DNA from: Raillietiella orientalis
Lineage: Eukaryota
DNA length: 64,000 nucleotides
NCBI GenBank assembly: GCA_036172245.1
Contig: JAYWIR010000100.1
Span: forward strand, 62,001-126,000
Direction: 5' to 3'
Under the pieces are notes generated by a model. It saw only the letters and a program-made list of their open reading frames with translations, had not been told where the DNA came from and did no database searches. The position numbers and the translations under genes are program-made. Of the stretch, positions 1 to 64,000 are shown in pieces; the first letter of the stretch is position 1; every line of letters starts with the position of its first letter.

Positions 1-3000
1 GTTTCGAATTGATTACAAGGCCTTTTATACAGAAATTTTTACCACATCACTATGAATTGAAGAAGAAACATTTTTCTAGGTACATAAATTCTTATGGTTA
101 CCATGATAACAACACAGAGCACAAAGTGTTCGCCAGTTTTTGCCTATTCAAATTTCGAACTTTTCTTAATCATGCTCTGAAATCGGGAAATTGGAAGGCC
201 TTGAGCCTCTCCATGACGGAAATTTGCCACTAGCCTCATGTAAATGTATGCTTAGCGAAAAGCAGCAAAAGTGCATTAGTAAAATCCCCTGATTTCCAAT
301 TTATTCCAAGCCTGTAAGGTTGCAAATTGTTACCACATCTTGAATCAGAGCGAAGTATAAGATTCCTCTTCTAGGTACGACACTGCTTACCATGAAAACA
401 ACACAGAGACCAAAGTGCCACGCCCTAACCAATTTTCGACCTCTTCTTAGTCATCCTCTGAAATCAGGAAATTGGAAGGCCGTGAGCCTCTCCATGACAT
501 GAATTTGCCACTCACTGCAAATAGATGCTTCGTGAAGAGGAGCAAAACGGCAATGGTGAAATTCCCTGATTTCGAATTGATTACAAAACTTGAAAAGTTG
601 CAAATTACTACCATATAATGAATCAGAACGAAGTATAAGATTCCACATCCAGGTAGGACACTGTTTACCATGAAAACAACACAGAGACAAAAGTGCTACG
701 CCCTAATCTAATTTCGAACTCTTCTTAATCATCCTCTTAAATCAGGAAATTGGAAGCCCTTGAGGCTCTTCATGACGGCAATTTCCCACTCACTGGAAAT
801 AGATGCTTCGCGAAGAGGTGCAAAACTGCAATGGAGAAATCCTTGGGTTTGGAATTGATTACAAAGCCTGCAAGGTAGCAAATTTTTACCACATCATGGA
901 TCAGAGCGAACGAAAATATTCCTCTTCTAGGAACGACAGTGGTTACCATGAAGTCAACACAGAGACCAAAGTACCACCCCCTATTCTAATTTCGAACGCT
1001 TCTTAATCATCCGCTGTAATCAGGAAATTGGCAGGCCTTGAGGCTTTCCATGACGGAAATTTGCCACTCACTGCAAATGTATGCTTAGTGAAAAGGCGCA
1101 AAAGTGCTATAGTAAAATCCCCTTTTTTCCAATTGGTTACAAACCCTGAAAGTTTGCAAATTTTTACCACATACTGAATTAAAGCGAAGGGAAAAATTCC
1201 TCTTCTAGGTACGACACTGGTTACTATGAAAACAACAGAGACCCCAACGTGCCACGCCCTAATGTAATTTCGAACACTTCATAATCATCCTCTGAAATCG
1301 GGAAATTGGAAGGCCTTGAGTCTCTTCATGACGGGAATTTGCCACTTATTGCAAATGGATGCTTAGTGAAGAGGCGCAAAACTGCAATGGAGATATCCCC
1401 TGATTTCGAATTGATTACAAAGCCTGAAAGGTTACAAATTTCTACCAGATCAAGAATCAGAGCGAAGGTAAAGATTCCTCTTCTAGGAAAGACAGTGGTT
1501 ACCATGAAAACAACACAGAGACCAAAGTGCCACGCCCTAACCTAGTTTCGACCTCTTCTTAGTCATCCTCTTAAATCAGGAAATTGGAAGGCCGTGAGCC
1601 TCTCCATGACATGAATTTGCCACTCACTGCAAATAGATGCTTCGTGAAGAGAAGCAAAACTGCAATGGTGAAATTCCCTGATTTCGAATTGATTACAAAA
1701 CTTGAAAAGTTGCAAATTACTACCATATCATGAATCAGAACGAAGTATAAGATTCCACATCCAGGTAGGACACTGTTTACCATGAAAACAACAGAGAGAC
1801 CAAAGTGCTACGCCCTAATCTAATTTCGAACTCTTCTTAATCATCCTCTCAAATCAGGAAATTGGAATCCCTTGAGGCTGTTCATGACGGCAATTTGCCA
1901 CTCACTGGAAATAGATGCTTCGCGAAGAGGTGCAAAACTGCAATGAGAAATCCCTGGTTTCGAATTGATTACAAAGCCTGTAAGGTAGCAAATTTTTACC
2001 AGTTCATGGATCAGAGCGAAACGAAAATGTTCCTCTTCTCTTGGAACGAAAGTGTAGTTACCATTAAGACAACACAGATACCAACGTACTCACCCCTATT
2101 CTAATTTCGAACACTCTGAATCATCCGCTGTAATCAGGAAATTGGAAGGCCTTGAGGCTTTCCATGACGGAAATTTGCCACTCACTGCAAATGTATGCTT
2201 AGTGAAAAGGCGCAAAAGTGCTATAGTAAAATCCCCTGATTTCCAATTGGTTACAAACCCTGAAAGTTTGCAAATTTTTACCACATACTGAATTAAAGCG
2301 AAGGGAAAAATTCCTCTTCTAGGTACGACACTGGTTACTATGAAAACAACAGAGAGCCCAAAGTGCCACGCCCTAATCTAATTTCGAACACTTCATAATC
2401 ATCCTCTGAAATCGGGAAATTGGAAGGCCTTGAGTCTCTTCATGACGGGAATTTGCCACTTACTGCAATTGGATGCTTACTGAAAAGGCGCAATTGTGCA
2501 AAAGTAATTTCCCCTGATTTTTAGTTGATTACAAAGCATGAAAGGATGCAAATTTCTAGCACATCATGAATGAGAGCGAAGTATGAGATTCCTCTTCTAG
2601 GTACGACACTGCTTACCATGAAAACAACACAGAGACCAAAGTGCCACGCCCTAACCACTTTTCGACCTCTTCTTAGTCATCCTCTGAAATCAGGAAATTG
2701 GAAGGCCGTGAGCCTCTCCATGACATGAATTTGCCACTCACTGCAAATAGATGCTTCGTGAAGAGGAGCAAAACTGCAATGGTGAAATTCCCTGATTTCG
2801 AATTGATTACAAAACTTGAAAAGTTGCAAATTACTTCCATATAATGAATCTGTGGGATCCATGCATAAGATTCCACATCCAGATAGGACATACCGTTTAC
2901 CATGAAAACAACACAGAGATCAAAGTGTGCGCTTCCAATCTAATTTCGAACTCTTCAATCATCCCTCTAAATCAGGAAATTGGAATCCCTTGAGGCTCTT

Positions 3001-6000
3001 CACATCATAATTTATGTACCACTGGAACAGATGCTTCGCGAAGAGGTGCAAAACTGCAATGGAGAAATCCTTGGGTTTCGAATTGATTACAAAGCCTGCA
3101 AGGTAGCAAATTTTTACCACATCATGGATCAGAGCGAACGAAAATATTCCTCTTCTAGGAACGACAGTGGTTACCATGAAGTCAACACAGAGACCAAAGT
3201 ACCACCCCCTAATCTAATTTCGAACACTTTTTAATCATCCGCTGTAATCAGGAAATTGGAAGGCCTTGAGGCTTTCCATGACGGAAATTTGCCACTCACT
3301 GCAAAAGTATGCTTAGTGAAAAGGCGCAAAATTGCTATAGTAAAATCCCCTGATTTCCACTGAGCAAACCTGAAAGCAAAATTTTTGCTCACATACTAAT
3401 TAGAGTTAAGAAAATTTTCTGAAAATATACTTGTTATTATGAAATTCACATAGACCAAAGTGCCACGTTCTAATCTAATTTCGAACACTTCATAATCATC
3501 CTCTGAAATCGGGAAATTGGTAGGCCTTGAGTCTCTTCATGACGGGAATTTGCCACTTACTGCAAATGGATGCTTAGTGAAAAGGCGCAATAGTGCAACA
3601 GAAATATCCTCTGATTTCCAATTGATTAGAAAGCCGGAAAGCATGCAAATTTCTACCACATCATGTATCAGAGCGAAGGAAAAGATTACTTTTCTAGGTA
3701 CGACACTGGTTACCATGAAAACAACACAGAGCACAAAGTGCCACGGCCTATTCAAATTTCGAACTCTTCTTAATCATGCTCTGAAATGGGGAAATTGGTA
3801 GGCCTTGAGCCTCTCCATGACGGGAATTTGTAACTCACTGCAAATGTATGCTTAGCGAAAATCAGCAAAAGTGCAATAGTAAAATCCCCTGATTTCCAAT
3901 TTATTACAAAGCCTGTAAGGTTGCAAATTTTTACCACATCTTGAATCAGAGCGAAGTTTAAGATTCCTTTTCTAGGTACGACACTGCTTACCATGAAAAC
4001 GACACAGAGACCAAAGTGCCACGCCCTAACCTATTTTCGACCTCTTTTTAGTCATCCTCTGAAATCAGGAAATTGGAAGGCCGAGACTCTCCATGACATG
4101 AATTTGCCACTCACTGCAAATAGATGCTTCGTGAAGAGGAGCAAAACTGCAATGGTGAAATTCCCTGATTTCTCTCGAATTGATTTTTTTAAAACTTGAA
4201 AAGTTGCAAATTACTACCATATAATGAATCAGAACGAAGTATAAGATTCCTCTTCTAGGTAGGACACTGCTTATCATGAAAAGAACACAGAGACCAAAGT
4301 GCCACGCCCTTACCTAATTTCGAACTTCTAGTCATCCTGTGATAATTGTAATTTCAAGGCCCTCTCCATGACATGAATTTGCCACTCACTGCAAATAGAT
4401 GCTTCGTGAAGAGGAGCAAAACTGCCGTGGTGAAATTCCCTGATTTCGAATTGATTAAAAAACTTGAAAAGTTGCAAATTACTACCATATAATGAATCAG
4501 AAAAAGCATAAGATTCCTCTTCTAGGTAGGACACTGTTTACCGTGAAAAGAACACAGAGACCAAAGTGCCACGCTTTAATCTAATTTCGAACTCTTCTTA
4601 ATCATCCTCTGAAATCAGGAAATTGGAAGCCCTTGAGGCTCTTCATGACGGCAATTTGCCACTCACTGGAAATAGATGCTTCGCGAAGAGGTGCAAAACT
4701 GCAATGGAGAAATCCCCGCGTTTCGAATTAATTACAAAGCCTGTAAGGTAGCAAATTTTTACCACATCATGGATCAGAGCGAACGAAAATATTCCTCTTG
4801 TAGGAACGACAGTGGTTACCATTAAGACAACACAGAGACCAAAGTGCCACCCCCTAATCTAATTTCGAACACTTCTTAATCATCCGCTGTAATCAGGAAA
4901 TTGGAATGCCTTGAGGCTTTCCATGACGGAAATTTGCTACTCACTGCAAATGTATACTTAGTGAAAAGGCGCAAAAGTGCTATAGTAAAATCCCCTGATT
5001 TCCAATTGGTTACAAACCCTGAAAGTTTGCAAGTTTTTACCACATACTGAATTAGAGCGAACGAAAAAATTCTTCTTCTAGGTACGACAATGGTTACTAT
5101 GAAAACAACAGATAGACCAAAGTACCACGCCCTAATCTGATTTCGGACACTTCATAATCATCCTCTGAACTCGGGAAATCGGAAGGCCTTGAGTCTCCTC
5201 TTGACGGGAATTTGCCACTTACTGCAGATGTATGCTAAGTGAAAAGGCGCAATAGTGCAACAGTAATATCCTCTGATTTCCAATTGATTACAAAGCCGGA
5301 AAGGTTGCAAATTTTTACCACATCATGAATCAGAGCGAAGGAAAGGATTGCTTTTCTAGGTACGACACTGCTTACCATGAAAACGACACAGAGACCAAAG
5401 TGCCACGCCCTAACCTATTTTCGACCTCTTCTTAGTCATCCTCTGAAATCAGGAAATTTGAAGGCCGTGAGCCTCTCCATGACATGAATTTGCCACTCAC
5501 TGCAAATGTATGCTTAGCGAAAAGCAGCAAAAGTGCAATAGTAAAATCCCATGATTTCCAATTTATTCCAAGCCTGTAAGGTTGCAAATTTTTACCACAT
5601 CTTGAATCAGAGCGAAGTATAAGATTCCTCTTCTAGGTACGACACTGCTTACCATGAAAACAACACAGAGACGAAAGTGCCACGCCCTAACCAATTTTCG
5701 ACCTCTTCTTAGTAATCCTCTGAAATCAGGAAATTGGAAGGTTGTGAGCCTCTCCATGACATGAATTCGCCACTCACTGCAAATAGATGCTTCGTGAAGA
5801 GGAGCAAAACTGCAATGGTGAGATTCCCTGATTTCGAATTGATTACAAAACTTGAAAAGTTGCAAATTACTACCATATAATGAATCAGAACGAAGTATAA
5901 GATTCTTCTTCCAGGAAGGACACTGTTTACCATGAAAACAACATAGAGACCAAAGTGCCACGCCCTAATCTAATTTCGAACTCTTCTTAATCATTCTCTG

Positions 6001-9000
6001 AAATCAAAAATTTGGAAGCCCTTGAGGCTCTTCATGACGGCGATTTGCCACTCAATGGAATTAGATGCTTTGCGAAGAGCTGCAAAACTGCAATGGAGAA
6101 ATCCCCGGGTTTCGAATTGATTACAAAGCCTGTAAGGTAGCAAATTTTTACCAGTTCATGGATCAGAGCGAACGAAAATATTCCTCTTCTTGGAACGACA
6201 GTGGTTACCATTAAGACAACACAGATACCAAAGTACCACCCCCTATTCTAATTTCGAACACTTCTTAATCATCCGCTGTAATCAGGAAATTGGAAGGCCT
6301 TGAGGCTTTCCATGACGGAAATTTGCCACTCACTGCAAATGTATGCTTAGTGAAAAGGCGCAAAAGTGCTATAGTAAAATCCTAATTTTAAATTGGTTAC
6401 AAACTTCTGATGTTTGCAAATTTTTACCACATACTGAATTAGAGCAAGGGAAAAATCTTCTGGGTACGACACTGGTTACCATGAAAACAACAGAGAGCCC
6501 AAAGTGCCACGCTCTAATCTAATTTCGAAAACACTTCATAGATCATCCTCGAATGGGAAATTGGAAGGCCTTGAGTCTCTTTATGACGGGAATTTGCCAC
6601 TTACTGCAAAAGTATGCTTAGTGAAAAGGCGCAATAGTGCAACAGTAATATCCTCTGATTTCCAATTGATTACAAAGCCGGAAAGGTTGCAAATTCTTAC
6701 CACATCATGAATAAGAGCGAAGGAAAAGATTACTTTTCTAGGTACGACACTGCTTACCATGAAAACAATACAGAGACCAAAGTGCCACGCCCTAGACAAT
6801 TTTCGACTTCTTCTTAGTCATCCTCTGAAATCAGGAAATTGGAAGGCCGTGAGCCTCTCCATGACATGAATTTGCCACTCACTGCAAATAGATGCTTCGT
6901 GAAGAGGCGCAAAACTGCAATGGAGAAATCCCCTGAATTCGATTTGATTACAAAGCCTGAAAGGTTGCAAATTTCTACCACATCATGAATCAGAGCGAAG
7001 GAAAAGATTCCTCTTCTAGGAAAGACAGTGGTTAACAGGGAAACAACACAGAGACCAAAGCACCACCCTCTAATCTGATTTGGAACACTTCATAATCATC
7101 CTCTGAAATCGGGAAATTCGAAGGCCGTGAGCCTCTCAATGACGGGAATTTGCCACTCACTGGAAATAGATGATTCGTGAAGAGGTGCAAAACTGCAATG
7201 GAGGAATCCCCTAATTTCGAATTGATTACACAGCCTGAAAGGTTGCAAATTTCTATTACATTATGAATCAGAGCGAACGAAAAGATTCCTCTTCTAGGAA
7301 CGACAGTGGTTACCATGAAGTCAACACAGAGACCAAAGTACCACCCCCTAATCTAATTTCGAACACTTTTTAATCATCCGCTGTAATCAGGAAATTGGAA
7401 GGCCTTGAGGCTTTCCATGACGGAAATTTGCCACTCACTGCAAAAGTATGCTTAGTGAAAAGGCGCAAAATTGCTATAGTAAAATCCCCTGATTTCCAAT
7501 TGGTTGCAAACCCTGAAAGTTTGCAAATTTTTACCACATACTGAATTAGAGCGAAGGAAAAAATTCTCTTCTAGGTACGACACTGGTTACTATGAAATCA
7601 ACAGATACACCAAAGTGCCACGCCCTAATCTAATTTCGAACACTTCATAATCATCCTCTGAACTCGGGAAATTGGAATGCCTTGAGTCTCTTCATGACGG
7701 GAATTTGCCACTTACTGCAAATGTATCCTTAGTGAAAAGGCGCAATGGTGCAACAGTAATATCCACTGATTTCCAATTGATTATAAAGCCGGAAAGGTTG
7801 CATATTTTTACCACATCATGAATCAGAGCGAAGGAAAAGATTACTTTTCTAGGTACGACACTGGTTACCATGAAAACAACACAGAGTACAAAGTGCCACG
7901 GCCTATTGAAATTTCGACCTCTTCTTAATCATGCTCTGAAATAGGGAAATTGGTAGGCCTTGAGCCTCTCCATAACAAGAATTTGCCACACACTGCAAAT
8001 GTATGCTTAACGAAAAGCAGCAAAAGTGCAATAGTAAAATCCCCTGATTTCCAATTTATTCCAAGCCTGTAAGGTTGCAAATTCTTACCACATCTTGAAT
8101 CAGAGCGAAATATAAGATTCCTCTTCTAGGTACGACACTGCTTACCATGAAAACAACACAGAGACCAAAGTGCCACGCCCTTAACTAATTTCGAACTTCT
8201 CTTAGTCATCCTGTGATATCAGGAAATTGGAAGGCCGTGAGCCTCTCCATGACATGAATTTGCCACTCACTGCAAATAGATGCTTCGTGAAGAGGAGCAA
8301 AACTGCCGTGGTGAAATTCCCTGATTTCGAATTGATTAAAAAACTTGAAAAGTTGCAAATTACTACCATATAATGAATCAGAAAAAGCATAAGATTCCTC
8401 TTCTAGGTAGGACACTGTTTACCGTGAAAAGAACACAGAGACCAAAGTGCCACGCTTTAATCTAATTTCGAACTCTTCTTAATCATCCTCTGAAATCAGG
8501 AAATTGGAAGCCCTTGAGGCTCTTCATGACGGCAATTTGCCACCACCAAACAGATGCTTCGCGAAGAGGTGCAAACTGCAATGGAGAAATCCCCGCGTTT
8601 CGAATTAATTACAAAGCCTGTAAGGTAGCAATTTTCCACATCATGGATCAGATGAACGAAATATTCCTCTTGTAGGAACGACAGTTACCATTAAGACAAT
8701 GCAGAGACCAAAGTACCACCTAATCTAATTTCGAACACTCTCTTAATCATCCGCTGTAATCAGAAAAGGAAATTGGAATGCCTGAGGCTCCCCTGAGCGG
8801 AAATTTGCTACTCACTGCAAATGTATACTTAGTGAAAAGGCGCAAAAGTGCTATAGTAAAATCCCCTGATTTCCAATTGGTTACAAACCCTGAAAGTTTG
8901 CAAGTTTTTACCACATACTGAATTAGAGCGAACGAAAAAATTCTTCTTCTAGGTACGACAATGGTTACTATGAAAACAACAGATAGACCAAAGTACCACG

Positions 9001-12000
9001 CCCTAATCTGATTTCGGACACTTCATAATCATCCTCTGAACTCGGGAAATCGGAAGGCCTTGAGTCTCCTCTTGACGGGAATTTGCCACTTACTGCAGAT
9101 GTATGCTAAGTGAAAAGGCGCAATAGTGCAACAGTAATATCCTCTGATTTCCAATTGATTACAAAGCCTGAAAGTTTGCAAATTTTTACCACATACTGAA
9201 TTAGAGCGAAGGGAAAAATTCCTCTTCTAGGTACGACACTGGTTACTATGAAAACAACAGAGGGCCCAAAGTGCCACGCCCTAATCTAATTTCGAACACT
9301 TCATAATCATCCTCTGAAATCGGGAAATTGGAAGGCCTTGAGTCTCTTCATGACGGGAATTTGCCACTTATTGCAAATGGATGCTTAGTGAAGAGGCGCA
9401 AAACTGCAATGGAGATATCCCCTGATTTCGAATTGATTACAAAGCCTGAAAGGTTACAAATTTCTACCAGATCAAGAATCAGAGCGAAGGTAAAGATTCC
9501 TCTTCTAGGAAAGACAGTGGTTACCATGAAAACAACACAGAGACCAAAGTGCCACGCCCTAACCTAGTTTCGACCTCTTCTTAGTCATCCTCTTAAATCA
9601 GGAAATTGGAAGGCCGTGAGCCTCTCCATGACATGAATTTGCCACTCACTGCAAATAGATGCTTCGTGAAGAGAAGCAAAACTGCAATGGTGAAATTCCC
9701 TGATTTCGAATTGATTACAAAACTTGAAAAGTTGCAAATTACTACCATATCATGAATCAGAACGAAGTATAAGATTCCACATCCAGGTAGGACACTGTTT
9801 ACCATGAAAACAACAGAGAGACCAAAGTGCTACGCCCTAATCTAATTTCGAACTCTTCTTAATCATCCTCTCAAATCAGGAAATTGGAATCCCTTGAGGC
9901 TGTTCATGACGGCAATTTGCCACTCACTGGAAATAGATGCTTCGCGAAGAGGTGCAAAACTGCAATGGAGAAATCCCCGGGTTTCGAATTGATTACAAAG
10001 CCTGTAAGGTTGCAAATTTTTACTAGTTCATATATCAGAGCGAACGAAAATATTCCTTTTCTTGGAACGACAGTGGTTAATATTAAGACAACACAGATAC
10101 CAACGTACCACCCCCTATTCTAATTTCGAACACTTCTTAATCATCCGCTGTAATCAGGAAATTGGAAGGCCTTGAGGCTTTCCATGACGGAAATTTGCCA
10201 CTCACTGCAAATGTATGCTTAGTGAAAAGGCGCAAAAGTGCTATAGTAAAATCCCCTGATTTCCAATTGGTTACAAACCCTGAAAGTTTGCAAATTTTTA
10301 CCACATACTGAATTAAAGCGAATGGAAAAATTCCTCTTCTAGGTACGACACTGGTTACTATGAAAACAACAGAGAGCCCAAAGTGCCACGCCCTAATCTA
10401 ATTTCGAACACTTCATAATCATCCTCTGAAATCGGGAAATTGGAAGGCCTCGAGTCTCTTCATGACGGGAATTTGCCACTTACTGCAATTGGATGCTTAC
10501 TGAAAAGGCGCAATAGTGCAACAGTAATATCCCCTGATTTTTAGTTGATTACAAAGCATGAAAGGATGCAAATTTCAAGCACATCATGAATGAGAGCGAA
10601 GTATAAGATTCCTCTTCTAGGTACGACACTGCTTACCATGAAAACAACACAGAGACCAAAGTGCCACGCCCTAACCAATTTTCGACCTCTTCTTAGTCAT
10701 CCTCTGAAACTAGAAATTGGAAGGCCGTGAGCCTCTCCATGACATGAATTTGCCACTCACTGCAAATAGATGCTTCGTGAAGAGGAGCAAAACTGCAATG
10801 GTGAAATTCCCTGATTTCGAATTGATTACCAAACTTGAAAAGTTGCAAATTACTACCATATAATGAATCAGAACGAAGTATAAGATTCCACATCCAGGTA
10901 GGACACTGTTTACCATGAAAACAACACAGAGACCAAAGTGCTACGCCCTAATCTAATTTCAAACTCTTCTTAATCATCCTCTTAAATCAGGAAATTGGAA
11001 TCCCTTGAGGCTCTTCATGACGGCAATTTGCCACTCACTGGAAATAGATGCTTCGCGAAGAGGTGCAAAACTGCAATGGAGAAATCCTTGGGTTTCGAAT
11101 TGATTACAAAGCCAGCAAGGTAGCAAATTTTTACCACATCATGGATCAGAGCGAACGAAAATATTCCTCTTCTAGGAACGACAGTGGTTACCATGAAGTC
11201 AACACAGAGACCAAAGTGCCACCCCCTAATCTAATTTCGAACACTTCTTAATCATCCGCTGTAATCAGGAAATTGGAATGCCTTGAGGCTTTCCATGACG
11301 GAAATTTGCTACTCACTGCAAATGTATACTTAGTGAAAAGGCGCAAAAGTGCTATAGTAAAATCCCCTGATTTCCAATTGGTTACAAACCCTGAAAGTTT
11401 GCAAGTTTTTACCACATACTGAATTAGAGCGAAGGAAAAAATTCTTCTTCTAGGTACGACAATGGTTACTATGAAAACAACAGATAGACCAAAGTACCAC
11501 GCCCTAATCTGATTTCGTACACTTCATAATCATCCTCTGAACTCGGGAAATCGGAAGGCCTTGCGTCTCCTCTTGACGGGAATTTCCCACTTACTGCAGA
11601 TGTATGCTAAGTGAAAAGGCGCAATAGTGCAACAGTAATATCCTCTGATTTCCAATTGATTACAAAGCCGGAAAGGTTGCAAATTTTTACCACATCATGA
11701 ATCAGAGCGAAGGAAGGGATTACTTTTCTAGGTACGACACTGCTTACCATGAAAACGACACAGAGACCAAAGTGCCACGCCCTAACCTATTTTCGACCTC
11801 TTCTCAGTCATCCTCTGAAATCAGGAAATTTGAAGGCCGTGAGCCTCTCCATGACATGAATTTGCCACTCACTGCAAATAGATGCTTCGTGAAGAGGAGC
11901 AAAACTGCAATGGTGAGATTCCCTGATTTCGAATTGATTACAAAACTTGAAAAGTTGCAAATTACTACCATATAATGAATCAGAACGAAGTATAAGATTC

Positions 12001-12920
12001 TTCTTCCAGGTAGGACACTGTTTACCATGAAAACAACATAGAGACCAAAGTGCCACGCCCTAATCTAATTTCGAACTCTTCTTAATCATTCTCTGAAATC
12101 AAAAAATTGGAAGCCCTTGAGGCTCTTCATGACGGCGATTTGCCACTCAATGGAAATAGATGCTTCGCGAACAGCTGCAAAACTGCAATGGAGAAATCCC
12201 CGGGTTTCGAATTGATTACAAAGCCTGTAAGGTAGCAAATTTTTACCAGTTCATGGATCAGAGCGAACGAAAATATTCCTCTTCTTGGAACGACAGTGGT
12301 TACCATTAAGACAACACAGATACCAAAGTACCACCCCCTATTCTAATTTCGAACACTTCTTAATCATCCGCTGTAATCAGGAAATTGGAAGGCCTTGAGG
12401 CTTTCTATGACGGAAATTTGCCACTCACTGCAAATGTATGCTTAGTAAAAAGGCGCAAAATTGCTATAGTAAAATCCCCTGATTTCCAATTGGTTACAAA
12501 GCCTGAAAGTTTGCAAATTTTTACCACATACTGAATTAGAGCGAAGGGAAAAATTCCTCTTCTAGGTACGACACTGGTTACTATGAAAACAACAGATAGG
12601 CAAAAGTGCCACGCCCTAATCTAATTTCGAACACTTCATAATCGTCCTCTGAAATCGGGAAATTGGAAGGCCTTGAGTCTCTTCATGACGGGAATTTGCC
12701 ACTTACTGCAATTGGATGCTTACTGAAAAGGCGCAATTGTGCAACAGTAATATCCCCTGATTTTTAGTTGATTACAAAGCATGAAAGGATGCAAATTTCT
12801 TGCACATCATGAATGAGAGCGAAGTATAAGATTCGTCTTCTAAGTACGACACTGCTTACCATGAAAACGACACAGAGACCAAAGTGACACGCCCTAACCT
12901 ATTTTCGACCTCTTCTTAGT
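1..12920. repeat. HOR domain I: A-B-C-D tetramer (~1112 bp), sometimes with an E monomer (pentamer, ~1390 bp)
   Basis: Diagnostic variants cycle in order. A (AAATTACTACCATATAATG) is at ~450, 1561, 2675, 9584, 10695 and 11806. B carries CTTCGCGAAGAGGTGC, C carries CATCCGCTGTAATC, and D carries GAGTCTCTTCATGACGGG. E (GCTTAGCGAAAAGCAGC-like) is at ~169, 3773 and 7928. Confidence 0.85.
1230..11210. repeat. Dispersed block duplication: ~1230-3200 recurs at ~9250-11210 (offset ~8022, about 29 monomers)
   Basis: Identical ORFs at 1306/9328 and 1571/9593. Shared private variants are CCACTTATTGC, GGAGATATCC, ACCAGATCAAG and GAGGCTGTTC. Confidence 0.85.
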
Positions 12921-13196
12921 CATCCTCTGAAATCAGGAAATTGGAAGGCCGTGAGCCTCTCCATCACATGAATTTGCCACTCACTGCAAATAGCTGCTTC
13001 GTAAAGAGGAGCAAAACTGCAATGGAGAAATCCCCGGGTTTCGAATTGATTACACAGCCAGTAAGGTAGCAAATTTTTACCACTCTATGGATCAGAGCGA
13101 ACGAAAATATTCCTCTTCTTGGAACGACAGTGGTTACCATCAAGACAACACAGAAACCAAGGTACCACCCCCTCATCTAATTTCGAAAACTTCTCA

Positions 13197-16100
13197 ATCA
13201 TCCTCTGAAATCAGGAAATTGGAAGTCCGTGAGCCTCTCCATGACATGAATTTGCCACTCACTGAAAATAGATGCTTCGTGAGGAGGAGCAAAATTGCAA
13301 TGGTGAAATCCCCTGATTTCGAATTGATTACAAAACCTGAAAAGTTGCAAATTACTACCATATTATGAAGCAGAACGGAGTATAAGATTCCTCTTCTAGG
13401 TAGGACACTGTTTACCATGAAGACAACACAGAGACCAAAGTAACACCCCCTAATCTGATTTCGAACACTTCTTAGTCATGCTCTGAAATCAGGAAAATTG
13501 AAGGCCGTGAGCCTCTCCATGACGGGAATTTGCACTCACTGAAAATGTTTGCTTAGTAAAAATACGCAAAAGTGCTATAGTAAAATCCCCTGATTTCCAA
13601 TTGTTTACAAACCATGAAAGTTTGCAAGTTTTTACCACATACTGAATTAGAGCGAAGGAAACAATTCCTCTTCTAGGTACTACACTGGTTACCATGAAAA
13701 CAACATAGAGACCAAAGTGCCACTATCAATGAAATGTTGAACTCTTCTTAATGAATCATGCTCTGAAATTAGGAAATTGGAAGGACTTGAGCCTCTCCAT
13801 GACGCGAATTTGCCACTAACTGGAAATAGATGCTTCGTGAAGAGGTGCAAAACTGCCATGGAGAAATCCCCTGATTTCGAATTGATCACCAAGCCTGAAA
13901 GGTTGCAAATTATTGCCACATCTTGAATCAGAGCGAAGTATAAGATTGCTCTTCTAGGAACGACAGTGGTTACCATGAAGTCAACACAGAGACTAAAGTA
14001 ACACCCCATAATCTGATTTCGAACACTTCTTAGTCATGCTTTGAAATCAGGAAAATGGAAGGCCGTGAGCCTCTCCATGACGGGAATTTGCCACTCACTG
14101 AAAATGTTTGCTTAGTAAAAAGGCGTAAAAGTGCTATAGTAATATCCCCTGATTTCAAATTGGTCACAAACCATGAAAGTTTGCAAATTTTTACCACATA
14201 CTGAATTAGAGCGAAGGAAACAATTCCTCTTCTAGGTACGACACTGCATACCATGAAAACAACAAAGAGACCAAAGTGCCAAACCCTAACCTAATTTCGA
14301 ACTCTTCTTAGTCATCCTCTGAAATCAGGAAATTGGAAGGCCGTGAGCCTCTCCATGACATGAATTGGCCACTCACTGCAAATTGATGCATCGTGAAGAG
14401 GAGCAAAACTGCAATGGTGAAATCCCCTGATTTCGAATTGATTACAAAGCCTGTAAAATAGCAAATTTTTACCACATCATGGATCAGAGCGTACGAAAAT
14501 ATTCCTCTTCTAGGTACGACACTGCTTACCATGAAAACAACACAGAGACCAAAGTGCCGCGCCCTAACCTAATTTCGAACTCTTCTTACTCATGCTCTGA
14601 AATCAGGAAATTGGAAGGCCGTGAGCCTCTCCATGACATGAATTGGCCACTCACTGCAAATTGATGCATCGTGAAGAGGAGCAAAACTGCAATGGTGAAA
14701 TCCCCTGATTTCGAATTGATTACAAAGCCTGTAAGGTAGCAAATTTTTACCACATCATAAATCAGAGCGAACGAAAATATTCCTCTTCTAGGTACGACAC
14801 TGCTTACCATGAAAACAACACAGAGACCAAAGTGCCACCCCCTAATCTAATTTCGAACACTTCTTAATCATCCGCTGTAATCAGGAAATTGGAAGGCCTT
14901 GAGGCTTTCGATGACGGAAATTTGCCACTCACTGCAAATGTATGCTTAGTGAAAAGGCGCAAAAGTGCTATAGTAAAATCCCCTCATTTCCAATTGGTTT
15001 CAAACCTTGAAAGTTTGCAAATTTTTACCACATACTGAAGTAGAGCGAAGGAAAAAATTCCTCTTCTACGTACGACACTGGTTACTATGAAAACAACAGA
15101 TAGACAAAAGTGCCACGCCCTAATCTTATTTCGAACACTTCATAAACATGCTCTGAAATCGGGAAATTGGTAGGCCTTTAGACTCTCCATGACGGGAATT
15201 TGGCACTTACTGCAAATGGATGCTTACTGAAAAGGGTCAATATTGCAACAGTTATATCCCCTGATTTCCAATTGTTTTCAAAGCCTGAAAGGATGCAAAT
15301 TTCTACCACATCATGAATCAGAGCGAAGTATAAGATTCCTCTTCTAGGGACGACACTGCTTACCATGAAAACAACACAGAGACTAAAGTGCCACGCCCTA
15401 ACCTATTTTCGACCTCTTCTTGGTCATCCTCTCAAATCAGGAAAATGGAAGGCCGTGAGCCTCTCCATGACATGAATTTGCCACTCACTGCAAATAGATG
15501 CTTCGTGAAGAGGAGCAAAATTGCAATGGTGAAATCGCCTGATTTCGAATTGATTACAAAACCTGAAAAGTTGCAAATTACTACCATATTATGAAGCAGA
15601 ACGAAGTATAAGATTCCTCTTCTAGTTAGGACACTGTTTACCATGAAGACAACACAGAGACCAAAGAAACACCCCCTAATCTGATTTCGAACACTTCTTA
15701 GTCATGCTCTGAAATCAGGAAAATGGAAGGCCGTGAGCCTCTCCATGACGGGAATTTGCACTCACTGAAAATGTTTGCTTAGTAAAAAGGCGCAAAAGTG
15801 CTATAGTACAATCCCCTGATTTCCAATTGTTTACAAACCATGAAAGTTTGCAAGTTTTTACCACATACTGAATTAGAGCGAAGGAAACAATTCCTCTTCT
15901 AGGTACTACACTGGTTACCATGAATACAACATAGAGACCAAAGTGCCACGGCCTAATGAAATTTCGAACTCTTCTTAATCATGCTCTGAAATTAGGAAAT
16001 TGGAAGGACTTGAGCCTCTCCATGACGCGAATTTGCCACTCACTGGAAATAGATGCTTCGTGAAGAGGTGCAAAACTGCCATGGAGAAATCCCCTGATTT

Positions 16101-19100
16101 CGAATTGATCACCAAGCCTGAAAGGTTGCAAATTTTTGCCACATATTGAATCAGAGCGAAGTATAAAATTCCTCTTCTAGGAACGACAGTGGTTACCATG
16201 AAGACAACACAGAGACCAAAGTAACACCCCCTAATCTGATATCGAACACTTCTTATTCATGCTCTGAAATCAGGAAAATGGAAGGCCGTGAGCCTCTCCA
16301 TGACGGGAATTTGCCACTCACTGAAAATGTTTGCTTAGTAAAAAGGCGTAAAAGTGCTATAGTAAAATCCCCTGATTTCCAATTGGTTACAAACCCTGAA
16401 AGTTTGCAAATTTTTATCACATACTGAAGTAGAGCGAAGGAAAAAATTCCTCTTCTACGTACGACACTGGTTACTATGAAAACAACAGATAGACAAAAGT
16501 GCCACGCCCTAATCTTCTTTCGAACACTTCATAATCATGCTCTGAAATCGGGAAATTGGTAGGCCTTAAGACTCTCCATGACGGGAATTTGGAACTTACT
16601 GCAAATGGATGCTTACTGAAAAGGGTCAATATTGCAACAGTTATATCCCCTGATTTCCAATTGTTTACATAGCCTGAAAGGATGCAAATTTCTACCACAT
16701 CATGAATCAGAGCGAAGTATAAGATTCCCCTTCTAGGTAGAACACTGTTTACCATGAAGACAACACAGAGACCAAAGTAACACCCCCTAATCTGATTTCG
16801 AACACTTATTAGTGATGCTCTGAAATCAGGAAAATGGAAGGCCGTGAGCCACTCCATGACGGGAATTTGCCACTCACTGAAAATGTTTGCTTAGTAAAAA
16901 GGCGTAAAAGTGCTATAGTAAAATCCCCTGATTTCCAATTGGTTACAAACCATGAAAGTTTGCAAATTTTTACCACATACTGACTTAGAGCGAAGGAAAC
17001 AATTCCTCTTCTAGGTACGACACTGCTTACCATGAAAACAACACAGAGACCAAAGTGCCACGCCCTAACCTAATTTCGAACTCTTCTTAGTCATCCTCTG
17101 AAATCAGGAAATTGGAATGCCGTGAGGCTCTCCATGACATGAATTGGCCACTCACTGCAAATTGATGCATCGTGAAGAGGAGCAAAACTTCAATGGTGAA
17201 ATCCCCTGATTTCGAATTGATTACAAAGCCTGTAAGGTAGCAAATTTTTACCACATCATGGATCAGAGCGAACGAAAATATTCCTCTTCTAGGTACGACA
17301 CTGCTTACCATGAAAACAACACAGAGACCAAAGTGCCACGCCCTAACCTAATTTCGAACTCTTCTTAGTCATCCTCTGAAATCAGGAAATTGGAAGGCCG
17401 TGAGCCTCTCCATGACATGAATTGACCACTCACTGCAAATTGATGCATCGTGAAGAGGAGCAAAACTGCAATGGTGGAATCCCCTGATTTCGAATTGATT
17501 ACAAAGCGTGTAAGGTAGCAAATTTTTACCACATCATGGATCAGAGCGAACGAAAATATTCCTCTTCTAGGTACGACACTGCTTACCATGAAAACAACAC
17601 AGAGACCAAAGTGCCACCATCTAATCTAATTTCGAACACTTCTTAATCATCCGTAATCAGGAAATTGGAAGGCCTTGAGGCTGGATGACGGAAATTTGCC
17701 AATGCTGCAAATGTATGCTTAGAAAAGGCGCAAAAGTGCTATAGTAAAATCCCCTCATTTCCAATTGGTTACAAACCCTGAAAGTTTGCAGATTTTTACC
17801 ACATACTGAAGTAGAGCGAAGGAAAAAATTCCTCTTCTACGTACGACACTGGTTACTATGAAAACAACAGATAGACAAAAGTGCCACGCCCTAATCTAAT
17901 TTCGAACACTTCATAATCATGCTCTGAAATCGGTAAATTGGTAGGCCTTTAGACTCTCCATGACGGGAATTTGGCACTTACTGCAAATGGATGCTTACTG
18001 AAAAGGGTCAATATTGCAACAGTTATATCCCCTGATTTCCAATTGTTTACAAAGCCTGAAAGGATGCAAATTTCTACCACATCATGAATCAGAGCGAAGT
18101 ATAAGATTCCTATTCTAGGGACGACACTGCTTACCATGAAAACAACACAGAGACTAAAGTGCCACGCCCTAACCTATTTTCGACCTCTTCTTAGTCATCC
18201 TCTTAAATCAGGAAAATGGAAGGCCGTGAGCCTCTCCATGACATGAATTTGCCACTCACTGAAAATAGATGCTTCGTGAGGAGGAGCAAAATTGCAATGG
18301 TGAAATCCCCTGATTTCGAATTGATTACAAAACCTGAAAAGTTGCAAATTACTACCATATTATGAAGCAGAACGAAGTATAAGATTCCTCTTCTAGGTAG
18401 AACACTGTTTACCATGAAGACAACACAGAGACCAAAGTAACACCCCCTAATCTGATTTCGAACACTTCTTAGTCATGCTCTGAAATCAGGAAAATGGAAG
18501 GCCGTGAGCCTCTCCATGACGGGAATTTGCACTCACTGAAAATGTTTTCTTAGTAAAAAGGCGCAAAAGTGCTATAGTAAAATACCCTGATTTCCAATTG
18601 TTTACAAACCATGAAAGTTTGCAAGTTTTTACCACATACTGAATTAGAGCGAAGGAAACAATTCCTCTTCTAGGTACTACACTGGTTACCATGAAAACAA
18701 CATAGAGACCAAAGTTCCACGGCCTAATGAAATTTCGAACTCTTCTTAATCATGCTCTGAAATTAGGAATTTGGAAGGACTTGAGCCTCTGCATGACGCG
18801 AATTTGCCACTCACTGGAAATAGATGCTTCGTGAAGAGGTGCAAAACTGCCATGGAGAAATCCCCTGATTTCGAATTGATCACCAAGCCTGAAAGGTTGC
18901 AAATTTTGCCACATCTGAATCAAGGGTTATAAGATTCTCTTCTAGGAACGACAGTGGTTACCAAGAAGACAACACCAGAGACCGTGCTAACACCCCCAAT
19001 CTGATTTCGAACATCTTAGTCATGCTTTGAACTCAGGAAATGGAAGGCCGTGAGCCTCTCCATGACGGGAATTTGCCTCTCACTGGAAATGGATGTTTAG

Positions 19101-22100
19101 TGAAGAGCCGCAAAAGTGCAAGAGCAAAATCCCCTGATTTCCAATTAATTACAAAACTTGAAAATTTGCAAATTTCTACCACATAATCAATCAGAGGGAA
19201 GGAAAAGATTCCTCTTCTAGGTACGACACTGTTTACCCTGAAAACAACACAGAGTCCAAAGTGCCACATCCTAATGAAATTTCCAACTCTTCATCATCAT
19301 CCTCTGAAATGAGGAAATTGGAAGGCATTTAGCCAGTCCATGACGCGAATATGCCACTCATTGCAAATAGATCCTTCGTGAAGAGGAGCAAACCTGGAAT
19401 GGTGAAATCCCCTGTTTTCGAATTGATCAGAAAACCTGAAAACTTGCAAATTTCTTCCACATAATGAATCAGAGCTAAGAAAAAGATTCCTTTTCTAGGT
19501 ACGACACTGCTTACCATGAAAACAACAGAGAGATCAAAGTGCCACGGCCTAATCTAATTTCGAACTTTCTTAGTCATGCTCTGAAATCAGGAAATTGAAG
19601 GCCGTGAGCCTCTCCATGACATGAATTGGCCACTCACTGCAAATTGATGCATCGTGAAGAGGAGCAAAACTGCAATGGTGAAATCCCCTGATTTCGAATT
19701 GATTACAAAGCCTGTAAGGTAGCAAATTTTTACCACATCATGGATCAGAGCGAACGAAAATATTCCTCTTCTAGGTACGACACTGCTTACCATGAAAACC
19801 ATGAAACAACACAGAGACCAAAGTGCCACCCCCTAATCTAATTTCGAACACTTCTTAATCATCCGCTGTAATCAGGAAATTGGAAGGCCTTGAGGCTTTC
19901 GATGACGGAAATTTGCCACTCACTGCAAATGTATGCTTAGTGAAAAGGCGCAAAAGTGCTATAGTAAAATCCCCTCATTTCCAATTGGTTACAAACCCTG
20001 AAAGTTTGCAAATTTTTACCACATACTGAAGTAGAGCGAAGGAAAAAATTCCTCTTCTACGTACGACACTGGTTACTATGAAAACAACAGATAGACAAAA
20101 GTGCCACGCCCTAATCTAATTTCGAACACTTCATAATCATGCTCTGAAATCGGGAAATTGGTAGGCCTTTAGACTCTCCATGACGGGAATTTGGCACTTA
20201 CTGCAAATGGATGCTTACTGAAAAGGGTCAATATTGCAACAGTTATATCCCCTGATTTTCAATTGTTTACAAAGCCTGAAAGGATGCAAATTTCTACCAC
20301 ATCATGAATCAGAGCGAAGTATAAGATTCCTCTTCCAGGGACGACACTGCTTACCATGAAAACAACACAGAGACTAAAGTGCCACGCCCTAACCTATTTT
20401 CGACCTCTTCTTAGTCATCCTCTCAAATCAGGAAAATGGAAGGCCGTGAGCCTCTCCATGACATGAATTTGCCACTCACTGCAAATAGATGCTTCGTGAA
20501 GAGGAGCAAAATTGCAATGGTGAAATCCCCTGATTTCGAATTGATTACAAAACCTGGAAAGTTGCAAATTACTACCATATTATGAAGCAGAACGAAGTAT
20601 AAGATTCCTCTTCTAGTTAGGACACTGTTTACCATGAAGACAACACAGAGACCAAAGTAACACCCCCTAATCTGATTTCGAACACTTCTTAGTCATGCTC
20701 TGAAATCAGGAAAATGGAAGGCCGTGAGCCTCTCCATGACGGGAATTTGCACTCACTGAAAATGTTTGCTTAGTAAAAAGGCGCAAAAGTGCTATAGTAA
20801 AATCCCCTGATTTCCAATTGTTTACAAACCATGAAAGTTTGCAAGTTTTTACCACATACTGAATTAGAGCGAAGGAAACAATTCCTCTTCTAGGTACTAC
20901 ACTGGTTACCATGAAAACAACACAGAGACCAAAGTGCCACGGCCTAATGAAATTTCGAACTCTTCTTAATCATGCTCTGAAATTAGGAAATTGGAAGGAC
21001 TTGAGCCTCTCCATGACGCGAATTTGCCACTCACTGGAAATAGATGCTTCGTGAAGAGGTGCAAAACTGCCATGGAGAAATCCCCTGATTTCGAATTGAT
21101 CACCAAGCCTGAAAGGTTGCAAATTTTTGCCACATCTTGAATCAGAGCGAAGTATAAGATTCCTCTTCTAGGAACGACAGTGGTTACCATGAAGACAACA
21201 CAGAGACCAAAGTAACACCCCCTAATCTGATTTCGAACACTTCTTAGTCATGCTCTGAAATCAGGAAAATGGAAGGCCGTGAGCCTCTCCATGACGGGAA
21301 TTTGCCACTCACTGAAAATGTTTGCTTAGTAAAAAGGCGTAAAAGTGCTATAGTAAAATCCCCTGATTTCCAATTGGTTACAAACCCTGAAAGTTTGCAA
21401 ATTTTTACCACATACTGAAGTAGAGCGAAGGAAAAAATTCCTCTTCTACGTACGACACTGGTTACTATGAAAACAACAGATAGACAAAAGTGCCACGCCC
21501 TAATCTAATTTCGAACACTTCATAATCATGCTCTGAAATCGGGAAATTGGTAGGCCTTTAGACTCTCCATGACGGGAATTTGGCACTTACTGCAAATGGA
21601 TGCTTACTGAAAAGGGTCAATATTGCAACAGTTATATCCCCTGATTTCCAATTGTTTACAAAGCCTGAAAGGATGCAAATTTCTACCACATCATGAATCA
21701 GAGCGAAGTATAAGATTCCTCTTCTAGGTAGAACACTGTTTACCATGAAGACAACACAGAGACCAAAGTAACACCCCCTAATCTGATTTCGAACACTTCT
21801 TAGTCATGCTCTGAAATCAGGAAAATGGAAGGCCGTGAGCCTCTCCATGACGGGAATTTGCCACTCACTGAAAATGTTTGCTTAGTAAAAAGGCGTAAAA
21901 GTGCTATAGTAAAATCCCCTGATTTCCAATTGGTTACAAACCATGAAAGTTTGCAAATTTTTACCACATACTGAATTAGAGCGAAGGAAACAATTCCTCT
22001 TCTAGGTACGACACTGCTTACCATGAAAACAACACAGAGACCAAAGTGCCACGCCCTAACCTAATTTCGAACTCTTCTTAGTCATCCTCTGAAATCAGGA

Positions 22101-25100
22101 AATTGGAAGGCCGTGAGCCTCTCCATGACATGAATTGGCCACTCACTGCAAATTGATGCATCGTGAAGAGGAGCAAAACTGCAATGGTGAAATCCCCTGA
22201 TTTCGAATTGATTACAAAGCCTGTAAGGTAGCAAATTTTTACCACATCATGGATCAGAGCGAACGAAAATATTCCTCTTCTAGGTACGACACTGCTTACC
22301 ATGAAAACAACACAGAGACCAAAGTGCCACCCCCTAATCTAATTTCGAACACTTCTTAATCATCCGCTGTAATCAGGAAATTGGAAGGCCTTGAGGCTTT
22401 CGATGACGGAAATTTGCCACTCACTGCAAATGTATGCTTAGTGAAAAGGCGCAAAAGTGCTATAGTAAAATCCCCTGATTTCCAATTGTTTACAAACCAT
22501 GAAAGTTTGCAAGTTTTTACCACATACTGAATTAGAGCGAAGGAAACAATTCCTCTTCTAGGTACTACACTGGTTACCATGAAAACAACATAGAGACCAA
22601 AGTGCCACGTCCTAATGAAATTTCGAACTCTTCTTAATCATGCTCTGAAATTAGGAAATTGGAAGGACTTGAGACTCTCCATGACGCGAATTTGCCACTC
22701 ACTGGAAATAGATGCTTCGTGAAGAGGTGCAAAACTGCCATGGAGAAATCCCCTGATTTCGAATTGATCACCAAGCCTGAAAGGTTGCAAATTTTTGCCA
22801 CATCTTGAATCAGAGCGAAGTATAAGATTCCTCTTCTAGGAACGACAGTGGTTACCATGAAGACAACACAGAGACCAAAGTAACACCCCCTAATCTGATT
22901 TCGAACACTTCTTAGTCATGCTCTGAAATCAGGAAAATGGAAGGCCGTGAGCCTCTCCATGACGGGAATTTGCCACTCACTGAAAATGTTTGCTTAGTAA
23001 AAAGGCGTAAAAGTGCTATAGTAAAATCCCCTGATTTCCAATTGGTTACAAACCATGAAAGTTTGCAAATTTTTACCACATACTGAATTAGAGCGAAGGA
23101 AACAATTCCTCTTCTAGGTACGACACTGCTTACCATGAAAACAACACAGAGACCAAAGTGCCACGCCCTAACCTAATTTCGAACTCTTCTTAGTCATCCT
23201 CTGAAATCAGGAAATTGGAAGGCCGTGAGCCTCTCCATGACATGAATTGGCCACTCACTGCAAATTGATGCATCGTGAAGAGGAGCAAAACTGCAATGGT
23301 GAAATCCCCTGATTTCGAATTGATTACAAAGCCTGTAAGGTAGCAGATTTTTACCACATCATGGATCAGAGCGTACGAAAATATTCCTCTTCTAGGTACG
23401 ACACTTCTTACCATGAAAACAACACAGAGACCAAAGTGCCACGCCCTAACCTAATTTCGAACTCTTCTTAGTCATCCTCTTAAATCAGGAAATTGGAAGG
23501 CCGTGAGCCTCTCCATGACATGAATTGGCCACTCACTGCAAATTGATGCATCGTGAAGAGGGGCAAAACTGCAATGGTGAAATCCCCTGATTTCGAATTG
23601 ATTACAAAGCCTGTAAGGTAGCAGATTTTTACCACATCATGGATCAGAGCGTACGAAAATATTCCTCTTCTAGGTACGACACTGCTTACCATGAAAACAA
23701 CACAGAGACCAAAGTGCCACGCCCTAACCTAATTTCGAACTCTTCTTAGTCATCCTCTGAAATCAGGAAATTGGAAGGCCGTGAGCCTCTCCATGACATG
23801 AATTGGCCACTCACTGCAAATTGATGCATCGTGAAGAGGAGCAAAACTGCAATGGTGAAATCCCCTGATTTCGAATTGATTACAAAGCCTGTAAGGTAGC
23901 AAATTTTTACCACATCATGGATCAGAGCGAACGAAAATATTCCTCTTCTAGGTACGACACTGCTTACCATGAAAACAACACAGAGACCAAAGTACCACCC
24001 CCTAATCAAATTTCGAACACTTCTCAATCATCCTCTGAAATCAGGAAAATGGAAGGCCGTGAGCCTCTCGATGACATGAATTTGCCACTCACTGCAAATA
24101 GATGCTTCGTGAAGAGGAGCAAAATTGCAATGGTGAAATCCCCTGATTTCGAATTGATTACAAAACCTGAAAAGTTGCAAATTACTACCATATTATGAAG
24201 CAGAACGAAGTATAAGATTCCTCTTCTAGTTAGCACACTGTTTCCCATGAAGACAATACAGAGACCAAAGTAACACCCCCTAATCTGATTTCGAACACTT
24301 CTTAGTCATGCTCTGAAATCAAAAAAATGGAAGGCCGTGAGCCTCTCCATGACGGGAATTTGCACTCACTGAAAATGTTTGCTTAGTAAAAAGGCGCAAA
24401 AGTGCTATAGTAAAATCCCCTGATTTCCAATTGTTTACAAACCATGAAAGTTTGCAAGTTTTTACCACATACTGAATTAGAGCGAAGGAAACAATTCCTC
24501 TTCTAGGTACTACACTGGTTACCATGAAAACAACACAGAGTCCAAAGTGCCACGGCCTAATGAAATTTCGAACTCTTCTTAATCATGCTCTGAAATTAGG
24601 AAATTGATAGGACTTGAGCCTCTCCATGACGCGAATTTGCCACTCACTGGAAATAGATGCTTCGTGAAGAGGTGCAAAACTGTTATGGAGAAATCCCCTG
24701 ATTTCGAATTGATCGCCAAGCCTGAAAGGTTGCAAATTTTTGCCACATCTTGAATCAGAGCGAAGTATAAGATTCCTCTTCTAGGAACGACAGTGGTTAC
24801 CATGAAGACAACACAGAGACCAAAGTAACACCCCCTAATCTGATTTCGAACACTTCTTAGTCATGCTCTGAAATCAGGAAAATGGAAGGCCGTGAGCCTC
24901 TCCATGACGGGAATTTGCCACTCACTGAAAATGTTTGCTGTAAAAAGGCGTAAAAGTGCTATAGTAAAATCCCCTGATTTCCAATTGGTTACAAACCCTG
25001 AAAGTTTGCAAATTTTTACCACATACTGAAGTAGAGCGAAGGAAAAAATTCCTCTTCTACGTACGACACTGGTTACTATGAAAACAACAGATAGACAAAA

Positions 25101-28100
25101 GTGCCACGCCCTAATCTAATTTCGAACACTTCATAATCATGCTCTGAAATCGGGAAATTGGTAGGCCTTTAGACTCTCCATGACGGGAATTTGGCACTTA
25201 CTGCAAATGGATGCTTACTGAAAAGGGTCAATATTGCAACAGTTATATCCCCTGATTTCCAATTGTTTACAAAGCCTGAAAGGATGCAAATTTCTACCAC
25301 ATCATGAATCAGAGCGAAGTATAAGATTCCTCTTCTAGGTAGAACACTGTTTACCATGAAGACAACACAGAGACCAAAGTAACACCCCCTAATCTGATTT
25401 CGAACACTTCTTAGTCATGCTCTGAAATCAGGAAAATGGAAGGCCGTGAGCCTCTCCATGACGGGAATTTGCCACTCACTGAAAATGTTTGCTTAGTAAA
25501 AAGGCGTAAAAGTGCTATAGTAAAATCCCCTGATTTTTAATTGGTTACAAACAATGAAAGTTTGCAAATTTTTACCACATACTGAATTAGAGCGAAGGAA
25601 ACAATTCCTCTTCTAGGTACGACAGTGCTTACCATGAAAACAACACAGAGACCAAAGTGCCACGCCCTGACCTAATTTCGAACTCTTCTTAGTCATCCTC
25701 TGAAATCAGGAAATTGGAAGGCCGTGAGCCTCTCCATGACATGAATTGGCCACTCACTGCAAATTGATGCATCGTGAAGAGGAGCAAAACTGCAATGGTG
25801 AAATCCTTTGATTTCGAATTGATTACAAAGCCTGAAAGGTTGCAGATTTTTGCCACATCTTGAATCAGAGCGAAGTATAAGATTCCTCTTCTAGGAACGA
25901 CAGTGGTTACCATGAAGACAACACAGAGACCAAGGTAACACCCCCTAATCTGATTTCGAACACTTCTTAGTCATGCTCTGAAATCAGGAAAATGGAAGGC
26001 CGTGAGCCTCTCCATGACGGGAATTTGCCACTCACTGAAAATGTTTGCTTAGTAAAAAGGCGTAAAAGTGCTATAGTAAAATCCCCTGATTTCCAATTGG
26101 TTACAAACCATGAAAGTTTGCAAATTTTTACCACATACTGAATTAGAGCGAAGGAAACAATTCCTCTTCTAGGTACGACACTGCTTACCATGAAAACAAC
26201 ACAGAGACCAAAGTGCCACGCCCTAACCTAATTTCGAACTCTTCTTAGTCATCCTCTGAAATCAGGAAATTGGAAGGCCGTGAGCCTCTCCATGACATGA
26301 ATTGGCCACTCACTGCAAATTGATGCATCGTGAAGAGGGGCAAAACTGCAATGGTGAAATCCCCTGATTTCGAATTGATTACAAAGCCTGTAAGGTAGCA
26401 GATTTTTACCACATCATGGATCAGAGCGTACGAAAATATTCCTCTTCTAGGTACGACACTGCTTACCATGAAAACAACACAGAGACCAAAGTGCCACGCC
26501 CTAACCTAATTTCGAACTCTTCTTAGTCATCCTCTAATTAGGAAATTGGAAGGCCGTGAGCCTCTCCATGACATGAATTGGCCACTCACTGCAAATTGAT
26601 GCATCGTGAAGAGGAGCAAAACTGCAATGGTGAAATCCCCTGATTTCGAATTGATTACAAAGCCTGTAAGGTAGCAAATTTTTACCACATCATGGATCAG
26701 AGCGAACGAAAATATTCCTCTTCTAGGTACGACACTGCTTACCATGAAAACAACACAGAGACCAAAGTGCCACCCCCTAATCTAATTTCGAACACTTCTT
26801 AATCATCCGCTGTAATCAGGAAATTGGAAGGCCTTGAGGCTTTCGATGACGCAAATTTGCCACTCACTGCAAATGTATGCTTAGTGAAAAGGCGCAAAAG
26901 TGCTATAGTAAAATCCCCTCATTTCCAATTGGTTACAAACCCTGAAAGTTTGCAAATTTTTACCACATACTGAAGTAGAGCGAAGGAAAAAATTCCTCTT
27001 CTACGTACGACACTGGTTACTATGAAAACAACAGATAGACAAAAGTGCCACGCCCTAATCTAATTTCGAACACTTCATAATCATGCTCTGAAATCGGGAA
27101 ATTGGTAGGCCTTTAGACTCTCCATGACGGGAATTTGGCACTTACTGCAAATGGATGCTTACTGAAAAGGTTCAATATTGCAACAGTTATATCCCCTTAT
27201 TTCCAATTGTTTACAGAGCCTGAAAGGATGCAAATTTCTACCACATCATGAATCAGAGCGAAGTATAAGATTCCTCTTCTAGGGACGACACTGCTTACCA
27301 TGAAAACAACACAGAGACTAAAGTGCCACGCCCTCACCTATTTTCGACCTCTTCTTAGTCATCCTCTCAAATCAGGAAAATGGAAGGCCGTGAGCCTCTC
27401 CATGACATGAATTTGCCACTCACTGCAAATAGATGGTTCGTGAAGAGGAGCAAAATTGCAATGGTGAAATCCTCTGATTTCGAATTGATTACAAAACCTG
27501 AAAAGTTGCAAATTACTACCATATTATGAAGCAGAACGAAGTATAAGATTCCTCTTCTAGTTAGCACACTGTTTACCATGAAGACAACACAGAGACCAAA
27601 GTAACACCCCCTAATCTGATTTCGAACACTTCTTAGTCATGCTCTGAAATCAGGAAAATGGAAGCCCGTGAGCCTCTCCATGACGGGAATTTGCACTCAC
27701 TGAAAATGTTTGCTTAGTAAAAAGGCGCAAAAGTGCTATAGTAAAATCCCCTGATTTCCAATTGTTTACAAACCATGAAAGTTTGCAAGTTTTTACCACA
27801 TACTGAATTAGAGCGAAGGAAACAATTCCTCTTCTAGGTACTACACTGGTTACCATGAAAACAACACAGAGACCAAAGTGCCACGGCCTAATGAAATTTC
27901 GAACTCTTCTTAATCATGCTCTGAAATTAGGAAATTGGAAGGACTTGAGCCTCTCCATGACGCGAATTTGCCACTCACTGGAAATAGATGCTTCGTGAAG
28001 AGGTGCAAAACTGTTATGGAGAAATCCCCTGATTTCGAATTGATCACCAAGCCTGAAAGGTTGCAAATTTTTGCCACATCTTGAATCAGAGCGAAGTATA

Positions 28101-31100
28101 AGATTCCTCTTCTAGGAACGACAGTGGTTACCATGAAGACAACACAGAGACCAAAGTAACACCCCCTAATCTGATTTCGAACACTTCTTAGTCATGCTCT
28201 GAAATCAGGAAAATGGAAGGACGTGAGCCTCTCCATGACGGGAATTTGCCACTCACTGAAAATGTTTGCTAAGTAAAAAGGCGTAAAAGTGCTATAGTAA
28301 AATCCCCTGATTTCCAATTGGTTACAAACCCTGAAAGTTTGCAAATTTTTACCACATACTGAAGTAGAGCGAAGGAAAAAATTCCTCTTCTACGTACGAC
28401 ACTGGTTACTATGAAAACAACAGATAGACAAAAGTGCCACGCCCTAATCTAATTTCGAACACTTCATAATCATGCTCTGAAATCGGGAAATTGGTAGGCC
28501 TTTAGACTCTCCATGACGGGAATTTGGCACTTACTGCAAATGGATGCTTACTGAAAAGGGTCAATATTGCAACAGTTATATCCCCTGATTTCCAATTTTT
28601 TACAAAGCCTGAAAGGATGCAAATTTCTACCACATCATGAATCAGAGCGAAGTATAAGATTCCTCTTCTAGGTAGAACACTGTTTACCATGAAGACAACA
28701 CAGAGACCAAAGTGCCACGCCCTGACCTAATTTCGAACTCTTCTTAGTCATCCTCTGAAATCAGGAAATTGGAAAGCCGTGAGCCTCTCCATGACATGAA
28801 TTGGCCACTCACTGCAAATTGATGCATCGTGAAGAGGAGCAAAACTGCAATGGTGAAATCCTTTGATTTCGAATTGATTACAAAGCCTGAAATGTTGCAG
28901 ATTTTTGCCACATCTTGAATCAGAGCGAAGTATAAGATTCCTCTTCTAGGAACGACAGTGGTTACCATGAAGACAACACAGAGACCAAGGTAACACCCCC
29001 TAATCTGATTTCGAACACTTCTTAGTCATGCTCTGAAATCAGGAAAATGGAAGGCCGTGCGCCTCTCCATGACGGGAATTTGCCACTCACTGAAAATGTT
29101 TGCTTAGTAAAAAGGCGTAAAAGTGCTATAGTAAAATCCCCTGATTTCTAATTTGTTACAAACCATGAAAGTTTGCAAATTTTTACCACATACTGAATTA
29201 GAGCGAAGGAAACAATTCCTCTTCTAGGTACGACACTGCTTACCATGAAAACAACACAGAGACCAAAGTGCCACGCCCTAACCTAATTTCGAACTCTTCT
29301 TAGTCATCCTCTGAAATCAGGAAATTGGAAGGCCGTGAGCCTCTCCATGACATGAATTGGCCACTCACTGCAAATTGATGCATCGTGAAGAGGACCAAAA
29401 CTGCAATGGTGAAATCCCCTGATTTCGAATTGATTACAAAGCCTGTAAGGTAGCAAATTTTTACCACATCATGGATCAGAGCGAACGAAAATATTCCTCT
29501 TCTAGGTACGACACTGCTTACCATGAAAACAACACAGAGACCAAAGTGCCACCCCCTAATCTAATTTCGAACACTTCTTAATCATCCGCTGTAATCAGGA
29601 AATTGGAAGGCCTTGAGGCTTTCGATGACGGAAATTTGCCACTCACTGCAAATGTATGCTTAGTGAAAAGGCGCAAAAGTGCTATAGTAAAATCCCCTCA
29701 TTTCCAATTGGTTACAAACCCTGAAAGTTTGCAAATTTTTACCACATACTGAAGTAGAGCGAAGGAAAAAATTCCTCTTCTACGTACGACACTGGTTACT
29801 ATGAAAACAACAGATAGACAAAAGTGCCACGCCCTAATCTAATTTCGAACACTTCATAATCATGCTCTGAAATCGGGAAATTGGTAGGCCTTTAGACTCT
29901 CCATGACGGGAATTTGGCACTTACTGCAAATGGATGCTTACTGAAAAGGGTCAATATTGCAACAGTTATATCCCCTGATTTCCAATTGTTTACAAAGCCT
30001 GAAAGGATGCAAATTTCTACCACATCATGAATCAGAGCGAAGTATAAGATTCCTCTTCTAGGGACGACACTGCTTACCATGAAAACAACACATAGACTAA
30101 AGTGCCACGCCCTAACCTATTTTCGACCTCTTCTTAGTCATCCTCTCAAATCAGGAAAATGGAAGGCCGTGAGCCTCTCCATGACGGGAATTTGCACTCA
30201 CTGAAAATGTTTGCTTAGTAAAAAGGCGCAAAAGTGCTATAGTAAAATCCCCTGATTTCCAATTGGTTACAAACCATGAAAGTTTGCAAATTTTTACCAC
30301 ATACTGAATTAGAGCGAAGGAAACAATTCCTCTTCTAGGTACGACACTGCTTACCATGAAAACAACACAGAGAAGAAAGTGCCACGCCCTAACCTAATTT
30401 CGAACTCTTCTTAGTCATCCTCTGAAATCAGGAAATTGGAAGGCCGTGAGCCTCTCCATGACATGAATTGGCCACTCACTGCAAATTGATGCATCGTGAA
30501 GAGGAGCGAAACTGCAATGGTGAAATCCCCTGATTTCGAATTGATTACAAAGCCTGTAAGGTAGCAAATTTTTACCACATCATGGATCAGAGCGAACGAA
30601 AATATTCCTCTTCTAGGTACGACACTGCTTACCATGAAAACAACACAGAGACCAAAGTGCCACGCCCTAACCCAATTTCGAACTCTTCTTAGTCATCCTC
30701 TGAAATCAGGAAATTGGAAGGCCGTGAGCCTCTCCATGACATGAATTGGCCACTCACTGCAAATTGATGCATCGTGAAGAGGAGCGAAACTGCAATGGTG
30801 AAATCCCCTGATTTCGAATTGATTACAAAGCCTGTAAGGTAGCAAATTTGTACCACATCATGGATCAGAGCGAACGATGATATTCCTCTTCTAGGTACGA
30901 CACTACTTACCATGAAAACAACACAGAGACCAAAGTGCCACCCCCTAATCTAATTTCGAACACTTCTTAATCATCCGCTGTAATCAGGAAATTGGAAGGC
31001 CTTGAGGCTTTCCATGACGGAAATTTGCCACTCACTGCAAATATATGCTTAGTGAAAAGGCGCAAAAGTGCTATAGTAAAATCCCCTCATTTCCAATTGG

Positions 31101-34100
31101 TTACAAACCCTGAAAGTTTGCAAATTTTTACCACATACTGAAGTAGAGCGAAGGAAAAAATTCCTCTTCTAGGTACTACACTGGTTACCATGAAAACAAC
31201 ACAGAGACCAAAGTGCCACGGCCTAATGAAATTTCGAACTCTTCTTAATCATGCTCTGAAATTAGGAAATTGGAAGGACTTGAGCCTCTCCATGACGCGA
31301 ATTTGCCACTCACTGGAAATAGATGCTTTGTGAAGAGGTGCAAAACTGTTATGGAGAAATCCCCTGATTTCGAATTGATCACCAATCCTGAAAGGTTGCA
31401 AATTTTTGCCACATCTTGAATCAGAGCGAAGTATAAGATTCCTCTTCTAGGAACGACAGTGGTTACCATGAAGACAACACAGAGACCAAAGTAACACCCC
31501 CTAATCTGATTTCGAACACTTCTTAGTCATGCTCTGAAATCAGGAAAATGGAAGGCCGTGAGCCTCTCCATGACGGGAATTTGCCACTCACTGAAAATGT
31601 TTGCTAAGTAAAAAGGCGTAAAAGTGCTATAGTAAAATCCCCTGATTTCCAATTGTTTACAAACCATGAAAGTTTGCAAATTTTTACCACATACTGAATT
31701 AGAGCGAAGGAAACAATTCCTCTTCTAGGTACGACACTGCTTACCATGAAAACAACACAGAGACCAAAGTGCCACGCCCTAACCTAATTTCGAACTCTTC
31801 TTAGTCATCCTCTGAAATCAGGAAATTGGAAGGCCGTGAGCCTCTCCATGACATGAATTGGTCACTCACTGCAAAGTGATGCATCGTGAAGAGGAGCAAA
31901 ACTGCAATGGTGAAATCCCCTGATTTCGTATTGATTACAAAGCCTGTAAGGTAGCAAATTTTTACCACATCATGGATCAGAGCGAACGAAAATATTCCTC
32001 TTCTAGGTACGACACTGCTTACCGTGAAAACAACACAGAGACCAAAGTGCCACCCCCTAACCTAATTTCGAACCCTTCTAAGTCATCCTCTGAAATCAGG
32101 AAATTGGAAGGCCGTGAGCCTCTCCATGACATGAATTGGCCACTCACTGCAAATTGATGCATCGTGAAGAGGAGCAAAACTGCAATGGTGAAATCCCCTG
32201 ATTTCGAATTGATTACAAAGCCTGTAAGGTAGCAAATTTTTACCACATCATGGATCAGAGCGAACGAAAATATTCCTCTTCTAGGTACCACACTGCTTAC
32301 CATGAAAACAACACAGAGACCAAAGTGCCACCCCCTACTCTAATTTCGAACACTTCTTAATCATCCGCTGTAATCAGGAAATTGGAAGGCCTTGAGGCTT
32401 TCGATGACGGAAATTTGCCACTCACTGCAAATGTATGCTTAGTGAAAAGGCGCAAAAGTGCTATAGTAAAATCTTCTCATTTCCAATTGGTTACAAACCC
32501 TGAAAGTTTGCAAATTTTTACCACATTCTGAAGTAAAGCGAAGGAAAAAATTCCTCTTCTACGTACGACACTGGTTACTATTAAAACAACAGATAGACAA
32601 AAGTGCCACGCCCTAATCTAATTTCGAACACTTCATAATCATGCTCTGAAATCGGGAAATTTGTAGGGCTTTAGACTCTCCATGACGGGAATTTGGCACT
32701 TACTGCAAATGGATGCTTACTGAAAAGGGTCAATATTGCAACAGTTATATCCCCTGATTTCCAATTGTTTACAAAGCCTGAAAGGATGCAAATTTCTACT
32801 ACATCATGAATCAGAGCGAAGTATGAGATTCCTCTTCTAGGGACGACACTGCTTACCATGAAAACAACACAGAGACTAAAGTGCCATGCCCTAACCTATT
32901 TTCGACCTCTTCTTAGTCATCCTCTCAAATCAGGAAAATGGAAGGCCGTGAGACTCTCCATGACATGAATTTGCCACTCACTGAAAATAGATGCTTCGTT
33001 AGGAGGAGCAAAATTGCAATGGTGAAATCCCCTGATTTCGAATTGATTACAAAACCTGAAAAGTTGCAAATTACTACCATATTATGAAGCAGAACGAAGT
33101 ATAAGATTCCTCTTCTAGGTAGAACACTGTTTACCATGAAGACAACACAGAGACCAAAGTAACACCCCCTAATCTGATTTCGAACACTTCTTAGTCATGC
33201 TCTGAAATCAGGAAAATGGAAGGCCGTGAGCATCTCCATGACGGGAATTTGCCACTCACTGAAAATGTTTGCTTAGTAAAAAGGCGTAAAAGTGCTATAG
33301 TAAAATCCCCTGATTTCCAATTGGTTACAAACCATGAAAGTTTGCAAATTTTTACCACATACTGAATTAGAGCGAAGGAAACAATTCCTCTTCTAGGTAC
33401 GACACTGCTTACCATGAAAACAACACAGAGACGAAAGTGCCACGCCCTAACCTAATTTCGAACTCTTCTTAGTCATCCTCTGAAATCAGGAAATTGGAAG
33501 GCCGTGAGCCTCTCCATGACATGAATTGGCCACTCACTGCAAATTGTTGCATCGTGAAGAGGAGCGAAACTGCAATGGTGAAATCCCCTGATTTCGAATT
33601 GATTACAAAGCCTGTAAGGTAGCAAATTTTTACCACATCATGGATCAGAGCGAACGAAAATATTCCTCTTCTAGGTACGACACTGCTTACCATGAAAACA
33701 ACACAGAGACCAAAGTGCCACGCCCTAACCCAATTTCGAACTCTTCTTAGTCATCCTCTGAAATCAGGAAATTGGAAGGCCGTGAGCCTCTCCATGACAT
33801 GAATTGGACACTCACTGCAAATTGATGCATCGTGAAGAGGAGCGAAACTGCAATGGTGAAATCCCCTGATTTCGAATTGATTACAAAGCCTGTAAGGTAG
33901 CAAATTTGTACCACATCATGGATCAGAGCGAACGATGATATTCCTCTTCTAGGTACGACACTGCTTACCATGAAAACAACACAGAGACCAAAGTGCCACG
34001 CCCTAATCTAATTTCGAACACTTCTTAATCATCCGCTGTAATCAGGAAATTGGAAGGCCTTGAGGCTTTTCATGACGGAAATTTGCCACTCACTGCAAAT

Positions 34101-37100
34101 ATATGCTTAGTGAAAAGGCGCAAAAGTGCTATAGTAAAATCCCCTCATTTCCAATTGGTTACAAACCCTGAAAGTTTGCAAATTTTTACCACATACTGAA
34201 GTAGAGCGAAGGAAAAAATTCCTCTTCTACGTACGACACTGGTTACTATGAAAACAACAGATAGACAAAAGTGCAACGCCCCAATCTAATGTTGAACACT
34301 TCATAATCATGCTCTGAAATCGGGAAATTGGTAGGCCTTTAGACTCTCCATGACGGTAATTTGGCACTTACTGCAAATGGATGCTTACTGAAAATGGTCA
34401 ATATTGCAACAGTTATATCCCCTGATTTCCAATTGATTACAAAGCCTGAAAGGATGCAAATTTCTGCCACATCCTGAATGAGAGCGAAGTATATGATTCC
34501 TCTTCTAGGTACGACACTGCTTACCATGAAATTAACACAGAGACCAAAGTGCCACGCCCTAACCTAATTTCGAACCGTTCTTAGTCATCTTCTGAAATCA
34601 TTAGATTGGAAGGCCGTGAGCCTCTCCATGACGGGAATTTGGCACTGACTGCAAATTGATGCTTCGTGAAGAGGCGCAAAAGTGCAATAGTAAAATCCCC
34701 TCATTTCCAATTGGTTACAAACCCTGAAAGGTTGCAAATTTTTACCACATACTGAATTAGAGCGAAGGAAAAAATTCCTCTTCTAGGTACGACACTGGTT
34801 ACTATGAAAACAACAGATAGACCAAAGTGCCACGCCCTAATCTAATTTAGAACACTTCATAATCATCCTCTGAAATCGGGAAATTGGAAGGCCTTGAGCC
34901 TCTCCATGACGGGAATTTGCCACTTACTGCAAATGGATGATTAGTGAAAAGGCGCAATAGTGCAACAGTAATATCCCCTGATTTCCAATTGATTACAAAG
35001 CCTGAAAGGTTGCAAATTTTTACCACATGATGAATGAGAGCGTAGGAAAAGATTCCTTTTCTAGGTATGACACTGGTTACCATGAAAACAACAAAGAGTA
35101 AGAAGTGCCACGCCCTAACCTAATTTCGAACCCTTCTTAGTCATCCTCTGAAATCATGAAATTGGAAGTCCTTGAGCCTCTCCATGACTGGAATTTGCCA
35201 CTCACTGCAAATTGATGCTTCGTGAAGAGGAGCAAAACTGCAATGGAGAAATCCCCTGATTTCGAATTGATTACAAAGCCTGAAAGGGTGCAAATTTCTA
35301 CCACATCATGAATCAGAGCGAAGGAAAAGATTCCTCTTCTAGGAAAGACAGTGGTTAACAGGGAAACAACACAGAGACCAAAGCACCACCCTCTAATCTA
35401 ATTTAGAACACTTCATAATCATCCTCTGAATACGGGAAATTCGAAGGCCGTGAGCCTCTCCATGACGGGAATTTGCCACTCACTGGAAATAGATGATTCG
35501 TGAAGAGGTGCAAAACTGCAATGGAGGAATCCCCTAATTTCGAATTGATTACACAGCCTGAAAGGTTGCAAATTTCTACCACATTATGAATCAGAGCGAA
35601 CGAAAAGATTCCTTTTCTAGGTACGACACTGCTTACCATGAAAACAACACAGAGACCAAAGTGCCACGCCCTAACCTAATTTCGAACCCTTCTTAGTCAT
35701 CCTCTGAAATCAGGAAATTGGAAGGCCGTGAGCCTCTCCATGACATGAATTGGCCACTCACTGCAAATTGATGCATCGTGAAGAGGAGCAAAACTGCAAT
35801 GGTGAAATCCCCTGATTTCGAATTGATTACAAAGCCTGTAAGGTAGCAAATTTTTACCACATCATGGATCAGAGCGAGCGAAAATATTCCTCTTCTAGGT
35901 ACCACACTGCTTACCATGAAAACAACACAGAGACCAAAGTGCCACCCCCTACTCTAATTTCGAACACTTCTTAATCATCCGCTGTAATCAGGAAATTGGA
36001 AGGCCTTGAGGCTTTCGATGACGGAAATTTGCCACTCACTGCAAATGTATGCTTAGTGAAAAGGCGCAAAAGTGCTATAGTAAAATCTTCTCATTTCCAA
36101 TTGGTTACAAACCCTGAAAGTTTGCAAATTTTTACCACATACTGAAGTAAAGCGAAGGAAAAAATTCCTCTTCTACGTACGACACTGGTTACTATGAAAA
36201 CAACAGATAGACAAAAGTGCCACGCCCTAATCTAATTTCGAACACTTCATAATCATGCTCTGAAATCGGGAAAATGGTAGGGCTTTAGACTCTCCATGAC
36301 GGGAATTTGGCACTTACTGCAAATGGATGCTTACTGAAAAGGGTCAATATTGCAACAGTTATATCCCCTGATTTCCAATTGTTTACAAAGCCTGAAAGGA
36401 TGCAAATTTCTACCACATCATGAATCAGAGCGAAGTATGAGATTCCTCTTCTAGGGACGACACTGCTTACCATGAAAACAACACAGAGACTAAAGTGCCA
36501 TGCCCTAACCTATTTTCGACCTCTTCTTAGTCATCCTCTCAAATCAGGAAAATGGAAGGCCGTGAGACTCTCCATGACATGAATTTGCCACTCACTGAAA
36601 ATAGATGCTTCGTTAGGAGGAGCAAAATTGCAATGGTGAAATCCCCTGAATTCGAATTGATTACAAAACCTGAAAAGTTGCAAATTACTACCATATTATG
36701 GAGCAGAACGAAGTATAAGATTCCTCTTCTAGGTAGAACACTGTTTACCATGAAGACAACACAGAGACCAAAGTAACACCCCCTAATCTGATTTCGAACA
36801 CTTCTTAGTCATGCGATGAAATCAGGAAAATGGAAGGCCGTGAGCATCTCCATGACGGGAATTTGCCACTCACTGAAAATGTTTGCTTAGTAAAAAGGCG
36901 TAAAAGTGCTACAGTAAAATCCCCTGATTTCCAATTGGTTACAAACCATGAAAGTTTGCAAATTTTTACCACATACTGAATTAGAGCGAAGGAAACAATT
37001 CCTCTTCTAGGTACGACACTGCTTACCATGAAAACAACACAGAGACGAAAGTGCCACGCCCTAACCTAATTTCGAACTCTTCTTAGTCATCCTCTGAAAT

Positions 37101-37560
37101 CAGGAAATTGGAAGGCCGTGAGCCTCCCCATGACATGAATTGGCCACTCACTGCAAATTGATGCATCGTGAAGAGGAGCGAAACTGCAATGGTGAAATCC
37201 CCTGATTTCGAATTGATTACAAAGCCTGTAAGGTAGCAAATTTTTACCACATCATGGATCAGAGCGAACGAAAATATTCCTCTTCTAGGTACGACACTGC
37301 TTACCATGAAAACAACACAGAGACCAAAGTGCCACGCCCTAACCCAATTTCGAACTCTTCTTAGTCATCCTCTGAAATCTGGAAATTGGAAGGCCGTGAG
37401 CCTCTCCATGACATGAATTGGCCACTCACTGCAAATTGATGCATCGTGAAGAGGAGCGAAACTGCAATGGTGAAATCCCCTGATTTCGAATTGATTACAA
37501 AGCCTGTAAGGTAGCAAATTTGTACCACATCATGGATCAGAGCGAACGAAAATATTCCTC
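13197..37560. repeat. HOR domain II: homogeneous, variable-length HOR (8-13 monomers) built from monomer types A', H, I, J, C' and D'
   Basis: Private variants are J (GAATTGGCCACTCACTGCAAATTGATGCATCG), H (CTGAAAATGTTTGCTTAGTAAAA), I (GAAATTAGG...GATCACCAAGC), D' (CCTTTAGACTCTCC...AAAGGGTCAATATTGC) and C' (GCTTTCGATGACGG). A' monomers (TATTATGAAGCAG) start at ~13197, 15422, 18193, 20413, 24026, 27357, 32915 and 36529. Confidence 0.85.
32081..37560. repeat. Block duplication: ~32081-33950 recurs at ~35695-37560 (offset 3614 = 13 monomers)
   Basis: Shared private variants are GGTACCACACTG, CCCCCTACTCTAAT, AAAATCTTCTCATTT, GTGCCATGCCC, CGTTAGGAGG and GAGCATCTCC. ORF pairs 32671/36285, 32925/36539 and 33191/36805 are each offset by 3614. 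Confidence 0.88.
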
Positions 37561-37959
37561 TTCTAGGTACGATAGTGGTTACCATGAAAACAACACAGAG
37601 ACCAAAGTACCACGCCCGAACTTAATTTCGTACTATTCTTAATCATCCTCTGAAATCAGAAAATTTGAAGGCATTGAGCCTGTCCATGATGCGAATTTGG
37701 CACTGACTGCAAATAGATGCTTCGTGAAGACGAGCAAAACTGCAATTGTTAAATCCCCTGATTTCCGATTGATTACAAAACTTGAAAAGTTGCAAATTTC
37801 TACCACATCATGAATCAGAGCGAAGTACAAGATTGCTCTTCTAGGTAGTCTATGTTGTTTTTATGGTAATCAGAGTCCAAAGTGCCATGCTCTCATGAAA
37901 TTTCGAACTCTTCATGATCAGGCTCTTAAATCAGGAAATAGGAACGCCTTGAGCTTCTC

Positions 37960-40900
37960 CATGACATGAATTTCCACTCACTGCAAATAGATGCTTCGTG
38001 AAGAGGAGCAAAACTGCCGTGGTGAAATTCCCTGATTTCGAGTTGATTAAAAAACTACAAAAGTGGCAAATTACTACCATATAATGAATCAGAACGAAGT
38101 ATAAGATTCCTCTTCTAGGTAGGACACTGTTTACCATGAAAAGAACACAGAGACCAAAGTGCCACGCTTTAATCTAATTTCGAACTCTTCTTAATCATCC
38201 TCTGAAATTAGGAAATTGGAAGCCCTTGAGGCTCTTCATGACGGCAATTTTCCACTCACTGGAAATAGATGCTTCGCGAAGAGGTGCAAAATGCAATAGA
38301 GAAATCCCCTTCTTTCGAAATGATTACAAAGCCTGATAGGTTGCAAATTTTTACCACATCATGAATCAGAGCGAACGAAAAGATTCCTCTTCTAGGTACG
38401 ACAGTGGTTACCGTGAAAACAACAGATAGACCAAAGTGCCACGCCCAAATCTAATTTCGAACACTTCATAATCATCCTCTGAAAGCGGGAAATTGGAAGT
38501 CCTTGAGTATCTTCATGACGGGAATTTGCAACTTACTGCAAATGGATGCTTAGTGAAAAGGCGCAATAGTGCAACAGTAATATCCTCTGATTTCCAATTG
38601 ATTACAAAGCCGGAAAGGTTTCAAATTTTTACCACATCATGAATGAGAGCGAAGGAAAAGATTCCTTTTCTAGGTACGACACTGGTTACCATGAAAACAA
38701 CAAAGAGTAAAAAGTGCCACGGCCTAATGAACTCTCGAACTCTTCTTAATCATGCTCTGAAATCAGAAAATTGGAAGGCCTTTTGCCTCTCCATGACGCG
38801 AATTTGTCAGTGACTGCAAATAGATGCTTCGAGAGGAGGAGCAAAACAGCAATGGTGAAATCCCCTTATTTCCGATTGATTACAAAACTTGAAAACTTGC
38901 AAATTTCTACCACATCATGACTCAGAGCGAAGTACAAGATTGCTCTTCTAGGTAGTCTATGTTGTTTTTTTGGTAATCAGAGTCCAAAGTGCCATGCTCT
39001 CCTGAAATTTCGAACTCTTCATATTCAGTCTCTTAAATCAGGAAATTGGAATGCCTTGAGGCTTTCCATGACGGGAATTTGCCACTCACTGCAAATGGAT
39101 GCTTAGTGAAAAGGCGCGAAACTGCAATAGAAAAATCCCCTGATTTCCAAATGATTACAAAGACCGAAAAGATGCAAATTTCTACCACATCATGAATCAG
39201 AGCGAAGGAAAAGATTCTTCTTCTAGTTACGACACTGCTCACCATGAAAACAACACAGAGACCAAAGTGCCACGCACTAACCTTATTTCGAACACTTCTT
39301 AGTCATCCTCTGAAATCAGGAAATTGGAAGGCCGTGAGCCTCTCCATGACGGGAATTTGCCAGTCACTCCAAATGTATGCTTACTGAAAAGGCGCAAAAG
39401 TGCAATAGTGAAATGCCCTCATTTCCAATTGGTTACAAACACTGAAAGGTTGCAAATTTTTACCACATACTGAATTAGAGCGAAAGAAAAAATTCCTCTT
39501 CTAGTTACGACACTGCTTACCATGAAAACAACACAGAGACCAAAGTGCCACGCCCTAACCTAATTTCGAACACTCCATAATCATGTTCTGAAATCAGGAA
39601 ATTAGAAGGCCTTGAGCCTCTAAATGACGAGAATTTGCCACTCACTGGAAATAGATGATTCGTGAAGAGGTGCAAAACTTCAATGGAGGAATCCCCTAAT
39701 TTCGAATTGATTACACAGCCTGAAAGGTTGCAAATTTCTACCACATCATGAATCAGAGCGAAGGAAAAGATTCCTCTTCTAGGAACGACAGTGGTTACCA
39801 TGAAAACAACACAGAGTACAAAGTGCCACGGCGTAATGAAATTTCGAACTCTTCATAATCATGCTCTCAAATCAGCAAATTGGAAGGCCGTGAGCCTCTC
39901 CATGACGGGAAATTTCCACTCACTGGAAATACCTGCTTCGAGAAAAGGTGCAAAACTGCAATGGAGAAATCCTTGGGTTTCGAATTGATTACAAAACTTG
40001 AAAAGTTGCAAATTACTACCATATAATGAATCAGAACGAAGTATAAGATTCCTCTTCCAGGTAGGACACTGGTTACCATGAAAAGAACACAGAGACCAAA
40101 GTGCCACGCCCTAATCTAATTTCGAACTCTTCGTAATCATCCTCTGAAATCGGGAAATTGGAAGGCCTTGAGTCTCTTCATGACATGAATTTGCAACTTA
40201 CTGCGAATGCATGCTTAGTGAAAAGGCGCAATAGTGCAACAGTAATATCCTCTGATTTCCAATTGATTACAAAGCCGGAAAGGTTGCAAATTTCTACCAC
40301 ATCATGGATAACAGCGTACGAAAAGATTCCTCTTCTAGGTACGACAGTGATTACCATGAAAACTACATAGACTCCAAAGTTCCACGCCCTAATGATATTT
40401 CGGACTCTTCTAAAGCATACTCTGAAATCGGGAAATTGGTAGGCCTTGAGCTTCTCCATGACGGGAATTTGGCACTTACTGCAAATGGATGCTTACTGAA
40501 AAGGCGCAATATTGCAACAGTAATATCCCCTGATTTCCAATTGATTACAAAGCATGAAAGGATGCAAATTTTTACCACATGATGAATGAGAGCGTAGGAA
40601 AAGATTCCTTTTCTAGGTATGACACTGGTTACCATGAAAACAACAAAGAGTAAGAAGTGCCACGGCCTAATGAAATTTCCAACTCTTCGTAATCATCCTC
40701 TGAAAGCAAGAAATTGGAAGTCCTTGAGCATCTCCATGACTGGAATTTGCCACTCACTGCAAATAGATGCTTCGTGAAGAGGCGCAAAACTGCAATGGAG
40801 AAATCCCCTGATTTCGAATTGATTACAAAGCCTGAAAGGTTGCAAATTTCTACCACATCATGAATCAGAGCGAAGGAAAAGATTCCTCTTCTAGGAAAGA

Positions 40901-43900
40901 CAGTGGTTAACAGGGAAACAACACAGAGACCAAAGCACCACCCTCTAATCTGATTTGGAACACTTCATAATCATCCTCTGAAATCGGGAAATTCGAAGGC
41001 CGTGAGCCTCTCAATGACGGGAATTTGCCACTCACTGGAAATAGATGATTCGTGAAGAGGTGCAAAACTGCAATGGAGGAATCCCCTAATTTCGAATTGA
41101 TTACACAGCCTGAAAGGTTGCAAATTTCTACCACATCATGAATCAGAGCGAAGGAAAAGATTCCTCTTCTAGGAACGACAGTGGTTACCATGAAAACAAC
41201 ACAGAGTACAAAGTGCCACGGCCTAATGAAATTTCGAACTCTTCATAATCATGCTCTCAAATCAGCAAATTGGAAGGCCGTGAGCCTCTCCATGACGGGA
41301 AATTTCCACTCACTGGAAATACATGCTTCGAGAAAAGGTGCAAAACTGCAATGGAGAAATCCTTGGGTTTCGAATTGATTACAAAACTTGAAAAGTTGCA
41401 AATTACTACCATATAATGAATCAGAACGAAGTATAAGATTCCTCTTCCTGGTAGGACACTGGTTACCATGAAAAGAACACAGAGACCAAAGTGCCACGCC
41501 CTAATCTAATTTCGAACTCTTCGTAATCATCCTCTGAAATCGGGAAATTGGAAGGCCTTGAGTCTCTTCATGACATGAATTTGCAACTTACTGCGAATGC
41601 ATGCTTAGTGAAAAGGCGCAATAGTGCAACAGTAATATCCTCTGATTTCCAATTGATTACAAAGCCGGAAAGGTTGCAAATTTCTACCACATCATGGATA
41701 ACAGCGTACGAAAAGATTCCTCTTCTAGGTACGACAGTGATTACCATGAAAAGTACATAGACCCCAAAGTTCCACGCCCTAATGATATTTCGGACTCTTC
41801 TAAAGCATACTCTGAAATCGGGAAATTGGTAGGCCTTGAGCTTCTCCATGACGGGAATTTGGCACTTACTGCAAATGGATGCTTACTGAAAAGGCGCAAT
41901 ATTGCAACAGTAATATCTCCTGATTTCCAATTGATTACAAAGCATGAAAGGATGCAAATTTTTACCACATGATGAATGAGAGCGTAGGAAAAGATTCCTT
42001 TTCTAGGTATGACACTGGTTACCATGAAAACAACAAAGAGTAAGAAGTGCCACGGCCTAATGAAATTTCCAACTCTTCGTAATCATCCTCTGAAAGCAGG
42101 AAATTGGAAGTCCTTGAGCATCTCCATGACTGGAATTTGCCACTCACTGCAAATAGATGCTTCGTGAAGAGGCGCAAAACTGCAATGGAGGAATCCCCTA
42201 ATTTCGAATTGATTACACAGCCTGAAAGGTTGCAAATTTCTATTACATTATGAATCAGAGCGAACGAAAAGATTCCTCTTCTAGGTACGATAGTGGTTAC
42301 CATGAAAACAACACAGAGACCAAAGTACCACGCCCGAACTTAATTTCGTACTCTTCTTAATCATCCTCTGAAATCAGAAAATTGGAAGGCCTTGAGCCTC
42401 TCCATGATGCGAATTTGGCACTGACTGCAAATTGATGCTTCGTGAAGACGAGCAAAACTGCAATGGTGAAATCCCCTGATTTCCGATTGATTACAAAACT
42501 TGAAAAGTTGCAAATTTCTACCACATCATGAATCAGAGCGAAGTACAAGATTGCTCTTCTAGGTAGTCTATGTTGTTTCTATGGTAATCAGAGTCCAAAG
42601 TGCCATGCTCTCATGAAATTTCGAACTCATTATGATCAGGCTCTTAAATCAGGAAATTGGAACGCGCTCAGGCTTTCCATGACAAGAATTTGCCACTCAC
42701 TGCAAATGGATGCTGAGTGAAATGGCGCAAATCTGCCATTAAAAAATCCCCTGATTTCCAATTCATTACAAAACTTGAAAAGTTGCAAATTTCTACCACA
42801 TCATGAATCAGAGCGAAGTACAAGATTGCTCTTCTAGGTAGTCTATGTTGTTTTTATGGTAATCAGAGTCCAAAGTGCCATGCGCTGATGAAATTTCGAA
42901 CTCTATAATCATGCTCTTAAATCAGATAATTGGAAGGCCTTGAGGCTTTCCATTACGGGAATTTCCCACTCATTGCAAATGGATGCTTAGTAAAAAGGCG
43001 CAGAAGTGCTATAGTAAAATCCCCTGATTTCCAATTGGTTACAAACCCTGAAAGATTGCCAATTTTTACCACATACTGAATTAGAGCGAAGGAAAAAATT
43101 CCTCTTCTAGGTACGACACTGGTTACTATGACAACCACAGATAGACCAAAGTGCCCCGCCCTAATCTAATTTCGAACACTTCATAATCATCCTCTGAAAT
43201 CGTGAAATTCGAAGGCCTTGAGTCTCTTCATGACGGGAATTTGCCACTTACTGCAAATGGATGCTTAGTGAAAAGGAGCAATAGTGCAACAGTAATATCC
43301 TCTGATTTCCAATTGATTACAAAGCCGCAAAGGCTGCAAATTTCTACGACATCAAGAATCAGAGTGAAGTATAAGATTCCTCTTCTAGGTACTCTGTGTT
43401 GTTTTTATGGTAATCAGAGTCCAAAGTGCCATGCTCTCATGAAATTTCGAACTCTTCACAATGAGGCTCTTAAATCAGGAAATTGGAAGGCCTTGAGGCT
43501 TTCCATGACGGGAATTTGCCACTCATTGCAAATGGATGCTCAGTGAAAAGGCGCAAAAAAGCAATAGTAAAATCCCCTGATTTCCAATTGATTACAAAGC
43601 TGGAAAGGTTGCAAATTTTTACCACATCATGAATCAGAGCGAAGGAAAAGATTTCTTTTCTAGGTGCTACACTGGTTACCATGAAAACAACACAGAGTAC
43701 AAAGTGCCACGGCCTAATGAAATTTCGAACTTTTCTTAGTCATCCTCTGATATCAGGAAATTGGAAGGCCGTGAGCCTCTCCATGACATGAATTTGCCAC
43801 TCACTGCAAATAGATGCTTCGTGAAGAGGAGAAAAACTGCCGTGGTGAAATTCCCTGATTTCGAGTTGATTAAAAAACTACAAAAGTGGCAAATTACTAC

Positions 43901-46900
43901 CATATAATGAATCAGAACGAAGTATAAGATTCCTCTTCTAGGTAGGACACTGTTTACCATGAAAAGAACACAGAGACCAAAGTGCCACGCTTTAATCTAA
44001 TTTCGAACTCTTCTTAATCATCCTCTGAAATTAGGAAATTGGAAGCCCTTGAGGCTCTTCATGACGGCAATTTTCCACTCACTGGAAATAGATGCTTCGC
44101 GAAGAGGTGCAAAATGCAATGGAGAAATCCCCTTCTTTCGAAATGATTACAAAGCCTGATAGGTTGCAAATTTTTACCACATCATGAATCAGAGCGAACG
44201 AAAAGATTCCTCTTCTAGGTACGACAGTGGTTACCGTGAAAACAACAGATAGACCAAAGTGCCACGCCCAAATCTAATTTCGAACACTTCATAATCATCC
44301 TCTGAAAGCGGGAAATTGGAAGTCCTTGAGTATCTTCATGACGGGAATTTGCAACTTACTGCAAATGGATGCTTAGTGAAAAGGCGCAATAGTGCAACAG
44401 TAATATCCTCTGATTTCTAATTGATTACAAAGCCGGAAAGGTTTCAAATTTTTACCACATCATGAATGAGAGCGAAGGAAAAGATTCCTTTTCTAGGTAC
44501 GACACTGGTTACCATGAAAACAACAAAGAGTAAAAAGTGCCACGGCCTAATGAACTCTCGAACTCTTCTTAATCATGCTCTGAAATCAGAAAATTGGAAG
44601 GCCTTTTGCCTCTCCATGACGCGAATTTGTCAGTGACTGCAAATAGATGCTTCGAGAGGAGGAGCAAAACAGCAATGGTGAAATCCCCTTATTTCCGATT
44701 GATTACAAAACTTGAAAACTTGCAAATTTCTACCACATCATGACTCAGAGCGAAGTATAAGATTCCTCTTCTAGGTACTCTGTGTTGTTTTTATGGTAAT
44801 CAGAGTCCAAAGTGCCATGCTCTCATGAAATTTCGAACTCTTCACAATGAGGCTCTTAAATCAGGAAATTGGAATGCCTTGAGGCTTTCCATGACGGGAA
44901 TTTGCCACTCACTGCAAATGGATGCTTAGTGAAAGGGCGCGAAACTGCAATAGAAAAATCCCCTGATTTCCAAATGATTACAAAGACCGAAAAGATGCAA
45001 ATTTCTACCACATCATGAATCAGAGCGAAGGAAAAGGTTCTTCTTCTAGTTACGACACTGCTCACCATGAAAACAACACAGAGACCAAAGTGCCACGCAC
45101 TAACCTTATTTCGAACACTTCTTAGTCATCCTCTGAAATCAGGAAATTGGAAGGCCGTGAGCCTCTCCATGACGGGAATTTGCCAGTCACTCCAAATGTA
45201 TGCTTACTGAAAAGGCGCAAAAGTGCAATAGTGAAATGCCCTCATTTCCAATTGGTTACAAACACTGAAAGGTTGCAAATTTTTACCACATACTGAATTA
45301 GAGCGAAAGAAAAAATTCCTCTTCTAGTTACGACACTGCTTACCATGAAAACAACACAGAGACCAAAGTGCCACGCCCTAACCTAATTTCGAACACTCCA
45401 TAATCATGTTCTGAAATCAGGAAATTAGAAGGCCTTGAGCCTCTAAATGACGAGAATTTGCCACTCACTGGAAATAGATGATTCGTGAAGAGGTGCAAAA
45501 CTTCAATGGAGGAATCCCCTAATTTCGAATTGATTACACAGCCTGAAAGGTTGCAAATTTCTACCACATCATGAATCAGAGCGAAGGAAAAGATTCCTCT
45601 TCTAGGAACGACAGTGGTTACCATGAAAACAACACAGAGTACAAAGTGCCACGGCGTAATGAAATTTCGAACTCTTCATAATCATGCTCTCAAATCAGCA
45701 AATTGGAAGGCCGTGAGCCTCTCCATGACGGGAAATTTCCACTCACTGGAAATACCTGCTTCGAGAAAAGGTGCAAAACTGCAATGGAGAAATCCTTGGG
45801 TTTCGAATTGATTACAAAACTTGAAAAGTTGCAAATTACTACCATATAATGAATCAGAACGAAGTATAAGATTCCTCTTCCAGGTAGGACACTGGTTACC
45901 ATGAAAAGAACACAGAGACCAAAGTGCCACGCCCTAATCTAATTTCGAACTCTTCGTAATCATCCTCTGAAATCGGGAAATTGGAAGGCCTTGAGTCTCT
46001 TCATGACATGAATTTGCAACTTACTGCGAATGCATGCTTAGTGAAAAGGCGCAATAGTGCAACAGTAATATCCTCTGATTTCCAATTGATTACAAAGCCG
46101 GAAAGGTTGCAAATTTCTACCACATCATGGATAACAGCGTACGAAAAGATTCCTCTTCTAGGTACGACAGTGATTACCATGAAAACTACATAGACTCCAA
46201 AGTTCCACGCCCTAATGATATTTCGGACTCTTCTAAAGCATACTCTGAAATCGGGAAATTGGTAGGCCTTGAGCTTCTCCATGACGGGAATTTGGCACTT
46301 ACTGCAAATGGATGCTTACTGAAAAGGCGCAATATTGCAACAGTAATATCCCCTGATTTCCAATTGATTACAAAGCATGAAAGGATGCAAATTTTTACCA
46401 CATGATGAATGAGAGCGTAGGAAAAGATTCCTTTTCTAGGTATGACACTGGTTACCATGAAAACAACAAAGAGTAAGAAGTGCCACGGCCTAATGAAATT
46501 TCCAACTCTTCGTAATCATCCTCTGAAAGCAAGAAATTGGAAGTCCTTGAGCATCTCCATGACTGGAATTTGCCACTCACTGCAAATAGATGCTTCGTGA
46601 AGAGGCGCAAAACTGCAATGGAGAAATCCCCTGATTTCGAATTGATTACAAAGCCTGAAAGGTTGCAAATTTCTACCACATCATGAATCAGAGCGAAGGA
46701 AAAGATTCCTCTTCTAGGAAAGACAGTGGTCAACAGGGAAACAACACAGAGACCAAAGCACCACCCTCTAATCTGATTTGGAACACTTCATAATCATCCT
46801 CTGAAATCGGGAAATTCGAAGGCCGTGAGCCTCTCAATGACGGGAATTTGCCACTCACTGGAAATAGATGATTCGTGAAGAGGTGCAAAACTGCAATGGA

Positions 46901-48780
46901 GGAATCCCCTAATTTCGAATTGATTACACAGCCTGAAAGGTTGCAAATTTCTACCACATCATGAATCAGAGCGAAGGAAAAGATTCCTCTTCTAGGAACG
47001 ACAGTGGTTACCATGAAAACAACACAGAGTACAAAGTGCCACGGCCTAATGAAATTTCGAACTCTTCATAATCATGCTCTCAAATCAGCAAATTGGAAGG
47101 CCGTGAGCCTCTCCATGACGGGAAATTTCCACTCACTGGAAATACATGCTTCGAGAAAAGGTGCAAAACTGCAATGGAGAAATCCTTGGGTTTCGAATTG
47201 ATTACAAAACTTGAAAAGTTGCAAATTACTACCATATAATGAATCACAACGAAGTATAAGATTCCTCTTCCTGGTAGGACACTGGTTACCATGAAAAGAA
47301 CACAGAGACCAAAGTGCCACGCCCTAATCTAATTTCGAACTCTTCGTAATCATCCTCTGAAATCGGGAAATTGGAAGGCCTTGAGTCTCTTCATGACATG
47401 AATTTGCAACTTACTGCGAATGCATGCTTAGTGAAAAGGCGCAATAGTGCAACAGTAATATCCCCTGATTTCCAATTGATTACAAAGCCGGAAAGGTTGC
47501 AAATTTCTACCACATCATGGATAACAGCGTACGAAAAGATTCCTCTTCTAGGTACGACAGTGATTACCATGAAAACTACATAGACTCCAAAGTTCCACGC
47601 CCTAATGATATTTCGGACTCTTCTAAAGCATACTCTGAAATCGGGAAATTGGTAGGCCTTGAGCTTCTCCATGACGGGAATTTGGCACTTACTGCAAACG
47701 GATGCTTACTGAAAAGGCGCAATATTGCAACAGTAATATCCCCTGATTTCCAATTGATTACAAAGCATGAAAGGATGCAAATTTTTACCACATGATGAAT
47801 GAGAGCGTAGGAAAAGATTCCTTTTCTAGGTATGACACTGGTTACCATGAAAACAACAAAGAGTAAGAAGTGCCACGGCCTAATGAAATTTCCAACTCTT
47901 CGTAATCATCCTCTGAAAGCAGGAAATTGGAAGTCCTTGAGCATCTCCATGACTGGAATTTGCCACTCACTGCAAATAGATGCTTCGTGAAGAGGCGCAA
48001 AACTGCAATGGAGGAATCCCCTAATTTCGAATTGATTACACAGCCTGAAAGGTTGCAAATTTCTATTACATTATGAATCAGAGCGAACGAAAAGATTCCT
48101 CTTCTAGGTACGATAGTGGTTACCATGAAAACAACACAGAGACCAAAGTACCACGCCCGAACTTAATTTCGTACTCTTCTTAATCATCCTCTGAAATCAG
48201 AAAATTGGAAGGCCTTGAGCCTCTCCATGATGCGAATTTGGCACTGACTGCAAATTGATGCTTCGTGAAGACGAGCAAAACTGCAATGGTGAAATCCCCT
48301 GATTTCCGATTGATTACAAAACTTGAAAAGTTGCAAATTTCTACCACATCATGAATCAGAGCGAAGTACAAGATTGCTCTTCTAGGTAGTCTATGTTGTT
48401 TCTATGGTAATCAGAGTCCAAAGTGCCATGCTCTCATGAAATTTCGAACTCATTATGATCAGGCTCTTAAATCAGGAAATTGGAACGCGCTCAGGCTTTC
48501 CATGACAAGAATTTGCCACTCACTGCAAATGGATGCTGAGTGAAAAGGCGCAAAACTGCCATTAAAAAATCCCCTGATTTCCAATTCATTACAAAACTTG
48601 AAAAGTTGCAAATTTCTACCACATCATGAATCAGAGCGAAGTACAAGATTGCTCTTCTAGGTAGTCTATGTTGTTTTTATGGTAATCAGAGTCCAAAGTG
48701 CCATGCGCTGATGAAATTTCGAACTCTATAATCATGCTCTTAAATCAGATAATTGGAAGGCCTTGAGGCTTTCCATTACG
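37960..48780. repeat. HOR domain III: near-identical ~5 kb duplication with a 5823-bp period (21 monomers); copies at ~37960-42957 and ~43783-48780
   Basis: ORF pairs are offset by exactly 5823 (39033/44856, 39517/45340, 40158/45981, 42357/48180). 21x278=5838, and the 15-bp shortfall matches the visible deletions: 4x3 bp in inversion monomers, 1 bp near 38290 and 2 bp near 42904. Confidence 0.92.
39580..42359. repeat. Two tandem copies of a 5-mer HOR (1390 bp); the pair recurs at ~45403-48182
   Basis: ORF pairs are offset by exactly 1390 (5x278): 39517/40907, 39791/41181, 40158/41548, 40304/41694 and 40629/42019. Confidence 0.92.
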
Positions 48781-51700
48781 TTAATTTCCCACTCACTGCA
48801 AATGTATTCTTAGTGAAAAGGCTCAAAAGTGCTATAGTAAAATCCCCTGATTTCGAATTGATTACAAAGCCTGAAAGGTTGCAAATTTCTACCACATCAT
48901 GAATCAGAGCGAAGGAAAAGATTCCTCTTCTAGGAACGACAGTGGTTACCATGAAAACAACACAGAGTACAAAGTACCACGGCCTAATGAAATTTCGAAC
49001 TCTTCATAATCAGGCACTTAAATCAGGAAATTAGAAAGCCTTGAAACTTTGCATGACATGAATTTGCCACTCACTGCAAATAGATGCTTTATGAAGAGGA
49101 GCACAATTGCAATGGTGAAATTCCCTGATTTCGAATTGATTACAAAACTTGAAAAGTTTCAAATTACTACCATATAATGAATCAGAACGAAATCTAAGAT
49201 TACTCTTCTAGGTAGGACACTGTTTACCATGAAAACAACACAGAGACCAAAGTGCCACGCCCTAATCTAATTTCGAACTCTTCTTAATCATCCTCTTAAA
49301 TCAGGAAATTGGAAGCCCTTGAGGATCTTCATGACGGCAATTTGCCACTCACTGGAAATAGATGCTTCGCGAAGAGGTGCAAAACTGTAATGGATAAATT
49401 ACCGTGTTTCGAATTGATTACAAAGCCTGTAAGGTAGCAAGTTTTAACACATCATGGATCAGAGCGAACGAAAATATTCCTCTTCTAGGAACGACAGTGG
49501 TTACCATGAAGTCAACACAGAGATCGAAGTACCACCCCCTAATCTAATTTCGAACACTTCTTAATCATCCGCTGTAATCAGGAAATTGGAAGGCCTTGAG
49601 GCTTTCCATGACGGAAATTTGCTACTAACTGCAAATAGATGCTTAGTGAAAAGGCGCAAAAGTGCTATAGAAAAATCCCCTGATTTCCAATTGGTTGCAA
49701 ACCCTGAAAGTTTGCAAATTGTTACCACATACTGAATTAGAGCGAAGGAAAAAATTCTCTTCTAGGTACGACACTGGTTACTATGAAAACAACAGATCGA
49801 CCCAAGTGCCACGCCCTAATCTAATTTCGAAGACTTCATAATCATCCTCTGAACTCGGTAAATTGGAATGCCTTGAGTCTCTTCATGACGGGAATTTGCC
49901 ACTTACTGCAAATGTATGCTTAGTGAAAAGGCGCAATAGTGCAACAGTAATATCCTCTGATTTCCAATTGATTACAAAGCCGGAAAGGTTGCAAATTTTT
50001 ACCACATCATGAATCAGAGCGAAGGAAAAGATTACTTTTCTAGGTACGACACTGCTTACCATGAAAACAATACAGAGAACAAAGTGCCACGCCCTAACCA
50101 ATTTTCGACATCTTCTTAGTCATCCTCTGAAATCAGGAAATTGGAAGGCCGTGAGCCTCTCCATGACATGAATTTGCCACTCACTGCAAATAGATGCTTC
50201 GTGAAGAGGAGCAAAACTGCAATGGTGAAATTCCCTGATTTCGAATTGATTACAAAACTTGAAAAGTGGCAAATTACTACCATATAATGAATAAGAACGA
50301 AGTATAAGATTCCTCTTCCAGGTAGGACACTGTTTACCATGAAAACAACACAGAGACCAAAGTGCCACGCCCTAATCTAATTTCGAACTCTTCTTAATCA
50401 TCCTCTGAAATCAGGAAATTGGAAGCCCTTGAGGCTCTTCATGACGGCGATTTGCCACTCAATGGAAATAGATTCTTAGCGAAGAGGTGCAAAACTGCAA
50501 TGGAGAAATCCCCGTGTTTCGAATTGATTACAAAGCCTGTAAGGTAGCAAATTTTTACCACTTCATGGATCAGAGCGAACGAAAATATTTCTCTTCTTGG
50601 AACGACAGTGGTTACCATTAAGACAACACAGAGACCAAAGTACCACCCCCTATTCTAATTTCGAACACTTCTTAATCATCCGCTGTAATCAGGAAATTGG
50701 AAGGCCTTGAGGCTTTCTATGACGGGAATTTGCTACTAACTGCAAATAGATGCTTAGTGAAAAGGCGCAAAAGTGCAAAATTAAAATCCCCTGATTTCAA
50801 ATTGGTTACAAACCCTGAAAGTTTGCAAATTTTTACCACATACTGAAGTAGAGCGAAGGAAAAAATTCCTCTTCTAGGTACGACACCGGTTACTATGAAA
50901 ACAACAGATAGACTAAGGTGCCACGGCCTAATCTAATTTCGAAGACTTCATAATCATCCGCTGAAATCGGGAAATTGGAAGGCCTTGAGGCTTTCCATGA
51001 CGGGAATTTGCCACTCATTGCAAATGGATGCTTAGTAAAAAGGCGCAAAAAAGCAATAGTAAAATCCCCTGATTTCCAATTGATTACAAAGCTGGAAAGG
51101 TTGCAAATTTTTACCACATCATGAATCAGAGCGAAGGAAAAGATTTCTTTTCTAGGTGCTACACTGGTTACCATGAAAACAACACAGAGTACAAAGTGCC
51201 ACGGCCTTATGAAATTTCGAACTTTTCTTAGTCATCCTCTGATATCAGGAAATTGGAAGGCCGTGAGCCTCTCCTTGACGGGAATTTGCCACTCACTGCA
51301 AATAGATGCTTCGTGAAGAGGAGCAAAACTGCAATGGAGAAATCCCCGGGTTTCGAAGTGATTACAAAGCCTGTAAGGTAGCAAATTTCTATCACATCAT
51401 GGATAACAGCGAACGAAAAGATTCCTCTTCCAGGTACGACAGTGATTACCATGAAAACAACGCAGACTCCAAAGTTCCAGGCCCTAATGATATTTCGGAC
51501 TCTACTTAATCATGCTCTGAAATCGGAAAATTGGTAGGCCTTGAGCCTCTCCATGACGGGAATTTGCCACTCACTGCAAATAGATGCTTCGTGAAGAGGC
51601 GCAAAACTGCAATAGAGAAATCACCTGATTTCGAATTGATTACAAAGCCTGAAAGGTTGCAAATTTCTACCACATCATGAATGGGAGCGAACGAAAAGAT

Positions 51701-54700
51701 TCCTCTTCTAGGAAAGACAGTGGTTACCATGAAAACAACACAGAGTACAAAGTGCCACGGCCTAATGAAATTTCGAACTTTTCTTAGTCATCCTCTGATA
51801 TCAGGAAATTGGAAGCCCGTGAGCCTCTCCTTGACGGGAATTTGCCACTCACTGCAAATAGATGCTTCGTGAAGAGGAGCAAAACTGCAATGGAGAAATC
51901 CCCTGATTTCGAATTGATTACAAAGCCTGAAAGGCAGCAAATTTCTATCACATCATGGATAACAGCGCACGAAAAGATTCCTCTTCCAGGTACGACAGTG
52001 ATTACCATGAAAACAACACAGACTCCAAAGTTCCAGGCCTTAATGATATTTCCGACTCTTCTTAATCATGCTCTGAAATCGGGAAATTGGTAGGCCTTGA
52101 GCCTCTCCATGACGCGAATTTGTCACTGACTGCAAATAGATGCTTCGTGAGGAGGAGCAAAACAGCAATGGTGAAATCCCCTTATTTCCGATTGATTACA
52201 AAACTTGAAAACTTGCAAATTTCTACCACATCATGACTCAGAGCGAAGTACAAGATTGCTCTTCTAGGTAGTCTATGTTGTTTTTATGGTAATCGGAGTC
52301 CAAATTGCCATGCTCTCATGAAATTTCGAACTCTTCATGATCAGGCTCTTAAATCAGGAAATTGGAACGCCTTGAGGCTTTCCATGACAAGAATTTGCCA
52401 CTCACCTCAAATGGATGCTTAGTGAAAAGGCGCAGAAGTGCTATAGTAAAATCCCCTGATTTCCAGTTGGTTACAAAACCTTAAAGTTTGCAAATTTTTA
52501 CCACATACTGAATTAGAGCGAAGGAAAAAATTCCTCTTCTAGGTACGACACTGGTTACTATGAAAACAACAGATAGACCAAAGTGCCACGCCCTAATCTA
52601 ATTTCGAACTCTTCTTAATCATCCTCTGAAATCAGGAAATTGGATGCCGTTGAGGCTCTTAATGACTGCAATTTGCGACTGAATGGAAATAGATGCTTCG
52701 CGAAGAGGTGCAAAACTGCAATGGAGAAATCCCCGGGTTTCGAATTGATTACAAAGCCTGAAAGGTTGCAAATTTCTACCACATCATGAATCAGAGCGAA
52801 CAAAAAGATTCCACTTTTAGGAAAAACAGTGGTTACTATGAAAACAACACAGAGACCAAAGTACCACCCCCTAATCTAATATCGAACACTTCAAAATCAT
52901 CCTCTGAAATCGAGAAATTGGAAGGCCGTGAGCCTCTCCATGACATGAATTTGCCACTCACTGCAAATAGATGCTTCGTGAAGAGGCGCAAAACTGCAAT
53001 GGAGAAATCCCCTGATTTCGAATTGATTCCAGAATTTGAAAAGTTTCAAATTACTACCATATAATGAATCAGAACGAAGTATAAGATTCCTCTTCTAGGA
53101 AGGACACTGTTTACCATGAAAACAACACAGAGACCAAAGTGCCACGCCCTATTCTAATTTCGAACTCTTCTTAATCATTCTCTTAAATCAGGAAATTGGA
53201 AGCCCTTGAGGATCTTCATGACGGCAATTTGCCCCTCACTGGAAATAGATGCTTCGCGAAGAGGTGCAAAACTGTAATGGAGAAATTACCGTGTTTCGAA
53301 TTGATTACAAAGCCTGTAAGGTAGCAAGTTTTAACACATCATGGATCAGAGCGAACGAAAATATTCCTCTTCTAGGAACGACAGTGGTTACCATGAAGTC
53401 AACACAGAGATCGAAGTACCACCCCCTAATCTAATTTCGAACTTCTCTTAGTCATCCTGTGATATCAGGAAATTGGAAGGCCGTGAGGCTCTTCATGACG
53501 GCAATTTGCCACTCACTGGAAATAGATGCTTCGCGAAGAGGTGCAAAACTGCAATGGAGAAATTCCCGGGTTTCGAATTGATTACAAAGCCTGTAAGGTA
53601 GCAAATTTTTACCACATCATGGATCAGAGGGAACGAAAATATTCCTTTTCTAGGAACGACAGTGGTTACCATTAAGACAACACAGAGACCAAAGTGCCAC
53701 CCCCTAATCTAATTTCGAACACTTCTTAATCATCCGCTGTAATTAGGAAATTGGAAGGCCTTGAGGCTTTCCATGACGGGAATTTGCCACTTACTGCAAA
53801 TGTATGCTTAGTGAAAAGGCGCAATAGTGCAACAGTAATATCCTCTGATTTCCAATTGATTACAAAGCCGTAAAGGTTTCAAATTTTTACCACATCATGA
53901 ATCAGAGCGAAGGAAAAGATTACTTTTCTAGGTACGACACTGGTTACCATGATAACAACACAGAGCACAAAGTGCCACGGCCTATTCAAATGTCGAACTC
54001 TTCTTAATCATGCTCTGAAATGGGGAAATTGGTAGGCCTTGAGCCTCTCCATAACAAGAATTTGCCACTCACTGCAAATAGATGCTTCGTGAAGAGGAGC
54101 AAAACTGCAATGGAGAAATCCCCGGGTTTCGAATTGATTACACAGCCTGTAAGGTAGCAAATTTTTACCACTCTATGGATCAGAGCGAACGAAAATATTC
54201 CTCTTCTTGGAACGACAGTGGTTACCATTAAGACAACACAGAGACCAAAGTACCACCCCCTAATCAAATTTCGAACACTTCTCAATCATCCTCTGAAATC
54301 AGGAAATTGGAAGTCCGTGAGCCTCTCCATGACATGAATTTGCCACTCACTGCAAATAGATGCTTCTTGAAAAGGAGCAAAACTGCAATGGTGAAATTCC
54401 CTGATTTCGAATTGTTTACAAAACTTGAAAAGTTGCAAATTACTACCATATAATGAAACAGAACGAAGTATAACATTCCTCTTCCAGGTAGGACACTGTT
54501 TACCATGAAAACAACACAGAGACCAAAGTGCCACGCCCTAATCTAATTTCGAACTCTTCTTACTCATCCTCTGAAATCAGGAAATTGGAAGCCCTTGAGG
54601 CTCTTTATGACGGCGATTTGCCACTCACTGGAAATAGATGCTTCGCTAAGAGGTGCAAAACTGCAATGGAGAAATCCCCGGGTTTCGAATGGATTACAAA

Positions 54701-57700
54701 GCCTGTAAGGTAGCAAATTTTTACCACTTCATGGATCAGAGCGAACGAAAATATTCCTCTTCTTGGAACGACAGTGGTTACCATCAAGACAACACAGAGA
54801 CCAAAGTTCCACCCCCTAAACTAATTTCGAACTCTTCTTAATCATCCGCTGTAATCAGGAAATTGGAAGGCCTTGAGGCTTTCCATGACGGAAATTTGCC
54901 ACTCACTGCAAATGTATGCTTAGTGAAAAGGCGCAAAAGTGCTATAGGAAAATCCCCTGATTTCCAATTGGTTACAAACCCTGAAAGTTTGCACATTTTT
55001 ACCACATATTGAATTAGAGCGAAGGGAAAAATTCCTCTTCTTGGAACGACAGTGGTTACCATGAAAACAACACAGAGACCAAAGTGCCACGCCCTAACCT
55101 AGTTTCGAACTTTTCTTAGTCATCCTCTGAAATCAGGAAATAGGAAGGCCGTGAGCCTCTCCATGACGGGAATTTGCCACTCACTGCAAATGTGTGCTTA
55201 ATGAAAAGGCGCAAAAGTGCAATAGTAAAATCCACTCATTTCCAATTGGTTAAAAAACCTTAAAGTTTGCAAATTTTTACCACATACTGAATTAGAGCGA
55301 AGGAAAAAATTCCTCTTCTAGGTACGACACTGGTTACTATGAAAACAACAGATAGACCAAAGTGACACGCCCTAATCTAATTTCGAACTCTTCTTAATCA
55401 TACTCTGAAATCAGGAAATTGCATGCCCTAGAGGCTCTTAATAACTGCAATTCGCCACTCAATGGAAATAGATGCTTCGCGAAGAGGTGCAAAACTGCAA
55501 TGGAGAAACCCCGGGTTTCGAATTGTTTACAAAGCACGTAAGGTAGCAAACTTCTAAAACATCATGGATAACAACGATCGAAAAGATTCCTCTTCTAGGT
55601 ACGACAGTGATTACCATGAGAACCACACAGACTCCAAAGTTCCACGCCCTAATGAAATTTCGATATCTTCGTAATCATCCTCTGAAATCGGGAAATTGGT
55701 AGGCCTTGAGCCTCTCCATGACGGGAATTTCCCACTCACTGCAAATGTATGCTTACTGAAAAGGCGCAAAAGTGCAATAGTAAAATCCCCTCATTTCCAA
55801 TTGGTTACAAACCCTGGAAGGTTGCAAATTTTTACCACATACTGAATTAGAGCGAAAGAAAAAATTCCTCTTCTAGTTACGACACTGCTTACCATGAAAA
55901 CAACACAGAGACAAAAGTGCCACGCCCCAACCTATTTTCGAACACTCCATAATCATGTTCTGAAATCAGGAAATTGGAAGGCCTTGAGCCTCTCCATGAC
56001 GAGAATTTGCCACTCACTGGAAATAGATGCATCGTGAAGACGAGCAAAACTGCAATAATGAAATTCCCTGATTTCGAATTGATTACAAAGCCTGAAAGGT
56101 TGCAAATTTCTACTACATCATGAATCAGAGCGAACAAAAAGATTCCCCTTCTTGGAAGAACAGTGGTTACTATAAAAACAACACAGAGACCAAAGCACCA
56201 CCCTCTAATCTATTTTATAACACTTCTTAATCATCCGCTGAAATCAGCAAATTGGAAGGGCTTGAGGCTTTCCATGACGGATATTTGGCACTCACTGCAA
56301 ACCTATGCTTAGTGAAAAGGCGCAGAAGTGCTTTAGTAAAATCCCCTGATTTCCAGTTGGTTACAAAACCTTAAAGTTTGCAAATTTTCACCACATACTG
56401 AATTAGAGCGAAGGAAAAAATTCCTCTTCTTGGTACGACACTGGTTACTATGAAAACAACAGAGAGCCCAAAGTGCCACGCCCTAATCTAATTTCGAACT
56501 CTTCTTAATCATGCTCTGAAATGGGGAAATTGGTAGGCCTTGAGCCTCTCCATGACGGGAATTTGCCACTCACTGCAAATGTATGCTTAGCGAAAAGCAG
56601 CAAAAGTGCAATAGTAAAATCCCCTGATTTCCAATTTATTCCAAGCCTGTAAGGTTGCAAATTTTTACCACATCTTGAATCAGAGCGAAGTATAAGATTC
56701 CTCTTCTAGGTACGACACTGCTTACCATGAAAACAACACAGAGACCAAAGTGCCACGCCCTAACCAATTTTCGACCTCTTCTTAGTCATCCTCTGAAATC
56801 AGGAAATTGGAAGGCCGTGAGCCTCTCCATAACATGAATTTGCCACTCACTGCAAATAGATGCTTCGTGAAGAGGAGCAAAACTGCAATGGTGAAATTCC
56901 CTGATTTCGAATTGATTACAAAACTTGAAAAGTTGCAAATTACTACCATATAATGAATCAGAACGAAGTATAAGATTCCACATCCAGGTAGGACACTGTT
57001 TACCATGAAAACAACACAGAGACCAAAGTGCTACGCCCTAATCTAATTTCGAACTCTTCTTAATCATCCTCTTAAATCAGGAAATTAAAAGCCCTTGAGG
57101 CTCTTCATTACGGCAATTTGCCACTCACTGGAAATAGATGCTTCGCGAAGAGGTGCAAAACTGCAATGGAGAAATCCTTGGGTTTGGAATTGATTACAAA
57201 GCCTGCAAGGTAGCAAATTTTTACCACATCATGGATCAGAGCGAACGAAAATATTCCTCTTCTAGGAACGACAGTGGTTACCATGAAGTCAACACAGAGA
57301 TCAAAGTACCACCCCCAAATCTAATTTCGAACACTTTTTAATCAGGCTCTTAAATCAGGAAATTGGAAAGCCTTGAGGCTTTCCATGACGGAAATTTGCC
57401 ACTCACTCCAAATGTATGCTTAGTGAAAAGGCGCAAAACTGCTATAGTAAAATCCCCTGATTTCCAATTGGTTGCAAACCCTGAAGGTTTGCAAATTTTT
57501 ACCACATACTGAATTAGAGCGAAGGAAAAAATTCTCTTCTAGGTACGACACTGGTTACTATGAAATCAACAGATAGACCAAAGTGCCACGCCCTAATCTA
57601 ATTTCGAACACTTCATAATCATCCTCTGAACTCGGGAAATTGGAATGCCTTGAGTCTCTTCATGACGGGAATTTCCCACTTACTGCAAATGGATGCTTAC

Positions 57701-60700
57701 TGAAAAGGCGCAACTGTGCAACAGTAATATCCCCTGATATTTAGTTGATTACAAAGCATGAAAGGATGCAAATTTCTACTACATCATGAATGAGAGCGAA
57801 GTATAAGATTCCTCTTCTAGGTACGACACTGCTTACCATGAAAACAACACTGAGACCAAAGTGCCACGCCCCAACCTAATTTCGAACTCTTCTTAGTCAT
57901 CCTCTGAAATCAGGAAATTGGGAGGCCGTGAGACTCTCCATGACATGAATTTGCCACTCACTGCAAATAGATGCTTCGTGAAGAGGAGCAAAACTGCAAT
58001 GGTGAAACTCCCTGATTTCGAATTGATTACAAAACTTGAAAAGTTGCAAATAACTACCATATAATGAATCAGAACGAAGTATAAGATTCCTCTTCTAGGT
58101 AGGACACTGTTGACCATGAAAAGAACACAGAGACCAAAGTGCCACGCTTTAATCTAATTTCGAACACTTCTTAATCATCCTCTGAAATCAGGAAATTGAA
58201 AGCCCTTGAGGCTCTTCATGACGGCAATTTGCCACTCACTGGAAATAGATGCTTCGCGAAGAGCTGCAAAACTGCAATGGAGAAATCCCCGGGTTTCGAT
58301 TTGATTACAAAGCCTGTAAGGTAGCAAATTTTTACCACATCATGGATCAGAGCGAACGAAAATATTCCTCTTCTAGGAACGACAGTGGTTACCATTAAGA
58401 CAACACAGAGACCAAAGTGCCACCCCCTAATCTAATTTCGAACACTTCTTAATCATCCGCTGTAATCAGGAAATTGGAAGGCCTTGAGGCTTTCCATGAC
58501 GGAAATTTGCTACTCACTGCAAATGTATGCTTAGTGAAAAGGCGCAAAAGTGCTATAGTAAAATCCCCTGATTTCCAATTGGTTACAAACCCTGAAAGTT
58601 TGCAAGTTTTTACCACATACTGAATTAGAGCGAAGGAAAAAATTCCTCTTCTAGGTACGACACTGGTTACTATGAAAACAACACAGACCACAAAGTGCCA
58701 CGGCCTATTCAAATTTCGAACTCTTCTTAATCATGCTCTGAAATCGGGAAATTGGAAGTCCTTGAGCCTCTCCATGACGGGAATTTGCCACTCACTGCAA
58801 ATGTATGCTTAGCGAAAAGCAGCAAAAGTGCAATAGTAAAATCCCCTGATTTCCAATTTATTGATGCCTGTAAGGTTGCAAATTCTTATCACATCTTGAA
58901 TCAGAGCGAAGTATAAGATTCCTCTTCTAGGTACGACACTGCTTACCATGAAAACGACACAGAGACCAAAGTGCCACGCCCTAACCAATTTTCGACCTCT
59001 TCTTAGTCAACCTCTGAAATCAGGAAATTGGAAGGTTGTGAACCTCTCCATGACATGAATTTGCCACTCACTGCAAATAGATGCTTCGTGAAGAGGAGCA
59101 AAACTGCAATGGTGAGATTCCCTGATTTCGAATTGATTACAAAACTTGAAAAGTTGCAAATTACTACCATATAATGAATCAGAACGAAGTATAAGATTCC
59201 TCTTCCAGGTAGGACACTGTTTACCATGAAAACAACATAGAGACCAAAGTGCCACGCCCTAATCTAATTTCGAACTCTTCTTAATCATTCTCTGAAATGA
59301 AAAAATTGGAAGCCCTTGAGGCTCTTCATGACGGCGATTTGCCACTCAATGGAAATAGATGCTTCGCGAAGAGGTGCAAAACTGCAATGGAGAAATCCCC
59401 TGATTTCGAATTGATTACAAAGCCTGAAAGGTTGCAAATTTCTACCACATCATGAATCAGAGCGAAGGAAAAGATTCCTCTTCTAGGAACGACAGTGGTG
59501 ACCATGAAAACAACACAGAGTACAAAGTGCAACGGCCTAATGAAATTTCGAACTCTTCATAATCAGGCTCTTAAATCAGGAAATTGGAAAGCCTTGAAAC
59601 TTTCCATGACGGAAATTTGCTACTAACTGCAAATGGATGCTTAGTGAAAAGGCGCAAAAGTACAAAAGTAAAATCCCCTGATTTCTAATTGGTTACAAAC
59701 CCTGAAAGGTTGAAAATTTTTACCACATACTGAATTAGAGCGAAGGAAAAAATTCTCTTCTAGGTACGACACTGGTTACTATGAAAACAACAGATAGACC
59801 AAAGTGCCACGCCCTAATCTAATTTCGAACACTTCATAATCATCCTCTGAACTCGAAATATTGGAATGCCTTGAGTCTCTTCATGACGGGAGTTTGCCAC
59901 TTACTGCAAATGTATGCTTAGTGAAAAGGCGCAATAGTGAAACAGTAATATCCTCTCATTTCCAATTGATTACAAAGCCGGAAAGGCTGCAAATTTTTAC
60001 CACATCCTGAATCAGAGCGAAGGAAAAGATTACTTTTCTAGGTTCGACACTGGTTACCATGAAAACAACACAGAGTACAAAGTGCCACGGCCTATTGAAA
60101 TTTCGAACACTTCTTAATCATGCTCTGAAATCGGGAAATTGGTAGGCCTTGAGCCTCTCCATGACGGGAATTTGCCACTCACTGCAAATGTTTGCTTAGT
60201 GAAAAGGCGCAAAAGTGCTATAGTAAAATCCCCTGATTTCCAATTGGTTACAAACCCTGAAAGTTTGCAAATTTTTACCACATACTGAATTAGAGCGAAG
60301 GAAAAAATTCCTCTTCTACGTACGACACTGGTTACTATGAAAACAACAGATAGACCAAAGTGCCACGCCCTAATCTAATTTCGAACACTTCATAATCATC
60401 CTCTGAAATCGGGAAATTGGTAGGCCTTGAGTCTCTTCATGACGGGAATTTGCCACTTACTGCAAATGGATGCTTAGTGAAAAGGCGCAATAGTGCAACA
60501 GAAATATCCTCTGATTTCCAATTGATTAGAAAGCCGGAAAGCATGCAAATTTCTACCACATCATGTATCAGAGCGAAGGAAAAGATTACTTTTCTAGGTA
60601 CGACACTGGTTACCATGAAAACAACACAGAGCACAAAGTGCCACGGCCTATTCAAATTTCGAACTCTTCTTAATCATGCTCTGAAATGGGGAAATTGGTA

Positions 60701-61780
60701 GGCCTTGAGCCTCTCCATGACGGGAATTTGTAACTCACTGCAAATGTATGCTTAGCGAAAATCAGCAAAAGTGCAATAGTAAAATCCCCTGATTTCCAAT
60801 TTATTACAAAGCCTGTAAGGTTGCAAATTTTTACCACATCTTGAATCAGAGCGAAGTTTAAGATTCCTTTTCTAGGTACGACACTGCTTACCATGAAAAC
60901 GACACAGAGACCAAAGTGCCACGCCCTAACCTATTTTCGACCTCTTTTTAGTCATCCTCTGAAATCAGGAAATTGGAAGGCCGTGAGCCTCTCCATGACA
61001 TGAATTTGCCACTCACTGCAAATGGATGCTTCGTGAAGAGGAGAAAAACTGCAATGGAGAAATTCCCTGATTTCGAATTGATTACAAAACCTGAAAAGTT
61101 GCCAATTACTACCATATAATGAATCAGAACGAAGTATAAGATTCCTCTTCTAAGTACGACACTGTTTACCATAAAAACAACACAGAGACCAAAGTGCCAC
61201 GCCCTAACCTATTTTCGACCTCTTCTTAGTCATCCTCTGGAATCAGGAAATTGGAAGGCCGTGAGCCTCTCCATAACATGAATTTGCCGCTCACTGCAAA
61301 TTGATGCATCGTTAAGAGGAGCAAAACTGCAATGGTGAAATCCCCTGATTTCGAATTGATTACAAAGGCTGTAAGGTAGCAAATTTTTACCACATCATGG
61401 ATCAGAGCGAACGAAAATATTCCTCTTCTAGGAACGATAGTGGTTACCATGAAGACAACACAGAGACCAAAGCACCACCCCCTAATCTAATTTCGAACTC
61501 TTCTTAATCATCCGCTGTAATCAGGAAATTTGAAGGCCTTGAGGCTTTCCATGATGGTAATCTGACACCCACTGCAAATGTATGCTTAGTGAAGAGGCGC
61601 AAAAGTGCTTTAGTAAAATCCCTTGAGTTCCAATTGGTTACAAACCATGAAAGTTTGCAAATTTTTACCACATCTTGTATTAAAGCGAAGTATAAGATTC
61701 CTCTTCTAGGTACGACACTGCTTACCATGAAAACAACACAGAGACCAAAGTGTCACGCCCTAATCTAATTTCGAACTCTT
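48780..61780. repeat. HOR domain IV: degenerate A-B-C-D(-E) order related to domain I, mixed with more divergent monomers at ~50.9-56.5 kb
   Basis: A, B, C, D and E diagnostics reappear, for example A 50118, B 50396, C 50674 and E 56507, A 56785, B 57062, C 57340, D 57617. ORFs 60417-60701 and 60670-60894 translate identically to 3517-3801 and 3770-3994. Confidence 0.75.
51170..52090. repeat. Local dimer-scale duplication (556-bp period)
   Basis: ORFs 51228/51784 are offset by 556. Both share CTCTGATATCAGG, CTCTCCTTGACGGG, TCTATCACATCATGGATAACAGC and GTTCCAGGCC. Confidence 0.75.
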
Positions 61781-64000
61781 CGTAATCATCCACTGAAATT
61801 GGGAAATTGGAAGGCCTTGAGTCTCTTCATGACGGGAATTTGCAACTTACTGCAAATGGATGCTTAGTGAAAAGGCGCAATAGTGCAACAGTAATATCCT
61901 CTGATTTCCAATTGATTTCAAAGCCGGAAAGGTTGCAAATTTTTACCACATCATGAATGAGAGCGAAGGAAAAGATTCCTTTTCTAGGTACGACACTGGT
62001 TACCATGAAAACAACAAAGAGTAAAAAGTGCCACAGCCTAATGAAATTTCGAACTCTTCTTAATCATGCTCTCAAATCAGGAAATAGGAAGGCCTTGAGC
62101 CTCTCCATGACGAGAATTTGTCACTGACTGCAAATAGATGCTTCCAGAGGAGGAGCAAAACAGCAATGGTGAAATCCCCTCCTTTCGAAATGATTACAAA
62201 GCCTGAAAGGTTGCAAATTTCTACCACATCATGAATCAGAGCGAACGAAAAGATTCCTCTTCTAGGTACGACAGTGGTTACCGTGAAAACAACAGATAGA
62301 CCAAAGTGCCACGCCCAAATCTAATCTCGAACACTTCATAATCATCCTCTGAAATCGGGAAATTGGAAGTCCTTGAGTCTCTTCATGACGGGAATTTGCA
62401 ACTTACTGCAAATGGATGCTTAGTGAAAAGGCGCAATAGTGCAGCAGTAATATCCTCTGATTTCCAATTGATTACAAAGCCGGAAAGGTTGCAAATTTTT
62501 ACCACATCATGAATGAGAGCGAAGGAAAAGATTCCTTTTCTAGGTACGACACTGGTTACCATGAAAACAACAAAGAGTAAAAAGTGCCACGGCCGAATGA
62601 ACTCTCGAATTCTTCGTAATCATGCTCTGAAATCAGAAAATTGGAAGGCCTTGAGCCTCTCCATGACGCGAATTTGTCACTGACTGCAAATAGATGCTTC
62701 CAGAGGAGGAGCAAAACAGCAATGGTGAAATCCCCTTATTTCCGATTGTTTACAAAACTTGAAAACTTGCAAATTTCTACCACATCATGACTCAGAGCGA
62801 AGTACAAGATTGCTCTTCTAGGTAGTCTATGTTGTTTTTTTGGTAATCAGAGTCCAAAGTGCCATGCTGTCATGAAATTTCGAACTCTTCATATTCAGTC
62901 TCTTAAATCAGGAAATTGGAATGCCTTGAGGCTTTCCATGACGGGAATTTGCCACTCACTGCAAATGGATGCTTAGTGAAAAGGCGCGAAACTGCAATAG
63001 AAAAATCCCCTGATTTCCAATTGATTACAAAGACCGAAAAGATGCAAATTTCTACCACATCATGAATCAGAGCGAAGGAAAAGATTCTTCTTCTAGATAC
63101 GACACTGCTTACCATGAAAACAACACAGATACCAAAGTGCCACGCCCTAACCTTATTTCGAACACTTCTTAGTCATCCTCTGAAATCAGGAAATTGGAAA
63201 GCCGTGAGCCTCTCCATGACGGGAATTTGGCACTTACTGCAAATGGATGCTTACTGAAAAGGCGCAATATTGCAACAGTAATATCCCCTGATTTCCAATT
63301 GATTACAAAGCCTGAAAGGATGCAAATTTCTGCCACATCATGAATGAGAGCGAAGTATCTGATTCCTCTTCTAGGTACGACACTGCTTACCATGAAATTA
63401 ACACAGTGACCAAAGTGCCACGCCCTAACCTAATTTCGAACCCTTCTTAGTCATCCTCTGAAATCAGTAGATTGGAAGGCCGTGAGCCTCTCCATGAAGG
63501 GAATTTGCCATTCACTGCAAATGTAAGCTTACTGAAAAGGCGCAAAAGTGCAATAGTAAAATCCCCTCATTTCCAATTGGTTACAAACCCTGAAAGGTTG
63601 CAAATTTTTACCACATACTGAATTAGAGCGAAGGAAAGAATTCCTCTTCTAGGTACGACACCGGTTACTATGAAAACAACAGATAGACTAAGGTGCCACG
63701 GCCTAATCTAATTTCGAACACTTCATAATCATCCTCTGAAATCGGGAAATTGGAAGGCCTTGAGTCTCTTCATGACGGGAATTTGCAACTTACTGCAAAT
63801 GGATGATTAGTGAAAAGGCGCAATAGTGCAACAGTAATATCCTCTGATTTCCAATTGATTACAAAGCCGGAAAGGTTGCAAATTTTTACCACATGATGAA
63901 TGAGAGCGTAGGAAAAGATTCCTTTTCTAGGTATGACACTGGTTACCATGAAAACAACAAAGAGTAAGAAGTGCCACGGCCTAATGAAATTTCCAACTCT
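61780..64000. repeat. Domain III-like monomers at the end of the window
   Basis: 62170-63200 matches 38300-39330 (ORFs 62903/39033; CTTTCGAAATGATTAC, GAACTCTCGAA, inversion monomer). 63300-64000 resembles 34440-35110. Confidence 0.75.

Follow-up and report, generated by a model that had tools for sequence, protein, structure and literature searches.

We found that 10 of the 231 monomers of a satellite array carry a short box in reversed orientation, and the evidence supports a single origin for this micro-inversion, which was afterward multiplied within the array. The array occupies the window, by which we mean the whole 64-kb stretch of DNA that was analyzed. Taken as a whole, the reading that we judge probable is that a single template switch reversed the box, that local satellite turnover spread it, that the allele reading GTAC/TCTGTG is the older of its two forms, and that the variant is likely to be a neutral marker.

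The entire window is one satellite array, in which a 278-bp unit is repeated head to tail. TRF returned a period of 278 with 230.1 copies and 82% matches, and a single monomer used as a BLAST query against the window gave 231 hits, all on the plus strand; since bases 1–142 are a more diverged copy of the unit, the array fills the window. The modal monomer length was 278 bp (178 of 230 monomers), the longest open reading frames were about one monomer long, and an Rfam scan of 42000–45000 found no families. The array is, thus, satellite DNA by definition, a long tandem unit with no coding capacity. A single regular multi-monomer period, which would make it an HOR array, was sought among its duplications and none was found; what we observed were nested local duplications at lags of 5, 13, 18, 21, and 43 monomers (lag range 5–86), of which the best was lag 21, extending over 17 monomers. 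Two conserved patterns of the monomer gave no matches in metagenome contigs, four monomer stretches of 15–20 nt had no occurrence in the published papers searched, and, among the listings of literature on 278 bp centromere satellites, none was recognizable as this repeat. An exact 22-nt match in a Niallia taxi scaffold, from a search of prokaryote contigs, was set aside as chance, the rest of the 6-kb locus giving only weak short fragments (next best E-value 0.057). The monomer also contains an imperfect inverted repeat of its own, and the chance similarity arising from it was picked up in a k-mer scan of the window for inverted segments.

At 43389, the sequence reads GTAC, then a 29-mer (43393–43421), and then CAAAG. 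This 29-mer matched the reverse complement of 7857–7885 at 26/29 positions, as had been described from a first reading, compared to 2/29 for the forward copy (i.e., 27/29 positions are mismatched in a forward alignment of the box). The binomial chance of at least 26/29 matches is about 9e-13. We then scanned the whole window without gaps, using the reverse complement of the normal box as the query and allowing up to nine mismatches. Exactly 10 sites were returned, with three to five mismatches each (24–26/29 matches), and they lie in the same 10 monomers that had been listed before, with no inverted box before 37.8 kb in the window. The same scan found nothing in any of five mononucleotide shuffles of the window. 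The box in its normal, forward orientation occurred 221 times, so that monomers with the inverted box (hereafter carriers) make up 10/231. All 10 carriers fall within the last 95 of the 231 monomers (p = 1e-4, or p = 0.004 if they are counted as six older lineages). Carrier monomers are about 3 bp short: the 275 bp first given for the variant holds for 7 of the 10, while 1 measures 274 bp and 2 measure 273 bp, and there is no full-length (278 bp) carrier among the 10. Apart from the carriers, the k-mer scan of the window revealed no other inverted segment. The change in the box is a true local inversion.

Two alleles of the inverted box were present, as previously noted, with GTAC plus TCTGTG in 2 carriers (43389 and 44775) and GTAG plus TCTATG in the other 8. 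They differ at four linked positions (−17, −10, +4, and +8). The GTAC/TCTGTG allele at 43389 is the nearest to an exact reverse complement, and we suggest that GTAC/TCTGTG is the older allele, with GTAG/TCTATG probably derived from it. The sites are collected in the table together with the other features discussed below.

Table. Inverted boxes and related features of the satellite array (positions within the window).
Feature	Positions	Strand	Basis or remark
278-bp satellite array, about 230 copies head to tail	143..64000	.	TRF, BLAST, ORF lengths, Rfam
Inverted box, GTAG/TCTATG allele, monomer 37845	37849..37877	.	4 mismatches
Inverted box, GTAG/TCTATG allele, monomer 38952	38956..38984	.	5 mismatches
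Inverted box, GTAG/TCTATG allele, monomer 42563	42567..42595	.	5 mismatches
Inverted box, GTAG/TCTATG allele, monomer 42838	42842..42870	.	4 mismatches; adjoins carrier 42563
Inverted box, GTAC/TCTGTG allele, monomer 43389–43663	43393..43421	.	3 mismatches to reverse complement of 7857–7885
Inverted box, GTAC/TCTGTG allele, monomer 44775–45049	44779..44807	.	3 mismatches
Inverted box, GTAG/TCTATG allele, monomer 48386	48390..48418	.	5 mismatches
Inverted box, GTAG/TCTATG allele, monomer 48661	48665..48693	.	4 mismatches
Inverted box, GTAG/TCTATG allele, monomer 52268	52272..52300	.	5 mismatches
Inverted box, GTAG/TCTATG allele, monomer 62822	62826..62854	.	5 mismatches
Haplotype common to carriers, for monomer 43389 (about −97 to +112 from monomer start)	43292..43500	.	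Sliding 30-column comparison, private variants, clade
Duplication copy 1 (about 5 kb, 18 monomers), source or partner	37975..42950	.	Offset 5823
Duplication copy 2	43798..48773	.	Offset 5823 comparison
Short gene-conversion tract, carrier 44775 copy (−17 to +78)	44758..44852	.	State of carrier 43389
Normal monomer, best-fitting stand-in for the pre-inversion state (GTAC..., right GAGTCC)	24507..24784	.	One template switch, 2 mismatches/52 nt
Monomer first taken as canonical, the sole normal monomer with GTAC on both sides	7853..8130	.	1/221

Several lines of evidence support the view that the inversion arose once. The junctions and the 3-bp shortfall are identical in all 10 carriers, and the flanks hold variants that are nearly or wholly private to them: a C>T change at position 47 is found in 10/10 carriers and 2/220 non-carriers, and C at −17 in 8/10 carriers and 0/220 non-carriers. 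In a tree built from 172 flank columns, with the box excluded, the carriers formed one exclusive clade (support 92) with a single state change, and a tree from 87 columns, again with the box excluded, likewise required the carrier state to change once. No normal monomer was nested among the carriers on the flank trees. Beyond the shared haplotype, however, carriers are mosaic and no more similar to one another than random monomers are, and over the distal 154 columns carrier monophyly was rejected (p-AU 0.0009), with seven changes. The single origin proposed in the preliminary description is, therefore, borne out for the box and its immediate flanks, though not along the whole monomer, and the inversion is, as also proposed there, the marker of a lineage that arose once and then multiplied. 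We infer that the change ran from normal to inverted, because 221 normal boxes stand against 10 inverted ones and because the carrier flanks come closest to those of one normal subtype (monomers 59487, 48934, 46996, and 41173, of the GAAC...GAGTAC type).

We modeled the origin of the inversion by enumerating, from 219 complete non-carrier monomers, all one-step products of the form "keep, copy the reverse complement, resume." The best one-step source, monomer 24507, left two mismatches in 52 nt and accounted for the 3-bp loss, with switch points 1 at 12–15, 3 at 18–22, 4 at 38–42, and 2 at 42–45; this source admits 20 solutions of equal quality, and paralogous monomers stand in for the ancestor. 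Three mismatches were left with the 24 sources of the majority box type and with the 4 sources of the GAAC...GAGTAC type, and for the majority type the order 1-3-2-4, equivalent to a flip plus a 3-bp loss, fitted as well as 1-3-4-2. By comparison, a strict flip from monomer 7853 with a separate 3-bp deletion left five mismatches, three of them within the box. Every model left over two to three box mismatches, which must be either later substitutions or traits of a source since lost, and the monomers nearest to the carriers in their flanks (the GAAC...GAGTAC type) differ from the best source in the box models (24507).

These fits suggest that a replication error in one monomer of the noncoding satellite reversed about 21–29 nt. 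In such a short-range template switch, the growing strand would have taken the opposite strand as its template for a short stretch before going back to its own. With switch points ordered 1-3-4-2, CAGAG would be used twice, about 26 nt would be replaced by about 23 nt, and the inverted spacer would be left between the two arms of a short perfect inverted repeat (ACTCTG ... CAGAGT). With the switch points placed in this way, one event would both reverse the segment and shorten the monomer by 3 bp, and the separate loss of GTA at the right junction that had been assumed is not needed, even though the monomers are indeed about 3 bp short. It had also been assumed that the switch, or a microhomology-mediated inversion, used two GTAC palindromes flanking the box. 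Such a mechanism fits, but the best-fitting models use other microhomologies of 2–4 nt, and the two palindromes are not a general property of the satellite: both are present in only 1/221 normal monomers (7853). At positions 34–37, non-carriers read GACC in 134/221 cases and GTAC in 11/221, and the right flank GAGTAC of the monomer taken as canonical is a minority state. The edges of the inverted box can be read as GAC/GTC, GTAC/GTAC, or ACTCTG/CAGAGT.

A hairpin intermediate is not indicated, because the inverted repeats beside the box are short and the DNA folds no better than shuffled sequence: compared with 200 shuffles, the normal form gave z = 0.28 and the carrier form z = −1.16, with 27/200 shuffles folding as well. 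Hairpin-loop inversions in organelle DNA are small and recurrent, and they occur on strong stems in surroundings that stay fixed. The satellite inversion resembles them in that short inverted repeats bound a segment that is reversed within unchanged surroundings, but the organelle inversions recur on strong stems, whereas the carriers go back to one origin, their stems are weak, and their fold is not significant.

The micro-inversion is best described as a mutation of a class already known from PMC5453318 and PMC8755829, as far as its sequence allows it to be placed. The former is the source of the switch-point order classes used here for template-switch mutations, none of which puts point 4 ahead of point 1. 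As in that class, a fragment appears to have given way in one step to the reverse complement of an overlapping fragment close by, a linear alignment renders the change as a cluster of substitutions with a small indel, a short perfect inverted repeat surrounds the inverted spacer, and point 4 does not come before point 1. Three marks of the class are found in the satellite inversion as well, namely a nearby reverse complement, a single event that beats the linear alignment, and an allowed order of points. However, template switches of this class were called between close genomes with a known ancestor, while the ancestor here is deduced from paralogous monomers, with two to three mismatches and ambiguous points, and, unlike those, the present event sits in a tandem repeat, where it was afterward copied 10-fold. 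In PMC8755829, 59 microinversions of 17–33 nt are reported, all flanked by inverted repeats of 3–75 nt. The satellite inversion is like these in size (21–29 nt) and in its short flanking inverted repeats of 3–7 nt. Those cases are mostly exact reverse complements of unchanged length, whereas ours matches at 26/29 at best and is 3 bp shorter; set against the wording of the abstract for a definite microinversion, its length and flanking repeats agree, but its reversal is neither exact nor length-neutral.

According to PMC8755829, break-induced replication explains cases of this sort better than a classic template switch does, and the preference given there to break repair where the repeats flanking a microinversion are short and imperfect lends weight to a two-step origin. 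Here, a clean 29-nt flip between GTAC sites or between GAC/GTC ends, through break repair or microhomology-mediated break-induced replication, would have been followed by a 3-bp deletion before the variant spread. Monomer 7853, with GTAC on both sides, is a possible substrate, the normal monomers nearest in their flanks have the right-hand GTAC, and a flip plus loss fits the majority box type, at three mismatches, as well as any model does. We nevertheless consider this origin unlikely, since it needs one event more, and, when started from 7853, it costs three box mismatches and a deletion, whereas the best one-step product costs two mismatches and needs nothing further; in addition, no 278-bp intermediate is seen among the carriers, and a normal monomer with both GTACs is a rarity. 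A single template switch remains the mechanism that we infer.

Once formed, the inverted monomer was multiplied locally by ordinary satellite turnover, through a segmental duplication of about 5 kb, a smaller duplication of three monomers, unequal exchange that broke within monomers, and gene conversion over short tracts. The duplications and a conversion tract are directly visible in the array. The first copy of the 5-kb duplication holds carriers 38952 and 42563 along with roughly the first 110 bp of carrier 42838, and the second holds carriers 44775 and 48386 and the start of carrier 48661, so that this duplication accounts for three carriers. Over the lag-21 run, monomers m137–153 and m158–174 are 99.5% identical, and a comparison at offset 5823 over 38000–42800 gave 24 mismatches, 10 of which cluster at 38935–39029. 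Outside the box, carrier 48386, a recent duplicate of carrier 42563, is 99.2% identical to it, and carrier 48661 shares 92.5% identity with its partner, carrier 42838. The three-monomer run m138–140 is 98.1% identical to m224–226, and carrier 62822 is a close copy of carrier 38952 (98.8% identity outside the box). The conversion tract lies in the copy holding carrier 44775, where 10/12 differences from the 38952-type copy take the state of carrier 43389, 1386 bp upstream. Thus, from −278 to −18, the 44775 copy is identical to the 38952 copy and differs from the 43389 copy at 55 positions, but, from −18 to +19, it differs from the former at 5 positions and from the latter at none.

The earlier proposal that the variant was later amplified is, therefore, right in that it was multiplied, but too simple in that carriers share only about 200 bp and are mosaic beyond, with at least one conversion tract having moved an allele between carriers. 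Satellite subfamilies are generally formed and homogenized locally by unequal crossing-over, segmental duplication, and gene conversion. The carriers fit this picture, since a variant of single origin has spread locally by block duplication (99.5% over 5 kb) and by conversion tracts of about 95–180 bp; they differ from it in that the marker is a structural micro-inversion rather than a set of point substitutions and that the duplications are nested, without a regular HOR.

Most probably, the inverted-box variant is neutral and simply marks a lineage, and its sequence gives no indication of a function for the reversed box. It had been said to flip one of the best-conserved boxes of the monomer, and the 29-nt box does rank 8th among 278 windows in conservation, but the margin is small, with a mean of 0.924 compared to 0.893 overall (range 0.83–0.93). 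That rank, and the persistence of carriers through several rounds of duplication and conversion, could be taken to mean that the box is a putative site for a chromatin or kinetochore protein, that reversal alters its phasing or orientation, and that selection favored the spread. We regard such selection as very unlikely, since, besides the small margin of conservation, carriers are few and lie in a single part of the array, duplications that copied many non-carriers too explain their multiplication in full, and a CENP-B-box-like motif (allowing up to one mismatch) gave one match in the window, compared to 5.96 expected by chance. Still less to be expected is the fuller form of the idea, in which the box would be an oriented protein site and the carriers a distinct functional subdomain of altered phasing or chromatin whose spread was favored; if it were true, the micro-inversion would amount to a natural orientation-swap experiment inside a satellite.

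A sequencing or assembly artifact, which a satellite so hard to assemble might invite, is highly improbable, since the 10 copies differ by box substitutions and by 1–21% outside the box, and since they lie in different neighborhoods with a linked haplotype of their own, as random error would not produce; at most, the number of near-identical duplicates (44775, 48386, and 48661) could be an assembly matter. Scarcely credible is recurrent flipping between short terminal inverted repeats, with the carriers as several independent events, for, although the box ends are weakly self-complementary (GAC...GTC, or 6/7 in GAGTCC-type monomers), two alleles exist, and the distal halves of carriers belong to different monomer types, all 10 share the shortfall, the box substitutions, and the private flank variants as one exclusive clade with one state change and no normal monomer within it, the alleles are explained by four linked substitutions plus a conversion tract, and the k-mer scan of the window revealed no further inverted segment.

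Because the same form is very unlikely to arise twice, a micro-inversion marks descent more cleanly than point mutations do. Among the published work surveyed, mostly titles and the opening parts of abstracts, we found no micro-inversion inside a satellite monomer serving as a lineage marker, and one passage mentions short inversions in general terms. Apart from serving as a marker, the inversion is an ordinary mutation that belongs to a known class. What it reveals is that the variant travels on a block of about 200 bp, shorter than one repeat unit, and that conversion tracts of about 95–180 bp and duplications of 5 kb are both at work in the array. Given reads and the whole genome, the inversion could, as a marker, trace exchange between arrays and between chromosomes.

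The entire 64-kb window is a single head-to-tail array of a non-coding 278-bp repeat. TRF gave a period of 278 with 230 copies and 82% matches, and one monomer used as a BLAST query against the window gave 231 matches, all plus-strand. The longest ORFs span about one monomer, leaving no coding capacity, and an Rfam search of 42-45 kb for structured RNA returned no families. No regular higher-order repeat was found in the window, which instead holds nested local duplications (lags of 5, 13, 18, 21 and 43 monomers, and others); adjacent monomers are more diverged in the first ~13 kb (identity 0.80) than in 13-37 kb (0.84). The G+C content is 41%. CpG dinucleotides are rarer than expected (observed/expected 0.63) and TG commoner (1.37), and at several CpG sites of the consensus TG or CA occurs as a variant; one such change is the C>T at position 47, linked to the carriers described below. 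A methylated genome would be consistent with this pattern. The conserved box treated below has an exact match of 22 nt in a Niallia taxi scaffold (locus 3001-3022), which did not extend and was dismissed as chance.

Ten monomers, referred to here as carriers and named by their start coordinates, contain a 29-nt box in inverted orientation. At 43389, the sequence reads GTAC, a 29-mer and CAAAG; compared with the box at 7857-7885, the 29-mer agrees at 26 of 29 positions when that box is reverse-complemented and at only 2 in its forward orientation (chance of at least 26/29 matches, ~1e-12). In an ungapped scan, exhaustive over the window and tolerating up to 9 mismatches, the reverse-complemented box occurred at exactly ten sites with 3-5 mismatches apiece, the same ten as in the preliminary description, and the forward box at 221; five shuffled windows yielded no hits. 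A k-mer scan of the window for further inverted segments found none besides the carriers; false signals in the inversion scan arose from an imperfect inverted repeat internal to the monomer, whose arms AATTTGCCAC and GTTGCAAATT lie in opposite halves. The inversion is confirmed, as are its two alleles, GTAC+TCTGTG (n = 2) and GTAG+TCTATG (n = 8). The carrier length of 275 bp proposed earlier holds for seven of the ten, the others being 274 (one) or 273 bp (two), against a mode of 278 for all monomers. No carrier lies outside the final 95 of the 231 monomers (p = 1e-4; p = 0.004 with the carriers counted as six older lineages).

The flanks of the box differ from those first described. Among the 221 normal monomers, 134 have GACC at positions 34-37 and 11 have GTAC, and the supposedly canonical box between two GTAC palindromes is atypical, occurring in 7853 only. 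Carriers have GTCC at these positions, as do two normal monomers (19221 and 24507). The box does rank among the best-conserved segments (8th of 278 windows), but by a slight margin (0.924 versus a mean of 0.893).

Coordinates of features in the array.
Feature	Position	Remark
Gene-conversion tract in monomer 44775	44758-44852	Compare 38935-39029 (bunched mismatches) and 43372-43466 (carrier 43389)
Clearest duplication	37975-42950	Copied to +5823
286-bp monomer	19775-20060	~8 bases (CATGAAA...) tandemly repeated within conserved box; a small slippage duplication
Irregular repeat	3159-3700	One monomer alignable only up to position 201
Segment without alignment to repeat	3360-3428	~70 bases; next unit 263 bp, box strongly diverged
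Long-range imperfect inverted repeat	38523-38534 (example)	~127-136 and ~224-233 of each monomer

We compared variants and built flank trees with the box itself excluded. Carriers share C>T at position 47 (10/10 versus 2/220 non-carriers), A>C at 53 (8/10 versus 2/220), T>G at 80 (8/10 versus 3/220), and, upstream, C at -17 (8/10 versus 0/220) and G at -10 (8/10 versus 2/220). A tree on the 87 columns directly 3' of the box required one change of carrier state and placed the ten carriers in an exclusive group, as did a tree on 172 columns (-97..-1 and +38..+112; branch support 92). Polyphyly in the linked flanks, which was to have refuted a single origin, was therefore not found, and the single origin proposed earlier stands. 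In a sliding comparison, carriers were distinctive only within about -97 to +112. Across the distal 154 columns, carrier state required 7 changes, and a tree keeping carriers together was 122 lnL units worse and was rejected (p-AU 0.0009); their right halves match differing normal monomers (for example, 43389 with 50878, and 42838 and 52268 with 60042). The marker therefore rides on mosaic monomers.

For the mechanism, we enumerated template switches from every complete normal monomer, keeping sequence to point 1, appending the stretch between points 3 and 2 in reverse-complemented form and resuming at point 4. With 24507, the best source, the product differed from carrier 43389 at 2 of 52 nt (point 1 at 12-15, 3 at 18-22, 4 at 38-42, 2 at 42-45). 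The switch points thus run 1-3-4-2, and each junction has 3-4 nt of microhomology. The 24 monomers with the majority box left three mismatches, as did the 4 of the GAAC...GAGTAC type; the flanks of the latter are the closest to those of the carriers. One short switch of order 1-3-4-2 would yield the inversion, with the 3-bp loss automatic; in its product, a perfect inverted repeat of 6 nt brackets the inverted spacer. We infer a template switch from this enumeration, in which every model leaves 2-3 mismatches, many switch points are equivalent and normal monomers stand in for the ancestor. Break-induced replication instead of a replication switch would be indistinguishable. An exact flip combined with a distinct 3-bp deletion, as first proposed, fits equally well for the majority box type, but starting from 7853 it gives 5 mismatches (3 within the box), versus 2 in the best one-step model. 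Folds of the box in normal and carrier form gave no significant hairpin.

The template-switch product matches the type 1-3-4-2 outcome in PMC5453318, where this type is given as 23% of high-confidence human-chimp events, and the inverted segment lies within the 17-33 nt of the microinversions described in PMC8755829, all with flanking inverted repeats of 3-75 nt. The inverted box belongs to a known class, a short template-switch mutation or microinversion, here inside a satellite monomer and then copied ten-fold. An incomplete literature search found no description of such an inversion marker in a satellite; the idea itself is unsurprising.

The clearest duplication, whose copies mismatch at 24 positions from 38000 to 42800, doubles carriers 38952 and 42563, plus the start of 42838, and a three-monomer block around 38952 is repeated at 62822 with 98.1% identity. 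About six older carrier lineages are left, 79-91% identical outside the box. Ten of the 24 mismatches are bunched, and apart from these the two copies of the 5-kb duplication are 99.7% identical. In monomer 44775, the ten clustered differences span -17 to +78 (~95 bp) and all have the states of carrier 43389, whereas the 260 bp upstream show 0 differences from the 38952 copy versus 55 from 43389. This is a short gene-conversion tract, with carrier 43389, 1.4 kb away, as the donor; it explains how monomers that are almost identical elsewhere come to bear different alleles, and it is a clean instance of short-tract conversion within a satellite.

Nothing in the sequence points to a function of the inverted box; a CENP-B-box-like motif had 1 match in the window versus 5.96 expected by chance. 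Since the duplications that multiplied carriers also copied many non-carriers, they account for carrier multiplication. The inverted box is a real and neat finding, if an otherwise ordinary one, and can serve as a lineage marker; it also offers a modest direct look at how long conversion tracts are in a satellite.
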